IMG/VR virus record: IMGVR_UViG_3300026263_000200
Reading direction: 5' to 3' (one strand)
Length of the DNA: 64,000 nt
From: a virus
In this document: positions 1 to 64,000 of the stretch, piece after piece
Layout of the letters: every line of letters starts with the position of its first letter
Numbering within the stretch: the stretch's first letter is position 1
Translations under genes and position numbers: made by a program
The notes under the pieces: model-generated
What the model saw: only the letters and a program-made list of their open reading frames with translations
Told to the model about the DNA's origin: nothing
The model's database searches: none

Positions 1-70
1 CATAGGGAAAAAAGTGGAAGACAATAAGGAAAAGAAACCTGAAGCAACCAGTCCAACGAGTAATGAATAA

Positions 71-1483
71 ATGCAGATATCAAATTTCAAAGACTACATA
101 ACAGAAGCAAAAACTTCTGGATCATATAGATTAATCATTATATCAGATGAACCTGAAAATGATTTAAACTTTCATACAGCAAAGAACTTAATGAAACAAG
201 CAGATAAGCTTGGTCATAAGTCATATATCTATAGAAACACAGGTGGTTATGTAACTGTTGAAGATGATGGAGAACTGTATTTCCATAACAAAGATGACAA
301 AAAAGGATTTAGAGTATCTGCTAAAGATACAATTGCTATTATAAGAGGTTCAGTAGTACGTAGAGATAGTTGGATGGACTTGGTAACACGATTAGAAAAA
401 CACCAAGTTTTTACTATTAACAGTAGAGAATGTGTTAGTATGTGTGCCGACAAATATAGAACTTCATTAAGATTAGCAGACTATGGTATTAGACAACCTA
501 AATCTGTATTGGTAACTGATCCAGAAAATTCAATAGAATCTTTTGAAAGTTTAGAAGAAAAGTTTCCTGTTATCTTAAAGACATTAAGAGGATCAAAAGG
601 TGTTGGTGTCTTGTTTATTGAATCAGAAAAATCTTTAGATTCAATTGTACAATTACTTAATAAACAAGATGAGGATTCTGATATATTATTACAGCAATAT
701 ATAAAAACTAAATGGGATGCTAGAGTTTTAGTATTACAAGGTAAAGTATTTGCTGCTATGAAAAGACACGTAGTGCCAGGAGATTTTAGAAGTAATGTAT
801 CAAGAGGTGCAGAAGTAGAAGAATTAAAATTAACAAAAGTAGAAATAGAAGAAAGTTTAAAAGCTGCTAAGGCAGTAGATGGTCAATGGGTTGCAGTAGA
901 TTTTATACCATCAGCAGATAGAACAAAAGAACCACCATTTGTTATTGAAGTTAACTCTTCACCAGGTACAGAAGGTATAGAAGAAGCAACAAATAGAAAT
1001 TTAAGTAAAGAAATCATACAATATTTTGAAGATAGAGAAAATTGGAACAAAGTTCCTAGTATGTGTGGTTTTAAAGAAGTTGTACATATACATCCATTTG
1101 GACGTATAGTTGGTAAATTTGACACAGGTAATTCAGGTACGTCTGTTATACACGCAGATAAATTTAAAGTTAGTGGTAAAAAAATAACTTGGACACTAGA
1201 TGGTAAGACACTTACAAACGATATTATACGTAAGCAAACAATAGATGTAGGTGGATTAAGAGATTATAAAGAAGATAGATACGCAATTAAACTTGATGTA
1301 GAATTTGCAGGTGGTTATTATAAAGATGTAGAATTTACATTAGATGATAGGGATGAAAAGTCAAAAATATTGTTTGATAGAGAAACAATGAATAGGTTTA
1401 ATGTAATGGTTAACCCTAATAGAAAATATATAATAACAACCAAGTATAGTTTAGACGATAAACCTATAGATAAAAACAACTAG
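71..1483 (+). CDS. rimK: RimK-family ATP-grasp ligase fused to C-terminal retropepsin-like (RimB-like) protease; internal-protein-like N-terminus
   Basis: ATP-grasp motifs (FPVILKTLRGSKGVGV, LLQQYI, DFRSNVSRG, VIEVNSSPG); C-terminal KFDTGN aspartic-protease motif; N-terminus FKDYITE. Confidence 0.85.
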   Translation: MQISNFKDYITEAKTSGSYRLIIISDEPENDLNFHTAKNLMKQADKLGHKSYIYRNTGGYVTVEDDGELYFHNKDDKKGFRVSAKDTIAIIRGSVVRRDSWMDLVTRLEKHQVFTINSRECVSMCADKYRTSLRLADYGIRQPKSVLVTDPENSIESFESLEEKFPVILKTLRGSKGVGVLFIESEKSLDSIVQLLNKQDEDSDILLQQYIKTKWDARVLVLQGKVFAAMKRHVVPGDFRSNVSRGAEVEELKLTKVEIEESLKAAKAVDGQWVAVDFIPSADRTKEPPFVIEVNSSPGTEGIEEATNRNLSKEIIQYFEDRENWNKVPSMCGFKEVVHIHPFGRIVGKFDTGNSGTSVIHADKFKVSGKKITWTLDGKTLTNDIIRKQTIDVGGLRDYKEDRYAIKLDVEFAGGYYKDVEFTLDDRDEKSKILFDRETMNRFNVMVNPNRKYIITTKYSLDDKPIDKNN

Positions 1484-1485
1484 CA

Positions 1486-1514
1486 TTGACAATTGAGCGG
1501 ATTTAGTATATATT
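1486..1514 (+). promoter_or_regulatory. sigma70-type promoter
   Basis: TTGACA(1486)-N17-TATATT(1509), AGGAG RBS before 1534. Confidence 0.75.
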
Positions 1515-1533
1515 ATAATCAAGGAGAAATATA

Positions 1534-1863
1534 ATGGCAAGTGAAATACAATTATTACGCCTAACAACAGGCGAAGATGTGATTGGCAAAATCACAAAAA
1601 ACGAAAACACAATTACAATAGAAAAAGGATGTGTACTTATACCTAGACAACAAGGTCCAGGTAAACCTGTACAGTTAATGTTAACACCTTATGCACCTTA
1701 TAGTGAAACTAATACTATAGATATTAATAAGGATGTCGTTGTGTCATTTTCAAAACCAAAAAAAGATATACAAGATACTTATATTCAAAGTACTTCAACG
1801 ATAGTAGCACCTAATAAACAGTTAATAACTGAAACAGGACTGCCAACGTTGGGTAAAAAGTGA
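1534..1863 (+). CDS. conserved T4-like hypothetical protein (Sm-like fold likely)
   Basis: LLRLTTGEDVIGKI start typical of small genes upstream of g43 in marine T4-like phages; good RBS. Confidence 0.6.
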   Translation: MASEIQLLRLTTGEDVIGKITKNENTITIEKGCVLIPRQQGPGKPVQLMLTPYAPYSETNTIDINKDVVVSFSKPKKDIQDTYIQSTSTIVAPNKQLITETGLPTLGKK

Positions 1864-2195
1864 TAGACGTTTATTTTGTAAGAAACGGATCCAAAATTCG
1901 TGTTCAAACTAGAGAAGGTTTGAGTGCAATGGAGGCAGCGAAATTTGAATCACACGTACCTATACCAGAAATTCCTGCCGATTGTGGTGGTAATTGTATG
2001 TGTTGTACGTGCCACGTATATGTTGATGAGAAGTGGAAAGATAAAGTGCCATCACCTACTTCTATTTCAATAGAAGAACAACAATTAGAATATGAAAAAG
2101 GATATAAACCAGGTGTTAGTAGATTAAGTTGTCAGATAAAACTTACTAAAGACCTTGACGGTTTAATACTCCATTTGAGAAATGACCTGGTCTAA
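1860..2195 (+). CDS. fdx: 2Fe-2S ferredoxin (adrenodoxin/ISC type)
   Basis: CGGNCMCCTCHVYV and SRLSCQI cysteine motifs. Confidence 0.9.
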   Translation: MIDVYFVRNGSKIRVQTREGLSAMEAAKFESHVPIPEIPADCGGNCMCCTCHVYVDEKWKDKVPSPTSISIEEQQLEYEKGYKPGVSRLSCQIKLTKDLDGLILHLRNDLV

Positions 2196-2610
2196 TAGTG
2201 AAGAAAATATAGTCAATACCTTAAATAATACATTTAAAGGTTTTAGTAAAGACAATTTAATAGTTGAAAAAAAAGGCTATTCTAGTTTTGACGCATACAA
2301 TAATCGTTATACTTGTGAAATAAAAAAAAGAAACTTTGAAAGTTATCACAAATTTGCCAAAGAAGGATTAATTTTAGAGAAATATAAGTATGATAAACTA
2401 ATTCAAAAATCAAAACAAAATAATACAAAAGCACTATATATAAATTTATTTAAAGATAAAAAAATATTTATTTGGAATTTATCAAAATTGACAAATGAAG
2501 GATATGATTTTAAATGGCACAATATGAAAATGAATAAAGCTACATTTAATTCAACAGAAAATAAAATAGATAAAAAAGTGGCACTTTTAAAAGAAGATAT
2601 AACAATATGA
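2182..2610 (+). CDS. putative PD-(D/E)XK nuclease
   Basis: FDAY...CEIKKR resembles D...EXK catalytic motif; very AT/Lys-rich. Confidence 0.5.
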   Translation: MTWSNSEENIVNTLNNTFKGFSKDNLIVEKKGYSSFDAYNNRYTCEIKKRNFESYHKFAKEGLILEKYKYDKLIQKSKQNNTKALYINLFKDKKIFIWNLSKLTNEGYDFKWHNMKMNKATFNSTENKIDKKVALLKEDITI

Positions 2611-2616
2611 GACCAG

Positions 2617-5106
2617 ATGAACTTTTATAAAAATGTAATAGAACATAAAGGCAAACTACTTGTTAGAGGTGTAAGAGATAGCAAAGAGTTTAAAGAGAGG
2701 ATTAATTTTTCTCCAACATTATATTCAGTATCACAACATCAAGAAGAATTTAAATCATTACAAGGACATAATTTAAGACCTATTACTTTTTCATCTATTG
2801 ACGCTGCTCGTAGATTTAAACGTGATGTTGCTACTCAAAATGCACCTGTTTATGGACTTGATAGATTTCATTATCAATACATCAATGAAGAGTATCCAAA
2901 ACAAGTTAAGTGGTCAAAAGAATTAATTAAAATATTTACATTAGATATAGAATGTACCTGTGAAAATGGATTTCCAGAAGTAAATAATCCAATTGAAGAA
3001 CTATTATGTATTACAGTTAAGAATCAATCAAACAAACAAATTATAACGTGGGGTATCGGTGAGTTTAAAACCTTACGTACAGATGTAACTTATATTCAAT
3101 GTACAGATGAACGACATTTAATAATGGAGTTTATGAAATTCTGGTTGAAGAATTATCCAGATGTTATTACAGGTTGGAATACTAAATTCTTTGACTTACC
3201 TTATTTAATGAATAGAATTCAATTAGTTGCAGGTGCTAAAGTTTCAAATAGAATGTCGCCTTGGAACATAATTCATAAAGAAGAAATAATTGTAAGAGGT
3301 AGACCTAATACATATTATTCATTGTATGGAATTGCAATGTTAGATTATCTTGATTTATATAAATGGTTTATACCAGTAAGACAAGAGAGTTATAGACTAT
3401 CTCATATAGGTGAAGTAGAACTAGGCGAAACTAAAATAGAAAATCCATATGATACTTTTAAAGATTTCTATACAAAAGATTATCAAAAATTTGTAGAGTA
3501 TAATATTCAAGACGTTGAAATAGTTGATGGTTTAGAAGACAAGTTAGGTCTAATTGATTTATCTTTAACCTTTGCATATGAAACTAAAGTAAATTATAAC
3601 GATATTTTTTCACAGGTAAGAGTTTGGGATACATTAATTGCAAACCACTTGATGACAAAAAAGATTTGTGTACCACCTAGGGAAGACCACATAAAGGACA
3701 CCAAGTATGAAGGTGCGTATGTGAAAGAACCTAGATTGGGTATGCAAAAATGGGTGGTGTCTTTTGATATCAACTCTCTTTATCCACATATTATTGTACA
3801 ATATAATATTTCTCCCGAAAAGATATTAGGTGTTAAACCATCTGGTGTTTCTGTGAATAAAATGCTTGATAAGAAGACACCCCTAGATTATTTAAAAACA
3901 GAAGGTGCGTGTATAACACCTAACGGTGCAATGTTTAAAAATGATAATCAAGGTTTCTTACCTGAAATGATTGAAAAGATTTATAAAGACCGTGTGATAT
4001 ATAAGAAACGTGAATTAAAAGCAAAGAAAGAATATCAAAATAATCCAACAACAGAATTAAAAAAAGAAATTGCTAGGTGTCATAACGTACAATGGGCAAG
4101 AAAGATTGCGTTGAATAGTTGTTATGGTGCAATAGGTAATCAATACTTTAGATACTATGATATAGCACAAGCAAGTGCTGTAACTACAGCAGGTCAATAT
4201 ATTATAAGAAATATAGAACAAAAAGTAAATGAATATCTAAATCAAATATTACAAACACACAATGAAGTAGATTATATATTAGCGTCTGATACAGATTCAA
4301 TTTATGTATCGTTTGATAAACTTGTAGAGAAGACTTGTAAAAATAAAACAGACCAACAAGTATGTGATTTTCTTGCTAAGGTATGTGATAATAAATTAGA
4401 ACCTTTTATTGCAAAACAATTTGAAGATGTTGCAGATTATACTAACGCATTTAAGAACGCAATGGTTATGGCACGTGAAGTTATTGCGAACAAAGGTATA
4501 TGGGTTGCGAAAAAAAGATATATGTTAAATGTATTAGACGAGGAAGATGTGAGATTATCTGAACCTAAATTAAAGATTATGGGTATAGAGGCAATTAAAT
4601 CTTCAACTCCACAAGTATGCCGAGGTAAGATTAAAGAAGCAATTAAAATAATTATGTCAAAAGAAGAATCTGATTTACATACTTTCATTGCAGATTTTAA
4701 AAAAGAATTTATGCAATTACCTCCAGAGAAGATATCATTTCCAAGGTCTTGTAATAATATGAGAAAATATGGTAGTAGTAAAGATGTGTTTATTAAAGGC
4801 ACACCTATACACGTTAAGGGTGCATTGATTTATAATCATCAAATAAAACAATTTAAATTACAGAATAAGTATCCTTATATTCAAGAAGGAGATAAGATTA
4901 AATTTATTAAATTGTTAGAAGCAAATCCATTTAAGTTTGATGTGATTAGTTATGTAACTCAATTACCAAAAGAGTTTAACTTAAAAGAATATGTTGATTA
5001 TGAATTACAATTTGAAAAGACTTTCCTAGACCCTATGAGATTTATATTAAATTCAATAGGTTGGGAACACGAAAAGAAAGCAAGTCTGGAGGCGTTCTTT
5101 GGCTAA
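2617..5106 (+). CDS. 43: family B DNA polymerase (T4 gp43)
   Basis: Exo motif LDIEC, pol motifs SFDINSLYP, KIALNSCYG, SDTDS; C-terminal clamp-binding SLEAFF. Confidence 0.97.
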   Translation: MNFYKNVIEHKGKLLVRGVRDSKEFKERINFSPTLYSVSQHQEEFKSLQGHNLRPITFSSIDAARRFKRDVATQNAPVYGLDRFHYQYINEEYPKQVKWSKELIKIFTLDIECTCENGFPEVNNPIEELLCITVKNQSNKQIITWGIGEFKTLRTDVTYIQCTDERHLIMEFMKFWLKNYPDVITGWNTKFFDLPYLMNRIQLVAGAKVSNRMSPWNIIHKEEIIVRGRPNTYYSLYGIAMLDYLDLYKWFIPVRQESYRLSHIGEVELGETKIENPYDTFKDFYTKDYQKFVEYNIQDVEIVDGLEDKLGLIDLSLTFAYETKVNYNDIFSQVRVWDTLIANHLMTKKICVPPREDHIKDTKYEGAYVKEPRLGMQKWVVSFDINSLYPHIIVQYNISPEKILGVKPSGVSVNKMLDKKTPLDYLKTEGACITPNGAMFKNDNQGFLPEMIEKIYKDRVIYKKRELKAKKEYQNNPTTELKKEIARCHNVQWARKIALNSCYGAIGNQYFRYYDIAQASAVTTAGQYIIRNIEQKVNEYLNQILQTHNEVDYILASDTDSIYVSFDKLVEKTCKNKTDQQVCDFLAKVCDNKLEPFIAKQFEDVADYTNAFKNAMVMAREVIANKGIWVAKKRYMLNVLDEEDVRLSEPKLKIMGIEAIKSSTPQVCRGKIKEAIKIIMSKEESDLHTFIADFKKEFMQLPPEKISFPRSCNNMRKYGSSKDVFIKGTPIHVKGALIYNHQIKQFKLQNKYPYIQEGDKIKFIKLLEANPFKFDVISYVTQLPKEFNLKEYVDYELQFEKTFLDPMRFILNSIGWEHEKKASLEAFFG

Positions 5107-5107
5107 T

Positions 5108-5251
5108 ATGTTTGACGCATTTGCAGTTGCTATGGCAATAGTATTTGCTTATAGAACAGGAGAAGTTTTAGCAATGACTAAAATGAAATTTGCAACACTA
5201 GTATTATGGTTGTTTGTAATAAAATTTATATCGGTAATGTATGTTAATTAA
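5108..5251 (+). CDS. small membrane protein (47 aa)
   Basis: manually translated ORF MFDAFAVAMAIVFAY...LVLWLFVIKFISVMYVN fills the gap. Confidence 0.45.
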   Translation: MFDAFAVAMAIVFAYRTGEVLAMTKMKFATLVLWLFVIKFISVMYVN

Positions 5252-6296
5252 TGAAGAAAGTTTAAAACATTTAAAAACACTTGAAGACAATACGTTTGAT
5301 TCGTGTGTAACTGATCCACCGTATCACTTGGCGTCTATACTTAAACGATTTGGACCAGGTCAAAAAGGTATTAATAATAAAGATGAGAAAGAAGGTCGTA
5401 ATGGACCTTATCATAGAGCGGCAAAAGGATTTATGGGACAGACTTGGGATGGTGGTGATATAGCATTTAATAAAGATTTTTGGAAAGAAGTATATAGAGT
5501 TATGAAACCAGGTGCAGTACTACTATCTTTTGCTGCCACTAGAAACTATCATAGAATGGCAGTTGCAGTAGAAGACGCTGGGTTTGAAATATTTGATATG
5601 ATACAATGGTTATATGGTAGTGGTTTTCCTAAAAGAAAAAACTATTTAAAACCTGCGTGTGAACCTATTGTAATGGCACGTAAGGGTGTTAATAAAAATT
5701 TAAACATAGATGAGTGTAGAGTGCCTGGATATCAATGGGACACAACTAAAAACAGAAGAGAACCTAAAAAACATAAAGAAGCAATTTACAAATTAGGTTT
5801 AAAGAAAGCAGGTACAGGAGAAAAAATAGATGGTAGATATCCTGCCAATGTTATACACGATGGATCAGATGAAGTGATTGAAAGTTTTCCTAAACAAAAA
5901 ACAGCAGGACATTGGCCGAGTGTTAAAGTTACAGGATATGGTAATATGGGTAGAGAAGTAGGTGGACAAAAGACAGCGAAAGAAGAATACTTTGGTGCAG
6001 GTCCACAAGTAAGAGAAGATGGTTCAGTTGCAAGATTTTTCTATTGTGCTAAGGCAAGTAAAAAAGAAAAATCAGATACAAAACACCCTACAGTTAAACC
6101 ATTAGAGTTAATGAGATATCTTGTTAAGTTAGTTACACCTAAAGATGGAACAGTATTGGATCCATTTGCAGGTACAGGTACTACTGGTGAAGCGGCGTTA
6201 TTAGAAGGTCGTAAGTATTACTTGATAGAAAGAGAAAAGAGTTATTTTAAAGACATAGAGAAGAGATTAAAGAAAGTGAATCCGTTTTTTGTATGA
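5241..6296 (+). CDS. DNA amino-methyltransferase (N6A/N4C, beta class)
   Basis: DPPY near N-terminus, HPTVKP and DPFAGTGTT near C-terminus. Confidence 0.9.
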   Translation: MLINEESLKHLKTLEDNTFDSCVTDPPYHLASILKRFGPGQKGINNKDEKEGRNGPYHRAAKGFMGQTWDGGDIAFNKDFWKEVYRVMKPGAVLLSFAATRNYHRMAVAVEDAGFEIFDMIQWLYGSGFPKRKNYLKPACEPIVMARKGVNKNLNIDECRVPGYQWDTTKNRREPKKHKEAIYKLGLKKAGTGEKIDGRYPANVIHDGSDEVIESFPKQKTAGHWPSVKVTGYGNMGREVGGQKTAKEEYFGAGPQVREDGSVARFFYCAKASKKEKSDTKHPTVKPLELMRYLVKLVTPKDGTVLDPFAGTGTTGEAALLEGRKYYLIEREKSYFKDIEKRLKKVNPFFV

Positions 6297-6310
6297 CAAT
6301 TTTACTTGCA

Positions 6311-6339
6311 TTGACTTTATCTGCTTTGTGTGTTATAAT
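6311..6339 (+). promoter_or_regulatory. sigma70-type promoter with extended -10
   Basis: TTGACT-N17-TATAAT preceded by TGn. Confidence 0.8.
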
Positions 6340-6368
6340 ACCATTACTATTATTATTAATGTGGAACA

Positions 6369-7598
6369 ATGAAAAACCTAGACCTTAAACAATTCGCAGA
6401 CGAAAATAGATTGCCTATTATGGACTCTATTCAATTTAAAAATTGGACAGATGAAATAGGTAAAGAAAAATTTAGAGAACTATTATCAGAATATATTGCT
6501 GAACATAGACCAGAATTTCCTTTAAATCATATTTCATATGATGATATGAAAAACAATATAATACAATTAAGTAAATTTAATACTAGTAAAATTTGTATAC
6601 CTAAAGAACAAAGTCATAAAGATGTCTTTGAAAAATATGATGACTATAAGTATCCATATTCAAAATATGGTTTAGGAGTAATTGACGCTTCTTCAATATA
6701 TAATAAGTGCAGTAATTATTTTCATCAAGAGTTAAGATTAAATTGTTCAAGTTATAGTTTTAGAGCACCAATTGAAGTTTTTAAAAATGGTAATGCAAAA
6801 GATATATGGAAGTGTTTAGGTGCATTATGGAGAGGTGTGAATAGTAGTAAAGATTTATCGCCAGGTAGTTATAGAGAAGCAATAAGATTGGGTACATATA
6901 TTGCAACACAATTTAAACCAGTTGTTGCAAAAACAATATACGATATGACCGAGGCAGAAACAGTATTAGATACGAGTTGTGGTTGGGGAGATAGACTTGC
7001 TGGTTTCTTTGCCAGTAATGCAACACATTATTATGGTTGTGATCCTAATCCAAATACATATAAAATATATCAGAAACAGATAGAAGAATATAGTAAATTC
7101 TTTAAAAACAAAACTGTTAAGATATGGAATTGTGGTGCAGAAGATTTACCTTATAACGAACTACCAGAAATAGATTGTGCATTTACAAGTCCACCTTACT
7201 TTAGTACTGAACAATATAATAAAGGTGGTGAGAAAGAAGAGAATCAATCTTGGTTTAAGTTTAATGAGTATGAGCAATGGAGAGATAGTTTTTATCTTCC
7301 AGTTGCAGAAAAGACAATGAGTAAATCAAAATATATGTTTGTTAATATTATGGATCCAAAGATTAAGGGTACTAGATATAGGTCAAGTGATGAACTAGTT
7401 GATAGATTTAAAGATAAGTTTTTAGGTCAGATTGGTATGAGGATTATGCAAAGACCACAAGGTACTAAAAAATTTAAAACAAAAGAAGAGTTAAATACGT
7501 TTATGGCAATGACATATATTGAAAATGTATGGTGTTTTGGAGAGAAAACAGACTTATTTAAACACGCAAGAGTAGGGACGTTAGACGCATTTATATAA
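6369..7598 (+). CDS. DNA methyltransferase
   Basis: SAM-binding LDTSCGWGDRLAG followed by catalytic FTSPPYF. Confidence 0.85.
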   Translation: MKNLDLKQFADENRLPIMDSIQFKNWTDEIGKEKFRELLSEYIAEHRPEFPLNHISYDDMKNNIIQLSKFNTSKICIPKEQSHKDVFEKYDDYKYPYSKYGLGVIDASSIYNKCSNYFHQELRLNCSSYSFRAPIEVFKNGNAKDIWKCLGALWRGVNSSKDLSPGSYREAIRLGTYIATQFKPVVAKTIYDMTEAETVLDTSCGWGDRLAGFFASNATHYYGCDPNPNTYKIYQKQIEEYSKFFKNKTVKIWNCGAEDLPYNELPEIDCAFTSPPYFSTEQYNKGGEKEENQSWFKFNEYEQWRDSFYLPVAEKTMSKSKYMFVNIMDPKIKGTRYRSSDELVDRFKDKFLGQIGMRIMQRPQGTKKFKTKEELNTFMAMTYIENVWCFGEKTDLFKHARVGTLDAFI

Positions 7599-7601
7599 AT
7601 A
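7594..7601 (+). promoter_or_regulatory. T4 late promoter
   Basis: TATAAATA directly before ORF 7607. Confidence 0.55.
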
Positions 7602-7606
7602 TTATT

Positions 7607-7897
7607 ATGGATTACTTTTATTTATTTTTGGTTATATTCATACTCAATGATGGTTTTACTATGTCAAGGCATTACTGTTCCTATTTAAGAAACTTACGAG
7701 AAAAAATTATTGAAAAGATAACCTATGGTTGGTGGATTGCCATACATAGTGTTGTAGATATAGGAAGTATTATTGGTATGATGGTTTATTTTGAAAAAGC
7801 AAAACATTTTTGGGTTGCTATTTCCATACCGATAGTTATTATACTATGGTATATACCTTTAGGATGGAAAAAGTATCGTGAGAATAACAGTATATAA
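7607..7897 (+). CDS. small membrane protein
   Basis: three hydrophobic segments. Confidence 0.55.
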   Translation: MDYFYLFLVIFILNDGFTMSRHYCSYLRNLREKIIEKITYGWWIAIHSVVDIGSIIGMMVYFEKAKHFWVAISIPIVIILWYIPLGWKKYRENNSI

Positions 7898-7941
7898 AAG
7901 ATATAATGATTATATTTTTACAGATTTTCTACCAACGGAAC

Positions 7942-7970
7942 TTGACTCGGTTAGAGAATTATGTTATATT
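7942..7970 (+). promoter_or_regulatory. sigma70-type promoter for uvsX operon
   Basis: TTGACT-N17-TATATT with TGn extension. Confidence 0.7.
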
Positions 7971-8022
7971 AACAACATCAAATGGTACACAATAAGTTAT
8001 ACGGAAAGCGAATGGAACGAAT

Positions 8023-9048
8023 ATGAAAGATTTTCTAAAAGAAATAATTAAAGAAACAGGTAATGAATTTGCTAGTTTAGCAAGTGAAGGAATCACAGCA
8101 GGTGATGTATCTTCATTTATAGATACAGGTTCTTATTCTTTTAATGCTCTTCTATCAGGTTCAATTTACGGTGGGTTGCCAGGCAATAGAATTACAGCAA
8201 TTGCAGGTGAGGCAGCAACTGGTAAAACATTTTTCGCATTAGGTATTTTAAAAAATTATTTAGAAAAAGACAAAGACGCAGGCGTAGTCTTGTTTGAATC
8301 AGAAAACGCAGTATCAAAAGATATGATAGAGGCGAGAGGTGTTGATAGTAAAAGAGTTGTAGTAGTACCAGTATCAACTGTACAAGAATTTAGAACACAG
8401 GCAATAAAAATTTTAGACAAGTATTTAGAACAAGACCCAAAAGACAGACAACCTTTAATGTTTGTATTAGATAGTTTAGGTATGTTATCTACTACAAAAG
8501 AAATGACAGACACAGGAGAGGGTAAAGAAACAAGAGATATGACAAGGTCACAAATTGTCAAATCTACATTTAGAGTTTTAACACTTAAACTAGGACAAGC
8601 AGGTGTTCCTATGTTAATGACCAATCACACATATGATGTTATTGGTTCTATGTTCCCACAAAAAGAAATGGGCGGCGGTTCAGGATTGAAATACGCTGCT
8701 TCAACAATCATCTATCTAGGTAAACGAAAAGAAAAAATCGGTACAGAAGTAGTTGGTAATATTATTCATTGCAAAACATATAAGTCAAGAATCACAAAAG
8801 AAAATTCTCAAATTGATGTTAAGTTAACCTATAAAAAAGGACTAGATAAGTATTATGGTCTTCTTCAACTTGGTGAAGAGGCAGGTATCTTTAAGAAAGT
8901 ATCAACAAGATATGAAATGCCTGATGGTTCTAAAGTATTTGGTAAAACAATCAATGATGAACCAGAAAAGTATTTTACAAAAGAAGTATTAGATAAAATA
9001 GATGAACACGCAAACCAAAAATTTACATACGGATCAGACGAAGAATAA
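8023..9048 (+). CDS. uvsX: UvsX RecA-like recombinase
   Basis: Walker [27 protein letters not shown]. Confidence 0.95.
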
Positions 9049-9316
9049 AAGATACACCTTTGCTCAAAAGGATGGTGAAGATTTTTCCTGTATAAAACTT
9101 ACCGAAGGTAAGTATAGAGGAGTAATTTTTCACTATGGTAAAGTAGAATTTGGAAAGGATGAAAATCCTGATGGTACTAAATCTATGAAGTTTGATTTTA
9201 CTGTTAGATTAAATCCTACAGAAGAGAAATTGGATCCAGATAATAAAGAATTTGTAAATTATATTGGCGACTTGTTGATAGAATTATTAGATGAGAAAGT
9301 GAAAAGTGGAAAATAA
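9002..9316 (+). CDS. probable gp40-like head vertex assembly chaperone
   Basis: size and position between uvsX and gene 41 as in T4. Confidence 0.45.
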
Positions 9317-9860
9317 AAATTATATTAATGTTTATGATGATGTATTAGAACCAAATCAATGTCAACACTTGGTTGATAAGTTTGAAGATTCAAAACATCA
9401 ATGGACTAAAACACAATTAAAAGGTCATAGGTCTTTTACAGAAATTAATATAAATTTACATTCAGATTGGCAAGAATATGTGGACATAGTATATAAAGTA
9501 TTGAGACCATATGTTGATAAGTATTGTGAAGATAATAATATAGATAGATTAAAACAATGGCCGAATAAATTTGGTTTTGAACAAATACGTTTTAAGAAAT
9601 ATGAAGTTAATAAGGAAGATGAATTTCAAGAACACGTTGATGTTATGGATTATGCAAGTGCAAAAAGATTTCTTGTACTCTTTTTATATTTAAAAGATAA
9701 TATAGAAGGTCATACTTCTTTTCCTGAATATGATATGAAAGTTAAACCAAAAGCAGGTAGATTATTAATGTTTCCACCTTTGTGGACTTATAAACATATA
9801 GGACATAAACCAATAAAAGAACCTAAATATATAATAGGAAGTTATTTGCATTACGTATGA
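9306..9860 (+). CDS. 2OG-Fe(II) oxygenase (prolyl-hydroxylase-like)
   Basis: HVD...H triad, FLYL, GRLLMFPP, KYII. Confidence 0.85.
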   Translation: MENKNYINVYDDVLEPNQCQHLVDKFEDSKHQWTKTQLKGHRSFTEININLHSDWQEYVDIVYKVLRPYVDKYCEDNNIDRLKQWPNKFGFEQIRFKKYEVNKEDEFQEHVDVMDYASAKRFLVLFLYLKDNIEGHTSFPEYDMKVKPKAGRLLMFPPLWTYKHIGHKPIKEPKYIIGSYLHYV

Positions 9861-11230
9861 GCGAAAGATTAGAAACAACTATATTAAATAATCTCTTCTA
9901 TCAAGAAGACTATGCTAGAAAAGTATTACCTTTTTTAAAAGAAGATTACTTTGGTTTAAGAACTGAAAAGATTTTATTTACAGAAATATATAAATTTGTA
10001 GAGAAATATAATAATCTTCCAACAAAAGAATCAATCTTAATAGAATTAGGACAAAGAAAAGATATTAATGAAGAGGAACATATTCAATTAAATGATTATG
10101 TTAATTCTATAGGTAAAATAGATTCCGATCCACAATGGTTGTTAGATACAACTGAAAGATTTTGTAAAGATAAAGCAGTACATAATGCTGTATTAGATGG
10201 TATTAGAATTTTAGATAAGAAAGATAGTAAGAGAACTCCAGAAGCAATACCTAGTATATTAGCAGACGCATTAGCAGTATCTTTTGACCAACATATTGGT
10301 CACGATTATATAGAAGACGCTGATGATAGATTTAAATGGTATCATACTAAAGAAACAAAATATCAATTTGATTTAGATTATATGAATAGAATAACCAAAG
10401 GTGGTATTCCTAGTAAGACTTTGAATATTGCATTGGCAGGTACAGGTGTAGGTAAGTCTTTGTTTATGTGTCATTGTGCAAGTGCTTATTTGGCACAAGG
10501 TTTAAATGTTTTATATATAACTTTAGAAATGGCAGAAGAAAGAATTGCTGAAAGAATTGACGCAAACTTATTAGATGTAACTATGGACGATTTACATACA
10601 ATGCCAAAAGATTTATATGATAATAAGATAGAGAAGATAAGACAAAAGACTGGTGGTAAATTAATTGTTAAAGAATATCCAACAGCGTCTGCTCATAGTG
10701 GACACTTTAGAGCATTGTTTAATGAACTTTCATTAAAGAAAAGTTTTAAACCAGATGTAGTGTTCATAGATTATTTAAATATATGTGCGTCAAGTAGATT
10801 TAAAGGTGGTAATATAGGTTCTTATTTCTATATCAAAGCAATTGCAGAAGAATTAAGAGGACTTGCAGTAGAATTTAATGTACCATTGTTTTCTGCTACA
10901 CAAACAACAAGAACTGGATTTATGAGTACAGACATAGGACTAGAAGATACAGCAGAAAGTTTTGGATTACCAGCAACAGCAGACTTTATGTTTGCAATAA
11001 TATCAAATGATGATTTAGAAGCATTAGGACAGTTAAAGATTAAACAATTGAAGAATAGATATAACGACCCAGGAATTAATAGGTCATTTATTATAGGTGT
11101 TGATAGAGCCAAAATGAGATTGTATGATGTAGGACAACAAGCACAAAACATAGTAGATTCAAACCAAAAGGAGGAGGTTCCGAAACAAAAAGATATCGCT
11201 TACGATAAGTTTTCGGATTTTAAAGTATGA
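9857..11230 (+). CDS. 41: replicative DNA helicase (T4 gp41)
   Basis: AGTGVGKS, ITLEMAEE, IDYLN, SATQTTR, ESFGLPATAD. Confidence 0.96.
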   Translation: MSERLETTILNNLFYQEDYARKVLPFLKEDYFGLRTEKILFTEIYKFVEKYNNLPTKESILIELGQRKDINEEEHIQLNDYVNSIGKIDSDPQWLLDTTERFCKDKAVHNAVLDGIRILDKKDSKRTPEAIPSILADALAVSFDQHIGHDYIEDADDRFKWYHTKETKYQFDLDYMNRITKGGIPSKTLNIALAGTGVGKSLFMCHCASAYLAQGLNVLYITLEMAEERIAERIDANLLDVTMDDLHTMPKDLYDNKIEKIRQKTGGKLIVKEYPTASAHSGHFRALFNELSLKKSFKPDVVFIDYLNICASSRFKGGNIGSYFYIKAIAEELRGLAVEFNVPLFSATQTTRTGFMSTDIGLEDTAESFGLPATADFMFAIISNDDLEALGQLKIKQLKNRYNDPGINRSFIIGVDRAKMRLYDVGQQAQNIVDSNQKEEVPKQKDIAYDKFSDFKV

Positions 11231-11772
11231 TAAACAAACCAATTTTTACAATAGATGTACACACGCAAGAAGATTTTTTAAATCAAGATGAAATAGATAG
11301 ATTAATTACTAGTATAAACAAAGCAGATTTATTAGATTATGATTTCTTTAAAGGGAATGCTAAATCAACATATGTTGCTATGCAAGAACAAAAACCTAAC
11401 ATTTTAGATTTTCATAAAGATATAGCAGATAAAATTATGAAGGAAGTTTATGTACCTAATCAAAGATTGGCTCAATCTTGGGTTAATATACAAAATAAAG
11501 GTAGTACATTAGATTTTCATAATCATCCTAATTCAGTTGTTTCTGGTGTTGTATATTTAAAAGCAAATGGAAATGATAGCAAGTTAGTCTTTCAGAATCC
11601 ACTTACTCCTATGTCACCAACAGCAATTTCTCCACACCGAGAAACTTATGAACTAACACCTAAAACAGGATTATTGGTAATGTGGCCGAGTTATTTAATG
11701 CACGGTTCAGGACCTAGTATTAATCAAAGTGATGAAAGAATAGTATTTGGTTTTAATACGTATTGGAAATAA
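11227..11772 (+). CDS. putative 2OG-Fe(II) oxygenase
   Basis: SWVN...HNHPNSVVSGVVYL...WPSYLMH...RIVFGFN. Confidence 0.8.
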   Translation: MINKPIFTIDVHTQEDFLNQDEIDRLITSINKADLLDYDFFKGNAKSTYVAMQEQKPNILDFHKDIADKIMKEVYVPNQRLAQSWVNIQNKGSTLDFHNHPNSVVSGVVYLKANGNDSKLVFQNPLTPMSPTAISPHRETYELTPKTGLLVMWPSYLMHGSGPSINQSDERIVFGFNTYWK

Positions 11773-12245
11773 TGATAACTATTACAAAAGAATATATGGA
11801 ACAACCAAAAGATATTAGACAATCTCATTTAAATTTAAAAGATAAGTGTATTGAAAGAATATTTGAAACACAATACAGACAATCAGGTTATAGTTATTAC
11901 TTAAAAGGATTGTTAGCACACGTATTAGATACAAATATACCATTAAGAAATAAAGATGGTGTAAATGTATTACTAGCACACGCTTGCAACAATGCTAAAT
12001 GTGCTAACCCTAAACATTTATATTGGGCAACTTCTAAAGAAAATATAGCAGATAGTGGTAGTTATTATGAAAGAAATTTAAAGAAGAATGGTAAGCAATT
12101 TATCATTGATACAGCGAGAAAAGTTGCAAAAGAAAAACCACCTGGATATTTCAGTAAGATTAACAATAGAAAAGGTAAAAAACATACTTTAGAACATAGA
12201 AAAAATATATCACTAGCAATAACAAAGTGGCATAAAAATGGGTAG
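11772..12245 (+). CDS. HNH homing endonuclease with NUMOD3-like DNA-binding motif
   Basis: HACNNAKCANPKHLYWATSKEN and KGKKHTLEHRKNIS. Confidence 0.75.
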   Translation: MITITKEYMEQPKDIRQSHLNLKDKCIERIFETQYRQSGYSYYLKGLLAHVLDTNIPLRNKDGVNVLLAHACNNAKCANPKHLYWATSKENIADSGSYYERNLKKNGKQFIIDTARKVAKEKPPGYFSKINNRKGKKHTLEHRKNISLAITKWHKNG

Positions 12246-12343
12246 ACCTAGATTTTATAAAAGTAATAAAATGATTCCTACTAAAGAATATAAAGCTAAT
12301 TGGGAAAGTATTTTTGGTAAAAAGGAAAAGAAAAAAGAAGAAG

Positions 12344-12601
12344 ATGGCAAAACAAAAAGTAAGGTTCAGCAGAAACGACAAGAGACCAGCAAAGTATAAC
12401 TATAAACTTTCTTACGAAACAAAGATGGTTAAGAAAGGTAGAAAAATACTTTGGCACGTCATAGAGAAACCAACTGGTTCGGTAGTATCAGAATTCTTTT
12501 TTGAAGAGGATGCTGAGAAGTTAGCGAAGTTCCAAAATAAGAATAAAGTCTGGCAAGAGAACGGTGGTATAGTCAAACACCTATGTTTTCAATCTAAATA
12601 A
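12344..12601 (+). CDS. hypothetical protein
   Basis: ORF; ATG at 12344 preferred over TTG. Confidence 0.5.
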   Translation: MAKQKVRFSRNDKRPAKYNYKLSYETKMVKKGRKILWHVIEKPTGSVVSEFFFEEDAEKLAKFQNKNKVWQENGGIVKHLCFQSK

Positions 12602-12607
12602 ATCGTA

Positions 12608-12615
12608 TATAAATA
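12608..12615 (+). promoter_or_regulatory. T4 late promoter
   Basis: TATAAATA then AGGAG RBS. Confidence 0.8.
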
Positions 12616-12629
12616 GTCATAGGAGAGAT

Positions 12630-13865
12630 ATGGCATACGAAGTTTCAGAAATAACTACAGCAACAGCATTACAAAAAACTGTACCAGAATTAGAAAAATT
12701 AACTAGAATTAATCAGTTAGTTAATTTTATAAAGGCAGGTAAGACTGGTAGGGGTATTGAGTTTGGTGATCCAAACACCAAAAACCAATTCTTAAAAAAA
12801 ATGGATCCAACTGTTCCAAAAAATCTTTCAGATATGGCAGTAGGTATATCAGCTGCTATAGCAATAAGAAAATATATGAAAGCTCCAAGTGGTAGATTAA
12901 CTGTATATATGACAGGTAATGTTTGGTCACCAGAAATTAGGGATTTTCAAGTTAGTGCTTTTGGATTTGCAGATTATAATTCAGCAGATTTGGTAGTCAC
13001 CAAAGATAAGAAAAAATTTTATGGATTTTCTTTAAAGAAAAAAGCATTTGTTAAAGATTCCGATCCAACTCTTATTAATAAAGCATTTGCTTCCACACTT
13101 GAAGGTTCAAGATTTGAGAAATTAAGACAAAAATTAGAAAAAACTAGAAGAGATTATTTTGCTAGTGTAGTTAAAGAGGCAGTAGCGAAAAAAATAATAT
13201 TGAAAAAAGATATTAAAAATTTTGATAAGTTAGATAATCAAGAATTATATGAAGCTAAAAATAGAGATAGAGACCAATTTGATAGAGCTTATATTAATAC
13301 AAAAGGATATGCTACATCTCCTAAAGGATATCTAGACTCTAATACTAGAGACCCAAAAAGTATGAGATACTTTGTTAATAATAAACTGTATGATACTAAA
13401 AATAATCCATTGTGGAAAGTTTATAAAAAAATAATTAATGAAAATTCAGAAGAGTTAGCAGAAGTTTTACTTAATATAATATTAAAGGTAAAATTATTTG
13501 ATAAACTCAATACAAAAAAATTAAAAGGTAAAGAGTTTGATTTTGCTTTAGTAACTGGTATAGGTACTGTTGTTAAAGAAAAGGTTATGATTTCACCTGG
13601 AAGAGTAGACTCATTAAAAACAACCTTATGTGGATTAACAAGAATTGATAAGAAATACAAAGGCGAGTTTGAAGTTGTGCAAAATCCTGATACACTTAAT
13701 AAATCAGACGCTGCTAAAATATTCTTTTTATTAAGAAAGGGCAGTCTTAATATGATAGATTTACGAGTTAGATATAAAGGAGATTTTGTTATTAAACCAC
13801 AATTTCAAGGTTATATGACACCTGAATTTAAAGCAGAAATTGCTAAAGAGTGTGCAGGTACTTAA
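12630..13865 (+). CDS. hypothetical protein, possible restriction-endonuclease-like fold
   Basis: SADLVV...GFSLKKK resembles PD-(D/E/S)XK motif; own late promoter. Confidence 0.45.
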   Translation: MAYEVSEITTATALQKTVPELEKLTRINQLVNFIKAGKTGRGIEFGDPNTKNQFLKKMDPTVPKNLSDMAVGISAAIAIRKYMKAPSGRLTVYMTGNVWSPEIRDFQVSAFGFADYNSADLVVTKDKKKFYGFSLKKKAFVKDSDPTLINKAFASTLEGSRFEKLRQKLEKTRRDYFASVVKEAVAKKIILKKDIKNFDKLDNQELYEAKNRDRDQFDRAYINTKGYATSPKGYLDSNTRDPKSMRYFVNNKLYDTKNNPLWKVYKKIINENSEELAEVLLNIILKVKLFDKLNTKKLKGKEFDFALVTGIGTVVKEKVMISPGRVDSLKTTLCGLTRIDKKYKGEFEVVQNPDTLNKSDAAKIFFLLRKGSLNMIDLRVRYKGDFVIKPQFQGYMTPEFKAEIAKECAGT

Positions 13866-13867
13866 AT

Positions 13868-13875
13868 TATAAATA
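13868..13875 (+). promoter_or_regulatory. T4 late promoter
   Basis: TATAAATA in intergenic gap. Confidence 0.8.
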
Positions 13876-13939
13876 GTATTATATGATTTGTTAATGGATA
13901 TTTGAAGATAGATTATACTAATGGAATAAATGAGGAATA

Positions 13940-15154
13940 ATGTTTAGTTTTAAAGGTTTTACCACAAACGACAAGAATACACACCTAGAACACCTAGAAG
14001 ATGATATAATCAATAGAGGTTCATCTGGTGGAGTTAATGCAATTAACTTTCTAAAATCAGTAAGAGATATGCTCGCAGGTCACTCGGGAGCAAAAATCAA
14101 TACTACTGTTAAATGGGATGGGGCACCTGCTATTATATGTGGTGTCAATCCTGAAAACGGTAAATTCTTTGTTGGTACTAAATCAGTATTCAACGTTACC
14201 CCAAAAATCAATTACACAACAGCAGACATAAGACGGAACCATTCTGGTGCCGTTGCTCAAAAACTATCAGTATGTCTTAATCATTTATCCAGTTTAAATA
14301 TTAAACAAATTTTACAAGGTGATTTATTATTCACTAACGATACAAAATCAGCTTCAATTGATGGTGAAAAAATGATAACCTTTACACCAAATACAATCAC
14401 ATATGCAGTACAGGCAAGTAGCAATATTGGTAAGAAGATTGCTCGTGCTAAAATGGGTATAGTATTTCATACAATGTATACTGGTAAAGATATGAAAAGT
14501 TTAAATGCAAGTTTTGGTAATGTTAGAGGGTCAGGTAATTCAAGAGTATGGGTAGCAAGTGCTTCTTATAAAGACGACTCTGGTTCTATTACATTTACTA
14601 AATCAGAATTGAATATATTTAATGCTCAATTAAGAATGGCAGAAGGTTCATTAGGTAGAGCGAGTAAGATATTAGATGAAATGACTAAACGTGCTAGTGA
14701 CCCTTTATCTGTAGGGTTTAGATTAAAGTCATTTTTTAATCATTACATTAGAAATAACAAAGGTAGTATGGCAAAGGTTGCTGTATTGCAAGATATGTTT
14801 AGAGATTATTATGAGAACGTTTTGAAGACAGAAATTGACGCAAGAAAAACTGAAAAAGCAAAACAAAAATATAGAGATATATTAGCAAATGGATTAAAAT
14901 TTATTAATCAAAATAAATCAGGTTTATATATGGCGATAGCAAGTCACGTAACTTTAGGCAATGCGAAGAACACATTGATACAAAAGATGAATCAAATTCA
15001 ACAGATAGGACACTACATTAAAACTGGAACAGGTTATAGAGTAACAGCACCTGAAGGATATGTTGCAGTAGATAGAGTAGCGGGTGCAGTAAAAATAGTA
15101 GATAGATTAGAATTTAGTAGGGCAAACTTTACGTTGCCAAAAGGATGGAAATAA
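13940..15154 (+). CDS. conserved T4-like protein with RNA-ligase-like covalent nucleotidyltransferase motifs
   Basis: TVKWDG (motif I KxDG), LQGDLLF (III), EGYVAV (IV), AVKIV (V). Confidence 0.65.
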   Translation: MFSFKGFTTNDKNTHLEHLEDDIINRGSSGGVNAINFLKSVRDMLAGHSGAKINTTVKWDGAPAIICGVNPENGKFFVGTKSVFNVTPKINYTTADIRRNHSGAVAQKLSVCLNHLSSLNIKQILQGDLLFTNDTKSASIDGEKMITFTPNTITYAVQASSNIGKKIARAKMGIVFHTMYTGKDMKSLNASFGNVRGSGNSRVWVASASYKDDSGSITFTKSELNIFNAQLRMAEGSLGRASKILDEMTKRASDPLSVGFRLKSFFNHYIRNNKGSMAKVAVLQDMFRDYYENVLKTEIDARKTEKAKQKYRDILANGLKFINQNKSGLYMAIASHVTLGNAKNTLIQKMNQIQQIGHYIKTGTGYRVTAPEGYVAVDRVAGAVKIVDRLEFSRANFTLPKGWK

Positions 15155-17887
15155 ATGAAGTTTAAAGAATTTTTATTACAAGAAGGTATATATGACCCAG
15201 GTATATTTAAGGCCTTCTTTATGGCAGGAGGACCTGGTAGTGGTAAATCATTTATCGCTAATAATACTTTTGTAGGTTCTGGATTAAAATTTGTAAATTC
15301 AGACCAAGTATTTGAAAGAGGTTTAAAGAAGGCAAATCTTTCAGATAAAATGCCTGACCAAGAAAAATATTTTAGAGATATTATAAGAAATAATGCAAAG
15401 GGTACAACAAAAAGACAATTAGATACTTATGTAACTGGTAGATTAGGTTTAGTTATTGACGCAACTGGAAGAGATTATGGAAGAATAAGTGCAGAATATA
15501 ATCAACTACACTCATTAGGTTATGATTGTTATATGATATTTGTTAACACAACATTACCTGTTGCGTTAGAAAGAAATCAAATTAGAAGTAGAACTATACC
15601 AGAATATATTGTTAAATCATCTTGGGAAAAAGTACAATCTAATATAGGTAAGTTTCAAAGATTATTTGGTCAATCAAATTTTATTGTAGTAGATAACAAT
15701 AGGTCAGATAAAGAACTAGTGTCACAAACTTTACAAAACTGTGACAGATTAGTTAGACGATATATGAGGCAGCCAATTAAAAGTTATCTTGCAAAAACTT
15801 GGATGGCAAAAGAAAAAATGTACAAAAATAAATTAAATGAAAGTATTATAGACGCTCCTAGAAATACATATGCACCTGGAGTTTTTGATGACTATGAAAC
15901 TAAAACACCTAGAATTAAACCTGGTGTAAGAGAAATAATTGACAATCAACTTAAAGAATTTGGTAAAGAATACCCGATTATAAAAGTTAGTTTAGTAGGT
16001 TCTATACTTACAAAGAGATATAGAAAGGACGCAGATTTAGATTTTAATGTACTGTTTGATGTACCTGTAGATAAACAAGAAGAAGAGAGATTAAGATTAT
16101 CTCATAAGTATCTATCTGCTAAAAGTCCAGAAAAGATTAATGGTAAATTAATACCTGGTACACAACACCCTATTAACTATTACATCATTACTGATCCTAT
16201 AACTCATCAAGACCAAGAGGATAAAGCAGACGCAGTATTTGATTATAGAGGTAATGTATTTACTAAAAGACCAGCAGACTATACGTTTGATATGAAATTA
16301 TATATGTCAGCATATCAAAGAAAGGTACAAGAGATAGATGTAGTTAAAGGAGAATTAAAAAGAGATATTATAGACTATGATGAACTAAAAGATTTACAAC
16401 CAGATGATATTTTAAATTTACAAGAAAAGATTAATGAGAAGTTAGAAGAGATTGAACAATCTATAAAAGATATTGTTGATATTGGAGATGATGTAATGAC
16501 TGCTAGAAGAGCAGCGTTTGATTCTGATATGACACCAGAACAAATTAAAACGTTTAGTATTAAAAATAGATTACCTAAAAATGTAGTCTATAAGATGTTA
16601 GAGAAGTATCATTATTTAAAATTCTATAAGAAATGTAAAGAGATATTAGATGATAATAAAGTTACAGACGCTGAAATAGATAGTTTAAAATCTGAAGCAG
16701 TTGCTGATAAGTCTATTGCAATTACATTTGGAAGATTTAATCCTCCTACAATAGGTCACGAAAAACTTATTAATAAAGTTGTAAGAGCAGATAGAAATTA
16801 TAAAATCTATATCAGTAGGTCAGAAGATAGTAAAAAGAATCCATTATCTCCTAGAGATAAATTATCCTTTATGAAAAAAATGTTTCCACAATATGCTAGA
16901 AACATTGAAATCAATACAACAAATATGATTTTAGATTTAGCTACTATGTTATACAATAAAGGTCATACTATTTTAAAATTTGTTGTAGGTAGTGATAGAG
17001 TAAGAGAATTTGAAACGATACTTAAAAAATATAACGACCAGAAAAATAGACACGGATACTATAACTTTAAAACAATAGATGTTATATCTGCTGGAGAGCG
17101 TGATCCAGACGCTGAGGGTGCTTCAGGTATGAGTGCGAGTAAGATGAGGGATGCTGCTACTAAAGATGATATAGCGTCATTTAAGAGAGGACTACCATCT
17201 CAATTTAGAGATGTTGATGGACTGTTTAAAGCGGTCAGAAAAGGTATGGGTATAAGAGAAGACTATAAACCAGATACTTCAAAACCTGTTATGACATTAG
17301 GACAGTTTGAACAGAAACAAGTTAGAGACCTATACGTTAGGGAGATGATATTCAATATCGGAGACCAAGTCAAGTATCTTAAAGAAGATAAACAAGGTAA
17401 GGTAGTACGAAGAGGTACGAACTATGTTGTACTAGAAGATACAAATAATAATTTACACAAATGTTGGATATGGGATTGTATTCCAGTTGCCGCTGATAAA
17501 GAACCATTGTTGAGAGAATATAACCTAGACATTGATTACGGATTTGAAGCAGTTGAAACGATACCAGTACCAAAAACATACTCACAAATTAAAGATAGTT
17601 TTGAAATAGGTGCTGATTATGCTAATCATTGTAAGCAAATGACACCAGGAGAGAAAGAGGACGCACCTCCTGTTGACTCAAAAGACCGTGGAAAACCTAC
17701 TGATACATACATATCACGACCAGGTAAGGCAACGGATGCTAAAGTTGGTGAGGATAAATTGACCGAGAAGGAAGTAAAAGAATGGTCAACTTCAGTTTCA
17801 GTAATAGATAAATATAAGGAACGATATAAAGAAGAGTGGAAAGCGAAACTAAATGAAGTAGTCGCTAAGATGATAGAGAAACTTTAG
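15155..17887 (+). CDS. multidomain protein: P-loop kinase + Pol-beta-like nucleotidyltransferase + HxGH cytidylyltransferase-like domain
   Basis: GGPGSGKS and VIDATG; LVGS...DADLD; TFGRFNPPTIGH and MSASKMR. Confidence 0.8.
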   Translation: MKFKEFLLQEGIYDPGIFKAFFMAGGPGSGKSFIANNTFVGSGLKFVNSDQVFERGLKKANLSDKMPDQEKYFRDIIRNNAKGTTKRQLDTYVTGRLGLVIDATGRDYGRISAEYNQLHSLGYDCYMIFVNTTLPVALERNQIRSRTIPEYIVKSSWEKVQSNIGKFQRLFGQSNFIVVDNNRSDKELVSQTLQNCDRLVRRYMRQPIKSYLAKTWMAKEKMYKNKLNESIIDAPRNTYAPGVFDDYETKTPRIKPGVREIIDNQLKEFGKEYPIIKVSLVGSILTKRYRKDADLDFNVLFDVPVDKQEEERLRLSHKYLSAKSPEKINGKLIPGTQHPINYYIITDPITHQDQEDKADAVFDYRGNVFTKRPADYTFDMKLYMSAYQRKVQEIDVVKGELKRDIIDYDELKDLQPDDILNLQEKINEKLEEIEQSIKDIVDIGDDVMTARRAAFDSDMTPEQIKTFSIKNRLPKNVVYKMLEKYHYLKFYKKCKEILDDNKVTDAEIDSLKSEAVADKSIAITFGRFNPPTIGHEKLINKVVRADRNYKIYISRSEDSKKNPLSPRDKLSFMKKMFPQYARNIEINTTNMILDLATMLYNKGHTILKFVVGSDRVREFETILKKYNDQKNRHGYYNFKTIDVISAGERDPDAEGASGMSASKMRDAATKDDIASFKRGLPSQFRDVDGLFKAVRKGMGIREDYKPDTSKPVMTLGQFEQKQVRDLYVREMIFNIGDQVKYLKEDKQGKVVRRGTNYVVLEDTNNNLHKCWIWDCIPVAADKEPLLREYNLDIDYGFEAVETIPVPKTYSQIKDSFEIGADYANHCKQMTPGEKEDAPPVDSKDRGKPTDTYISRPGKATDAKVGEDKLTEKEVKEWSTSVSVIDKYKERYKEEWKAKLNEVVAKMIEKL

Positions 17888-17895
17888 AGAGAGAA

Positions 17896-18318
17896 ATGGC
17901 AACTAAATTCAAAGAATACGTACATAACCTATACATTGCTGAAAGCTCGGCTATGGTACTAAAGGGAGTTGACGATTACCTTAAAATTGCTAGGGAAAAA
18001 ATTAAAAGACACCCACAATTTGCTAATTTATATAGAGACCAAAAACGTGATGTAGCCACTAGCATAGGTGGTAAGTATATAAAGATTTGGGATACTGAAC
18101 GAGGACAAAGAAGAGCTATACACGCTTTTGTAGATAAAATTACAGGAGATGTTTTAAAGGCGGCTGGTGTTAATGCTCCAGCAAAAGGTGCCAGAGGAAA
18201 TGTTTTAGACAAAAAGTATATGGACTCATTAAACCGTGTATTTGATACTCACGGTGGACATTTATATAGCAGACACAGTTTATCATACAATTTCAAGAGA
18301 GATAATAAATTCAAATAA
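17896..18318 (+). CDS. conserved phage protein with internal-protein-like N-terminus
   Basis: KFKEY...IAE leader; HAFVDKITGDVLKAAG..APAKGARGN motif. Confidence 0.55.
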   Translation: MATKFKEYVHNLYIAESSAMVLKGVDDYLKIAREKIKRHPQFANLYRDQKRDVATSIGGKYIKIWDTERGQRRAIHAFVDKITGDVLKAAGVNAPAKGARGNVLDKKYMDSLNRVFDTHGGHLYSRHSLSYNFKRDNKFK

Positions 18319-18319
18319 A

Positions 18320-19495
18320 ATGGGCACGTTAAAAGAAGAACTAGAAAGATGGAAGTCAAGTAGGTATAGAAAACCTATGAGTGTTGCTCTTGCAGAAGTA
18401 AAAGAAAGACACGATTGCTCTAAAGTACACCCTGGTAAAAGACACCAAGAGTGGATGAATACTGAACCAGTTAAACACGTTAAAGAAGAAAGATTTGATG
18501 AAGGTAGAATGAAAGATATCTACACGATGGATCAAGAAGGTAAATCTGCTGAAGATATTGCCAATAGATTAAACATAAAAGTATCAACTGTTAAATCCAT
18601 TTTAGGAGAACAAGTTGACACATTACAGGAATTTACAGACAGTCAAATATTACAACTTAAAAAAGATTATGCACCACTAAAAGGAAAAACAATTAGTGGA
18701 ACAAATGCTAATAAGTTGATGAGAATATTTGATAAGTTTGATAAGAATAAACAGCTTTTAGTTAAATTATTAAAAGCAAACATTCCATTTGTGTCAATGT
18801 TAGCGCAAGCAAGACTCATTTCAAGACACGGAGCAAACGCTTCCCAGTTGGCACAAATGAGAAAAGAAGAATTAGAAGAAGCAAAATCACCATTTAGATT
18901 ATCTTATGACGACAAGTATGGCAAACACGCAGGTTTTGAAGACGCAAAAACATTACAAGATTTACAAAACAAAGCACAGAAATTAAGAGCTAAAGGATTT
19001 AAGATTAATAAAATGGGTAGAAATACATCACCTGTTGAACAAAAACTACCAGAACCAGAAGGTAAAACAGAAGTACCAGAAGCGTTTGCTGTACAAGTTA
19101 CTAAAATGGATGGTGGTAAATTTATACACGGCAGTTATAAAACTAAAGCAGAAGCAGAAAAATGGATTAAGTGGTATAAAACTGGTGACGTAAGACAAAC
19201 TAAATCAATAGAAATTGTTAAAGAAGGTGTTTCAGATTTTTATACACCTAAAATGAGTGATAAACAAATTGCTAATATTAAGAACGTATGGAAGAATAAA
19301 AAAGCAACAGATGTAACCGACGCTGTTAGACAAATGATTAAGAGAATGGACGTACCTACACAACTAGCAATTAAATCAGCAGACATACCACACATATCAA
19401 AATTAATTGAAATTGCTACTCACGGTCACGGTCCTAGAGCAACCTTTGAGAGATTGTGGTTGAAACATAAACGAGGAGATAAAGCAGGTAAATAA
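18320..19495 (+). CDS. putative internal head protein with HTH-like segment
   Basis: ATG at 18320; GKSAEDIANRLNIKVSTVKSIL; modular segments separated by V/L-x-E sites. Confidence 0.5.
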   Translation: MGTLKEELERWKSSRYRKPMSVALAEVKERHDCSKVHPGKRHQEWMNTEPVKHVKEERFDEGRMKDIYTMDQEGKSAEDIANRLNIKVSTVKSILGEQVDTLQEFTDSQILQLKKDYAPLKGKTISGTNANKLMRIFDKFDKNKQLLVKLLKANIPFVSMLAQARLISRHGANASQLAQMRKEELEEAKSPFRLSYDDKYGKHAGFEDAKTLQDLQNKAQKLRAKGFKINKMGRNTSPVEQKLPEPEGKTEVPEAFAVQVTKMDGGKFIHGSYKTKAEAEKWIKWYKTGDVRQTKSIEIVKEGVSDFYTPKMSDKQIANIKNVWKNKKATDVTDAVRQMIKRMDVPTQLAIKSADIPHISKLIEIATHGHGPRATFERLWLKHKRGDKAGK

Positions 19496-19498
19496 CCT

Positions 19499-19506
19499 TA
19501 TAAATA
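19499..19506 (+). promoter_or_regulatory. T4 late promoter
   Basis: TATAAATA 5 nt before ATG 19512. Confidence 0.75.
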
Positions 19507-19511
19507 GTACT

Positions 19512-21029
19512 ATGACATATTTAAAACAAAAACCAGGTAGTATTGAAGAAGTAATTGCTAAACAGCAAGAACAATATCAAGACCCTAAATACAAAGCAAA
19601 ATTTGACGAAGAATTAAAAAATACTATGGGTGGTATTGGTTCAATGACACCTAAAGAAAAGATAGCATTTTTTAATAAAGTGGAAGAAGAATGGAAACCT
19701 TCTACTGGAAAACACGCTGATGAACAGTTGATGAAAGACTTTATTGACAAAGGTGGAAAAGTAGAAAAGATACCTGAAAATAAAAGAGCATATAATGGCA
19801 ATAGAATTAAACCTCATTTAGCAAACAAAAAGAATTTAGCAAGACAAGAAGCAATGACGGAAGAAACTGTTTCAGAAGCAATGCCAGGTGGAGCTAATTC
19901 ATCTTCAAGACGAGGAAGTGCTTCAAGTGGTGTTAGAAAAAAATATAGATTTGGTTATAGAGTTGCTGAAAAACAACCTAAAGGCAAAGATATAGAAGAA
20001 GAATTTTCTCAACAACTAATTAAACAAGCATATGGTATATTAAATGACCCTAGATATAAACAAGGTAATTATACAGGTGCTGTTAATGCTATTGAAAAAC
20101 TTGCAAAAGGATTATCAAAACATCCAGACGTTGCTAACGCATTAAAAAGAGCAAATGAATCAGTAGAACACGAAAGTGCTTTTGCTATTTCAGGTGTAGA
20201 AACACAAAGACCTACAGAAGATATGCAAGAAACAATAGACGCAGGCGAAGTATCTAAAATGAAAGACAAGAAAAAAGAAGTAGATTTTAAAACTGCTAAC
20301 GTATCTACTACTGAAACGATTGACGCTGGAGAAGTTTCTAAAATGGCAGATAAGAAAAAAGAAGTTAAGTTTAGTACAGCAAATGTATCTACTACAGAAG
20401 ATAAAAAAGATCCAAAAAAAGAAGTTATTGGTACTGATAAATCAGAACCATCAGCAAATTTAGAAAATATTATCAGAAATATTTGGAATAAAGCAGCTAA
20501 TGAAACAGCAGAAAGAGGAGACTCTCAACTGTTGCCTACAAGAAATGAAAGCAAAATTCCACCTATTGCAAAAGATAATAAACCAGGTGTAAAGATTGCA
20601 AAGATAAGAGCGACAAGGGATGCTAAAGATGGTAAAGAACCAGGTGCTAAAGACCCTACAGCAATGGAGAAACAAATTTTAACATTGCAAGGTCAAGTTA
20701 ATGTATTAAAAACAAAATTAGAAAATGAAAAAGGTAAAGTAGTTAAACCTGTTGCAGATAAAGAAACAGGTCAAGTACCTTTAACAGTTGGACTAGCACA
20801 TAAACTTTTAAAAGATAAAGCTGAAAAAGAAGACGATAAAAAAGAAACTAAAACAGAAGCAGTCAGTCCTTATAAATTAAAATATGAAACTTTAAGAGCA
20901 AGAATTAAAGAAACAAAAGAAAAAGAAAAACTTGCTAAAAAGAAAGATGAACCTACCAAGGGTAGAACAATGACTGGAAATCCTGCTTCAAAAGTAAATA
21001 CAGATCCAGAGATAAACTATAATACCTAG
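19512..21029 (+). CDS. highly charged late protein, putative prohead core/internal protein
   Basis: late promoter, K/E-rich, internal 28-aa duplication. Confidence 0.5.
   Translation: MTYLKQKPGSIEEVIAKQQEQYQDPKYKAKFDEELKNTMGGIGSMTPKEKIAFFNKVEEEWKPSTGKHADEQLMKDFIDKGGKVEKIPENKRAYNGNRIKPHLANKKNLARQEAMTEETVSEAMPGGANSSSRRGSASSGVRKKYRFGYRVAEKQPKGKDIEEEFSQQLIKQAYGILNDPRYKQGNYTGAVNAIEKLAKGLSKHPDVANALKRANESVEHESAFAISGVETQRPTEDMQETIDAGEVSKMKDKKKEVDFKTANVSTTETIDAGEVSKMADKKKEVKFSTANVSTTEDKKDPKKEVIGTDKSEPSANLENIIRNIWNKAANETAERGDSQLLPTRNESKIPPIAKDNKPGVKIAKIRATRDAKDGKEPGAKDPTAMEKQILTLQGQVNVLKTKLENEKGKVVKPVADKETGQVPLTVGLAHKLLKDKAEKEDDKKETKTEAVSPYKLKYETLRARIKETKEKEKLAKKKDEPTKGRTMTGNPASKVNTDPEINYNT
20229..20399 (+). 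repeat. tandem 84-bp (28-aa) duplication
   Basis: ETIDAGEVSKMKDKKKEVDFKTANVSTT / ETIDAGEVSKMADKKKEVKFSTANVSTT. Confidence 0.85.
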
Positions 21030-21044
21030 GAGGCAATTCAGATT

Positions 21045-21539
21045 ATGCCTCTTCCTAAACTCTATTGTGATATGGATGGTGTCTTGGCAAACTTTAAAAA
21101 AGGTGCTGAGATAGCAACAGGAGTTCCTATCAGTCAATGGATGAACCTCACAAAAAAAGATAAGTGGAACCCAATCAGAAATGATAAAACTTTTTGGGAA
21201 ACATTACCGTGGATGCCAGATGGTAAACAATTGTGGAACTATATCAAAAAGCATTCGCCAGATATTCTATCAGCATATGTAGATAAAAATGTAGACCCTA
21301 ACTGTATACCAGGTAAAAGTAAATGGTGTAGAAGTCAATTAGGTTTAAGTGGTAGAAGAGTTAATCTTGTAAAGAGAAGTCAAAAACAAAATTATGCTCA
21401 GACTGGTTATAGAAGTCCTGCCGTATTAATTGACGATTACAAACCTAATACAGATAGTTTTACACAACGTGGTGGTATCGGAATATTTCATAGAAATTCA
21501 GCTAATACTATACGAGAGCTAAAAAAGCTAGGTTTCTAG
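21045..21539 (+). CDS. HAD-superfamily phosphatase (5'(3')-nucleotidase-like)
   Basis: LYCDMDGVL (DxD), ILS, GK..W, LIDD motifs. Confidence 0.85.
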   Translation: MPLPKLYCDMDGVLANFKKGAEIATGVPISQWMNLTKKDKWNPIRNDKTFWETLPWMPDGKQLWNYIKKHSPDILSAYVDKNVDPNCIPGKSKWCRSQLGLSGRRVNLVKRSQKQNYAQTGYRSPAVLIDDYKPNTDSFTQRGGIGIFHRNSANTIRELKKLGF

Positions 21540-21552
21540 CACACCTTCCCAT

Positions 21553-21560
21553 TATAAATA
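21553..21560 (+). promoter_or_regulatory. T4 late promoter
   Basis: TATAAATA upstream of AAGGAG RBS. Confidence 0.8.
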
Positions 21561-21616
21561 TACACATATATTAAGAATTGAGTACTTTAACAATTTAATT
21601 TAAAGGAGAGAATACT

Positions 21617-21898
21617 ATGTCATCACATTCAAGTGCAGACTCGGCGGCTGGAGCACCATTATGGGCTTGTGCTGCTGCTAAATTAGCATTCACGTCAGCA
21701 AATAGAACAAACTTATTTGAAGACGCAACTGCTGATAATTTTATTACTGGAATAACTTTAGGGTTATTTAACTATGCGGATGCTCAAGTACCAGCAGGTG
21801 CTGGACACGCAGGTTGGAACTTAAAGACAACTGGTTCTGGTGGTAGAAGCGGAAGAGTACAGTACGAAACGATAGTAGCATTAACAAACGCTGCTTAA
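21617..21898 (+). CDS. putative virion structural protein
   Basis: late promoter, strong RBS, HAGW...GRVQYETIVA motif, Ala/Gly/Thr-rich. Confidence 0.55.
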   Translation: MSSHSSADSAAGAPLWACAAAKLAFTSANRTNLFEDATADNFITGITLGLFNYADAQVPAGAGHAGWNLKTTGSGGRSGRVQYETIVALTNAA

Positions 21899-21938
21899 TA
21901 ATCAATATTATAGGGGCGATTCTTTATAGGGTTGCCCT

Positions 21939-21946
21939 TATAAATA
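21939..21946 (+). promoter_or_regulatory. T4 late promoter at 3' arm of a hairpin
   Basis: TATAAATA overlapping inverted repeat 21909-21942. Confidence 0.7.
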
Positions 21947-22007
21947 ATATTATGATGTAGGAATTACCTACAGTAGCATTCCCGAAAGGGTTAATAGGAG
22001 ATAACAA

Positions 22008-22469
22008 ATGGCAGACAAAAAAGTCACCCAGCTTACCGATTTAGGTAACGCATTAGCAAGTGTGGATTTATTCCACGTAATTGACGATCCATCAGGAACG
22101 CCAATCAATAAAAAAGTATCAGCAGCAAGTATATTTAATAACGTACCAACGTTTTTAGCTCTTGCTCAAGCATCCCAATCATTAACAGCGACAGGTTCTG
22201 GAACTTTAGTTGCAGACGTAGAAAGTGCTGTTACAGAAGTTGAGGGTACATCAGGAACAGGTGCAGTAACTTTAGCAGATGGTGTTGATGGTCAAATTAA
22301 AATGATTATAGACACAGCAACAGCAGGTACTAACGCAATAACTATAACACCAGCAAATTTAAGAGGCGGAACAACCGTAACTTTAAATGCGCCAGGTGAA
22401 ACAGTTACTTTATTATTTAAAAATTCAAATTGGAATGTAATCGCAGGTAACGGATACGTACTTGCATAA
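22008..22469 (+). CDS. putative virion structural/fiber-associated protein
   Basis: [13 protein letters not shown]-terminus, Thr/Gly-rich beta composition. Confidence 0.55.
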
Positions 22470-22491
22470 TATATTATAGAAGGAGATAATT

Positions 22492-22704
22492 ATGGATATA
22501 AATTTGGAACAACTTACTTCGGAGAAACTTGGTCTACAAAAAGACTTTGAAACTTTAGGTAAGAATATAAAACAAGTTGAAACTGATTTGGGTCAGATGA
22601 AAGCAAATTTAAATGCAATCAATGGCGCTATTCAACAAGTTAATAAGTTAATAGGAATGGCTGGTGGAGAACCAGTTAAGAAAGCAGATGATAAAAAAGT
22701 TTAA
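22492..22704 (+). CDS. small coiled-coil protein
   Basis: heptad pattern, AGGAG RBS. Confidence 0.55.
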   Translation: MDINLEQLTSEKLGLQKDFETLGKNIKQVETDLGQMKANLNAINGAIQQVNKLIGMAGGEPVKKADDKKV

Positions 22705-22816
22705 GATTTTTTATGAAGATAAAGACTTGGACGATTTTGAGGAAGAAGTAATCGCTGACTGTCCTGAAGAGGACACAGCAAAAGAAAAGGAAAAAACAAA
22801 AAATGAAAACGTTTAA
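22688..22816 (+). CDS. 42-aa acidic peptide with internal-protein-like leader
   Basis: manually translated MIKKFKIFYEDKDLDDFEEEVIADCPEEDTAKEKEKTKNENV fills gap between neighbours. Confidence 0.45.
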   Translation: MIKKFKIFYEDKDLDDFEEEVIADCPEEDTAKEKEKTKNENV

Positions 22817-23228
22817 ACAACACATAACAGAAGACGGCAAGATGGCTGGAACAGCAACATCTAATGCAGTTGAAGATGGTAATTTAGGCGCTCATAACAT
22901 TTCTGATCCAGAAGTATTAAATAGAGTTAATGCTTTTGTAGGTTCTATTGCAGACGTAGAATTCATTAAACCACAACAAGCGGTAGATAGTTTGAGAGAA
23001 AAACTAAACCGTGTTGGTTTAACTGTTTCTCCAGTTACAATGGAAGGAACATCAGGAAAAGTTAGTGCGAAAGTTAGTCAATTTGGTGGAAGATTTGGGA
23101 AAGATACCGACGGTTCGGATTTAAATGATGATGGAATATCACACAAAAAATCTGGCGGTCTAAATTTAGAAGTTAGTTATGAAACTTTAAAGAACGGTGC
23201 ATCCAAGGTCTACGCTAAGTTAGTGTAG
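22803..23228 (+). CDS. putative internal head protein
   Basis: N-terminus MKTFKQHITE resembles T4 IP capsid-targeting sequence. Confidence 0.6.
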   Translation: MKTFKQHITEDGKMAGTATSNAVEDGNLGAHNISDPEVLNRVNAFVGSIADVEFIKPQQAVDSLREKLNRVGLTVSPVTMEGTSGKVSAKVSQFGGRFGKDTDGSDLNDDGISHKKSGGLNLEVSYETLKNGASKVYAKLV

Positions 23229-23233
23229 GTCAA

Positions 23234-23596
23234 ATGTTTGAGAAAATAACCAAAGATAATTGGTTGCTTTTTGCTCAGCAAAATTATAGCAACCCTACAT
23301 TGGAAACAAATGTAGAGTTTTTGGAAGATATTAAAAGATTTAAATATCTTAAAAGGTTATTTCGCAAATATAAAACTACAGGTGAAGTTAAAATAAGATT
23401 AATTATTAATCACATTGTAGTATTACAAAATGTTTTTAGTGCAGATGTAGCGATAACTTTATTATTATTTAAGATAGATAGAGAATATTGGTCAGTATTA
23501 AAAACAGTATTGAACTATCTTAAATTACTTTATCAACACGAACTAGGTGACGTTGATGAAGATGAAGATATAAAAGAAATGTTAAAGGAACTTTAA
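23234..23596 (+). CDS. conserved T4-like hypothetical protein
   Basis: FAQQNYSNP...EDIKRFKYLKRLF...RLIINH motif pattern. Confidence 0.6.
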   Translation: MFEKITKDNWLLFAQQNYSNPTLETNVEFLEDIKRFKYLKRLFRKYKTTGEVKIRLIINHIVVLQNVFSADVAITLLLFKIDREYWSVLKTVLNYLKLLYQHELGDVDEDEDIKEMLKEL

Positions 23597-24075
23597 TGGC
23601 TAATAGAGCAGTAGATATGTTAATAACTTACCGAGTAGTTAAACTATTGGTAACACCTTGGGAGAAGCAAGAAGCATTTAAACAAGGTATTATTGATAAG
23701 ACAGGTAAAGTATTAAGACCTAATAAAACATTAAAAACAAGTAAAGATAGGAAAGCATATACTTATTTACATAGATTTGTTTTTAATATGAAAAGACTAT
23801 TTAAAAAAGTTGGATTGGGTAGTAGATTTGGTTCTTTTTTTGCTGCTATGGCAATGGTATTAAGGGAAGATAAACAGTTAATGATAAACAAAGACGCTAT
23901 TGAAGCAGGTGTAGTTGAATATTTAAAAGAAACTAACCAATATGAAAATATGTTAAATGAAATAAGAGATATACCAGATATAGATGACGAACCAGTAATG
24001 ACTTGTTTGGGTGTAGGTATCTATGAACAAAATAAAAAATTAGTATCGGAGTATGAATATGCCAAAACATTATAA
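23596..24075 (+). CDS. conserved T4-like hypothetical protein
   Basis: YRVVKLLVTPW...AFKQGIIDKTGKVL motif; translationally coupled. Confidence 0.6.
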   Translation: MANRAVDMLITYRVVKLLVTPWEKQEAFKQGIIDKTGKVLRPNKTLKTSKDRKAYTYLHRFVFNMKRLFKKVGLGSRFGSFFAAMAMVLREDKQLMINKDAIEAGVVEYLKETNQYENMLNEIRDIPDIDDEPVMTCLGVGIYEQNKKLVSEYEYAKTL

Positions 24076-24391
24076 AGATATGATGGATGAAATCATCAAC
24101 AAGATTGATGAAGATGATAAAAAAGAAGTCAAAAAAGAAGACGCACCAGCAAATGCAGTAGCACACGGTGGTGTAGATATGAATCCAACTGGTAAGAAAA
24201 GAGTTATGGGTACTTTAAAAAGAAAAGTACAAGAGAGTGATGATAACAACAATGTTGTATTGAAAGGTGTTTTTAAGGTACTAAATAAACTTGAAGATAA
24301 GATTGATGAAATAAGTGGAGTTGTAAAAGAAGAATTAAAAATTGAAACACCTAAAAGAAAAAAGACTATTAAAGAAAAAGCTAGAGTATGA
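24053..24391 (+). CDS. hypothetical late protein
   Basis: EDAPANA motif, charged. Confidence 0.5.
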   Translation: MNMPKHYKDMMDEIINKIDEDDKKEVKKEDAPANAVAHGGVDMNPTGKKRVMGTLKRKVQESDDNNNVVLKGVFKVLNKLEDKIDEISGVVKEELKIETPKRKKTIKEKARV

Positions 24392-24681
24392 AAAGTTTTA
24401 AAGAATTTATAGGTACAACAGGAGTTAGAATAGGAAACTATTCAAATGTACAACCTATAGCAAGTTTAGGTGATGTACCACCTAAAAAAAGAGCAGGTGG
24501 TAAAAATGTTAGAGGTGTAGGATTACACGCAGGTTATACAACATCAACTAATCAAAGACCATTTTTATCTGCTGATCCAAGAGTAGAACCAAAGACTAAA
24601 AAGAAAGAAAATACTATGGGTGGTATGGTTCACGTAAGAGGTGCCCAACCAACTGCTAGTATGAGAACAAGGAAAAAATAA
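24388..24681 (+). CDS. basic putative internal protein
   Basis: MKSFKEFIGTT closely resembles T4 IPI N-terminus MKTFKEFTSTT. Confidence 0.55.
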   Translation: MKSFKEFIGTTGVRIGNYSNVQPIASLGDVPPKKRAGGKNVRGVGLHAGYTTSTNQRPFLSADPRVEPKTKKKENTMGGMVHVRGAQPTASMRTRKK

Positions 24682-25263
24682 ATGGAACTAATAATAAGTT
24701 TAGCAATAAAGTTTTGGATGTGGTCTATAGTAATTTTAGTTATTATAGTAGGACTAATTATCAATTTATTTGATAAGAAGAAACCTAAATGTCATAACTT
24801 TAGTTATAAAAAAATGCCAGTAATGAGAGCTCTACCTATACGAACAAAAGGTAAAGGTTTCTTTAAGGGTATCTTAATGTGGATTCTCACTACAAGAAAT
24901 TGGGAAATCGCAGAAGATTTTGACTACGAAATTAATGACGTTAAATACGTTATACCAGCAGGTTTTAAATTTGATGGTGCAAGTATACCAAAATTCTTGC
25001 ATACATTTTTATCACCAGTTGGAGTACTTTTAATGGGTGGATTGGTACACGATTATGCTTATAAGTATCAGACACTATTAAAAATCAATAAGGCAGATAC
25101 CCTAGGTGTTATATCTCAAAAAAGAGCAGACGAAATCTTTAGAGATATTAATATCGGAGTAAATGGTTTCTATCTTATGAACTACTTAGCATACTGGTCG
25201 TTAAGACTAGGTGGTTTTCTTGCGTGGAACAAACACAGGAAAGTTAACGCTAAGATTAAGTAA
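24682..25263 (+). CDS. DUF1353-family protein with N-terminal TM
   Basis: VIPAGFKFDGASIP...LVHDYAY...ADEIF. Confidence 0.75.
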   Translation: MELIISLAIKFWMWSIVILVIIVGLIINLFDKKKPKCHNFSYKKMPVMRALPIRTKGKGFFKGILMWILTTRNWEIAEDFDYEINDVKYVIPAGFKFDGASIPKFLHTFLSPVGVLLMGGLVHDYAYKYQTLLKINKADTLGVISQKRADEIFRDINIGVNGFYLMNYLAYWSLRLGGFLAWNKHRKVNAKIK

Positions 25264-25280
25264 AAAAGGAGAAAAAATAA

Positions 25281-25439
25281 ATGGAGTTTATTACAGGAAG
25301 AATTAAAGAACTAACATCTTTACACGGTGGAGTATTAATCGGTTTAGGTGTTGTGGTTTTATTTTTTAGTCCACTAGCTAAAATTGCTGCTTGGGCAGCG
25401 ATTGCTTACGGCGCTTGGGCTATATTAAAGAAGGACTAA
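25281..25439 (+). CDS. small two-TM protein, holin candidate
   Basis: manually translated 52 aa (MEFITGRIKELTSLHGGVLIGLGVVVLFFSPLAKIAAWAAIAYGAWAILKKD), AGGAG RBS, precedes spanin pair. Confidence 0.5.
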   Translation: MEFITGRIKELTSLHGGVLIGLGVVVLFFSPLAKIAAWAAIAYGAWAILKKD

Positions 25440-25443
25440 AACA

Positions 25444-25920
25444 ATGTTTGGCACAATGAAAATGGTTATGGTTGTAATAATGATAGGCGGACTTGCTGGA
25501 GCAGGTATGTATGTTATGAAATTACGATCCGATAATGCTATTTTAAAAGCCAATCAAATTAAACTTGAAGAAGCGGTGAGTTCCCAAAAGGAACTCATTG
25601 CTAAACAGCAAGCAGACTTCAAAGAAATTTTAGAAGCAAATAAAAAATTTAACGAATTAGTTACCGCTCTTAAAAAAGATATAGATGATTTAGATAATAG
25701 ATTTAACAAAGGTGGAAGAGATTTTGGTAAACTTGCAATAGAAAAAACAGAAGCAATTGAAAGAATAATTAATGGCGCAAGTGATAAAGCATTAAGATGT
25801 GTTGAGATAGCAGGTGGGGCACCACTTACTGAACAAGAACTTAACGCAACTGTAAAATCAGAAATCAATAGAGAGTGTCCGAGTATCGCTAACCCGAATT
25901 ATGTACCGTATAATAATTAG
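25444..25920 (+). CDS. i-spanin (Rz-like)
   Basis: N-terminal TM plus long coiled coil, overlaps downstream lipoprotein gene. Confidence 0.65.
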   Translation: MFGTMKMVMVVIMIGGLAGAGMYVMKLRSDNAILKANQIKLEEAVSSQKELIAKQQADFKEILEANKKFNELVTALKKDIDDLDNRFNKGGRDFGKLAIEKTEAIERIINGASDKALRCVEIAGGAPLTEQELNATVKSEINRECPSIANPNYVPYNN

Positions 25921-26269
25921 TATATTAGTAGTATTGTTTTTAACAAGTTGCTCAGGTGTTAAAAAGTTAAGTATCTTCAAAGAAGAAGTACCTAGACAGA
26001 AATTAGATTTAGTTAAACCTACTATGCCTGAACTAGAAAAGTTGAAATGGATTATTATTACTTCTGATAATGCAGAAGAAGTATTCCAAAAGATGGAAGC
26101 AGCAGGACTTGATCCAGTAATATTTGGTTTAAGTGATAAAGACTTCCAATTAATCGCAAAAAACTTTGCTCAAATAAGAGCACACTTGAAACACACTAAT
26201 GATTTACTTGACCAATATAAAGAGTATTATGAACCAGACGATAAGAAAAATGAAAAGGAGAAAGAGTAA
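25901..26269 (+). CDS. o-spanin (Rz1-like) lipoprotein
   Basis: lipobox LTSC, Pro-containing linker, overlaps i-spanin. Confidence 0.65.
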   Translation: MYRIIISILVVLFLTSCSGVKKLSIFKEEVPRQKLDLVKPTMPELEKLKWIIITSDNAEEVFQKMEAAGLDPVIFGLSDKDFQLIAKNFAQIRAHLKHTNDLLDQYKEYYEPDDKKNEKEKE

Positions 26270-26460
26270 TGTTTACATTTACAAGTCATAGATATGACAC
26301 AAAACTAAAGAAAAAAGTTGACGAAAAGGTTAAAGCTCAAAAAATTTTAAGACCAGGACAGGAAAGTATTACAATTGTAAAACCTAAAGCGGCAGAATTA
26401 TCTACTGAAGAAAAAATTGTAGAAAAGGTTAAGCCATTAATTACTACAGATAAAAAATAA
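26269..26460 (+). CDS. hypothetical protein
   Basis: ORF with AAGGAG RBS. Confidence 0.45.
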   Translation: MFTFTSHRYDTKLKKKVDEKVKAQKILRPGQESITIVKPKAAELSTEEKIVEKVKPLITTDKK

Positions 26461-26461
26461 A

Positions 26462-26599
26462 ATGGAAAATTGTAAGAACTGTAGTCACGAAGCACATTGT
26501 CCAGAAACTTGTTTTAAATGTGATTGTAAAAAATGTGATTGTTCAATTTGTGAGAAACCAAGACCTAATGTAAAAACAGGAGATGAAATAGTACAGTAA
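26462..26599 (+). CDS. Cys-rich metallothionein-like peptide (45 aa)
   Basis: manually translated MENCKNCSHEAHCPETCFKCDCKKCDCSICEKPRPNVKTGDEIVQ: 9 Cys + 2 His in first 30 aa. Confidence 0.55.
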   Translation: MENCKNCSHEAHCPETCFKCDCKKCDCSICEKPRPNVKTGDEIVQ

Positions 26600-26763
26600 T
26601 GGATAGTGAAGCAGTATTAATGTTGAGTAGATTGTGGCCAATGCTAGTAGCATTTATATTATTAATAGTTACTTTAGCACAATCACACTATAGAATTAAA
26701 GTGTTGGAAGAGAAAATTAAAGTAGCATTTGAACTTATTAATAAGTTAACAGACAAAAAATGA
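26599..26763 (+). CDS. small single-TM protein
   Basis: manually translated 54 aa ORF, TAATG coupling. Confidence 0.5.
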   Translation: MDSEAVLMLSRLWPMLVAFILLIVTLAQSHYRIKVLEEKIKVAFELINKLTDKK

Positions 26764-26838
26764 ACACAATATATACCTTAGCAGGTGTTGTTGCAGTACT
26801 AACAATTGTTATAGTTATAAGTATTTTTATAATTGTTT

Positions 26839-28467
26839 CTATTTAATAGAATAACAATTAATCTTTTCTTTTTTACCTTTAACAGTACAAATACCTAGTT
26901 TATAAAACTTAAAGTCTAAATCTTTTTTAGTATTTTGAGATATTACTATTGTAGTATTGAAATCTTTACTCTTACCTTCCAATCTACTTGCCAAATTAAC
27001 AGCGTCACCAATAACAGAATAATCAAAACGTTGTTCAGACCCCATATTACCTACAAGACACTCGCCAGTATTGATACCTATACCAATGTTTAAAGGTGGG
27101 TCAAACTCTCTACTCTTATTCATCTCCTTAACTGCTCTTCTCATTTGAAATGCAGATAGTACTGCTAGTTTTTTGTGTTCTGGATTATCAAGTGGTGCAT
27201 TCCAAAATGCCATTATACAATCACCCATATACTTATCAATAGTACCACCATTTTTTAATATTATCCCCGTCATTGCAGTTAAAAATTTGTTAACATATCT
27301 GGTAAGTTTTTCTGGATTACCTTTCATAGATTCCGATATAGGAGTAAAGCCACGTATATCAGAAAATAAAAACGTCATTTCTTTTCTTTCACCACCAAGT
27401 TTTAATAGAGATGGATTGTTTTGTAGTTTCTTAACCATATCTGGAGATAGATAGTGTTCAAATTGTTTTTTAATTTGTAGTCTTAATTTATTTTCTTTTG
27501 AATAGTTATTGTATGTTAACTGACCCCATATAATAGAACCTATTACAAGAGGACTAAACCAATCAGTTATGATTAAGTGTTGCGTCCATAGATAAGAACT
27601 TGCAAGTGTTAAATCAAATAAGTATCCACCAAACCATATCGCAGACCACATCACACCACATCTAGGTATAACTATGAGAAAGAATAGAGTACCTAATAAT
27701 ATAAAACCAAATTCAGCATATGGTAACCAATAAGGTCTACTAATAAAATTACCTGACAATAAAGTTTCTGTACTGATTGCCATAATTTCGTGTGTGTTTT
27801 TTAAACCATTAGGAGTAGTTACAAACGTAGAACCTTTGAACGTAGTACCTATGAAAACTATTTTACCTTTTACAGACGACCAATCTTTATCAGTAAAATC
27901 TATTCTAGGAATATGGTGTCTGAAATCTATCCAAATAGTATCTTCTGCTGATGTTTTTGCATTGATAACTTTTAAGATAACTTCAGGTATAGAATTATCA
28001 AGAGGTAATTTTCTTATAGTGCCATCTATATCAACTGGCACACTTACGTTGCCTATTGCTATTGCTTTACGTGAGATACTTTGTAGATTTTTTACTTCAT
28101 CCGTTTCAGTAAGTATGACTGGATATTTTGAAATCATTTTTAAAAACATTTCATCACCACCTAATCTATCTTTATGTGGGAAGACTACTTGAAGAACTAC
28201 TAGAGCGGCACCATTTTTATAAGCATTAATTATGACACGACCAAGTAAATCTCTCTTCCACGGCCATTGCCCATTCTTTTTTAATGCTTTGTCTGATATG
28301 TCTACTAGGACTAAACTCTTTGATTCATAATTTGTACCAAATTTTTGGTAGAAATCAAAGGTGTTTAGTTTTGCTGTTTGTAGTAGTACTGGATTTGATA
28401 AGTATATTCCAAGTAATATAATCAAAGTCAAATATACAGTCCACGATTTAGCCAATATTTTAATCAT
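26839..28467 (-). CDS. CHASE2-domain membrane adenylate cyclase (class III)
   Basis: N-term TM, CHASE2 motif GQWPWKR, three TMs, cyclase motifs FSDIRGFT, DKYMGDCIMAFW, GIGINTG, DYSVIGDAVNLASRLE. Confidence 0.92.
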   Translation of the reverse strand: MIKILAKSWTVYLTLIILLGIYLSNPVLLQTAKLNTFDFYQKFGTNYESKSLVLVDISDKALKKNGQWPWKRDLLGRVIINAYKNGAALVVLQVVFPHKDRLGGDEMFLKMISKYPVILTETDEVKNLQSISRKAIAIGNVSVPVDIDGTIRKLPLDNSIPEVILKVINAKTSAEDTIWIDFRHHIPRIDFTDKDWSSVKGKIVFIGTTFKGSTFVTTPNGLKNTHEIMAISTETLLSGNFISRPYWLPYAEFGFILLGTLFFLIVIPRCGVMWSAIWFGGYLFDLTLASSYLWTQHLIITDWFSPLVIGSIIWGQLTYNNYSKENKLRLQIKKQFEHYLSPDMVKKLQNNPSLLKLGGERKEMTFLFSDIRGFTPISESMKGNPEKLTRYVNKFLTAMTGIILKNGGTIDKYMGDCIMAFWNAPLDNPEHKKLAVLSAFQMRRAVKEMNKSREFDPPLNIGIGINTGECLVGNMGSEQRFDYSVIGDAVNLASRLEGKSKDFNTTIVISQNTKKDLDFKFYKLGICTVKGKKEKINCYSIK

Positions 28468-28473
28468 CTAGTA

Positions 28474-28499
28474 TATTTAGTACAGATATTTTATAAATA
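28474..28499. promoter_or_regulatory. divergent late promoters
   Basis: TATAAATA at 28492-28499 (+); variant ACTAAATA at 28481-28474 (-) just upstream of cyclase ATG. Confidence 0.6.
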
Positions 28500-28522
28500 T
28501 ATACATCAACGAGAGAGAGAAA

Positions 28523-28981
28523 ATGAGATTAATTACCATTATTTTAACAGTATTATTGTTAGGTTCTAGTGCTTATGCAAGTGAATTAGGATTTAAATTC
28601 CATAGTCCATCATTTTCTGGTAATGGAAAGTCATCACACTATCTAACGATAGAGAACATAGAGAAAACTAGAAAAGACGCTATAAAAGCAGCAAATAAAG
28701 CGGCGGCAGATAAAGCGGCGGCAGATGCTAAATCAACATCTATAGCAAAATTCAAAGCAAATATAGAGTCAAGATTTTATACTGCTCTTGCAAAACAAAT
28801 TACAGACAATGTATTTGGTACTGATGGTCTTCAACAAGACTCAGGTACATTTACAAATCCAGTTGGTGGAGAAACAGTTGAGTGGACAACACCATCAGGT
28901 ACAGGTAATGTCGTAGTAACTGTCACGGAGTCCGATGGAACTGTAACGACATTTACAATGCCTAAAGAGGACAATTCGTAA
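28523..28981 (+). CDS. csgF: curli assembly protein CsgF-like
   Basis: signal peptide then ELGFKFHSPSFSGNG, matching CsgF N-terminal F-x-(N/S)-P-x-F-x-G motif; adjacent to csgG. Confidence 0.75.
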   Translation: MRLITIILTVLLLGSSAYASELGFKFHSPSFSGNGKSSHYLTIENIEKTRKDAIKAANKAAADKAAADAKSTSIAKFKANIESRFYTALAKQITDNVFGTDGLQQDSGTFTNPVGGETVEWTTPSGTGNVVVTVTESDGTVTTFTMPKEDNS

Positions 28982-30135
28982 TGTTTAAATACATAAGTAT
29001 ATTTTTACTAACATTATTGTTAGTTGGATGTGCAGGTAAACCAAAGTTTGATATAAGAACTCAAACAGTTGCTTATAAAGACTTGTCAGTTATATCAGCA
29101 CCGAAAGGTGAACCAATTATAATTGCTGTCTATGACTTTTTAGATATGACAGGACAAAAGAAACCTGGTGGCAACTTTGCGTCTATGAGTACAGCAGTAA
29201 CTCAAGGTTCATATCAGTTGTTGATTAAAGCATTACAAGACGCAGGCGAAGGCAAATGGTTTAGAGTAGTAGAACGAGCAAGTTTACCAAGTCTATTACA
29301 AGAAAGAAAATTAATACGTTCTACAAGACAACAAGTTAATGGAGAAGGTGCAGAACCATTACCACCATTACTATTTGCAGGTGCATATATAACAGGTGGT
29401 ATTGTAGGATATGATAGTGATATTAAATCAGGTGGTTTAGGTGCTAGAATATTAGGTATTCAAAGCAACAAACAATTTAGACAAGATATAGTTACTATTA
29501 TATTAAGACTAGTCAATGTACAAACTGGTGAAGTTGTACTATCAACAACAGTTGAAAAGACTATTGTATCAACAATGACTGGTGGAGATATATTCAAGTA
29601 CTTTGATACTGATACAATGTTATTAGAAGTTGAAGCAGGATATGCTAAGAACGAACCAGTTACACTTGCAGTTAGAAAAGCAATTGAAAAAGGTGTAGTT
29701 GATGTTATTAATTTAGGTGCAAATAAAGGACTATGGGAGTTTGCTGTTGAAATAGTACCAACAAAAGATTTAAAAGTAGTACAAGATGATATTACAGTTG
29801 ATATGGGCGAAGTAATGCCAGAAAAAACTTATGAAGACTTTAAGAAAGAAAAGAAAGCTAGAAAAGAATTAAAGAAAGCACAAAAACTTGAAGTAAAAAA
29901 TTATAATAAAGCAAATGGAACAAAGTTTAAAACTTGGGACGAATATCAAGCACATTTAGAACATTTAGCGGCACTTGAAGCTAAAGAAATAGAAAAAGAA
30001 GAACGTAAGAACGGTATACAAGATAAAATAACAGAAGAAGAAGAGTGGAACCAAGTAGACGAAACAGTAGAGGAGAACAAGTCAGATGAAAAAGATAGTA
30101 ATGGCAATAGTGATTCTTCTAGCGACAACAATTAA
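28981..30135 (+). CDS. csgG: curli secretion channel CsgG-like lipoprotein with charged C-terminal extension
   Basis: lipobox LVGC; AVYDFLDMTGQKK, STAVTQG, WFRVVER, LLQERKLIR, GGIVGYD, NEPVTLAVRKAIE. Confidence 0.92.
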   Translation: MFKYISIFLLTLLLVGCAGKPKFDIRTQTVAYKDLSVISAPKGEPIIIAVYDFLDMTGQKKPGGNFASMSTAVTQGSYQLLIKALQDAGEGKWFRVVERASLPSLLQERKLIRSTRQQVNGEGAEPLPPLLFAGAYITGGIVGYDSDIKSGGLGARILGIQSNKQFRQDIVTIILRLVNVQTGEVVLSTTVEKTIVSTMTGGDIFKYFDTDTMLLEVEAGYAKNEPVTLAVRKAIEKGVVDVINLGANKGLWEFAVEIVPTKDLKVVQDDITVDMGEVMPEKTYEDFKKEKKARKELKKAQKLEVKNYNKANGTKFKTWDEYQAHLEHLAALEAKEIEKEERKNGIQDKITEEEEWNQVDETVEENKSDEKDSNGNSDSSSDNN

Positions 30136-31177
30136 TTGTTTCGCAGGTAATTCAGTTTATATCCAACAAGATAATCAAGACAGCGACGGATCAATCTTTA
30201 TAAAACAAGATGGTTCAGGTAATACTTTTGGGTATTCAACATCATATCCATTTAAAGTAAGTGGAGAGAACATCACAATCGTTATAAAACAAATAGGTGA
30301 TAATAATAAAACAGATTATTCAAATCACTTGACTTTTTATGGTGAGGATATGACTTTAGATTATACAGCAACTGGTGATGGTAATAAATTAAGAATAGAT
30401 AGTGATGATACGGATGCTACTGGACATTATTTAGACCACGATATTACAGGTGATTCAAATGTAGTAGATTATGATACCTGGGGAGATGATTCAACAAATT
30501 TCAATGTTGATTTAGATATTACTGGAGACTCAAATACATTTTGGGTACAGAATAGAGGAGATAATCACTTCTTATATGTTCTTATATCAGGTGATAGTAA
30601 TACCGTAGAGTGGTATAGTACAACAGATTCAGTAGGGTTTAATACAAACTCTAACAAGGCAATTGGTCCACAATCAACATCACACGGACAGTTTGCAGAC
30701 AGTTCAGGTAGTGAAGGTGCAAGTGCAGACATTTATATTATTGGTAACTCAAATGTAATACATACTTCAACATATGGTACAGGTAACTATCAACTACACG
30801 ACATTATAGGTTCTTCAAACCTTTTAGATATACACTCTAGTTACACTGGTTCTGATACAGACCCATATGGAGACTCAATGATTATATCAGGCGATAGTAA
30901 TTATTTAAGGACTTATATATCTGGTGATAGTAATACAATAAGATTACATATGGCAGGTGGAAATAATACTGCTAAAATTTATCTTTATACAGATAGTTCA
31001 GTAATAAACTTTGCTCAAACAGGTGGTGGCAACACAGGTCAAGTTACTATATCAGGTGATTCAATTTACGATTACACATTAAACTTTTCACAAAATGGAT
31101 CCGATAATTGTACATATTCGTACAACAGAAACAATCAAACAGCAGATGTAACTGCTACAGTATCAAACGGATGTTAA
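30086..31177 (+). CDS. secreted curlin-like beta-solenoid repeat protein
   Basis: signal peptide; repeated (Q/I)-x-G-D-x-N units (IKQDGSGN, KQIGDNN, ITGDSN, ISGDSN, QTGGGN). Confidence 0.7.
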   Translation: MKKIVMAIVILLATTINCFAGNSVYIQQDNQDSDGSIFIKQDGSGNTFGYSTSYPFKVSGENITIVIKQIGDNNKTDYSNHLTFYGEDMTLDYTATGDGNKLRIDSDDTDATGHYLDHDITGDSNVVDYDTWGDDSTNFNVDLDITGDSNTFWVQNRGDNHFLYVLISGDSNTVEWYSTTDSVGFNTNSNKAIGPQSTSHGQFADSSGSEGASADIYIIGNSNVIHTSTYGTGNYQLHDIIGSSNLLDIHSSYTGSDTDPYGDSMIISGDSNYLRTYISGDSNTIRLHMAGGNNTAKIYLYTDSSVINFAQTGGGNTGQVTISGDSIYDYTLNFSQNGSDNCTYSYNRNNQTADVTATVSNGC

Positions 31178-33361
31178 ATGAAACTATTTCATAATCCTTG
31201 GGAAAAATGGGCGATAATAATTTGTGTTACTGTATTATTAGTATTAGGAATATCATCAGCTAAATCTCAAATAACAAGTCCAAAAGTTGGCGAAGTCATA
31301 GGTCAAATGGGTACGACTTGGAATGAAAGAGAAGGATCAACTCAAAATACCTCAATGGGTTATGAGTTGCAGATGAATGACTTTTTACAAACAGGTGAAG
31401 ATGGTGGTATGATATTATCTTATGTTGATAATACTAAATTTACAATGGGACCAAATACAGAATTAACTATTGATGAATTTGCTTTTGATACTTCTGTTGT
31501 ACCAATAGAAATTGCAATGAACATATCGGTTAATGTTGGTACATTTACATATGAATCAGGTCAAGTATCTACATTAGGTGGAGAAGTTAATATTAATGCT
31601 GGTAATGCTACAATTACAGTACAAGGTACTGCTTTTTCAGGTACGGTAACATCTTCAGGTCAAGCAACTATTACTTTGTTGCCAGATAGTTCTGGTGCAG
31701 TAGGACAAGTAACTGTATCCAATGACGCAGGTTCTCAAACAATAACTAACGCTTACAATTCAGTAACCGTTTTATCAAATGACTTAGCACCAACACCTCC
31801 AAAAATAGAAACTAATAAACAAGATATTATTGAGTTAGATGAATTTGAAGAAGAAATAAAAGATGAAAGTCAAAAACATTTTGGTGATATGGATTCAAAA
31901 TCTGAAATGTCTAAAGAAGAATCTGAAGCACAGGAGATGGAAGAGGCAATCATAAATGAAGAAGTAAGTATAGTAGAAGATAGTAATACAATTGTTGCTA
32001 CAGATTTATCAGTTGGTGAAACAGACGCAATAGTTGAAACAAAATCAGCAGAAGAAACAGCATTAGTTGAAATAGAAGAAGTTGATACATCTTATTATGA
32101 CGAATGGGAAAGTGATTTAAAAGATTGGGGTTATATAGATGAAGATAACCAGATTTCAGTTTGGGATGCCGAAGGTGAAAAAACTATGGATTGGGATGAC
32201 GCAAAGAAAATGTATGCAGAAATGGATCAAGCATACTTTGACGCCATTGGTTGTTCAGATTGTACTTGGGATACTATTGATTGGGATACTATTGATTGGG
32301 ATGAGGTAGATTGGGATGCTTATTCTGACAAGTATAATGAACTATTAGAAGACTATGGTTTAACTTCTTGGAATGTAGAAGTAGAAGAGCAAGATGTAGT
32401 TGAAGATACAAAAGATGAAACAGAAGTACAAGCAATTGAAGGATATACTTGGGAAGATTTTGCTTTAGATGATGACTACTATAACAATGCAGAATACAAA
32501 GCACAAGGTGGACCTCCAACATTAACTGTACAAAACTATTGTGAGTACAATGGATACGAAGACTACTGGTGCAACCAAGACTATGTTGATTACTTAAATG
32601 ACTGGTACAAAGATGACTGGACTTTAAAAGTAACCAATGATAGTTGGACTAAAGAATCTAAAAAGATATTTGGTAAATTATATGGTTGGTGTGGATCGTG
32701 GCCGAATTATAAAATGTGTGATGACCAACCTAAACCCTGGAAGATGAAAGACTTAAAGAAGACTTACATAACTGATTGGGAGTGGGCAGATTGGGACACA
32801 TATTGGGACGCATTATACGATTGGTGGTACACAGGTTACGATTACAATAATGAAGATGATGAGACCAATTGGGAAGATGAATATTCTTATGAAGATGACT
32901 ATGATATAGACGCAGAATTAGAATTATTATTAGCAAGTTATGATGAAGAAGAGTGTTTAAAATATGGATACTATTGGGACAATGCTAATCAATCTTGTGG
33001 TAGTGAATGGGTTGATAACGAAGGTAATGAAACTTCGGTAACTGCTAGTGGTGAAACATTAAACTACTCTACTGGAGATGTAACTCAAACTCTAACTACA
33101 ACAGATGGAGTAACAGGTGCGACTTCAAGTGCAACTTCCACTGGAAGAGTATCAACATTAGGCAATGATTTTGACGCAGATTCAAGTACAAGTGGCGATT
33201 ACACAATCATAAATAGATATAACGATAATCATAGAGCATATGTAAAGACTGAAACGAGTAAAGAGGCAGATATTCAGATTTTACAAGATAAAGAAGCTCA
33301 ACACCTTGACGTAGGAAATTCTTCTACACAAAATAATATTACAGTAATACAAACGGATTAA
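31178..33361 (+). CDS. FecR-domain protein with acidic Trp-rich region
   Basis: N-terminal TM/signal; LQMNDFLQTGEDG...FTMGPNTELTIDEF...ATITVQGTAF FecR-like; D/E/W-rich middle. Confidence 0.72.
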   Translation: MKLFHNPWEKWAIIICVTVLLVLGISSAKSQITSPKVGEVIGQMGTTWNEREGSTQNTSMGYELQMNDFLQTGEDGGMILSYVDNTKFTMGPNTELTIDEFAFDTSVVPIEIAMNISVNVGTFTYESGQVSTLGGEVNINAGNATITVQGTAFSGTVTSSGQATITLLPDSSGAVGQVTVSNDAGSQTITNAYNSVTVLSNDLAPTPPKIETNKQDIIELDEFEEEIKDESQKHFGDMDSKSEMSKEESEAQEMEEAIINEEVSIVEDSNTIVATDLSVGETDAIVETKSAEETALVEIEEVDTSYYDEWESDLKDWGYIDEDNQISVWDAEGEKTMDWDDAKKMYAEMDQAYFDAIGCSDCTWDTIDWDTIDWDEVDWDAYSDKYNELLEDYGLTSWNVEVEEQDVVEDTKDETEVQAIEGYTWEDFALDDDYYNNAEYKAQGGPPTLTVQNYCEYNGYEDYWCNQDYVDYLNDWYKDDWTLKVTNDSWTKESKKIFGKLYGWCGSWPNYKMCDDQPKPWKMKDLKKTYITDWEWADWDTYWDALYDWWYTGYDYNNEDDETNWEDEYSYEDDYDIDAELELLLASYDEEECLKYGYYWDNANQSCGSEWVDNEGNETSVTASGETLNYSTGDVTQTLTTTDGVTGATSSATSTGRVSTLGNDFDADSSTSGDYTIINRYNDNHRAYVKTETSKEADIQILQDKEAQHLDVGNSSTQNNITVIQTD
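32267..32317 (+). repeat. 15-bp tandem repeat encoding WDTID/WDEVD
   Basis: tgggatactattgat x2, tgggatgaggtagat, tgggat. Confidence 0.85.
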
Positions 33362-33455
33362 ATATGGACTACGGAACTATCACTCTATTCTTAATATTTG
33401 GAATACTTATCTATATGAATTGGTCTATTTACAGATGGATAGATAGAGAATTTTA

Positions 33456-33869
33456 ATGCCTGATTTACAAGTAGATATAGCAAAACTCAAAAAAGACATA
33501 GAACAAGTCAATAATATCAATATACGTTTAGACACAGCAATAGACAAATTAACAGATGTATCAACATCTATTAAGTCTATGTTGGCGGTACACTCCGAAA
33601 AGATTGCTAGACAAGAACAAGTTGATGAAATTATATTTGAAAAATTGAAAGAAAGAGCAGGTGAAATTGACAATGTACATAGAGAATTAACTAGAGAAAT
33701 AGAACAAAGTGAAAGACGTTTATTATTAGAAATTAAAGCAATAAGAAACGATATTGGTGCTAGAGTTGGTATGTTAGAAAAATATAGATGGATTATATTA
33801 GGTGCTGCTATAGTAATAGGATGGATAGTATCTGGCAATTTCTCCGAAATTGTTAGGATGATGAGCTAA
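33456..33869 (+). CDS. coiled-coil protein with C-terminal TM
   Basis: heptads then LEKYRWIILGAAIVIGW. Confidence 0.6.
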   Translation: MPDLQVDIAKLKKDIEQVNNINIRLDTAIDKLTDVSTSIKSMLAVHSEKIARQEQVDEIIFEKLKERAGEIDNVHRELTREIEQSERRLLLEIKAIRNDIGARVGMLEKYRWIILGAAIVIGWIVSGNFSEIVRMMS

Positions 33870-33891
33870 TAGGATACTCGTAGGTTTTACC

Positions 33892-33918
33892 CCTGGAAAA
33901 CACCCAGGCATTTTTTTT
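33892..33918 (+). terminator. rho-independent terminator
   Basis: CCTGG-loop-CCAGG followed by T8, ends late region. Confidence 0.7.
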
Positions 33919-33942
33919 GTTCAGGACCTTTTTCGTACAGAC

Positions 33943-33971
33943 TTGACTATTTTCGTGAAATGGTGTATATT
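33943..33971 (+). promoter_or_regulatory. sigma70-type promoter for primase/nrd operon
   Basis: TTGACT-N17-TATATT. Confidence 0.7.
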
Positions 33972-33984
33972 ATGAGATAGTGTT

Positions 33985-34980
33985 ATGTCAAGTTTTATAG
34001 ATTTAAAGTATATTAATGCTATCTCTTCAGCATTAAGTCAGTTTAAAAAGAAGACAGATTATCTTTTCAATTTCAGGTGTCCACATTGTGGAGACTCGCA
34101 GAAGAGTAAGACTAAAGCAAGAGCATATCTTTATAGAGTAAAAAATGATATGTTCTTTAAATGCCACAATTGTGGTATGGGTCAGAATTTAGCAAATTTC
34201 ATTAAATTCTTGGATCCTAAAAAATACGGAGAATACTTATTAGAGAGATACAAAGGATCGGCACCTTCCACGCCCCAACCTAAATTTGACTTTAAACCCA
34301 CAAAATTTAAAGAAACAAATTTACTAGATTCTTGTATTAAAGTAAGTACGTTAAAAGACGGACATCCTGTAAAGGAGTACGTAAAGAAAAGATTGATACC
34401 TCCACAATATTATGATATAATTTATTTTGTTGACAAATTTCATAATTTTGCCAATAAAGTGAAACCAGGAACTTTTAAAGAAAAATATGAACACCCTAGA
34501 TTAATTATTCCTTTCTTTGATGTAACTGGTAAGTTGTTTGCATTTCAAGGCAGAGCATTTGGAAAAGAACAACCAAAATATATTACTATTAAACTTGATG
34601 AATCAAAACAAAAAGTATATGGACTTGAACGTGTAAATTATCAAAAACATATTTACATAGTTGAAGGTCCACTTGATAGTTTGTTTTTAGATAATTGTTT
34701 AGCAGCAGGTGGTGCTGACTTAACATTGAGAGTGTCAAGTGACCAAGTTACATATATATTTGACAACGAACCTCGTAATAAAGAAATCATAAAAAGGATG
34801 TACGCAGTAGTTGAAAAGGATTATAATGTAGTAGTCTGGCCAAATGATGTGCAACTTAAAGATGTAAATGAAATGATAATGAATGGAATGAAAATAAGTG
34901 AACTAAAAGATATCATAAGTAATAATACATTTAGCAAATTAGAGGCATTAACGAAATTAAACTATTATAAAAAATGTTAG
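33985..34980 (+). CDS. 61: DNA primase (T4 gp61)
   Basis: Zn finger CPHCGDS...CHNC, TOPRIM VEGPLDS, FDNEPRN, KDVNE. Confidence 0.95.
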   Translation: MSSFIDLKYINAISSALSQFKKKTDYLFNFRCPHCGDSQKSKTKARAYLYRVKNDMFFKCHNCGMGQNLANFIKFLDPKKYGEYLLERYKGSAPSTPQPKFDFKPTKFKETNLLDSCIKVSTLKDGHPVKEYVKKRLIPPQYYDIIYFVDKFHNFANKVKPGTFKEKYEHPRLIIPFFDVTGKLFAFQGRAFGKEQPKYITIKLDESKQKVYGLERVNYQKHIYIVEGPLDSLFLDNCLAAGGADLTLRVSSDQVTYIFDNEPRNKEIIKRMYAVVEKDYNVVVWPNDVQLKDVNEMIMNGMKISELKDIISNNTFSKLEALTKLNYYKKC

Positions 34981-34987
34981 GAGAAAG

Positions 34988-37303
34988 ATGGTGAACGAAA
35001 ATATAAGTGTAGTGAAACGTAATGGAAGAGGTAAAGAATCTCTTAACATTGAGAAGATACATCAAATGGTAGAATATGCGTGTGAAGACATAACGCAAGT
35101 TTCTGCTTCTTCTGTAGAAATGAATAGTGGTCTACAATTTTATGATGGTATATCAACAAACGAAATTCAACAAATCTTAATCAAGTCAGCAAACGACTTA
35201 ATCACTTTAGAAAATCCAAATTATCAATATGTTGCCGCTAGACTATTACTCTATAGTTTAAGAAAACAATTATTTCATAAAATGTGGGATCATCCACATA
35301 TTTTTACACACGTACAAAATAATATAGAAAAGGGTATCTATGATAAAGATATTTTAAATTGGTATGATAAAAAAGATTTTGATAGAATGGAAAATTGGTT
35401 AAATCACGAAAGAGATTATACATTTACATATGCAGGTTTAAGACAAGTTATTGATAAGTACCTAGTGCAAGATAGAAGTACAGGACAAATTTATGAAACT
35501 CCACAATTTATGTATATGATGATAGCTGCTACATTATTTTCACAATATCCAAAGAGTAAGAGGATGAGTTATGTTAAAAGATATTATGACGCAATTTCAA
35601 GATTTAAAATTAATATTCCAACGCCTGTTATGGCAGGTGTTAGAACTCCCATTAGGCAATATGCGAGTTGTGTATTGGTTGATGTTGATGATACTTTACC
35701 TAGTATTTTTTCTAGTGATATGGCGATAGGTAAGTATGTTGCTCAAAGAGCAGGTATTGGTATCAATGCAGGACGTATTAGAGGAATTAATTCACGTATT
35801 AGAGGTGGTGAAGTACAACACACAGGTGTTATACCATTTCTAAAAAAATTTGAGGCAACTGTTAAGTGTTGTACTCAAAATGGAGTACGTGGTGGTAGTG
35901 CAACGGTTCACTTCCCTATTTGGCACAAAGAAATAGAAGATATAATTGTTTTAAAAAATAATAAAGGTAGTGAAGATAATAGAGTTAGAAAATTAGATTA
36001 CTCTATACAGTTATCAAAATTATTTTATGAAAGATTTATTAATGATGAAGAGATAACTTTATTTTCACCACACGAAGTACCAGAACTTTATGAAGCGTGG
36101 GGATCAAAAGAATTTGATAAACTTTATGAAACGGCAGAAAGAAAAACAAGTGTTTGGAAACATAAAATCAAAGCACAGGACTTGTTTATGGCAATTTTAA
36201 AAGAAAGAGCAGAAACAGGTCGTATTTACATTATGAATATAGACCATTGTAATACTCATTCCTCTTTTAAAGATAGAGTTTATATGTCTAACTTATGTCA
36301 AGAGATTACTTTACCTACAGACCCTATAAGTCATATAGATGGTAATGGAGAAATTGCATTATGTATTCTATCAGCAATTAATGTAGGACTTTTAAAAGAT
36401 TTAGATGAATTAGAATCCTTATGCGATTTAGCAGTAAGGTCATTAGACGAAGTTATAGACCATCAAAAATATCCAGTTAGAGCGGCAGAAATTTCTACAA
36501 AAAATAGAAGAAGTTTAGGAATTGGATATATTGGTCTTGCTCATTACTTAGCAACATTAGGACTTGGTTATGAAACTAAAACTGCTTGGAAAGAAGTAGA
36601 TAAGTTATCAGAAGCATTCCAATATTATCTATTAAGAGCAAGTAATGAATTAGCAAAAGAAAAGGGAAAATGTGAATCCTTTTCTAAAACAAAGTATTCA
36701 GATGGTATCTTACCAATTGACACCTACAAAAAAGAAGTTGATGAGATTGTATCTCGGAAACTTTCATATAAATGGGAAGACTTGAGGAAAGATATTAAGG
36801 AATTTGGGTTAAGACATAGCACACTCACGGCTCAAATGCCTTCTGAAAGCTCTAGCGTGGTTTGTAATGCCACAAACGGCATTGAACCACCTAGAGATTA
36901 TATTTCAGTTAAGAAGAGTAAGAAAGGTACTTTAAAACAAGTTGTACCTGATTATAAAAGATTAAAAAATAATTATACATTGTTATGGGATATGAAATCT
37001 AACGAAGGATATATAAACATAGTAGCAGTAATGCAGAAATATTTTGACCAATCAATTAGTGGAAATTGGTCATATAATCCTGAAAATTATGATGAAGGAG
37101 AAATACCATTATCAATAATGGCAGAAGATTTATTGACAACTTATAAGTTAGGATGGAAGACTTCTTATTATCAGAATACATATGATAGTAAAAGAGATAT
37201 AGAGGAACCTGTACATCCTATTGGTTGGAAAGATGATGTACCAGAAGCAAAGACTATAATGGAGAAAAAAGACGAAGAAGAATGTGAAACCTGTGTAATT
37301 TAA
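34988..37303 (+). CDS. nrdA: ribonucleotide reductase class Ia alpha subunit
   Basis: ATP cone, PTPVMAG, ASCVL, SNLCQEI, C-terminal CETC. Confidence 0.97.
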   Translation: MVNENISVVKRNGRGKESLNIEKIHQMVEYACEDITQVSASSVEMNSGLQFYDGISTNEIQQILIKSANDLITLENPNYQYVAARLLLYSLRKQLFHKMWDHPHIFTHVQNNIEKGIYDKDILNWYDKKDFDRMENWLNHERDYTFTYAGLRQVIDKYLVQDRSTGQIYETPQFMYMMIAATLFSQYPKSKRMSYVKRYYDAISRFKINIPTPVMAGVRTPIRQYASCVLVDVDDTLPSIFSSDMAIGKYVAQRAGIGINAGRIRGINSRIRGGEVQHTGVIPFLKKFEATVKCCTQNGVRGGSATVHFPIWHKEIEDIIVLKNNKGSEDNRVRKLDYSIQLSKLFYERFINDEEITLFSPHEVPELYEAWGSKEFDKLYETAERKTSVWKHKIKAQDLFMAILKERAETGRIYIMNIDHCNTHSSFKDRVYMSNLCQEITLPTDPISHIDGNGEIALCILSAINVGLLKDLDELESLCDLAVRSLDEVIDHQKYPVRAAEISTKNRRSLGIGYIGLAHYLATLGLGYETKTAWKEVDKLSEAFQYYLLRASNELAKEKGKCESFSKTKYSDGILPIDTYKKEVDEIVSRKLSYKWEDLRKDIKEFGLRHSTLTAQMPSESSSVVCNATNGIEPPRDYISVKKSKKGTLKQVVPDYKRLKNNYTLLWDMKSNEGYINIVAVMQKYFDQSISGNWSYNPENYDEGEIPLSIMAEDLLTTYKLGWKTSYYQNTYDSKRDIEEPVHPIGWKDDVPEAKTIMEKKDEEECETCVI

Positions 37304-37313
37304 AAGGAATTTT

Positions 37314-37985
37314 ATGGCATTTTTATGTGCAAATGTACCACATACGGAAGTACTAGTTAAAAAACAATACCTTTATGATTTTAAAAAAGGTCACGGAGAA
37401 TTTGAACCAGGTATCTGGTGTACTGTTAAAAGTATTCAAGGTAGAGCATTATACTTTGAAACTTATTTGTATGAAACAGGAGCATTATATGATAAACTTC
37501 CTATATCAGCATTTGTATGGAAAAAGACAAAAGAAGATATAACATTACCAGAATTACAATTATGGGATTGTTTTGATTATGATATTACTATTATTGAAAA
37601 ACAATTAGTAAGTGGTAATAGATGTACGTTTCTATCACCAAGTAAGAAATTATATGAAGGAAATTATATGTTTAGTATAGATAGTTGTCGTGCAACAAAC
37701 AAAGAACTTAATGTAGGGTATAGTGAAACTCCTTCACAACATAAATCATTTAACATATTAAAATTAGATAATGGACATTTTGCTGCTCAACCTAATAATA
37801 GAGTTTTGTTTTATGATAAATCATTAACCCCTAGTAAAGTAAAAGTGCCAGATTATAAAGTATCTACTATAGAGTATAGTGTAGATAATATGGATAAATG
37901 GACAGCAGGTGATAGTGATGAACACCATTATGAGTTAACAGAATCAGAAAGATTACAGAAAGAATTAGAACCGATAAATGACTAA
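37314..37985 (+). CDS. conserved hypothetical protein between nrdA and nrdB
   Basis: full ORF with RBS; LQLWDCF and GHFAAQPNNR motifs. Confidence 0.6.
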   Translation: MAFLCANVPHTEVLVKKQYLYDFKKGHGEFEPGIWCTVKSIQGRALYFETYLYETGALYDKLPISAFVWKKTKEDITLPELQLWDCFDYDITIIEKQLVSGNRCTFLSPSKKLYEGNYMFSIDSCRATNKELNVGYSETPSQHKSFNILKLDNGHFAAQPNNRVLFYDKSLTPSKVKVPDYKVSTIEYSVDNMDKWTAGDSDEHHYELTESERLQKELEPIND

Positions 37986-39081
37986 AAGTGTATTCAATAC
38001 AGATAAAAAGTTAGATTATACTAAACAACCTATGTTTTTTGGTAAAGATTTACAGGTACAAAGATATGATGAATTAAAATATCCTATCTTTAATAAATTG
38101 TTTCAACAACAATTAGGTTATTTCTGGAGACCTGAAGAAGTATCTTTACAAAAAGATATATCAGATTATAAAGAATTAAATGAACAAGGTAAGTTTATAT
38201 TTACATCTAATTTAAAATATCAAACAATGATGGATAGTGTGCAAGGTAGAGGACCTGCTTTAGCATTTTTACCTTTTGTTTCAATACCTGAATTAGAGAG
38301 TTGTGTTCTTGCGTGGGACTTCTTTGAAAACATACACTCACACTCTTATACATATATCATAAAAAATTTATATTCAAATCCTAGTGAAGTTTTTGATACT
38401 ATAATTACAGATGAAAAAATTGAAAAAAGAGCAATTAGTATAACACAAAGATATGATGATATGATTAATTTAGGTTATAAATGGCAACTAACACCAGATA
38501 AAGTTGATATGTATGAATTGAAAAAGAAATTATATTTAACATTGATGACTGTTAATATATTAGAAGGATTAAGATTTTATGTTTCTTTTGCGTGTTCGTT
38601 TGCATTTGGAGAACTAAAAATGTTAGAAGGTTCTGCTAAAATACTTTCTTTAATTGCAAGGGATGAAACTTTGCATTTATCAATCACACAAAGAATACTT
38701 AATAACTATCGTGATAATGAAAACGATAAAATTATGGATAAAGTGATTAAAGATTCAGAAAAAGAAGTTTATACAATGTATGAAAATGCAGTAGGACAAG
38801 AGAAACGTTGGGCAACTTATTTGTTCTCTAAAGGTTCTATGATAGGACTTTCAGAAAAACTATTACACCAATTTGTAGAGTATATGGCAAATAGACGTAT
38901 GAGAGCAATAGGATTAGAACCAAGATACGACCAAAAAGTAAATCCATTACCTTGGGTTGACCATTGGTTAAATAGTAGGTCATTACAAAATGCACCACAG
39001 GAAACAGAAATTGAAAGTTATGTTATAGGCGGAATTAAACAAGATGTACAAAAGGATCAGTTTAAAAAATTTAAATTATAA
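37978..39081 (+). CDS. nrdB: ribonucleotide reductase class Ia beta subunit
   Basis: FWRPEEV, ENIHSHSY, LEGLRFYVSF, RDETLH, APQETEIESY. Confidence 0.97.
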   Translation: MTKSVFNTDKKLDYTKQPMFFGKDLQVQRYDELKYPIFNKLFQQQLGYFWRPEEVSLQKDISDYKELNEQGKFIFTSNLKYQTMMDSVQGRGPALAFLPFVSIPELESCVLAWDFFENIHSHSYTYIIKNLYSNPSEVFDTIITDEKIEKRAISITQRYDDMINLGYKWQLTPDKVDMYELKKKLYLTLMTVNILEGLRFYVSFACSFAFGELKMLEGSAKILSLIARDETLHLSITQRILNNYRDNENDKIMDKVIKDSEKEVYTMYENAVGQEKRWATYLFSKGSMIGLSEKLLHQFVEYMANRRMRAIGLEPRYDQKVNPLPWVDHWLNSRSLQNAPQETEIESYVIGGIKQDVQKDQFKKFKL

Positions 39082-39093
39082 TACATATATATT

Positions 39094-39279
39094 ATGGACG
39101 AAGAGATAGGAAAGAGCATTAGGTTTAGTTGTGATAATTGTAAGGTAAGTTACACAATAAAATATGACGAAGACGAAACAGATATGAAACCTGAGTCTTG
39201 TCCATTTTGTAGTTATGAAGTAGAAGAAGAAGATGAAAATGAAGTTGGAGATGAAAATGAAGAAACTAGTTGGGATTGA
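39094..39279 (+). CDS. small Zn-ribbon acidic protein
   Basis: CDNC...CPFC. Confidence 0.65.
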   Translation: MDEEIGKSIRFSCDNCKVSYTIKYDEDETDMKPESCPFCSYEVEEEDENEVGDENEETSWD

Positions 39280-39814
39280 TTATAGTTTAACAAGTCCTGC
39301 CATATGTGTTACAGATAACTTTAAGTTTGAATATAGTCATTTTTATTTTCTTACTAATAAGAAAAAACATATGGGCAAATTTGGTAATATAATTGGTTAT
39401 GAACATCAACCGTGGACAGACCCTATCCAAAGATTTACTCAAATTTCTGATTGGGTTTTAAAAGTCTTAAAATTAAATCACTCTAAAGACAATATAGATA
39501 CACTAGCAATAGCAATAGAAAACTATTCTTATGGTTCTAAAGGTCAAGCATTATTTCAAATAGCAGAAAATTGTGGCATACTTAAATATAGATTAGCAGA
39601 ACAAAAATACAAATATAGTGTTATTGTACCAAGTGTTGTTAAGAAATTTGCTACAGGTAAAGGTAATGCAGATAAAGAAATGATGTACGAACAATTTTGT
39701 AAAGATACAAAAACAGATTTAAAGAAGTTATTAGATACAGCAAAGGCAGGTAATCCAGTATCAGATATAGTTGATAGTTGGTATATAGCAAAGGCACATT
39801 ATGGGCGACTTTAA
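39251..39814 (+). CDS. RuvC-like Holliday junction resolvase
   Basis: VGIDYS, IENYSY, ATGKGNADK, DIVDS. Confidence 0.75.
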   Translation: MKMKKLVGIDYSLTSPAICVTDNFKFEYSHFYFLTNKKKHMGKFGNIIGYEHQPWTDPIQRFTQISDWVLKVLKLNHSKDNIDTLAIAIENYSYGSKGQALFQIAENCGILKYRLAEQKYKYSVIVPSVVKKFATGKGNADKEMMYEQFCKDTKTDLKKLLDTAKAGNPVSDIVDSWYIAKAHYGRL

Positions 39815-40118
39815 AATATTAATACTTGCATATTTAATTGGGCATAGTCCAATAGAAACACAACAAACTTTTCAAATGGAAGGTTGGTATAAAAGTATGG
39901 AAGAGTGTAAAAAAGAATTACTTTTACAAAAACCAGATGGAAGATACGAAGTGATGAACGAGTTTGTTGTAGATGGAGAGTTTAAATGGGATTGGTTAGT
40001 TGCAGGTTGCAAAAGTGATACAACAGGAGAAGAATTCCAGATTTGGCCAAGTTATCCTAAAGGCAAACCAAAGGAGTTAGAAGGCATTGAGTTTGATGTT
40101 TTTGAATTACAAGTATGA
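39801..40118 (+). CDS. hypothetical protein
   Basis: ORF in operon. Confidence 0.5.
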   Translation: MGDFKILILAYLIGHSPIETQQTFQMEGWYKSMEECKKELLLQKPDGRYEVMNEFVVDGEFKWDWLVAGCKSDTTGEEFQIWPSYPKGKPKELEGIEFDVFELQV

Positions 40119-40558
40119 AATTATTAAAAGCAAGACAATATGTAACCTGTCAACACGCACCATTAAAAGGAATAAAACCTAAAGTTACAATAGTGCCTGT
40201 TAAAGATATAATGTTAACTGCTGATTATGAATGGATGATAAAAAGATATCCTGCTTTTAAAACTAGTATTGAAAGTGCAGGTATGAAGTTTCCTATTATC
40301 TATACAGATTTAGAACATTATTGGTTGAAAAGAAGATGGAAGAAAGACGAAGAAGGAAATTGTATACCTGGTTTATCAGTACACACAGGTAATAAAAGAG
40401 TGTATTGGGCAAAGAGAAATGGGTTTACCCATATAGAAGGATACTTTGTTAATAATAAAGATGAACAAGCGGCAATAGTTAGACAAACATTTTTAGCACC
40501 TGCTAGTTTTCCAACTACAAATGCTCGTGCATACCAAGAGGAGGTTAATAAAATATGA
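40115..40558 (+). CDS. ParB/Srx-like domain protein
   Basis: SIESAGMKFPII...VHTGNKRVYWAKRNG. Confidence 0.45.
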   Translation: MKLLKARQYVTCQHAPLKGIKPKVTIVPVKDIMLTADYEWMIKRYPAFKTSIESAGMKFPIIYTDLEHYWLKRRWKKDEEGNCIPGLSVHTGNKRVYWAKRNGFTHIEGYFVNNKDEQAAIVRQTFLAPASFPTTNARAYQEEVNKI

Positions 40559-41205
40559 CTTTACCAGAATTAGCAAATTTTAAACCAGATGAATTAGACA
40601 ATTTTGCTCAAAATAATTTTATGGTATATAATTGGGCAATGCCAGTTGAAGATTGTAAAATGATTATTGAGAAATTTGAACAGGTAGTTAAATATGATAT
40701 GTCCCAGGTAGATACATTTAAAACTGGTCATAAAGAATTTACAGAAATAGATATAGACAAATATGGTGATTCAGATTTTTGGAGAGAACCTAAAAAGAAA
40801 TTTATTGCAATGATTAAAGAATATAAAGCAAGATTTATGAAAAATTTGAGTATTAAAGATTTAGATTTTCCACCAGTAATAGATATGGAAAATATAAGAA
40901 TAAAAAAATATATGCCTAATGACAAAGACCAATTTAAAGTCCACGTAGATGTTGTTCGTTCTATGGGTGATTCAGCTAAAAGATTTTTAGTTTTTGTATT
41001 ATATCTTAATGATGTTGAACAAGGTGGTCATACATTGTTTCCAAAACCTAATATATGGGTAAAACCAAGAGCAGGAAGATTGTTAGTATTTCCACCCTTT
41101 TGGACTCACCCACACGCAGGATTAAAACCATTAAGTGGTCCAAAATATATTATGATGTCTTATTTACATTATGGGGACGCAGAAGATCCGAGGTATAAAA
41201 AATAA
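40555..41205 (+). CDS. 2OG-Fe(II) oxygenase
   Basis: HVD...YLND...GG.T.F...FPPFWTHPH...KY; paralog of 9306. Confidence 0.85.
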   Translation: MTLPELANFKPDELDNFAQNNFMVYNWAMPVEDCKMIIEKFEQVVKYDMSQVDTFKTGHKEFTEIDIDKYGDSDFWREPKKKFIAMIKEYKARFMKNLSIKDLDFPPVIDMENIRIKKYMPNDKDQFKVHVDVVRSMGDSAKRFLVFVLYLNDVEQGGHTLFPKPNIWVKPRAGRLLVFPPFWTHPHAGLKPLSGPKYIMMSYLHYGDAEDPRYKK

Positions 41206-41504
41206 TGTATCAACCATTACCAGACGAATTATATATTAGAAGAAGTGCCATTGAAGGTATGGGTTTATTTGCTAAAGAAGATATTGATGGTAATGTTAAT
41301 TTAGGTTTAAGCCATATAGTTGTTGATGGTGAGCTTATAAGAACACCATTAGGAGGTTTTGTTAATCATAGTGATGAACCTAATTGTATAAAAATTAAAG
41401 AAGGTGATAGGTATAGTTTATTTACCTTGCGTGATATAAAAGCGGAAGAAGAAATAACATTGGAATATACTTTTTATAATGTAAATGAACTTGGAACAAA
41501 GTAA
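41205..41504 (+). CDS. SET-domain protein
   Basis: SAIEGMGLFA, FVNHSDEPN, RDIKAEEEITLEY. Confidence 0.85.
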   Translation: MYQPLPDELYIRRSAIEGMGLFAKEDIDGNVNLGLSHIVVDGELIRTPLGGFVNHSDEPNCIKIKEGDRYSLFTLRDIKAEEEITLEYTFYNVNELGTK

Positions 41505-42363
41505 AGAACTATTTAAAAAAAATATATATTCAGTAGAGATAGGTATTCATAACTATTGTAATAGAACTTGTACATTTTGTCCTTTATCAAGAAAAGATGT
41601 AAATAGAAGAGTGAAAAGAAATATGACCTTTATGACGGATGCAATGTATTTAAGTATATTAAATCAATTAGCAGAAATAGATTTTAATGGTCGTATAGAT
41701 TTTACAAGATATCACGAACCACTTTCAGATAAAGAAGCAATATTAGAAGCAGTAAGAGCAGCTAAAAGAATTATACCTAAAGCAAAGATTAATATTAATA
41801 CCAATTCAGATTATCTTAATAAAGAGTACATACAAGAGTTGATAGAAGCAGGCGTAGATAATATAGCAATGCAAGCGTATTTAAAAAATGGTGCAACTGT
41901 TTATAATGAAAACGAAGTATTTGAACGTATTAACCATATATGTGATAGAATAGGTGTAGAAAGAATTAATCCAGATGAACATAAAAATAAAGATTGGATT
42001 ATATACAGACTGCCACAATTTAAAGGTTCTATTCACGCAAGAAATTATTGGAAGAATGGAACTAATAGAGCAGGTAGTGTGCCAATAGATTTAGGTTATA
42101 CACGAACACAACCTTGTACTAGTATGAATAAAGGAATTTTTATAGAGTTTGATGGTTCAATGACTATCTGTTGTGATATGTTGACACCAGAAGTCCATAG
42201 TAAATGGGCAGTAGGTAATTTAAAAAAAGAACCTAGTTTGTTTTTAAACTATACTAGTGATTACTATACAGAATGGAGAGAAAGAATTAATAGAGCAGAT
42301 TGGTTTAAAGGTTCTCCTTGTATAGTTTGTAAAAGGGATGTAAGAGGTAAAGAGGCAAGATAA
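41485..42363 (+). CDS. radical SAM enzyme with SPASM/twitch-like C-terminus
   Basis: CNRTCTFC motif; C-terminal PC...CCD...GN...CIVC. Confidence 0.85.
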   Translation: MNLEQSKELFKKNIYSVEIGIHNYCNRTCTFCPLSRKDVNRRVKRNMTFMTDAMYLSILNQLAEIDFNGRIDFTRYHEPLSDKEAILEAVRAAKRIIPKAKININTNSDYLNKEYIQELIEAGVDNIAMQAYLKNGATVYNENEVFERINHICDRIGVERINPDEHKNKDWIIYRLPQFKGSIHARNYWKNGTNRAGSVPIDLGYTRTQPCTSMNKGIFIEFDGSMTICCDMLTPEVHSKWAVGNLKKEPSLFLNYTSDYYTEWRERINRADWFKGSPCIVCKRDVRGKEAR

Positions 42364-44177
42364 TGTGTGCGATACACGGAATATTATATAGGTCTAAAGA
42401 GTTAATGGATGAAATGTTGTGCCAAGCACATCATAGAGGACCTGATGGTAATGGTCAATGGAGTGATGAAGATATTACTTTAGGTCATAATCTATTATCA
42501 ATTATAGACACTACAGAAAATTCAAAACAACCTTGGTTTCATAATGATTGGGTATTAGTTTATAATGGAGAGATATATAATTATAAAGAATTAGGTTTTA
42601 AAACTAAAACTAATACAGATACAGAAGTTTTAATTAGAGGTTTGGAAAAAGAAGGTTCATCATTTATTAAAAAATTAGATGGTATGTTTGCCTTTGCCGC
42701 TTATAATAAAAAGAAAAAAGAATTAATACTTGCTAGAGATAGTAATGGTGCAAAACCTTTATATTATGGTTATATAAATGATAAGTTAGCATTTTCTTCT
42801 GAAATTAAAAGTTTATTAGCAATAGGATTTGAAAGAAAAGTAGATAAAGAAGCATTTAAACATTATTATAAACAAGGATATAATTCTGGTTATTTAACTT
42901 TATTCAAAGGTATAAAGAAATTAGTACCAGGTGAGTATGTTAAAATTAATATTAGAACAAAACGAAGAACATCATCCAATCTTAATAATATACCTGTAAA
43001 ACAAATACCAGTTAAAAATGTAGGTAAGATTTCAGAAGAAGTTAGAAATAGATTATATCAGGCGACTAAACAGACTTTAATGGGACGTAGAGAGATTGGT
43101 TTATTTTTAAGTGGTGGTATTGATAGTACATCTATATTATATGAAATGACACAATCATTAGATACAAAACCAAATACATTTAGCTCCAGATTTATATTAA
43201 AAGATAGAAAAAGTAGACTTAATCAAGACCCCGATTTGGCAAAATCAACATCAGCATTATATGGTGGTATACATAAAGAGCTACTTATAGATGAGAAAAA
43301 TTATGTAGATACTATGAGAGATACAATATTAGCTTTAGAAGAACCTAGACAAAGTAAAAGTCTACCTGTGTATTATAATGTAAATAAATTTATAAAACAA
43401 AATGGTATAACAGTAACTTTAAGTGGTGATGGAGGAGATGAATTATTATGTGGTTATAAACATCATAGAAAACCAGAATGGAGAACTAAATTAAAAGCAT
43501 TATCTTCTGAACATAAAGAATTACAAAATAAAGAGTTATGGGCAAGTCTTGATGAACAAATGACATATTTTGATAGTTGGTTTCCTACAGGTGGATTACA
43601 AGGTGATAAGATAAATGATTTTATGTTCATAGAATGCTTGAATACATTATCAGAAGATTTTTTAATTAGAAATGATAAGTTAGGTATGAGATTTAGTTTA
43701 GAAGGAAGATTTCCTATGTTGAATAAAACATTTAGAGATTATATAAGAAGTGTACCTAGTGAGTTTAAAGTTAATAAGGAATATATGACAGGTGATTGGT
43801 CTAGGCACAATAAACCATTATTAAAAACTGCTTACTTTAGTAGATTGCCACACTATATATTAAAAAGAGCAAAGACAGGTTGGAGATTTCCTACAGACGA
43901 AGGTATAATAGGAAGATTTTCTAATCCAGCTCCAAATAATAGTACATTGAAAGATTATATTAGACATTTATTAATGAATAAGGAAATGCAAGAAATTTTT
44001 GAATATACCCCTGCTGATATAGATAATAAATATATGAGTACGAAAGGATGGGAAAAAGGTTTTAATAAAAGTGGTAAAGAAACTATATTGGCAAATATAG
44101 GACAAAAATCACAAAAACAATTATTTACTATACTATCCTTTGCCGTGTGGTATGATGTATTTAAAATGAGTATATAG
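42363..44177 (+). CDS. asnB: asparagine-synthase-like glutamine amidotransferase
   Basis: N-terminal Cys, HRGPD, YNGEIYN, LSGGIDS, SGDGGDE. Confidence 0.9.
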   Translation: MCAIHGILYRSKELMDEMLCQAHHRGPDGNGQWSDEDITLGHNLLSIIDTTENSKQPWFHNDWVLVYNGEIYNYKELGFKTKTNTDTEVLIRGLEKEGSSFIKKLDGMFAFAAYNKKKKELILARDSNGAKPLYYGYINDKLAFSSEIKSLLAIGFERKVDKEAFKHYYKQGYNSGYLTLFKGIKKLVPGEYVKINIRTKRRTSSNLNNIPVKQIPVKNVGKISEEVRNRLYQATKQTLMGRREIGLFLSGGIDSTSILYEMTQSLDTKPNTFSSRFILKDRKSRLNQDPDLAKSTSALYGGIHKELLIDEKNYVDTMRDTILALEEPRQSKSLPVYYNVNKFIKQNGITVTLSGDGGDELLCGYKHHRKPEWRTKLKALSSEHKELQNKELWASLDEQMTYFDSWFPTGGLQGDKINDFMFIECLNTLSEDFLIRNDKLGMRFSLEGRFPMLNKTFRDYIRSVPSEFKVNKEYMTGDWSRHNKPLLKTAYFSRLPHYILKRAKTGWRFPTDEGIIGRFSNPAPNNSTLKDYIRHLLMNKEMQEIFEYTPADIDNKYMSTKGWEKGFNKSGKETILANIGQKSQKQLFTILSFAVWYDVFKMSI

Positions 44178-44185
44178 GAGAAATT

Positions 44186-45388
44186 ATGAAATATCCATTA
44201 GCTAGTGATACTTGGGATCATAAAGAGTTACACGCAATACAAGAAGTCATAAAAGGTGGACGATATACAATGGGTCCTTACGTCAAGAAGTTTGAGCAAG
44301 AGTTTGCCAAATATTTTAGATGTAATGAGGCAGTTATGGTTAATAGTGGGTCAACTGCTAATCTATTAATGATAGCACTATTGAAATTAAAATATAAAAG
44401 AGGTGGTAATATAATTGTGCCTGCTGTATCTTGGTCAACAACATATTTTCCATTACAACAATACGGTTTCAAATTAAATTTTGTAGATGTAGATAGAGAA
44501 ACTTTAAATATAGACCCTAATAAAGTTAGAGAAGCAATTAATGATGATACTTGCGCTATATTTGCAGTTAATCTTTTAGGTAACTCCTGTGACCATTATT
44601 CATTAATGCATATTGCTAGAGATAATGGACTTATGTTAATAGAGGACAATTGTGAGAGTTTAGGTGCTCAGACATATAACTTTGAATATTGTGGAACGTT
44701 TGCTGATTTAGGTAGTTTTTCTTTCTTCTTTTCACATCACTTACAAACAATGGAAGGTGGTATGATTGCTTGTAGAAATAAAGATGACGCTGATTATTTA
44801 AGGTCATTAAGAGCACACGGTTGGTGCCGAGATTTACCAGACGACAATAAGATTTATAAGAAGACTGGAGATAAATTTAAAGATAGTTTTACGTTTGTAA
44901 CTCCAGGTTATAGTGTAAGACCATTAGAAATGAGTGGTGCAATAGGTAGTGTGCAACTTAAAAAAGAAATGGAAATGAGAACTCAAAGAATTCGTAATGC
45001 AAAATATTTTCAACATAAATTTAAAGATAATAAAGATATTTTATTACAGAAAGAAATAGGAACGTCTAGTTGGTTTGGATTCTCATTAGTATTACAAAAT
45101 GATTTATATGGTTGGCGTGATGTAATTGTTAATAGACTTACTAAAGCAGGAGTAGAGTGTAGACCTATTGTTGCAGGTAATTTTATGAACAATCCTGTAA
45201 TAGATTATCTTGATTATTATAATAATAGTTGTCCAAATGCAGATTACATACACGAAAATGGTTTGTTTATAGGAAACGATATAAGAGATTTAAAAGAAAA
45301 TATTGATATGGTTTATGATTTGATTAATAAACCAGTAACTAGATTAGAACAAATGGAAACATTAACACACGATCCTATTGTGGATTAA
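44186..45388 (+). CDS. PLP-dependent sugar 3-dehydratase, ColD-like (DegT/DnrJ family)
   Basis: VNSGSTAN, IEDNCESLG, SFFFSHHLQTMEGG with His at the usual Schiff-base Lys position. Confidence 0.8.
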   Translation: MKYPLASDTWDHKELHAIQEVIKGGRYTMGPYVKKFEQEFAKYFRCNEAVMVNSGSTANLLMIALLKLKYKRGGNIIVPAVSWSTTYFPLQQYGFKLNFVDVDRETLNIDPNKVREAINDDTCAIFAVNLLGNSCDHYSLMHIARDNGLMLIEDNCESLGAQTYNFEYCGTFADLGSFSFFFSHHLQTMEGGMIACRNKDDADYLRSLRAHGWCRDLPDDNKIYKKTGDKFKDSFTFVTPGYSVRPLEMSGAIGSVQLKKEMEMRTQRIRNAKYFQHKFKDNKDILLQKEIGTSSWFGFSLVLQNDLYGWRDVIVNRLTKAGVECRPIVAGNFMNNPVIDYLDYYNNSCPNADYIHENGLFIGNDIRDLKENIDMVYDLINKPVTRLEQMETLTHDPIVD

Positions 45389-45400
45389 TTAAGGAGAAAA

Positions 45401-46450
45401 ATGAAAAGAGCATTAATAACAGGTATAACTGGACAAGACGGCGCTTATCTTGCTAAATTGTTATTAGAAAAAGGTTATAAAGTATTTGGTGGACAAAGAC
45501 GAAGTACATCACCAAAACATTGGCGATTAGATGAAATGGGTATTACAGACCAAATAGAGTTTGTTGAACTTGATGTAATAGACCAGGCAAATATAAGAAG
45601 AGCTATAGAAGAAACTCAACCAGATGAAGTGTATAATTTAGCTGCTCAATCTTTTGTATGGTTATCATTTAAACAACCAGAACTTGCTACTTTAATAGAC
45701 GCAATGGGTCCTTTGAGAATACTAGAAAGTATAAGACAAGTAAATCCTAAAATAAAATTTTATCAAGCAAGTACAAGTGAAATGTATGGAAAAGTATTTG
45801 AAACACCACAAAAAGAAACAACGAAGTTTTGGCCGAGGTCACCATATGGTGTTGCAAAACTATATGCTCATCACATAACAGTAAATTATAGAGAGGCATA
45901 TGATATGTTTGCTTGTTGTGGTTTATTATTTAATCACGAAAGTCCACATAGAGGTGAGGACTTTGTAACTAGAAAGATATCAAAAGGTTTAGCACATTGG
46001 TTGCAAGAAGGAAGACCAATTGTTTTAGGAAATTTAAATGCAAAAAGAGATTGGGGACACGCTGAGGATTTTGTTAGAGGTATGTGGCAAATGCTACAAC
46101 ACGATAAACCAGATGATTATGTATTAGCAACTGGTGAAATTCATACAGTAAAAGAATTTGCAGATATGGCATTAGATTATAAAGATATAAAACATTATTG
46201 GAAAGATGGTCAATGTTTTACAGACGGCAATCAGTTAATTATTACTACTGATAAGAAACATTTAAGACCTGCTGAGGTAGATGTATTACAAGGGGATGCT
46301 AGTAAGGCAAGAGAAGTATTAGGTTGGGAACATAAACATAATGTAGAGAGTTTAATGAAACAAATGGTTGACGCAGATGTTGGTAGATTTTGTAGTGACC
46401 ATCAATCAGGAGTACCAAGACTTTGGGATGCTCCAGAGAATTGTATATAA
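45401..46450 (+). CDS. gmd: GDP-mannose 4,6-dehydratase
   Basis: GITGQDGAYLA, YNLAAQSFV, QASTSEMYG, SPYGVAK, RDWGHA. Confidence 0.95.
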   Translation: MKRALITGITGQDGAYLAKLLLEKGYKVFGGQRRSTSPKHWRLDEMGITDQIEFVELDVIDQANIRRAIEETQPDEVYNLAAQSFVWLSFKQPELATLIDAMGPLRILESIRQVNPKIKFYQASTSEMYGKVFETPQKETTKFWPRSPYGVAKLYAHHITVNYREAYDMFACCGLLFNHESPHRGEDFVTRKISKGLAHWLQEGRPIVLGNLNAKRDWGHAEDFVRGMWQMLQHDKPDDYVLATGEIHTVKEFADMALDYKDIKHYWKDGQCFTDGNQLIITTDKKHLRPAEVDVLQGDASKAREVLGWEHKHNVESLMKQMVDADVGRFCSDHQSGVPRLWDAPENCI

Positions 46451-47205
46451 TGGCTGATTACGTATTTTGTACAACATTTAATAAAAAACTTTATGATGAC
46501 TATGCTCATCAATTAATTGACACGTTTATAGCAACAAAACAAATACCAATGATGTATGTTTATGTGGAAGATAATCCAGACTGGTATCCTAAAATACCTA
46601 GAGTACATTATTATAATATATTTGATTATGAACCAGCTTTAAAAGATTTTATTGAAAGAAATAAACATAGAAAAGCAAATACTTTCTATGAAGAAGCGAT
46701 AAGATTTAGTTATAAAGTATTTGCTCAATCAGCGGCAAGAAATAGGGGAGAAAAAATATTTTATGTAGATAGTGATTGTAAGTTTATGGGCACAATACCT
46801 GAAGAGTGGTACAACCAATGTTTACCAGATGATACGTTAATATCGTTTTATGATAGACCATCACAATATACAGAAACAGGTTTTGTTGCATTTAATAATA
46901 CACCAAACAATAATCATAGCATATGCAACCAGTTTTTTAATGCATATAGAGATTGGTATGTAACAGATAAAGTATATACAATAAACAAATTAGAAAAGAA
47001 TTTTTGGACAGATTGCCACACATTGGACGGTACTAGGCAAATGTTTAAGGACAATCCAGCTTATATTGAAAAAATACTAGGGGATGGTAAAAATGGACAT
47101 ATAATGGCAAGAGATAAGTTTATTAATCCTTATATAGACCATAGAAAAGGACCAAGAAAAAAACAATCAAATAGTCCAGAATGGAGAAAAAATAATGACA
47201 GATAA
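46450..47205 (+). CDS. putative glycosyltransferase
   Basis: RFSYKVFA, YVDSD (DxD), ETGF, DHRKG. Confidence 0.6.
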   Translation: MADYVFCTTFNKKLYDDYAHQLIDTFIATKQIPMMYVYVEDNPDWYPKIPRVHYYNIFDYEPALKDFIERNKHRKANTFYEEAIRFSYKVFAQSAARNRGEKIFYVDSDCKFMGTIPEEWYNQCLPDDTLISFYDRPSQYTETGFVAFNNTPNNNHSICNQFFNAYRDWYVTDKVYTINKLEKNFWTDCHTLDGTRQMFKDNPAYIEKILGDGKNGHIMARDKFINPYIDHRKGPRKKQSNSPEWRKNNDR

Positions 47206-47452
47206 AGATGAACTAAAAAAAGCTTTAGATGGTGAAATGGCTATACCAACAGAAACATCTAACGAAAATGATAAAACTTATGAGAATGAAAGTACAAGAG
47301 ATTATTCTCCAATGGTACAACTTTCAGTTAGAGAATATGATAAGTTAAAAGAACAAAGTAAATATATTACAGACCCTACTTTAATTGGTATGATAGATAA
47401 GTTAGAGTTTTTTGTAAAAGAGTTGAGAAAACATATAGTAAGAAAATTATAA
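47195..47452 (+). CDS. hypothetical protein
   Basis: ORF with GGAG RBS. Confidence 0.5.
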   Translation: MTDKDELKKALDGEMAIPTETSNENDKTYENESTRDYSPMVQLSVREYDKLKEQSKYITDPTLIGMIDKLEFFVKELRKHIVRKL

Positions 47453-48126
47453 TGATTAACATTTTTATAGGATATGATAGTAAAGAAAAGGTAGCATTTA
47501 ATGTACTTGCATATAGTATATTAAAAAATAGTACAAGACCTGTATCTATTACACCTATTTATTTACCAAATATAAAAGATAACTTTACAAGAGAACGTAG
47601 TAATATAGAATCAACTGAATTTAGTTTTAGTAGATTTATAGTACCTCACCTTATGAACTATAAAGGTTGGGCATTATTTTTAGATTGCGACCAATTAATG
47701 ACAGGTGATGTTGCTGAATTATGGAGATTACGTGATGAGAAGTATGCCGTACAAGTATGTAAGCACGATTACCAACCAATAGAAAGTAAAAAGTTTTTAG
47801 GTCAAGTACAAACAAAATATGTTAAGAAAAATTGGTCAAGTTTTATGTTAATGAATTGTGATAAGTGTACAGCATTAACACCTGATTATGTTAATAGTGC
47901 AACAGGATTACAATTACACCAATTCAAATGGTTAGAAAATGATGATAAGATTGGTGAACTACCATTAGAGTGGAATTGGTTAGTTGGGGAACCTGGATAT
48001 AATTATAAACAAGATGTAAAAAATATACATTATACAAAAGGTGGACCTTGGTTTAATGAATATAGAGATTGTGATTATTCAAAAGAGTGGTTGAAATTAT
48101 ATGATGAGTGTTGTGATATAGAGTAA
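47452..48126 (+). CDS. glycosyltransferase (GT-A fold)
   Basis: IFIGYD, STEFSFSRF, FLDCD, KNWSS, WNWLV, HYTKGGPW. Confidence 0.8.
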   Translation: MINIFIGYDSKEKVAFNVLAYSILKNSTRPVSITPIYLPNIKDNFTRERSNIESTEFSFSRFIVPHLMNYKGWALFLDCDQLMTGDVAELWRLRDEKYAVQVCKHDYQPIESKKFLGQVQTKYVKKNWSSFMLMNCDKCTALTPDYVNSATGLQLHQFKWLENDDKIGELPLEWNWLVGEPGYNYKQDVKNIHYTKGGPWFNEYRDCDYSKEWLKLYDECCDIE

Positions 48127-48884
48127 TGGTACAAGGATTATTAACTAGACCAGCGACAGATGAAGTTGTAAAACCTTTTGTTGAAAGTGCAAAGGGAACA
48201 TTACATACGGTTGACAATGTTGATATTAATAAACCCATTGCTTGTTTTGGAATATTAAGAGGCACAGGCGAACTTCTGAAACAAAGTAAAGAGTTTTATT
48301 ATTTTGACCACGCTTACTTATATGGTAATAGACATAAACCATCAAAGGTATCTGGTGAGAGAATATATAGATTAACAAAAAATCATTATCATATACAAAC
48401 TATACAAGCATTAACAGATGAAGACCACGAAAGAATTAAAAAGTATAAACAGTATATAAAATTAAAACCTTGGAAAACTGGTAAAGAAGGTGGTTATATA
48501 TTAATTATAGCACCTTCTCATTTTCAAATAGCATATCATAATATAGGTAGTTGGGTTGATGATACTATAAAGATTTTAAAACAACATACAGATAGACCTA
48601 TTAAAGTAAGAGATAAAAAAAGTATGAAACCATTAAGAGAAGAAGTAGAAGGTGCATATGCTGTAGTATCTCATAATTCAGCAGTTGTAGTTGACGCTAT
48701 TATAAATGGAGTACCTATATTTTGTGATAAAATGAATATGGGTGTACCAATGGGGTTAACAGATTTTAGTAAAATAGAACAACCTATAAAACCTGGTAGA
48801 TTGAACTGGATATATAGTTTACTAGCAAACCAATTTACTATGACAGAAATAAAAGATGGAACAGCGTGGAGAAAAGTACAATGA
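48126..48884 (+). CDS. putative polysaccharide-modifying/GT-B-like protein
   Basis: YYFDHAY, VVSHNSAVVVDAIINGVP; paralog of 50392. Confidence 0.5.
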   Translation: MVQGLLTRPATDEVVKPFVESAKGTLHTVDNVDINKPIACFGILRGTGELLKQSKEFYYFDHAYLYGNRHKPSKVSGERIYRLTKNHYHIQTIQALTDEDHERIKKYKQYIKLKPWKTGKEGGYILIIAPSHFQIAYHNIGSWVDDTIKILKQHTDRPIKVRDKKSMKPLREEVEGAYAVVSHNSAVVVDAIINGVPIFCDKMNMGVPMGLTDFSKIEQPIKPGRLNWIYSLLANQFTMTEIKDGTAWRKVQ

Positions 48885-49366
48885 AAGTATTAAAAAGTAA
48901 ATTATCAGATTTTTTTAAATGGGTAAAGGGTACTGAACTTGTTGAGTTAGATAATATAGACGTATCGGAAGATCCAGTTAGACCTGAATTAACTTTAGGT
49001 TGGCGAATAACAAATGGTCGTAAGATATTTGGTTTAAAATATGATGATGAAATTGAAGGTATTATATGTATAGCATTTACCAATGATGTGCCTTCAAGTA
49101 TAAAAGAATTAGATATTATGAGTGAGTTAGCACATATTAAAAACGAAAAGAAAATTGCTATTGCATATACAGTATGGTCAAGAAAAAGAGGTGCAGGTAA
49201 AGAGATAGTAAATAAAGTAATAGAATATGCTAAAAAGAATAAAATTGAAAGAGTAATAACGTTGTCCCCATTAACACCTATGGCGACACACTTTCATATT
49301 AGAAATGGTGCAAAACAAATTAACATAAATGAGGTAACCCAAAATTTTGAGTATGCAATTAGATAA
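48881..49366 (+). CDS. GNAT-like hypothetical protein
   Basis: YTVWSRKRGAGKEIV acetyl-CoA-loop-like, FHIRNGA. Confidence 0.45.
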   Translation: MKVLKSKLSDFFKWVKGTELVELDNIDVSEDPVRPELTLGWRITNGRKIFGLKYDDEIEGIICIAFTNDVPSSIKELDIMSELAHIKNEKKIAIAYTVWSRKRGAGKEIVNKVIEYAKKNKIERVITLSPLTPMATHFHIRNGAKQININEVTQNFEYAIR

Positions 49367-50408
49367 CGAAATAAAATTAGATTATAAAGACGTATTGTTA
49401 AAACCTAAAAGGTCAACATTATCATCAAGACGTGATGTAGAAATGACACGTAAATTTACATTTAGAAATTCTGGTGAAACATATGAGTGTTGTCCTATAA
49501 TGGCATCCAATATGGATGGAGTAGGAACATTTAGTATGGCGAAAGTTATACAAGAGTATAAGATGATGACCACTATTACAAAGACAACTACAGTAGACCA
49601 ATGGAAGACAGCAGTTGGGGAAGGTATTAAATTAAAGTATCTATCAGTATGTACAGGCACAGGTAAGTTATGGGATAATGACGCTGAAGATTATTCTACA
49701 ATGCAAAAAGTATTAAAGAACTATCCAGATATTAAATTTATTACAATAGATGTAGCAAATGGATATCATACAAATTTTTCAGATTTTGTTGGTGCAGTTA
49801 GAGAAGAATATCCAGATAAAACTATTATTGCAGGTAATGTAGTAACTGCTGAAATGACAGAAGAATTAATTATACAAGGTGCAGACGTAGTTAAAGTAGG
49901 TATTGGACCAGGTAGTGTATGTACAACAAGAACAATGGCAGGTGTAGGTGTACCTCAATTTAGTGCAGTAATGGAATGTGCTGACGCTGCTAATGGTGTA
50001 GGTGGGCATATAGTTGCAGATGGTGGTTGTAATATGCCAGGAGATATTGCGAAAGCATTTGGTGCTGGTGCTCATTTTGTTATGTTAGGTGGTATGTTAG
50101 CAGGACACAACGAAAGTGAAGTACAATCAAAAGATGGTAAAAGAGAATTTTATGGTATGTCTTCTGATAGAGCAAGAGAAGTACACGGTAAACGAAAAGA
50201 TGGTTATAGAGGTAATGAAGGAAGAAAAGTAATATTACCTGATAGAGGACCTGTTAAAGAAACGATAGAAGATTTATTAGGAGGTGTTCGTTCAAGTTGT
50301 ACATATATTGGTGCAAGAAGATTAAAAGATATTCCTAAATGTGCAAGTTTTGTTAGATGTAACCAACCATTAAATACAGTATTTGAATCGTATGATAATA
50401 ACTCATAA
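49353..50408 (+). CDS. guaC: GMP reductase
   Basis: LDYKDVLLKPKRS, ASNMDGVG, IDVANG, KVGIGPGSVCTTR, FYGMSS, GGVRSSCTY. Confidence 0.92.
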   Translation: MQLDNEIKLDYKDVLLKPKRSTLSSRRDVEMTRKFTFRNSGETYECCPIMASNMDGVGTFSMAKVIQEYKMMTTITKTTTVDQWKTAVGEGIKLKYLSVCTGTGKLWDNDAEDYSTMQKVLKNYPDIKFITIDVANGYHTNFSDFVGAVREEYPDKTIIAGNVVTAEMTEELIIQGADVVKVGIGPGSVCTTRTMAGVGVPQFSAVMECADAANGVGGHIVADGGCNMPGDIAKAFGAGAHFVMLGGMLAGHNESEVQSKDGKREFYGMSSDRAREVHGKRKDGYRGNEGRKVILPDRGPVKETIEDLLGGVRSSCTYIGARRLKDIPKCASFVRCNQPLNTVFESYDNNS

Positions 50409-51204
50409 TATACCTTGGGATAAATGTTTAAGTAAGCAGTTGTTTCCTGCTATAGAAAAGGGTTGGACTGATTCAGATAAACCTATACATTTCTTTTGGG
50501 GACTTGGAAGTAAAAATATACCAGAGATTGCAATGTGCGAAGCACAAGGTGATGAGTGGTGGTATGTAGATGTTGGTTATTTAACACAACAAATTACAAG
50601 ATATCCAGAACCTATTATACACGATTACGATAAGACATATTTTAGAATATGTAAAGGTAATTTACATACGATTAGGTGCAAAGTTGGACCAGGTGCAAGA
50701 TTACAGAAACTAGAGCATCAAGGGATTGATGTACAGTTTAAAGGGTGGAATACTGGAGAAACAACTCATATACTATTAGCACCTTCTTCTCAAACGGTAA
50801 CCTACCATATTAATGGCATTAGTCAAGATGATTGGATTAAACAGGTTACAGAAGAGATTAAACAACATACAGATATACCTATTAAGTTTAGAAACAAACC
50901 TAGACCAGGTAATGAGTGGTGGAAAACTGACATAAAAGATGATTTGAAAAATGCCCATTGTTTGGTAACTAATATGAGTTTAGGTACTGTTGACGCAATA
51001 TTAAATCAAGTACCTGTTATATGCCATCAAAGAAACATTGCGTCATTTGTTTCATCAAAAGATATAAAGTATATTAAGAAACCTATGAGACCTGGAAGAA
51101 AAACTATAAATGAGTGGTTAAAAATGATTGCAGAAAATCAATTTACAATAAAAGAAATTGAAGATGGAACTGCTTATAGAACATTACAGGAACAAAACGT
51201 ATGA
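50392..51204 (+). CDS. putative polysaccharide-modifying protein, paralog of 48126
   Basis: WWYVDVGY, LLAPS, LVTNMS..VDAILNQVP, NQFT..EI.DGTA shared with 48126. Confidence 0.5.
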   Translation: MIITHNIPWDKCLSKQLFPAIEKGWTDSDKPIHFFWGLGSKNIPEIAMCEAQGDEWWYVDVGYLTQQITRYPEPIIHDYDKTYFRICKGNLHTIRCKVGPGARLQKLEHQGIDVQFKGWNTGETTHILLAPSSQTVTYHINGISQDDWIKQVTEEIKQHTDIPIKFRNKPRPGNEWWKTDIKDDLKNAHCLVTNMSLGTVDAILNQVPVICHQRNIASFVSSKDIKYIKKPMRPGRKTINEWLKMIAENQFTIKEIEDGTAYRTLQEQNV

Positions 51205-51779
51205 TAATTAAACCATTTGGAGAAGAAGGCATTTCTATGTTGCAAGGCAATATGATAGACGTTCCTATAACAGATTATATTTGTAATTTGTTAAAAGAAG
51301 AAGGTGATGATATTGTTATAAAAGGAGATTTTTTAAAAGAGATACAAAATGCAACTATTCAAAATGGAAAATTGAAAAGTGTTCCTCATAATGCAACAGT
51401 AGTTGATATTATTAATAAGATACAAAACGAATTTTCAAAAAATAGAAAAGTAGTAGAAATATGGGCAGTTATAATGAGAGAAGGAGATTTCCATATGCTA
51501 CATAACCATTCAAGTGGTATTCCTTCAGAACATTTAGATTACTTAATTGCTAATGATAAACCTGGTAGAGAAGCACCAGTAATATCTGGAGCTCTTTATC
51601 TAAAAGTGCCTGAAATGAAACCACCACAAGGTAATGTAAATTTTGTATCAAATGGTGAAGTGTTTAGTTGGACTCCAAAAGATGGAGATTACTTTGTTTG
51701 GCCGAGTCATTTAGTACACGGAGTTTATCCTTTTAAAGGGTCAGGAAGTAGGATAATGATTTCTTGGAATAGTATATGA
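51201..51779 (+). CDS. putative 2OG-Fe(II) oxygenase
   Basis: HNH...ISGALYL...WPSHLVHGV...RIMISWN. Confidence 0.75.
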   Translation: MIIKPFGEEGISMLQGNMIDVPITDYICNLLKEEGDDIVIKGDFLKEIQNATIQNGKLKSVPHNATVVDIINKIQNEFSKNRKVVEIWAVIMREGDFHMLHNHSSGIPSEHLDYLIANDKPGREAPVISGALYLKVPEMKPPQGNVNFVSNGEVFSWTPKDGDYFVWPSHLVHGVYPFKGSGSRIMISWNSI

Positions 51780-52453
51780 TAAATTTTTGCTGTGTATATT
51801 ATGGAACAAAGTATTCATTAGATTATGTACAAGTGCTATACAATATGGTACAACGACATTTAACCGTACCTCATAAGTTTATATGTTTTTCAGACCACGT
51901 AAAACCTCAAAAGATATTAAAAGGTAATATAGAGTTTAGAAAGTTTAGATTTCACGACTATAATGGTTGGTGGAATAAAATGCAACTTTTTAGTGAAGAA
52001 GCAGACCTAAAAGGACCTTGTTTATATATGGATTTAGATGTAGTTATTTTAGATAACATTAATGAATTAGCGACATTTGGTGATGATATGACATTTGGTG
52101 TAATAAACGATTTCAACATATTGACAAAAGAGTATAATTCAAGTATAATGAAATTTAATAATGAAGTTGCAACAGATTTAGTATGGAAACCATTTCTACA
52201 ACAAAAGACAGAATTGATGAAATTGCAAGGCGACCAAAACGCAATGTCCAAATTAGTTAAAGGTAGTCAATACCTAAAAGTTATGCCAGACGAATGGTCA
52301 TATTCGTACAAATGGTTCAGCAGACAAGACCCTAGATTTGATAAGAGTAAATGGACATTTGAAAAGAAAGAATCAGCCAAGGTTGCAGTATTTCACGGTA
52401 CACCTTTACCACACGATTCAGACCAGGATTGGGTCAAAAAAGAGTGGAATTAG
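51776..52453 (+). CDS. glycosyltransferase-like protein
   Basis: GTKYS..YV..L, GWWNKMQLF, YMDLDVVI, GDQ, VFHG. Confidence 0.7.
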   Translation: MINFCCVYYGTKYSLDYVQVLYNMVQRHLTVPHKFICFSDHVKPQKILKGNIEFRKFRFHDYNGWWNKMQLFSEEADLKGPCLYMDLDVVILDNINELATFGDDMTFGVINDFNILTKEYNSSIMKFNNEVATDLVWKPFLQQKTELMKLQGDQNAMSKLVKGSQYLKVMPDEWSYSYKWFSRQDPRFDKSKWTFEKKESAKVAVFHGTPLPHDSDQDWVKKEWN

Positions 52454-52467
52454 AACAAAACGAGAAC
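52453..52467 (+). promoter_or_regulatory. GAAC-N7-GAAC direct repeat (alphaproteobacterial LexA-box-like)
   Basis: aGAACaaaacgaGAACa. Confidence 0.55.
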
Positions 52468-52508
52468 AAATATCTCTAAAAATCGCATAAAATAAGTGTT
52501 TTTTTTTC

Positions 52509-52537
52509 TTGACTTTTAAGTAAAAAACCTGTATAGT
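52509..52537 (+). promoter_or_regulatory. early sigma70-type promoter
   Basis: TTGACT-N17-TATAGT with upstream T-tract. Confidence 0.75.
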
Positions 52538-52548
52538 ATACACATACT

Positions 52549-53004
52549 ATGAAAAAAAACACTATGAACAAATCAAAAAAAGTTAAATTAAATGACGTTG
52601 ACTATACTTTTAATGTAGTTTATTTAAGAGAATATATTGATCCAGATGACCAAGAATTCTTTTATGCATACGAAACTATCTATAGAAACGTTCCATATAA
52701 ATTCAAAGACAAATTCAAAACAAAATCTATGAAGATGAAAATTCTTAAATTTTGTGATTGGAATTATAAAGAACCTGCTGTTAACTTTCAAAACGTAACT
52801 AAAGTTGAATTAATAGACCAAGACGAATACTATAAAAATTATGAACAAGTATTTGGCGATACTGCCAAAGATAATAAAGATATGTTTAATGATTACGGTC
52901 AATCTTATGACAGACAATCTTTCAGAAAAGATTTTAATAAAGAATTAACATATAAATTAAACCCAATTAAGAAAAAAATAGAACAAATGAAAGGACTACA
53001 CTAA
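52549..53004 (+). CDS. hypothetical early protein
   Basis: ORF directly after promoter. Confidence 0.55.
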   Translation: MKKNTMNKSKKVKLNDVDYTFNVVYLREYIDPDDQEFFYAYETIYRNVPYKFKDKFKTKSMKMKILKFCDWNYKEPAVNFQNVTKVELIDQDEYYKNYEQVFGDTAKDNKDMFNDYGQSYDRQSFRKDFNKELTYKLNPIKKKIEQMKGLH

Positions 53005-53195
53005 TGAGTAAAGTAAAACAATGGGCAGCAGACGTTGCCGAAAAAGCAGTTGATGATATTCTTACAAAAGTTAAGAATAAAATAATTGACTTAAAAACTG
53101 CTAAAGACGATATCTTAAAAATAGAAAATCTTGCTTTAGTTGATATTGACGAAGATAATATAGATGAAGTATTAGAAATGGAGTTGAAAATATGA
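53004..53195 (+). CDS. hypothetical protein
   Basis: coupled ORF with AAGGA RBS. Confidence 0.55.
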   Translation: MSKVKQWAADVAEKAVDDILTKVKNKIIDLKTAKDDILKIENLALVDIDEDNIDEVLEMELKI

Positions 53196-53659
53196 GCCAA
53201 TTAACAGACGTATATGTAAATAAAGACGATATCGGTAAAAACCTATATAGAAAAAAAACATACTATACATTATGCATAGAGCAAGATGTATTAGCAAAAG
53301 ATAAAGATGAAGCAGATAAATTGCTTTCAGATTGCGGAATAGACCACGCAAAAATCAATAAAGACTTAACAGAAGAAAAAAACGGTGTTGAAACTTATAT
53401 GACAGACGCTAACTATACAGATTCAGATACAACCAAGTATATTGCAAAAGTTGTTTATGATGACTATGACGGTTTAGAAAACGCCAAAGAAAACGGTGAT
53501 GTTGAGTTAGATACTTATGCTTTAGAAGATGATACAATTGATCCAGAAACAGGAGAGTGTATGAGTAAACCACTTGATGATTTACACGAAGCATTAAATC
53601 CAAATAACAAATATGTTTTAAAAGACGGTGAATTAAAAATCGTGAAAGAGAATCAATAA
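53192..53659 (+). CDS. acidic hypothetical protein
   Basis: coupled ORF. Confidence 0.55.
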   Translation: MSQLTDVYVNKDDIGKNLYRKKTYYTLCIEQDVLAKDKDEADKLLSDCGIDHAKINKDLTEEKNGVETYMTDANYTDSDTTKYIAKVVYDDYDGLENAKENGDVELDTYALEDDTIDPETGECMSKPLDDLHEALNPNNKYVLKDGELKIVKENQ

Positions 53660-53825
53660 TGCAAAGTGAACTATTATTATTGGGAGTGATTGGAATGCTT
53701 TTAACTATAATTGGATTCGGTATTGCTTACCATATTGGAAGTAAATCAAATGAACCAGAAGTAAAATTAACAGAAGTACAAAAATCATTAAAAGATTTAC
53801 ATAACTTAAATGGAAAGGACGATTA

Positions 53826-54095
53826 ATGAAATATAATGAAGATAAAATATTAAAAGAAGTTTTAGACTATGTTAAAGGCACATACTCAAAACACTATTCT
53901 ACTACTAAAGAAGGATTCCAAGTACAAGATTTATTAAGACATTTAAAGATAGATAAAGATTTCAGTTTATCAAATGCAATTAAATACCTTTGCAGATACG
54001 GTAAAAAAGAAGGAAAAAACAAATTAGATTTATATAAAGCAATACACTATATTGTATTGTTAATTAATAGTGAAGAAAATGAAAAAGAAAACTAA
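53826..54095 (+). CDS. DUF3310-like protein
   Basis: HY...NAIKYLCRYGKKEG...DLYKAIHY. Confidence 0.75.
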   Translation: MKYNEDKILKEVLDYVKGTYSKHYSTTKEGFQVQDLLRHLKIDKDFSLSNAIKYLCRYGKKEGKNKLDLYKAIHYIVLLINSEENEKEN

Positions 54096-54179
54096 AAAAC
54101 TTATATTAGAATTATTAGATTTTTGGCCAATGACAATAGTTGTGCCAATAATGATTATTTTAATTTTAACAGCAAATAT

Positions 54180-54587
54180 ATGGTAAGTAATAAAATTATA
54201 TACAATAAAATGAATTTCTATTATGATGTAAATGATATGAACATATCAATTTACGGTAAAGATTGGAAACCAGTTGAGTATTTAAGTGATTCAGAAAGAA
54301 GAGAGAAAGTAAGACAGCATATATTAAAAAAAGACTTAACACAAAGAATAGGAGGAAAAAAGTATATGACATTATTAACAGAAAATCAAACAATCAACGG
54401 ATTTGATAATACAGCAGATGTATTAATCTCTATTAAAGAGAACGTTGAAAACGGTAATAAAGATACAGCAATTGATATGCTAAATCAATTAATTGATAAT
54501 GAGAAGTTAGAATCAGATATTGATGTTTCTATGAATTTAGAAAATGAGAGTTGTGATTGCTCTACTTGTAGAATTGGAAATAACTAA
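54180..54587 (+). CDS. hypothetical protein (start uncertain; internal GGAGG RBS before ATG near 54366)
   Basis: ORF; C-terminal CDCSTC. Confidence 0.45.
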   Translation: MVSNKIIYNKMNFYYDVNDMNISIYGKDWKPVEYLSDSERREKVRQHILKKDLTQRIGGKKYMTLLTENQTINGFDNTADVLISIKENVENGNKDTAIDMLNQLIDNEKLESDIDVSMNLENESCDCSTCRIGNN

Positions 54588-54703
54588 AATGAGTGGAAAC
54601 CACCCTATAGCAGACTATCAAAACACTTGGAAAAGCTCACCAGCGACCCTGCTAGAGCGTTGGAAATGCAGAAAAGTGAGTAAAATAGGGACTAATTTAG
54701 GGA

Positions 54704-54732
54704 TTGACATTAGCAACGATTTATGTTATTAT
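54704..54732 (+). promoter_or_regulatory. sigma70-type promoter
   Basis: TTGACA-N17-TATTAT with TGn. Confidence 0.7.
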
Positions 54733-54760
54733 TAATACAATTGAGAAAGGAAAATACATT

Positions 54761-55135
54761 ATGAGTACAGTAATATACAATAAAGAGAACATCTATAAAG
54801 AGTTTGATGTAGCAAAACAAAAAGACATTGAACTATCAGACAAGAAAACACTAGAAGAAAAAGAGAACGATATCCATACAAACAGGTTACAGTTTTGTAA
54901 AGAACATAAAGAACTGAATGAGAAAGACCCAGGATTGTATGATGTTGATATTAAGTGGGACAGTTTAATACTTGCCTACTCATCACCTAGTCCGAGAGAC
55001 CATTTCTATAAAACAGTATTCGGTAGAACTTATGCCGAACAAGTTGCCTTTGAAACTTCTGAATCAGAAGGAGATGACGGAGGAGAAGATTCGTATTATA
55101 GAAGTAGAAGAAAGAATAGAAACTACAAAAGATAA
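54761..55135 (+). CDS. hypothetical protein
   Basis: ATG 54761 with AAAGGA RBS after promoter. Confidence 0.55.
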   Translation: MSTVIYNKENIYKEFDVAKQKDIELSDKKTLEEKENDIHTNRLQFCKEHKELNEKDPGLYDVDIKWDSLILAYSSPSPRDHFYKTVFGRTYAEQVAFETSESEGDDGGEDSYYRSRRKNRNYKR

Positions 55136-55154
55136 CATTAACAAAGAGGAGAAT

Positions 55155-55370
55155 ATGATGAAAACTTTGATGTCTATACTAGTATTAATTATACTATCAA
55201 CTTCTGCTAACGCAGGAAAAGTTGAAGATAAGATTAGTGCTGTAAATACGTGGTTAGCTAATGAGAAGCAAACTACTGTAGAATTTCAAAAAGTAAAATG
55301 GCAAGAAGGTAAAAACCAAATTGCTAGTACTATTGCGAAATTTAAAAAAATGTTTAATTGGAGTAACTAA
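55155..55370 (+). CDS. small secreted protein
   Basis: GAGGAG RBS, signal peptide ending ANA. Confidence 0.55.
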   Translation: MMKTLMSILVLIILSTSANAGKVEDKISAVNTWLANEKQTTVEFQKVKWQEGKNQIASTIAKFKKMFNWSN

Positions 55371-55576
55371 TGTACGGAGATTTTGTTTGTACAAGTGCCA
55401 ATGACGGTACACATTATTTCAGACCTGTAACTGCTAAAGCACATACGCTTTGGCAGGAAAAAGGTTTTAGTAAATATGTGATTGATAATAACGAAGACTA
55501 TTACATTGTTAAGAGTGTTGATAGTCAGAAAATATGTAATGAGATACGCAAAAATAATTTGGATTTTACTAGTTAG
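55370..55576 (+). CDS. hypothetical protein
   Basis: coupled ORF with GGAG RBS. Confidence 0.5.
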   Translation: MYGDFVCTSANDGTHYFRPVTAKAHTLWQEKGFSKYVIDNNEDYYIVKSVDSQKICNEIRKNNLDFTS

Positions 55577-56027
55577 TTTATTATTAACTAATTGTGCTAA
55601 CAGGTCACATACAGGTGCCGTGTTAGGTGCAGGAACAGGAACAGCAGTATGTTTAGAGTACATAGGAGATAATCCTTACTTAATTGCTACGTGTGCTGTT
55701 GGCGCCGCTTTTGCAGGTGCAGAAATTTTATATAAGAGTGATAAAGATGTTCACAATGCAGTATTTGTTGACCATTTGAATACAAGTGGTTCATCTTCAT
55801 CTTATACAAATTGGTATAATGCAGAAACAGGTAATAATGGAATTATACACATAACAAAATCTTATACTGTAGGTCCACTTAAATGTAAAGATTATGACCA
55901 TACAGTTGATATAACTAGTCAATGGCCGTTAATTGGAATTGGTAATGTTAATAGAGAAATAGTGTTTGGAACTGCTTGTCAGTTGCCAGACGGTAGATGG
56001 ATTGAAAAACCAGTAGGAGTGAATTAA
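55539..56027 (+). CDS. glycine-zipper surface-antigen lipoprotein (Rickettsia 17-kDa/RT0821-like)
   Basis: lipobox LTNC, GAVLGAGTG zipper, WYNAETGNNG, GTACQLPDGRW. Confidence 0.75.
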   Translation: MRYAKIIWILLVSLLLTNCANRSHTGAVLGAGTGTAVCLEYIGDNPYLIATCAVGAAFAGAEILYKSDKDVHNAVFVDHLNTSGSSSSYTNWYNAETGNNGIIHITKSYTVGPLKCKDYDHTVDITSQWPLIGIGNVNREIVFGTACQLPDGRWIEKPVGVN

Positions 56028-56028
56028 T

Positions 56029-56529
56029 ATGGATCCAAAAAATTATAAAATTTATATGTATGCAACATTAATTATGATAACAGTATTGTTATGTATGGAA
56101 ATGGCTTGGGGTTGTGTAGATTGTGATTTAAATAAAAAAGAATTTGAAAAAACTGCTCCAGTAATGGAAATAGAGTGGCATAATCCAGATGGAACTGTAC
56201 ACCGTAGTACTAAAGTTGTAGATGGTTCTCAAAAGATATTATATGACAATGTTAAACCAGTAACTAAAAACGATACTGACCAATTTTGTTATGTCAAAAT
56301 TATTATTAAACAAGAAGCAAATGGAAACATTTCTAAAGAAGAGAAATTATATTGTTCCGATGGAAGAAGTGGTGTAGATACTCCTTCTTATTGGGAACTT
56401 TTTGCCCAGTTTTATTACCGTGATGTCTATACACCAGAGTATTGTAGATATTATAGTCGTAAAAATCACGCTTTTAAATCGTACGGAAAAGTGTGTTTAA
56501 ATGAGTACGGAGAATGGAAGGTAAAATAA
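56029..56529 (+). CDS. secreted/membrane hypothetical protein
   Basis: N-terminal hydrophobic segment; C-terminal GKVCLNEYGEW resembles end of previous gene. Confidence 0.5.
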   Translation: MDPKNYKIYMYATLIMITVLLCMEMAWGCVDCDLNKKEFEKTAPVMEIEWHNPDGTVHRSTKVVDGSQKILYDNVKPVTKNDTDQFCYVKIIIKQEANGNISKEEKLYCSDGRSGVDTPSYWELFAQFYYRDVYTPEYCRYYSRKNHAFKSYGKVCLNEYGEWKVK

Positions 56530-56619
56530 TGATTAAAAATATAATCATAATTGCTCTCCTATTGGTTATTGTATATGGAGTTACTGCTGATGAATTTTTG
56601 AGCTATGCTCAATCCAGCG

Positions 56620-56648
56620 TTGACTTATTGCAAGAACTATTATATAAT
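56620..56648 (+). promoter_or_regulatory. sigma70-type promoter
   Basis: TTGACT-N17-TATAAT then AAGGAG. Confidence 0.75.
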
Positions 56649-56671
56649 GTACAAAGGAGTGTGAAAAACTA

Positions 56672-57295
56672 ATGAACAAATACATTAAGATTTTATCAGT
56701 TGCTGTCTTTGGTCTATTGTTGACTAATTGTGCAGGTAATTATAAAATCAAAAGTGAAAAAGGTAAGGTAGTTAATACTGTTCCAAAATGGTATATGGCT
56801 GATTTTTCTGAAACTAAAGCTTGTGATATAGCAAGATTTGGTAAAGCGAAAGAAAAGCAATGTATATTTGGAGTTGGTACTAGCGTTTCACCAGACTTAA
56901 ATCTCGCAATTGAGAAAGCTAAAATGATAGCGAAAGCTGAATTAGCAGACATTATCAAAGGGGAGATGAACAAAGAGTCTAAACAGTTTATAACGGAGAT
57001 TGGAAAATCTAATACGAAAACTGTTGTTAGTGAAGTAGAATCTGTATTGGTCAATATTATTAAAGATACACCAGTTAGAGGATATGAGATATTTGAGCAA
57101 GATGTAACCTTGACAAAGAACGGTTACTATAGAGCTTGGATAGGTTTGAGATTGCCATTAGGTGAATATAATAAAATGTTCAACTATACAATTGAACAAG
57201 CTACAGACGCTTATAACTTAAAGTATCACGCTAATAAGTCATTTGAGAAACTTATGAAAAAAGAAGAGGTTTCAGATGGACAAGTTAGTAATTAA
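56672..57295 (+). CDS. LPP20-like lipoprotein
   Basis: lipobox LTNC; VPKWY, GVGTSVSPDLNLAIEKAKMIAKAELA. Confidence 0.65.
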   Translation: MNKYIKILSVAVFGLLLTNCAGNYKIKSEKGKVVNTVPKWYMADFSETKACDIARFGKAKEKQCIFGVGTSVSPDLNLAIEKAKMIAKAELADIIKGEMNKESKQFITEIGKSNTKTVVSEVESVLVNIIKDTPVRGYEIFEQDVTLTKNGYYRAWIGLRLPLGEYNKMFNYTIEQATDAYNLKYHANKSFEKLMKKEEVSDGQVSN

Positions 57296-57560
57296 AGATA
57301 TCACAGTATATACGAAACAAAATTGTGTATACTGTGTGAAGGCAAAGTCCCTTCTAAAGGGACTTGGTCTAACTTGGACGGAGAAGAAGTTAGAAGAATT
57401 TGCTTCTGTTGAAGCAATGATAGAGGACATTGGTAAAAAAGTAAGAGCAATGCCTCAAATAAAAATTGACGGTAAACTAGTCGGTGGATATAATCAACTT
57501 ATAGAATATTTTAATAATAAAGGTTTAGTAAATTTTAAAGGTGAGATTGTCCGTGATTAA
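57276..57560 (+). CDS. nrdC: glutaredoxin
   Basis: CVYC active site, MPQI, VGGY. Confidence 0.9.
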   Translation: MDKLVIKDITVYTKQNCVYCVKAKSLLKGLGLTWTEKKLEEFASVEAMIEDIGKKVRAMPQIKIDGKLVGGYNQLIEYFNNKGLVNFKGEIVRD

Positions 57561-58092
57561 AGATAAAGAGAAAAAAGGAAAGATAATTATATTTCCTGAA
57601 AACAGAATTAAAAAAAGAATTACAAAACCACAAGAATCCCCATTTACAAAACGATTAAAAGAGCAACAAACTAGAGAGTTTATTGAACATAGTGTAGATG
57701 AAATTGGATTTGAATTATTAAGAAAATTTAGTGATATGGGTTTAAAGACTTCAAAGGAATCATTTACTAAAGACCTTGCGTTAGTTATTGATTGTATAAG
57801 AGGATTGATTTATAGAGATTTTGATATGGCACACGCCGCTCAATTAATGGCAAATAAAATGGTTGCAATAAAATTTAATAGAGGTGGTAAAGCAAGTGCC
57901 GCTAGGATAGACTATTCAGATTTTATGAAAGCAAAACCAAACAAACAAAGAAATATTTTTAATAAAGAATTTAAAGAAGAGTTAAATGATTTACAAGATG
58001 GATCAGATATGTTTGAATCTGATTTGGATTTGAACGGTGATGATGATAATATCATCCCACCACCTTGGAACGGTAATGATGATAAAAAATAG
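57541..58092 (+). CDS. hypothetical protein
   Basis: ORF; KIIIFP N-terminal motif common in phage proteins. Confidence 0.55.
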   Translation: MRLSVIKDKEKKGKIIIFPENRIKKRITKPQESPFTKRLKEQQTREFIEHSVDEIGFELLRKFSDMGLKTSKESFTKDLALVIDCIRGLIYRDFDMAHAAQLMANKMVAIKFNRGGKASAARIDYSDFMKAKPNKQRNIFNKEFKEELNDLQDGSDMFESDLDLNGDDDNIIPPPWNGNDDKK

Positions 58093-58228
58093 TTTAATGA
58101 TATTAATAATGCTTACTTTTATGGGTTGTGCAAAAGATAAACCTACACTCAATTCAATGGAGAAATTTTTTGATTGTTTAGGGGATAGTAGTAAGTGTGA
58201 GAAATTAAAGAATTCCGTAAAGGAGTAG
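58079..58228 (+). CDS. small lipoprotein
   Basis: lipobox FMGC. Confidence 0.4.
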   Translation: MIKNSLMILIMLTFMGCAKDKPTLNSMEKFFDCLGDSSKCEKLKNSVKE

Positions 58229-58273
58229 TCCAATGCAGACTTTAAAAAGCAAAACAAAGGAGGAAGAAACATT

Positions 58274-58570
58274 ATGTTTTTTTCAAAAAGTAAGGTTGCA
58301 GTAGCAACTAAAGGCAGAAAAAGACTGTCTAAAACTCAAAAAGTATTAAACTTATTTGAGAAAGGTGAACCAGTTTCTTGGAAACATTTAAGAAACAGAT
58401 ATGACCTAATATCACCAAGAGCGATGGTTGACAAACTACGTTCAAAAGGTCATATGATTTATGTAAATAAATCATCTTCAGGTACATCTTATAGATTGGG
58501 TACTCCTACAAAAGCTATTATAGCTGCTGGGATAACTAAACTATACGGTACTGAATACGCATATAACTAA
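58274..58570 (+). CDS. winged-helix DNA-binding protein
   Basis: SKTQKVLNLF..GEPVSW...SPRAMVDKLRSKGHMIY; GGAGG RBS. Confidence 0.6.
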   Translation: MFFSKSKVAVATKGRKRLSKTQKVLNLFEKGEPVSWKHLRNRYDLISPRAMVDKLRSKGHMIYVNKSSSGTSYRLGTPTKAIIAAGITKLYGTEYAYN

Positions 58571-58600
58571 TTGCGTAATTGAATCGTAACCAATACGATT

Positions 58601-58635
58601 GACACAGGCGACCATATATAAAATTCGCCTGTGTC
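58601..58635 (+). terminator. stem-loop (probable terminator/processing site)
   Basis: GACACAGGCGA / TCGCCTGTGTC perfect 11-bp inverted repeat. Confidence 0.6.
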
Positions 58636-58802
58636 TTAATAAAAGGAAATTATGATAGAAGAAGAACTTAAATTAAGTAAAGAACAAAAAGAGTGGATAA
58701 AAGAGTTTATAAAAAAACACACAGCAAGAGGTTCACATAGGTGGGCATTTTGGTGTGAAGGAATTATAATAGGATTAATAATAGGAATGATAATATAATA
58801 TT

Positions 58803-59138
58803 ATGAAAGAAGATAAATTTGTAAAATTAAACGATAAAATAAAAGCATTAAATTCAACAAGAGTATTTAAAAAGATAACACCAAAGTATGACCTATCTTG
58901 GTATATAAAATGGGTAGCAAGTTTAATGTTAATGGTTGCAGTTTGCTTTAGAGCAGCTGACTTTAATCATATGTTTGATTTATATTTTAGTTTTTGTGGA
59001 ACTACTGGTTGGTTAGTAGTTGGATTTTTATGGCACGATAGAGCATTAATATATTTAAATGCTGTATTATCAACAGTATTATTAATAGGTATATTAAAAG
59101 AAATAACAACTTGTTCTACTTGTATGATACCATTATAA
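58803..59138 (+). CDS. three-TM membrane protein
   Basis: WYIKWVAS...GWLVVGFLWHDRALIYLN. Confidence 0.6.
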   Translation: MKEDKFVKLNDKIKALNSTRVFKKITPKYDLSWYIKWVASLMLMVAVCFRAADFNHMFDLYFSFCGTTGWLVVGFLWHDRALIYLNAVLSTVLLIGILKEITTCSTCMIPL

Positions 59139-59139
59139 T

Positions 59140-60024
59140 ATGAAGACAACTGATTTAACACCAGTAGAAATTCATAATAAAATTTATTACAAAAGGGACG
59201 ATTATTACACTCCTTATGGTAAAGAAAATGTTAATGGAGGAAAAACAAGACAGGCAATTTGTTTGTTTAGAGAATTAAAAGATGAGATTAAAAACAAATA
59301 TAATGGTGGAGTAGTTACAGGTTCATCTGTTAATAGTCCACAAGCACCTATCATAGCGGCAGTTGCTCAAGACTTTGGTTTTAAATGTGTCATAGGTGTG
59401 GGTGGTACAACACCTAAAACAATAGATACCCACCATATGATGAGATTATCAAGACACTATGGTGCTGATATTGAAAATGTTGCAGGTCACGGATATACAG
59501 TTGCAATAGATAGTGGATTAAAAAAGAAAGTAATATCTAAAAAAGGTTATATGTTAATTAAATTTGGTAATAGTGCTGCTACAAATCCTGAATCAATATT
59601 TGATAGTGTTGCTAATCAAGTTGAAAACATACCTGACAAGTTAGATAACCTAGTAATTGCAGTAGGTAGTGGTATACAGTTTGCAGGTATAATAAAAGGT
59701 ATAGAGAAGTTTAAGAAAAAGGTAAAAAGAATTATAGGGGTCACGTTTGTTGACCGTAGTAAAAAGATTGATGAGTACTTAAATCAATTTAGTAATCTTG
59801 AATCAGGTTTTAAGAAGTTTCAAGATTATGAAATGTACAAAACACCTTTACCATATTCAAAATCAGTATGGGAAGATGTGGGTAATGGCTTTATTGACGA
59901 TATATACGAAGGTAAAGCACATAAATGGATGAGAGAGAATATAGATACTACAAAAGAAAAGACGCTATTTTGGAGTATAGGGAGAAGATTAACAGCGGAA
60001 CAAGTAGATAAGTTATATAAATAG
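59140..60024 (+). CDS. PLP-dependent enzyme (ACC deaminase/D-cysteine desulfhydrase-like fold)
   Basis: LTPV...YKRDD...GGKTRQ; VIAVGSGIQFAGI; YEGKA. Confidence 0.75.
   Translation: MKTTDLTPVEIHNKIYYKRDDYYTPYGKENVNGGKTRQAICLFRELKDEIKNKYNGGVVTGSSVNSPQAPIIAAVAQDFGFKCVIGVGGTTPKTIDTHHMMRLSRHYGADIENVAGHGYTVAIDSGLKKKVISKKGYMLIKFGNSAATNPESIFDSVANQVENIPDKLDNLVIAVGSGIQFAGIIKGIEKFKKKVKRIIGVTFVDRSKKIDEYLNQFSNLESGFKKFQDYEMYKTPLPYSKSVWEDVGNGFIDDIYEGKAHKWMRENIDTTKEKTLFWSIGRRLTAEQVDKLYK
60016..60023 (+). promoter_or_regulatory. T4 late promoter
   Basis: TATAAATA upstream of GGAG RBS. Confidence 0.6.
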
Positions 60025-60057
60025 ATATATGATTAAATTAATAAATTGGAGTATAAA

Positions 60058-60582
60058 ATGGCAGAAGAACCAAAACAACATCCATCATTAATTAGTAAGT
60101 CTTCAATGCAAGCAATGGCTGCTACAAGCGGTTCACAGGACTTGTTATTTTCAGAAGTCTTAACTAAAGTAAATAACGCAAAAGATAAAGCTAAAAAGAT
60201 AGAGGTTTTAAAAAAATATAACCATCCATCTTTGAGAAGTATATTAAAAGGATCATTTGATCCTAGTATTGAGTGGGAATTACCAGAAGGCACACCACCT
60301 TTTATGGAAAATCCAGCACCGAAAGGTAGCGAACATACAATGCTTAAAACTGAAGCAAAACGTTTGTGGCATTTTATTAAAGGCGCAGATACTAAAACTA
60401 CAAAAACTCAAAAAGAAACTATGTTTATCCAAATGTTAGAAGGATTACATAGTGATGAAGCAAGATTATTGCTTAATACAAAAGATAAAACTTTACATAG
60501 AGTTTATAAAGGGTTAAGCGACTCTGTAGTTAAAGAAGCGTTTGGTTGGAATGATTTGTACCAAAAATTAGAACAAAAATAG
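60058..60582 (+). CDS. conserved T4-like hypothetical protein
   Basis: FDPSIEWELPEGTPP, ETMFIQMLEGLHSDEA. Confidence 0.65.
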   Translation: MAEEPKQHPSLISKSSMQAMAATSGSQDLLFSEVLTKVNNAKDKAKKIEVLKKYNHPSLRSILKGSFDPSIEWELPEGTPPFMENPAPKGSEHTMLKTEAKRLWHFIKGADTKTTKTQKETMFIQMLEGLHSDEARLLLNTKDKTLHRVYKGLSDSVVKEAFGWNDLYQKLEQK

Positions 60583-60585
60583 AAC
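60571..60585 (+). promoter_or_regulatory. GAAC-N7-GAAC direct repeat (alphaproteobacterial LexA-box-like)
   Basis: aGAACaaaaataGAACa. Confidence 0.55.
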
Positions 60586-60593
60586 ACTTTGTT

Positions 60594-60622
60594 AAAAAAC
60601 CCTTATAAAACAAGGGTTTTTT
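60594..60622 (+). terminator. bidirectional-type rho-independent terminator
   Basis: AAAAAACCCTT-loop-AAGGGTTTTTT. Confidence 0.75.
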
Positions 60623-60626
60623 GTGC

Positions 60627-60655
60627 TTGACTTTCCTTGTGGATTTGTGTATAAT
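60627..60655 (+). promoter_or_regulatory. early sigma70-type promoter
   Basis: TTGACT-N17-TATAAT. Confidence 0.8.
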
Positions 60656-60695
60656 AGACACATATAAACAATAAATATTAGGAGAGAAATATATT

Positions 60696-61025
60696 ATGAA
60701 AAAAGTGATGTTTATTATATTATTGAATTTAGCATTATGGTTTGGACTAACAAGTCTATCCAATGTTGCTAATGCAAGTGAATATAATAAAGCAGTTATA
60801 GCACACGTTATCAAAGAAAATGTGAGTGGTAACGGTGTAGACCATACTGCTTTAATGGAGCAAGAACTACACAGGTTAGTATACGTTATGATAAATGAAT
60901 TTAGTGGCGTATTACAAGCACACCTACCAAATATACTAGATAGTCTTGCTAGTGAAATCAGACAAAAAAATGATAAAGAGTTTAAATGTGCTCTTTTAAA
61001 AGGTTCAAATTATGAATGTGATTGA
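60696..61025 (+). CDS. secreted hypothetical protein
   Basis: AGGAG RBS, signal peptide ending ANA. Confidence 0.6.
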   Translation: MKKVMFIILLNLALWFGLTSLSNVANASEYNKAVIAHVIKENVSGNGVDHTALMEQELHRLVYVMINEFSGVLQAHLPNILDSLASEIRQKNDKEFKCALLKGSNYECD

Positions 61026-61206
61026 GAACATAGTTTATACTTTGGATTGGATATATCAATATATTCCTAAAGAATTAGTATTGATTATATTAACGAGTCT
61101 TGTAATGTTTATTTTTTTAGAAATAGGAGATAGAAAAAGGAAGAAGCAATGGCTAAAAGAGTTAGAACCAAAACCAGTAAAAGGCAGAAAGTCAAAAAAA
61201 GACTAA
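61012..61206 (+). CDS. small membrane protein
   Basis: single TM, basic tail. Confidence 0.45.
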   Translation: MNVIENIVYTLDWIYQYIPKELVLIILTSLVMFIFLEIGDRKRKKQWLKELEPKPVKGRKSKKD

Positions 61207-61586
61207 AGATGGAACTGGCCGAAGTGAAAACTCGTAAGTATAAAACTACCTACACAGATATTAAAAAGTATTTTAAACTTATTAATCAACACGTATTTGA
61301 TAATAAACTATCCCCATTTAATGATATTAAAATTAAACAAATAAAGGATAGACAATATCCTAGAGTATGGGGTCAAGTTGTTATTAATGACCAAGAAAGA
61401 AAAGGAACTAGAAATTACGTATTAGAAATGATACCTAGTTATAAGAACAAAAAAGAATTTGTGGACACATTAGGACACGAAATGATACACCTGTTTCAAA
61501 TGAGTAATTTAGGGGATACAGGAAATCATAATGATATGTTTTATAGCTTTAGACCTAAACTAAATGCTATAGGATTAGATATATAA
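61149..61586 (+). CDS. SprT-like zinc metalloprotease
   Basis: TLGHEMIH...H motif. Confidence 0.7.
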   Translation: MAKRVRTKTSKRQKVKKRLKMELAEVKTRKYKTTYTDIKKYFKLINQHVFDNKLSPFNDIKIKQIKDRQYPRVWGQVVINDQERKGTRNYVLEMIPSYKNKKEFVDTLGHEMIHLFQMSNLGDTGNHNDMFYSFRPKLNAIGLDI

Positions 61587-61605
61587 TAATAAAAAGGATA
61601 TAATT

Positions 61606-61887
61606 ATGGGTGAGGTGAGAAAAACAAAAGAACTAGACCACTATTTAAAGAGAATAATCTTAAAAGTTCCAGACAAAATTCAACAGTTTATAGATAATGC
61701 AGACGGTGAATTCTCTATGATTTATTATACTGGTGATTGGTCAAAAGACATATATGATAACTTTACTGAACTACAAGCAGAAAAGATATTTAAACGTATG
61801 GCACAATTTCAAAGTAAAATAAGTTTTCTCCAAAAGAAAAATGAACCATCAATCGGTGGTTATGAGTACAAAGTAGCGAGGTTTTAG
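61606..61887 (+). CDS. hypothetical protein
   Basis: ORF with AAAGGA RBS. Confidence 0.5.
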   Translation: MGEVRKTKELDHYLKRIILKVPDKIQQFIDNADGEFSMIYYTGDWSKDIYDNFTELQAEKIFKRMAQFQSKISFLQKKNEPSIGGYEYKVARF

Positions 61888-62615
61888 TGAAAATCAAAGC
61901 AAGTACATCTAATTTTTTAAGAAAATCATATTGGTGGTTAAAAGCAACATTATTAGTTGTTGCAATATCAACTATAACATATGGTATAGGAACATTTACA
62001 CCTAATCCACTTGCAGTTAAGAAAGCAACAGAAGAAGTTAGAATAGAACACGCTGAATGGGCAGAAAAATTAGGGTTAAATGAACCTAGTTTTGAATATA
62101 CTAACTCAAAAGAATTTATAATAGAACTTAACAAGTGTGTTGATTTTTTAAATTATCATACACCACCAGATAAAAGAGTACCTATTCAAATGGTGACAGC
62201 ACAAGCCGCTTTAGAGAGTGCTTGGGGTCAAAGTAGATTTGCAGTTAAGGCAAATAACTTATTTGGTATTAGAGTATTCAAAAGTACAAAACCACATTTA
62301 TTACCAGAAGGTGTTGAAAAGTGGCCAGGTTGGGGAGTTAGAGTATTTGAAACAAAATGTAATTCAGTTAAAGAATACATAAGAATATTAAATGAACACC
62401 CAGCATATAAAGAGTTTAGAGCATTAAGAGCAAAATTACTAAAAGATGGTGAACTACTAGACGCAAAAGCACTAGTAAGAACTTTAGATAAATTTTCTAC
62501 TACAGAAGATTATGATGAAAGAGTTATTAATATAATGAGTAAAGTAGAAAAAGTATTAAACGATATTCAAGAGGAAGATAAGCAAGTTAAAATCTTGCCA
62601 GAAACTAAACCATAA
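61887..62615 (+). CDS. GH73 glucosaminidase (Bax/FlgJ-like) peptidoglycan hydrolase with N-terminal TM
   Basis: AQAALESAWGQSRFA...NNLFGI...Y..ILN.HPAY..FR. Confidence 0.85.
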   Translation: MKIKASTSNFLRKSYWWLKATLLVVAISTITYGIGTFTPNPLAVKKATEEVRIEHAEWAEKLGLNEPSFEYTNSKEFIIELNKCVDFLNYHTPPDKRVPIQMVTAQAALESAWGQSRFAVKANNLFGIRVFKSTKPHLLPEGVEKWPGWGVRVFETKCNSVKEYIRILNEHPAYKEFRALRAKLLKDGELLDAKALVRTLDKFSTTEDYDERVINIMSKVEKVLNDIQEEDKQVKILPETKP

Positions 62616-63673
62616 TGAGAAATTTGTTTTTCATTTTAGTAGTACTAGCTAGTGCCATATCTATATCAGGTATTGCTGCCGCTTATAGTATTATAGGACT
62701 AGCAACTTTATTTGCAGGTGCTAAAGTAGCAATTATTGCTATGGGTACTTCATTAGAAGTTGGTAAGTTAGTTGCCGCCAGTTGGTTATATCAAAACTGG
62801 AAGAATCCAAATCTACCACAATCAATAAGGGCATATTTAACTACGTCTGTTATTGTATTAGTATTTGTAACTAGTATGGGTATCTTTGGTTTCTTATCAA
62901 AGGCACACCTAGACCAAGTAAGACCTACAAGTGATAATGCAGTACAAATAACATTAATAGATAAACAAATATTATCACAAAATGTTATTATAGATAGAGC
63001 AGAAAATACATTAAACTTATTAGACAAAGCATTAGAGGTATATATAGATAAGGAATATGTTAGTAGAGGACTAAAAGAACGTAAGAAACAAAAAGAAGAA
63101 AGAGATTTTTTAAATAATGAAATAAGAGTTGCAATGGATAAGATTGCAGAATTGACATTAAAGAAAGGTAATATAGAATTAGACCAATTAAAGATAGAAG
63201 CAGATGTTGGTCCACTTAAATATGTTGCAGAATTAATATATGGTGAAGACGCAAAAGACCATTTTGATGAAGCAGTTAGATGGATTATTATTGTATTAAT
63301 ATTTGTATTTGATCCATTAGCAGTATTGTTATTGATTGCCGCTAACATATCATTAAGAGAAAGAAAATTACAAAATGAAGCGAAGAGTAAGAAAAAAGAA
63401 AAAGAGATTAATTGGCAAAGGGAAGCGACTAGAGCGAAAACTATATCGCAAGGTCTCCGAGATAAGCAAAAGTTTTACAAAACATTTTTTGCAAAATTAG
63501 GTAAAAGAGATTTAAAGAATAGAGATTATGAAGAGTTTTTTAAGAGTATGGGTACGGAAGAGTTAATGAAATTAGGTTTAGATCCAGATGAGATAAGAAT
63601 TAAACTAGACCAGATAATGGAATGGAATGAAAAACCTGGTAAACCGTATTTAGAATCAGGAGTTAAGAAATGA
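62615..63673 (+). CDS. multi-TM coiled-coil membrane protein
   Basis: AAAYSIIGLATLF, LEVGKLV, TSMGIFGFLSKAH, IFVFDPLAV. Confidence 0.65.
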   Translation: MRNLFFILVVLASAISISGIAAAYSIIGLATLFAGAKVAIIAMGTSLEVGKLVAASWLYQNWKNPNLPQSIRAYLTTSVIVLVFVTSMGIFGFLSKAHLDQVRPTSDNAVQITLIDKQILSQNVIIDRAENTLNLLDKALEVYIDKEYVSRGLKERKKQKEERDFLNNEIRVAMDKIAELTLKKGNIELDQLKIEADVGPLKYVAELIYGEDAKDHFDEAVRWIIIVLIFVFDPLAVLLLIAANISLRERKLQNEAKSKKKEKEINWQREATRAKTISQGLRDKQKFYKTFFAKLGKRDLKNRDYEEFFKSMGTEELMKLGLDPDEIRIKLDQIMEWNEKPGKPYLESGVKK

Positions 63674-63972
63674 GAAAGATAGCAATACTATTATTACTAC
63701 TTTTAAATGCGTGTGGTACAGCACCTGCTTGGTTAGCAACATCAGGTGGTGCATATTCAGAATATAAAGTAACTTCACTTATTAAAACAGGTACAGATTT
63801 GGCATTATCAGCTGCTGATTTACCTACAACTAACGATTGGGCGTTATCAAAGATAACAGGTTATGATTGTAAAGTAACTAGAGCAATTAAAGAAGGAGTT
63901 GAGTATATTTGTAAGAACGTTGAAGTACACGTACCTACTAATACTACCATTGACAAAGATGAAAAAAAGTGA
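63670..63972 (+). CDS. lipoprotein
   Basis: lipobox LNAC. Confidence 0.55.
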   Translation: MRKIAILLLLLLNACGTAPAWLATSGGAYSEYKVTSLIKTGTDLALSAADLPTTNDWALSKITGYDCKVTRAIKEGVEYICKNVEVHVPTNTTIDKDEKK

Positions 63973-63978
63973 TATTAT
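63950..63978 (+). promoter_or_regulatory. sigma70-type promoter
   Basis: TTGACA-N17-TATTAT with TGn. Confidence 0.65.
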
Positions 63979-64000
63979 GATACTTATGAAAACACATTAT

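Follow-up and report, generated by a model that had tools for sequence, protein, structure and literature searches.

A ligase-fold protein and a kinase–nucleotidyltransferase fusion in a predicted late, leader-tagged unit of a T4-like marine phage

Why should a T4-like phage carry, apparently as late genes, a ligase-like protein next to a protein that joins a kinase to two nucleotidyltransferases? The question is posed by two plus-strand open reading frames in the 64-kb window, i.e. the whole stretch of viral DNA analysed. Positions 13940–15154 encode a protein of 404 residues (P0001) and positions 15155–17887 one of 910 residues (P0002); the stop codon of the former (15152–15154) directly abuts the ATG of the latter at 15155. 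An earlier note had read the pair as a candidate late-expressed, packaged system for RNA repair or nucleotide counter-defence.

Layout and late promoter motif of the locus

A copy of the T4-type late promoter motif, TATAAATA, is located at positions 13868–13875 (+ strand), 72 nt upstream of the ATG at 13940. The motif occurs eight times on the plus strand of the window and never on the minus strand (shuffles predict 19). All eight copies lie 13–72 nt upstream of plus-strand ORF starts, and six are wholly inside the 5.8% of the window without plus-strand ORF cover. Pelagiphage-like related loci carry the motif 64–100 nt upstream of the gene for the P0001 homologue (Pfam family DUF6267); anywhere within 150 nt upstream of that gene it was found in 30 of 73 related loci. 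The promoter-like placement of the motif supports the late expression claimed previously, and the two genes are predicted to be transcribed late, as one unit, in a T4-like marine pelagimyophage. The unit would extend through downstream, co-transcribed ORFs (17896–19495, +) towards the next late promoter at 19499. These are a DUF7717 ORF (17896–18318, +), whose leader-like start ends in Y-I-A-E, and an HTH-like ORF (18236/18317–19495, +). The genes for P0001 and P0002 sit between those of the gp41 helicase and the gp61 primase/NrdAB, with the same arrangement in cyanophages.

Folds and catalytic motifs of the two proteins

P0001 (13940–15154, +) belongs to DUF6267 (PF19782, E 4e-122). This was the sole family returned by a Pfam search, with none of the named RNA ligase families (Rnl1, Rnl2, Rnl3, Rnl5, Trl1), and the DUF6267 profile retrieved no ligase from the PDB at E up to 10. 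Membership in the T4 Rnl1 or Pnkp families, the systems invoked by the earlier note, found no match at the sequence level. The AlphaFold2 model of P0001 (pLDDT 91.7) has as its nearest solved folds the RNA ligases NgrRnl (Z 8.4), REL1 (7.9), Trl1-LIG (7.8), T4 Rnl1 (7.7) and T4 Rnl2 (7.3), whereas DNA ligases reach Z values of 6.2 or less and rank below RNA ligases in every fold comparison. The top 12 hits among 48,161 representative chains were ligases. So were all 50 of the 50 matches listed in a second fold comparison, RNA ligases first, at moderate scores (Z up to 8.4). The nearest viral models outside the family are annotated RNA ligases as well.

The structural alignments with ligases span residues ~12–215 and ~355–400 of P0001. 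According to the secondary structure of the model, an all-helical insertion (residues 221–353; 14600–14998, +) lies between motifs IIIa and IV; this extra domain is internal, unlike the flanking domains of the named RNA ligase families. The model contains no OB domain. Motif I is KWDG (residues 58–61; 14111–14122, +) with Lys58 as the presumed nucleotidyl-lysine, followed by QGD (126–128), FxPNTIxY (148–155), motif IV EGYV (372–375) and motif V VKIVDR (384–389), the latter two at positions 15053–15106 (+). Motif I (KxDG) and motifs III, IIIa, IV and V thus appear in ligase order, III, IIIa and V being assigned by position rather than from superposed coordinates. In the DUF6267 alignment (98 sequences) K58, D60, G373 and K385 are invariant, and G61, Q126, G127, D128, E372 and R389 are conserved in at least 90%. 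The motifs picked out in the earlier note (KWDG, QGD, EGYV and the motif V lysine) are all where it had placed them, and the ligase fold, which it had set as a test, is predicted with high confidence as that of a ligase-type covalent nucleotidyltransferase. Judged by model and motifs, DUF6267 is most likely a new RNA-ligase-fold covalent nucleotidyltransferase family with a presumed K58-NMP intermediate.

P0002 (15155–17887, +) comprises a kinase, a Pol-beta-type nucleotidyltransferase, an HxGH-type nucleotidyltransferase and a C-terminal region; profile searches recovered all three domains of the anatomy described before. In relatives the modules are encoded as one, two or three genes, the kinase being a separate gene in HTVC008M. 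The P-loop kinase module (residues 1–229; 15155–15841, +) matches AAA_33 (E 3.6e-11, residues 22–162) and has a Walker A motif GGPGSGKS at 25–32. Weaker profiles are Zeta_toxin (1.5e-5), phrog_505 polynucleotide kinase (1.5e-5) and SKI (7e-5), and among proteins of solved structure the closest in sequence is seryl-tRNA(Sec) kinase (E 0.03). T4 Pnkp has a fused HAD 3'-phosphatase; Pfam and profile searches gave no phosphatase domain in P0002.

For a HAD gene at 21045, previously counted as a partner of the kit, the data do not support such a role. The gene stands in a late promoter unit of its own, its product lacks a leader like the T4 capsid-targeting sequence (CTS), and it is found within 6 kb in just 2 of 80 related loci. 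The product starts with DxDGV and matches phrog_2643, 5'(3')-deoxyribonucleotidase (E 1.4e-27), rather than the Pnkp phosphatase.

The Pol-beta-type module (residues 230–500; 15842–16654, +) was assigned by PF01909 (E 1e-7), with weaker matches to PF18765 (8e-5) and the MTPAP-like palm PF22600 (3e-3). G-S is found at 282–283 and DLD at 294–296. In the Atlas, the clusters closest to it consist of viral PF01909 proteins 257–307 residues long. PF10127 was not among its matches; this is the family of RlaP, a Pol-beta nucleotidyltransferase associated with RNA ligases that repairs damaged RNA 3' ends (PMC12776372).

The third module (residues 505–702; 16667–17260, +) was identified by its fold and by a match of residues 514–838 to phrog_395 'cytidyltransferase' (E 6e-69). 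Its motifs are GRFNPPTIGH (526–535) and MSASKMR (659–665), the second being of the ISSTxxR type. The earlier identification as a transferase holds, but the 'HxGH' letters do not, as the sequence reads T-I-G-H at 532–535; we refer to a (T/H)xGH module. Its model (pLDDT 89.9) matches NMNAT from M. jannaschii (1f9a, Z 13.0), NadM (12.9 and 12.2) and NadD (11.7–11.9), followed by PPAT (11.5), NadR (11.1), FAD synthetase (10.0) and glycerol-3-phosphate cytidylyltransferase (9.8). Foldseek with the model gave NadD and PPAT at E ~1e-5. At the sequence level PPAT was the sole match in the PDB (E 0.7), and Pfam CTP_transf_like scored 16.5 bits, under the family cut-off. As modelled, the module most resembles NMN/NaMN adenylyltransferases, and PPAT follows closely. 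The C-terminal region (residues 703–910; 17261–17887, +) gave neither a Pfam match (E up to 5) nor an Atlas lead; in related loci, 39 ORFs have it conserved beside the (T/H)xGH module.

The co-occurrence of the domains in relatives, another test set by the earlier note, was observed, including fusions. DUF6267 representatives carry 37 extra segments, 22 of which fall into HxGH-related clusters and may precede or follow DUF6267. The two are fused in both orders (the S-PM2 fusion has 591 residues), and among the 80 viral loci whose flanks were long enough, most have the (T/H)xGH gene directly downstream of DUF6267. About 25 of these 80 loci contain kinase and Pol-beta modules; a kinase–DUF6267 fusion was found once (P0184).

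Leaders, and proposed packaging and proteolysis

The CTS of T4 is MKTYQEFIAE (PMC8442874), and roles of positions 4/7 and 8/10 in T4-type CTSs have been described (PMC9026906). P0001 starts with a degenerate version, MFSFKGFTTND (13940–13972, +), in which F4 and F7 are kept and [LI]8 and E10 are lost. Among 150 family representatives, 59 begin with M-x-[ST]-F-K-Q-[FY]-[LI]-x-E (consensus M-K-S-F-K-Q-F-L-T-E), which resembles the T4 sequence; DUF6267 proteins from cyanophages have no leader. The pattern is ~30-fold enriched at N-termini relative to internal positions.

P0002 begins with MKFKEFLLQE (15155–15184, +), its L-Q-E just before the kinase core GIYDPGIF. In related loci [LI]-x-E immediately precedes the conserved core in 20/20 kinase modules, and E does so in 20/20 Pol-beta modules; each module carries a leader like the T4 CTS, ending in [LI]-x-E, wherever it is separately encoded. 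Separate genes for Pol-beta–(T/H)xGH proteins begin like MRFKDFIKE followed by SIIDIPR, and P0002 has MYKNKLNE followed by SIIDAPR. Judged from these N-termini, K-L-N-E at the kinase/Pol-beta border (residues 226–229; 15830–15841, +) is probably a relic leader and a candidate prohead-protease site. HTVC008M, S-SZBM1 and DLP_6 encode a gp21-type protease (Peptidase_S77); the 64-kb window and the nearest related fragment (G001) contain no head protease gene. The (T/H)xGH enzyme has been detected, by two or three peptides each, in two cyanophage virion proteomes (PMC9146016, PMC10665884); S-SZBM1 virions yielded this leader-bearing protein and not the leaderless DUF6267. The packaging proposed before thus gains comparative support from module leaders, protease and virion detections, and the short T4-style leaders suggest that both proteins are packed into the head and enter the next host by injection.

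Proposed function and relation to known systems

Based on these results we tentatively propose the following sequence of events, to which we give somewhat less than an even chance. The leaders would load P0001 and P0002 into the prohead, a gp21-type head protease would trim them, and they would be injected with the DNA; the P0002 fusion would probably separate again at the retained K-L-N-E. The conserved core would consist of DUF6267 and the NMNAT/PPAT-like (T/H)xGH nucleotidyltransferase, to which the present lineage would have added a PNK-like P-loop kinase and the Pol-beta enzyme, both fused to the (T/H)xGH enzyme. As soon as the next infection begins, broken nucleic-acid ends, RNA being likelier than DNA, would be processed and rejoined. 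The kinase would phosphorylate 5'-OH ends, the Pol-beta enzyme would rebuild 3' ends and the ligase-like enzyme would seal. The (T/H)xGH enzyme may make or regenerate a dinucleotide (NAD-like) AMP donor for the ligase-like enzyme, or otherwise activate a phosphate for it. A plain heal-and-seal model leaves unexplained why the universal partner of DUF6267 is the (T/H)xGH enzyme and not the kinase. Such a pathway would also be incomplete, because no 3'-phosphatase or cyclic phosphodiesterase was found linked to the set. To our knowledge, no known RNA repair system uses an HxGH enzyme.

The set could instead be an NAD-centred cargo, which we regard as unlikely. The (T/H)xGH module would then be a true NMN adenylyltransferase, the kinase would resemble the ribosylnicotinamide kinase of NadR, and the ligase-fold protein would use NAD+ as AMP donor or run the reverse reaction, so that NAD+ or NAD-dependent ligation is sustained when host NAD+ is low or attacked by defence NADases. 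The leading fold matches (NMNAT, NadM, NadD) agree with this, as do NadR, itself an NMNAT with a P-loop kinase, and the fusion of kinase and (T/H)xGH modules in P0002 and L087. Fusions of the ligase-like and (T/H)xGH proteins in both orders would fit the passage of NAD+ to the ligase and of NMN back, and a DNA ligase is absent from four complete relatives, which therefore presumably depend on the host NAD-dependent LigA. However, the fold score for PPAT is within 1.5 Z of those for the NMNATs, the TxGH motif is as in PPAT, and the families matched by the kinase are AAA_33, Zeta and PNK-type ones rather than that of the NadR kinase. Neither a Nampt nor an ADP-ribose-recycling partner was seen, and no domain-Ia-like NMN-binding module could be demonstrated.

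The absence of a PF01068 or PF01653 ligase from HTVC008M, S-SZBM1, DSL-LC02 and Sf-CH1b, together with the position of the genes between helicase and primase/NrdAB, in cyanophages too, would also suit a DNA ligase substitute, with DUF6267 joining Okazaki fragments, or closing nicks in the genome after its injection or UV damage, in place of the missing T4 gp30. Yet Stenotrophomonas phage DLP_6 has a canonical ATP-dependent DNA ligase in addition to DUF6267, a replication enzyme sits uneasily with a late promoter and capsid-targeting leaders, and P0001 lacks an OB or DNA-binding domain and ranks RNA ligases above DNA ligases, so that we consider this role quite improbable.

We give still less weight to an action like that of T4 Alt, in which the injected enzymes would modify host proteins or small molecules by nucleotidylation or phosphorylation, the NMP acceptor not being a nucleic-acid end. 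Packaged T4 enzymes do target host proteins (PMC9026906), Pol-beta nucleotidyltransferases and Zeta-type P-loop kinases include protein and small-molecule modifiers, and the known acceptors of HxGH enzymes are all small molecules or amino acids; against this, the solved structures resembling P0001 (50/50 among the matches listed) are polynucleotide ligases and it has the full complement of ligase motifs. Equally doubtful is that both proteins simply act as late enzymes in the cytoplasm, the CTS likeness being a feature of translation initiation or folding and the proteome detections contamination: few peptides were detected (two in S-SZBM1 virions and three in S-CREM2, without N-terminal mapping), carry-over of abundant late proteins is possible according to the S-CREM2 authors, DUF6267 is missing from the S-SZBM1 list, and the P0001 leader is degenerate, but the leader accompanies every separately encoded module, with [LI]-x-E at the core start of all 20 kinases and the N-terminal enrichment given above.

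For the end-joining cargo that we favour, known systems offer partial parallels. The ATP-dependent RNA ligases (NgrRnl/Rnl5, REL1, T4 Rnl2, Trl1, T4 Rnl1) share with P0001 the nucleotidyltransferase-domain fold (Z 7–8.4 over 170–198 residues), the KxDG lysine of motif I and the order of motifs III, IIIa, IV and V. Most of them also have no OB domain, and Trl1 and Pnkp are likewise linked to a PNK-like kinase. In contrast to these ligases, P0001 has no sequence-level match to any Pfam or PDB ligase family, a 130-residue helical domain inserted between IIIa and IV rather than appended at the N- or C-terminus, D instead of E in motif III, a single lysine in motif V (VKxVDR), a conserved N-terminal HLEHxED element and the constant (T/H)xGH partner.

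T4 Pnkp with Rnl1, bacterial Pnkp/Hen1 and RlaP loci similarly combine a ligase with a P-loop kinase. RlaP loci include a Pol-beta nucleotidyltransferase, by functional analogy rather than shared membership (PF10127 versus the PF01909-like module of P0002), and the T4 pair is also phage-encoded. P0001/P0002 differ from these systems by the added (T/H)xGH enzyme and by having no phosphatase or phosphoesterase domain; their genes are predicted to be late and are leader-tagged, whereas tRNA repair of the T4 Pnkp/Rnl1 type is early.

The (T/H)xGH module shares with NMNAT, NadM, NadD, NadR and PPAT the Rossmann-type HxGH fold (Z 11.5–13) and the GRFxPxTxGH and SxSxxR-type motifs. Its sequence similarity to them is just marginal, and it differs in its long conserved C-terminal region and its fusion or adjacency to a ligase-fold protein.

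T4 IPI-III and Alt resemble P0001/P0002 in a leader of ~10 residues with aromatics ~3 apart followed by [LI]-x-E, a T4-type late promoter, a gp21-type protease (here in related genomes) and, here, a homologue in virions. The P0001 leader, unlike theirs, lacks the processing residues, and the predicted cargo consists of nucleotide-transfer enzymes of up to 910 residues, where that of T4 consists of small basic proteins or an ADP-ribosyltransferase.

Genome setting and ligase fold of the DUF6267 protein

The window belongs to a T4-like marine myophage (G+C ~30%), whose closest isolate is Pelagibacter phage HTVC008M of the Kyanoviridae. The gene pair studied here (13940–17887) is preceded by the genes for the gp43 DNA polymerase (2617–5106), a methyltransferase, UvsX (8023–9048), the gp41 helicase (9857–11230), a 2OG-Fe(II) oxygenase, an HNH endonuclease (gene at 11763) and a 411-residue phrog_3060 protein (12630–13865, + strand). 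It comprises P0001, a protein of 404 residues (13940–15154), and P0002, a fusion protein of 910 residues (15155–17887), with zero gap between the two reading frames. Several ORFs without assigned function lie between the pair and a HAD gene of the deoxyribonucleotidase family at 21045; the gp61 primase (33985), NrdA and NrdB are encoded in the more distal part. Cyanomyoviruses carry the corresponding DUF6267/HxGH pair at the matching genomic position.

The sole long reverse-strand gene of the window (26839–28467, 542 residues, phrog_35576) coincides with a 2-kb bin of approximately zero GC skew. On the + strand, four consecutive ORFs at 28523–33361 have signal-peptide- or lipoprotein-like N-termini (one start ends LLLVGCAG), with matches to phrog_20175 and phrog_37870, and a sugar-nucleotide/LPS-type cluster at 42363–50408 comprises two aminotransferases, a nucleotide-sugar epimerase and a dehydrogenase.

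P0001 belongs, over its full length, to Pfam family DUF6267 (E 4e-122). The ligase-type motifs named in the earlier note are all present: KWDG (58–61), QGD (126–128), EGYV (372–375) and VKIVDR (384–389). In an alignment of 98 relatives (35–47% identity) Lys58, Asp60, Gly373 and Lys385 are invariant, and Gly61, Gln126, Gly127, Asp128, Glu372 and Arg389 vary in fewer than one tenth of the sequences. PDB searches with P0001 or the family profile returned only spurious low-complexity or helical matches. An AlphaFold2 model was obtained with a pLDDT of 91.7 and a pTM of 0.87. A Foldseek search with the whole model yielded mostly helical-bundle noise, with ligases at probabilities of 0.3–0.44, and an exhaustive aligner was needed. 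In the resulting comparison with 48,161 representative chains the top twelve matches were ligases, among them a Naegleria RNA ligase (Z 8.1), T. brucei REL1 (7.8), the ligase domain of fungal Trl1 (7.8), T4 Rnl1 (7.3) and T4 Rnl2 (7.1). When the comparison was extended to the full PDB, all 50 rows listed were ligases, with Z values of 7.0–8.4 for RNA ligases, 6.0–6.7 for archaeal Rnl3 and at most 6.2 for DNA ligases. Among predicted viral structures, the first matches beyond the protein's own family were annotated RNA ligases.

The ligase-aligned part of the model consists of residues ~12–215 together with ~355–400. Between motifs IIIa and IV, residues 221–353 are inserted as an all-helical segment, and the model has no OB domain. 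Although the Z values are moderate, we accept a ligase fold for the modeled P0001, because the matches are unanimous and the motif set is invariant. Membership of DUF6267 in any named ligase family was not found. Literature searches for DUF6267 and 'cytitidyltransferase' returned nothing, and there was no full-text match for DUF6267.

Partner enzymes and locus types

The three-enzyme anatomy proposed for P0002 held up. It contains an AAA_33-type P-loop kinase (Walker A at 25–32), a Pol-beta nucleotidyltransferase (G-S at 282–283, DLD at 294–296) and a 'cytidyltransferase' (GRFNPPTIGH at 526–535, MSASKMR at 659–665). The designation HxGH has to be corrected, since the motif reads TIGH; we retain it as a label. 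The kinase falls into the AAA_33/PNK/Zeta group, its best solved sequence match being a tRNA-dependent kinase (E 0.03), and the C-terminal 208 residues gave no lead in Pfam or Atlas.

To bring in standalone relatives we searched with the excised HxGH domain and folded it from the resulting 45-sequence alignment (pLDDT 89.9). Best fold matches were the NMNAT of M. jannaschii (Z 13.0), a putative Vibrio NaMNAT (12.9) and NadM (12.9 and 12.2), followed by NadD (11.7–11.9), PPAT (11.5), NadR (11.1), FAD synthetase (10.0) and glycerol-3-P cytidylyltransferase (9.8). Foldseek returned NadD and PPAT at E ~1e-5, consistent with this ranking. On the agreement of both methods we call the modeled domain NMNAT-like; a PPAT is also possible.

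DUF6267 occurs with an HxGH partner in ~470 sequenced phages, among them most cyanomyoviruses, pelagimyophages and Methylophilales phages, and in metagenomes the family comprises 2,691 protein clusters at 50% identity. An additional segment of at least 90 residues is present in 37 of the best 150 representatives; 22 of these segments form a single, HxGH-related similarity cluster, placed before or after DUF6267. Phage S-PM2 encodes a DUF6267-HxGH fusion of 591 residues, and in one representative (P0184) a kinase is fused ahead of DUF6267.

For a survey of locus types, 80 viral contigs were retrieved with the DUF6267 family alignment and the gene or genes downstream of DUF6267 were classified. 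HxGH alone, the cyanophage type, was the most frequent arrangement (~30 loci), followed by a kinase and then a Pol-beta-HxGH fusion (~16 loci). Pol-beta-HxGH alone was found in three loci, the full kinase-Pol-beta-HxGH fusion of the window in two, a kinase followed by HxGH in one and in HTVC008M, and HxGH-kinase in one. Six loci whose downstream flank exceeded 2.5 kb gave no HxGH match at the threshold used. Fusions and survey together bear out the co-occurrence of these domains in relatives on which the earlier note depended. From this pattern it follows that the core consists of the ligase-like and the HxGH enzymes; kinase and Pol-beta are lineage-specific additions to it.

Two neighbors were considered as further partners and rejected. 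The phrog_3060 gene at 12630–13865 accompanies DUF6267 in 4 of the 80 loci and is missing upstream of it in the 95%-identical related locus L008. It carries its own copy of TATAAATA, the T4 late-promoter consensus, and looks like a mosaic insertion beside the HNH endonuclease gene at 11763; cyanophages and a few distant loci also have it beside DUF6267. The HAD gene at 21045, cast earlier as the phosphatase of the set, does not fit that part: it lies in the next late transcription unit, has neither a leader nor room for one, matches the deoxyribonucleotidase family, and occurs near DUF6267 in only 2 of the 80 loci, plus HTVC008M. A PDB match for it was not found.

Candidate late promoters and capsid-targeting-like leaders

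The window contains eight copies of TATAAATA (7594, 12608, 13868, 19499, 21553, 21939, 28492 and 60016), all on the + strand, where shuffles gave an expectation of 19. Six lie wholly outside + strand ORFs, although those ORFs occupy 94% of the window, and every copy is located 13–72 nt upstream of a + strand ORF start. With the motif depleted elsewhere, the candidate late promoters can be mapped cleanly from the eight copies. The copy at 13868 precedes P0001 by 72 nt, and the next one follows at 19499. This promoter-like placement throughout the window supports the proposed late expression of the pair. In nearly all pelagiphage-like loci the motif is found 64–100 nt upstream of DUF6267; anywhere within 150 nt upstream it occurs in 30 of 73 loci.

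The T4 capsid-targeting sequence (CTS) reads MKTYQEFIAE (PMC8442874). Targeting depends on its residues 4 and 7, and gp21 protease cleavage on residues 8 and 10; substitution of residue 10 can abolish cleavage yet leave targeting intact (PMC9026906). A similar leader (consensus M-K-S-F-K-Q-F-L-T-E) is present on 59 of 150 DUF6267 representatives; at internal positions the frequency of this pattern is 0.12%. Each module, when separately encoded, has its own leader, which ends where the conserved core starts. In all 20 kinase genes [LI]-x-E immediately precedes G-[VL]-Y-D-P, and in all 20 Pol-beta-HxGH genes a glutamate immediately precedes S-I-I-D-I-P-R (as [LI]-x-E in 13 of those). Cyanophage HxGH genes have MKFKQFLSE-like starts with alanine as the next residue; one of them (L072) begins MKTYQRFMTE.

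P0002 itself starts with MKFKEFLLQE, directly continuous with the conserved kinase core. At its kinase/Pol-beta border, M-Y-K-N-K-L-N-E stands before S-I-I-D-A-P-R; this leader relic has kept its L-x-E site intact, so the 910-residue protein may be cleaved there. A further [LI]-x-E site past the HxGH domain (I-R-E, 700–702) was discarded, as G-M-G-[LI]-x-E is found in only 6 of 53 relatives. P0001 of the window starts with MFSFKGFTTND and thus retains Phe4 and Phe7 but not the processing residues; the protein would at best be targeted but uncut.

A gp21-type protease (Peptidase_S77) was found in HTVC008M, S-SZBM1 and Stenotrophomonas phage DLP_6. The HxGH protein is part of the virion proteomes of S-SZBM1 (2 peptides; PMC9146016) and S-CREM2 (3 peptides; PMC10665884). 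The S-CREM2 study describes kinases and cytidyltransferases as frequently detected in cyanophage virions and cautions that carry-over is possible. In S-SZBM1 the detected HxGH protein bears a leader, and the leaderless DUF6267 protein, which starts at the conserved core, is not on the virion list. This match between leader and detection offers the strongest indication at hand that the leader functions as in T4.

Similar N-termini occur elsewhere in the window. The RimK-like ATP-grasp protein at 71–1483 (+; phrog_2599, 'ribosomal protein S6 glutaminyl transferase') has the CTS-like leader MQISNFKDYITE and may be a further packaged enzyme. A small protein at 22803–23228 (+) starts with MKTFKQHITE, a near-perfect CTS form, and a small DUF7717 protein at 17896–18318 (+) has the leader-like start MATKFKEYVHNLYIAE; the late block containing them may encode several internal head proteins.

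Proposed function

RlaP-type Pol-beta enzymes, which are associated with RNA ligases, restore damaged RNA 3' ends (PMC12776372). Given this precedent, the RNA-ligase likeness of P0001 and the PNK-group kinase, it is reasonable to infer that in this lineage the set would heal, rebuild and seal nucleic-acid ends. Two observations are left unexplained by such a role: no 3'-phosphatase is linked to the set, and the ligase-like enzyme is constantly paired with an NMNAT/PPAT-like transferase.

The main rival explanation offers the simplest link between these two enzymes: NAD+ produced by the HxGH enzyme would be the AMP donor of the ligase-like enzyme, and NMN would be returned. We regard it as improbable, though worth stating, that the pair forms a self-recharging ligase. 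Here, the NMNAT-like enzyme would convert ATP to NAD+ or another adenylyl-dinucleotide, the ligase-fold enzyme would take AMP from it, and the freed mononucleotide would be passed straight back, so that ligation no longer depended on the host cofactor pool. The capsids of the most abundant ocean myophages would come preloaded with the pair, joined in pelagimyophages by the kinase and the 3'-end transferase. If true, the RNA/DNA ligases would gain a new family, and injected cargo for repair or counter-defence a new class.

It is also tempting to regard DUF6267 as the replicative DNA ligase, since four complete relatives have no recognizable DNA ligase. However, DLP_6 separately encodes a canonical ATP-dependent DNA ligase besides DUF6267, and late, leader-tagged expression fits a replicative role poorly. 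The DLP_6 locus (L005, 4137–8028; also L007) comprises a leader-bearing DUF6267 protein (start MMKFTQFLAE) and a 722-residue HxGH protein, which makes this phage a useful culturable system for the family. A replication-module enzyme that is neither late nor virion-related, as read from the gene order gp43–UvsX–gp41 ... gp61–NrdAB, was abandoned on the promoter and leader evidence.

The earlier note is confirmed in what it saw and partly supported in its interpretation. We file DUF6267 as a new family with a ligase fold that is paired with an HxGH transferase and probably delivered via the T4 capsid-targeting route. If this reading holds, an additional ligase family is gained and the long unexplained cyanophage core gene 'cytidyltransferase' becomes testable. 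The leader could be used as it stands to tag proteins for packaging in marine phage systems. On the same reading, capsid targeting of the T4 type would serve the injection of entire enzyme sets across marine phages.

Follow-up and report, generated by a model that had tools for sequence, protein, structure and literature searches.

The DNA analyzed here (the window) is a 64,000-nucleotide stretch of a viral record (IMGVR_UViG_3300026263_000200), and it carries five adjoining envelope genes, all found as open reading frames where the first-pass annotation had placed them. A CHASE2-domain class III adenylate cyclase (542 aa; 26839..28467, minus strand) is divergent from four plus-strand genes coding for a CsgF homologue with a signal peptide (28523..28981; Pfam PF10614, E 2e-12), a CsgG outer membrane pore lipoprotein (28981..30135; PF03783, E 1e-49), a secreted curlin-like beta-solenoid (30086..31177), and a 727-aa FecR-domain protein (31178..33361). 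The 55-bp gap between the cyclase and csgF (28468-28522) does contain the back-to-back T4-type late boxes described for it, with ACTAAATA on the minus strand (28474..28481, reading 28481-28474) 6 nt before the cyclase ATG, and TATAAATA on the plus strand (28492..28499) serving csgF-csgG-curlin-fecR. The cyclase is also the sole convincing minus-strand gene, because all other minus-strand ORFs of at least 100 aa overlap plus-strand genes. The gp43 product is 74% identical to that of Pelagibacter phage Mosig (next best, 51%), and this is probably a marine T4-like phage of SAR11 bacteria, judging from such sequence relationships. A complete relative (G254), with core proteins mostly 80-95% identical, stood in for the whole genome.

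The block is a rearranged clade variant of the published pelagiphage curli/T8SS region (PMC9599517, Wittmers et al. 2022; PMC7029224, Zaragoza-Solas et al. 2020). The first-pass annotation described csgF and csgG as noted before in marine T4-like phages, mostly as an isolated pair, but the block is neither such a pair nor new, because the same CsgF, CsgG, curlin, FecR, and cyclase set is already in print (PMC9599517) and is present as one block in the cultured T4-like marine phages HTVC008M and Melnitz. The order csgF, csgG, curlin-like gene, fecR is shared with the pelagiphage region, and the cyclase is homologous to those of HTVC008M and Melnitz (tblastn E 3e-82, 95% of length), although in a different orientation; identity to HTVC008M is 34% for the cyclase and 46% for CsgG. 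The window differs in having the cyclase inverted before csgF with a two-way late promoter, one 363-aa curlin rather than two, an FecR of 727 aa rather than ∼370 aa, and a 54-aa transmembrane (TM) protein where a GFPI-type pair stands. The second curlin gene is listed as frequent only (PMC9599517), and after fecR it is absent throughout the long-FecR clade. The published accounts of the pelagiphage curli region cited here mention neither CHASE2, nor the FecR-CHASE2 pairing, nor the curlin-type FecR end described below.

The cyclase is persistently linked to csgG. Among 82 distinct csgG loci, half of them baited with the cyclase, it is co-directional in 48 and divergent in 22, the remaining 12 loci ending at contig edges, and no related phage locus with enough flanking DNA lacks it. 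In the cyclase tree the phage sequences form one side of a branch and bacterial ones the opposite side, with two separate inverted groups in which csgF is still attached; at one locus (L164) the cyclase is inverted in a downstream position. Scanning GTDB with a profile of the phage FecR gave 14 full-length matches, in low-GC MAGs that have phage gene order (and T4-like neighbors in those inspected); these were read as mis-binned phage contigs and not accepted as evidence that bacteria carry the entire block.

The prediction of late expression is strengthened by conservation of the boxes. In nearly all loci of the long-FecR clade a TATAAATA-type box precedes csgF by ∼30 nt, and 20/27 divergent loci have a minus-strand TAAATA no more than 30 nt from that box, versus 0/24 others, these loci being related. 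The raw count of TATAAATA is not above chance (8 versus about 10), and it is box position and conservation that point to late promoters. Sigma-70 promoter scans are at chance level. With its box 6 nt from the ATG, the cyclase transcript would be near-leaderless.

The first-pass annotation placed the block right after holin and spanin genes. Rz/Rz1-like spanins are indeed present (25444-26269), about 0.6 kb from the cyclase, but three small ORFs intervene and no holin was identified; neither 25281-25439 nor 26599-26763 supports a holin call. In T4, superinfection sensing delays lysis, and with late promoters and spanins nearby a similar role could be envisaged here. CsgG, however, is an outer membrane pore and, unlike pinholins, is unable to depolarize the inner membrane. 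Moreover, spanins adjoin the block in only 14/46 well-flanked loci, a count covering detectable homologues of the window's own spanins; in HTVC008M and Melnitz the block sits between ssb and tail genes with no spanins beside it, and the closest cultured relative, Mosig, has no csgG or cyclase match. Because spanin adjacency is not conserved, position does not support lysis timing, and we consider it quite unlikely that the block times lysis, as the first-pass annotation and a published account (PMC9004378) had raised, with CsgG acting like a pinholin or cAMP acting on the adjacent spanins.

The secretion components resemble those of bacterial curli (E. coli and Alphaproteobacteria) in comprising CsgF, the lipoprotein pore CsgG, and a CsgA-fold subunit with a signal peptide. 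CsgG has an LVGC lipobox, can be aligned with its E. coli counterpart across residues 8-260, and ends in a charged tail of ∼120 aa that varies in length among relatives. The curlin-like protein has 13 GxxN turns and the ∼23-aa repeats of curlins; it has no Pfam match and its model (pLDDT 74) no significant Foldseek match, and the top structural match by VIA-align is curli CsgA (8c50, Z 26.2; next, 18.9). The curlin kernel is N-x-hydrophobic-x-hydrophobic-x-Q, and degenerate curlin classes exist (PMC10192328). In the long-FecR clade the Asn turns are kept and Gln precedes only ∼27% of them, and the phage solenoid differs from bacterial curlins in this degenerate Gln ladder and in an invariant C-terminal Cys pair (C342 and C363) that may cap it. 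The presence of CsgG, CsgF, and a CsgA-fold protein, together with late expression, is compatible with the published hypothesis (PMC7029224, PMC9599517) that infected cells bear curli-like amyloid fibers promoting aggregation ("sibling capture") or acting as a superinfection shield, with FecR and the cyclase as accessory regulators and no pore-fed relay. We regard this as unlikely given the degenerate ladder and possible cap, and no clumping was observed in Melnitz infections (PMC9004378); fibers also leave unexplained the curlin-type end of FecR and the retention of the cyclase through inversions.

The FecR protein comprises a signal peptide, an FecR domain (aa ∼33-210), an acidic disordered linker, a middle region (aa ∼300-615), and a C-terminal beta domain. 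The window protein alone matches Pfam FecR weakly (E 2e-4, below cut-off), but the domain is matched in 36/36 relatives (E up to 0.01) and the model matches PupR/FecR folds (PupR 6ovm, Z 15.4, rmsd 2.1). Its N-subdomain is similar to 5ix9 (E 5e-4, with an rmsd of 1.0 across 61 columns), the anchoring domain of the adhesin MpIBP and a proposed periplasmic-side plug of an outer membrane pore (bioRxiv 10.1101/198937). Retention-module adhesins such as LapA and MpIBP use type I secretion and TolC, in contrast to the phage FecR, which has a Sec signal and for which a CsgG route is inferred. The middle region is clade specific and D/W/Y/Cys rich, with no atlas match and no clear fold match; because it is helical, W/Y/D rich, and not repetitive, an origin of the long form by fusion with a second curlin was rejected. 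We note that passage of this folded, Cys-rich region through the CsgG pore would be difficult, which counts against the mechanism proposed below.

At the C-terminus of FecR (33266..33361, plus strand) there is a pair of strands of the form hydrophobic-x-hydrophobic-x-Gln, in which Q703 and Q725 are separated by 22 aa, the length of one curlin period. This curlin-type end, which fits the curlin kernel given above, is present in 48/49 phage FecR proteins but in only 1/860 other ORFs and in none of 16 bacterial FecR partners; 17/21 of the long forms have the 22-residue spacing. It suggests that phage FecR is tethered through CsgG. In profile comparison with curlins the similarity is weak (hhalign probability 29% at best), a point against a sensor, and the tether is therefore argued from a short motif.

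A different role for FecR would be in iron-type signaling, with an ungated CsgG pore importing nutrients or iron chelates. No csgE is reported in these phage regions, and the pore may therefore be open, an idea raised previously (PMC9599517, PMC7029224). The phage FecR does share the periplasmic fold of the Fec/Pup systems (FecA-FecR-FecI), but its signal peptide is of the cleavable type, it lacks a cytoplasmic anti-sigma domain, and neither an ECF sigma nor a TonB-dependent receptor is among the conserved neighbors of the block. Late expression would serve nutrient uptake poorly, and the bacterial relatives of this FecR pair with CHASE2; we thus find import highly improbable.

The CHASE2 protein itself has an N-terminal TM segment, a periplasmic CHASE2 domain (Pfam E 1e-27), a further TM region, and a cytoplasmic cyclase domain (Guanylate_cyc, E 7e-25); its PDB matches are class III cyclases, CyaB among them. 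The catalytic set D370, K412, D416, S484, N491, and R495 is kept in 50/50 homologues (position 484 being S or T) and provides the two metal-binding Asp, the adenine-specifying Lys with Thr/Ser/Asp, and the transition-state Asn and Arg of class III enzymes; the predicted product is cAMP.

FecR and CHASE2 genes are associated in bacteria. Among 121 Alphaproteobacteria, a phage-type FecR gene lies within 5 kb of 23/108 CHASE2 genes (0.73 expected) with genome co-occurrence of 41/9/3/68, and many of the CHASE2 neighbors are full CHASE2 cyclases; ∼75-80% of CHASE2 genes in the sample have no such FecR nearby, which speaks against the sensor reading. At several of the paired loci the FecR domain belongs to a giant adhesin-like protein and lies close to its start. 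Exported FecR-domain proteins encoded beside CHASE2 membrane enzymes are also found in receptors that signal from outside to cytoplasm: CHASE2 cyclases of S. meliloti (CyaK/CyaD1/CyaD2, with Clr) answer an external protein via the outer membrane protein NsrA, with smc02177 (FecR domain) adjoining cyaD1 (PMC13001267, PMC5498481), and Burkholderia has a LysM-FecR with a CHASE2 kinase (PMC5192318). The dispensability of smc02177 for signal perception (PMC5498481) counts against a sensor role. In bacteria, neither FecR nor a CHASE2 cyclase lies within about 8 kb of csgFG at any of seven well-flanked loci examined. FecR-CHASE2 linkage in bacteria, and its absence from these csgFG loci, suggest that the phage has joined two bacterial modules.

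On balance, we think it plausible, and somewhat more likely than not, that the block specifies a phage-built trans-envelope receptor for surface-to-cytoplasm signaling late in infection. A bacterial FecR-CHASE2 cyclase pair would have been joined by the phage to a bacterial curli export cassette, with the curli pore and curlin as the outer membrane part, replacing the type I-secreted adhesin or separate outer membrane protein often used by bacteria. CsgG and CsgF would form a pore displaying the curlin-like solenoid, and the folded FecR domain of the Sec-exported protein would stay periplasmic and control the CHASE2 sensor of the inner membrane cyclase. The curlin-type strands of FecR may dock on curlin or CsgF at the pore, with the acidic linker possibly threaded through CsgG, such that a surface change (binding, pulling, or loss of a curlin cap) would alter cAMP synthesis; the first-pass annotation had named superinfecting phage or cell contact as possible signals. 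A more specific version is conceivable if doubtful, in which the curli secretion pore has itself become a receptor: a chimera of FecR and curlin would be lodged within CsgG, partly passed through, with the FecR plug contacting the CHASE2 cyclase and the curlin tip stacking onto the surface solenoid. It would bring cAMP signaling into a host without its own cAMP system and, through a putative and probably phage-encoded cAMP receptor, adjust late infection to cell or phage contact. Complex prediction for the CHASE2 and FecR domains scored 0.00 and is uninformative in either direction.

Cyclases and cNMP receptors are almost never present in the sampled SAR11 genomes. PF00027 was found in only 2/61 SAR11-family genomes (these being incomplete, and the host inferred), and five phage records, two of them complete close relatives, lack PF00027, USP, and GAF; neither these five records nor 59/61 SAR11-family genomes yielded a Clr/CRP-type receptor, in contrast to the bacterial systems and again a point against a sensor. 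A metallophosphoesterase was considered as a cAMP phosphodiesterase and rejected, being a single ∼360-aa gene in relatives, far from the block and probably gp47.

Phage curli genes have been reported from each of the 65 GOV2.0 ocean stations (PMC9599517), and their function has so far prompted fiber, import, and lysis hypotheses; the FecR-CHASE2 pairing and the curlin-type end of FecR instead cast the block as a putative sensor. If so, a lytic phage would build its own envelope-spanning second-messenger pathway, CsgG would serve in a role other than fiber export, the orphan CHASE2 domain would gain a possible partner, and there would be a cAMP target in SAR11 infections.

A candidate sixth member lies just beyond the bounds first drawn for the block, coding for the 54-aa single-TM/coiled-coil protein (26599..26763, plus strand). 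It is present in 71 loci, including ones away from spanins, and never together with the GFPI-type TM pair, to which hhalign finds no homology. That pair flanks short-FecR modules, and the small membrane gene or genes before csgF are annotated "HK" (PMC9599517).

The five genes of the module lie at the positions originally assigned to them: a minus-strand gene (26839-28467) coding for CHASE2 and class III cyclase domains, then plus-strand csgF (28523-28981), csgG (28981-30135), a curlin-like repeat protein gene (30086-31177), and a FecR protein gene (31178-33361), with the cyclase, CsgF, and CsgG assigned by Pfam. The cyclase is indeed the only convincing minus-strand gene, and every other long minus-strand ORF overlaps plus-strand genes. 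CsgG has a lipobox and aligns to Escherichia coli CsgG over residues 8 to 260, beyond which runs a charged C-terminal tail whose length varies. Pfam gives no match for the 363-aa repeat protein; the top match for its structure model (pLDDT 74) among 48,161 chains is CsgA 8c50, a curli subunit (Z 26.2, rmsd 8.8, 20% identity), with the runner-up at Z 18.9. At its N-terminus the 727-aa FecR protein folds as a FecR domain; an acidic disordered linker follows, then a D/W/Y/Cys-rich region specific to the clade, and finally a beta domain at the C-terminus.

The phage is T4-like, and we infer a SAR11 host because its DNA polymerase shares 74% identity with that of Pelagibacter phage Mosig. Neither csgG nor the cyclase has a match in Mosig itself, which makes the block look accessory. 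The first-pass annotation regarded phage csgF/csgG as mostly an isolated pair, but the whole block is already published: CsgF, CsgG, CsgA/B, FecR, a second curlin, and adenylate cyclase are described in pelagiphage podo- and myoviruses, with selection argued to act on the entire unit (PMC9599517; CHASE is not mentioned anywhere in its main text). The cultured phages HTVC008M and Melnitz carry it in the order csgF-csgG-curlin-fecR-curlin-cyclase, with a second curlin after fecR, whereas the clade with long (727-aa-type) FecR proteins, to which the window belongs, has a single curlin. The window thus carries a clade variant of this known phage block, whose gene set is not new. Sibling capture, import, or lysis control has been proposed for the block (PMC7029224, PMC9004378); we consider that it serves import highly improbable.

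Across about 160 viral loci, the cyclase is conserved beside csgFG as predicted, with no csgG locus with room lacking it (82 distinct loci, partly biased by cyclase bait). Its orientation varies, with 48 co-directional, 22 divergent, and 12 ending at contig edges. In a quick cyclase tree, two inverted groups branch separately (support 95 and 100) among co-directional relatives, and one locus (L164) has a third, convergent arrangement; the cyclase thus stays linked whichever way it points. In four viral loci (L134, L138, L140, and L010), a second, divergent cyclase gene lies close to the module. Proteins weakly similar to the FecR N-terminus are found upstream of the module (128 to 156 aa; L022, L105-L111, and L114) or between curlin and fecR (123 aa; L101/L103).

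The 55-bp cyclase/csgF gap has late-promoter boxes on both strands, as first reported: TATAAATA (+) and ACTAAATA (-), the latter 6 nt ahead of the cyclase start. TATAAATA is not above expectation in the window, and all eight copies are on the coding strand, at least five within ~30 nt of an ORF start. The csgF box is kept in nearly all loci of the long-FecR clade, and a minus-strand TAAATA lies within 30 nt of it in 20/27 divergent loci versus 0/24 others, although these loci are related and represent few independent events. The conserved box and paired TAAATA support predicted late co-expression.

Among 251 Alphaproteobacteria and 250 Gammaproteobacteria-class genomes, only eight csgF loci, a small sample, were above cut-off. 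All seven that are adequately flanked have csgG and most have recognizable curlin genes but, in contrast to the phage block, none has FecR or a CHASE2 cyclase, in agreement with PMC9599517. Of 121 alphaproteobacterial genomes, 44 match the phage-type FecR profile, and 41 of these also contain CHASE2; 23/108 CHASE2 genes have such a FecR within 5 kb versus 0.73 expected (kinship ignored). Many of these genes code for full CHASE2 cyclases and neighbor genes for exported FecR proteins or for giant proteins resembling adhesins, with matching cases in Sinorhizobium (PMC13001267, PMC5498481) and Burkholderia (PMC5192318). These results make the phage block most readily interpretable as a curli export cassette joined to a FecR-CHASE2 receptor pair. 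One SAR11-family genome (G113, L220:6049-10919) has consecutive genes for a CHASE2 protein that lacks the cyclase domain, a probable outer-membrane/TPR protein, and FecR, adjoining a two-partner secretion locus. A viral contig (L058:1519-9004) without csgFG combines genes for a CHASE2 cyclase and a FecR-domain protein of 1299 aa with type I secretion-like gene fragments, apparently a second way for a virus to wire FecR to cyclase.

Linked and conserved genes, late boxes, and FecR-CHASE2 pairing lend partial support to the five-gene signaling system originally proposed, and we lean toward a phage-built receptor, expressed late in infection, in which a curli-type pore would feed FecR-CHASE2-cAMP signaling; its specific threading version is possible but doubtful. 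A C-terminal hydrophobic-x-hydrophobic-x-Gln strand ends 48/49 phage FecR proteins versus 1/860 other ORFs, about 4-5% of shuffled sequences, and 0/16 bacterial FecR proteins adjoining CHASE2. It also ends 24/31 second curlins and several bacterial curlins, and 17/21 long FecR forms have another such strand 22 residues upstream, one curlin period (kernel from PMC10192328). This is a motif-level result, because FecR C-termini are only weakly similar to curlin profiles. The FecR N-subdomain structurally resembles 5ix9, a periplasmic anchor modeled for adhesins retained at an outer-membrane pore (bioRxiv 10.1101/198937), and together these features suggest that FecR may tether curlin or pore to CHASE2. 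That the block, with its CsgA-like subunit, instead makes amyloid fibers is unlikely.

Timing of lysis was the part of the original proposal that fared poorly. Spanins are confirmed next to the module (25444-26269) and no holin was identified there; spanins adjoin only 14/46 well-flanked loci, and other copies of the block lie next to ssb or tail genes. Position thus offers little backing, and a lysis-timing role is improbable. A 45-aa ORF between spanins and module (26462-26599, +) has eight Cys and two His and is metallothionein-like in composition. The adjacent 54-aa TM protein (26599-26763, +) travels with the block in the long-FecR clade, takes the place of the GFPI-type TM pair flanking short-FecR (~370 aa, HTVC008M-type) modules, with which it never occurs, and possibly corresponds to the short proteins termed 'histidine kinases' in PMC9599517.

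The cyclase is probably active, since 50/50 homologues keep both metal Asp residues, the Lys and Ser that specify adenine, and the Asn/Arg pair. Searches of five phage records, including two complete relatives, found no cNMP-binding, USP, or GAF domains, and only 2/61 SAR11-family genomes have a cNMP-binding domain. These 61 genomes have only two class III cyclases, both matching phage contigs already found in those MAGs. Fourteen GTDB MAG contigs with the module (L162-L175), labeled Pelagibacter, Flavobacteriaceae, Synechococcus, and others, appear to be T4-like phage DNA binned in error, and a csgG match in a 1.5-kb record labeled Salmonella phage (OR851715.1) is probably host DNA.
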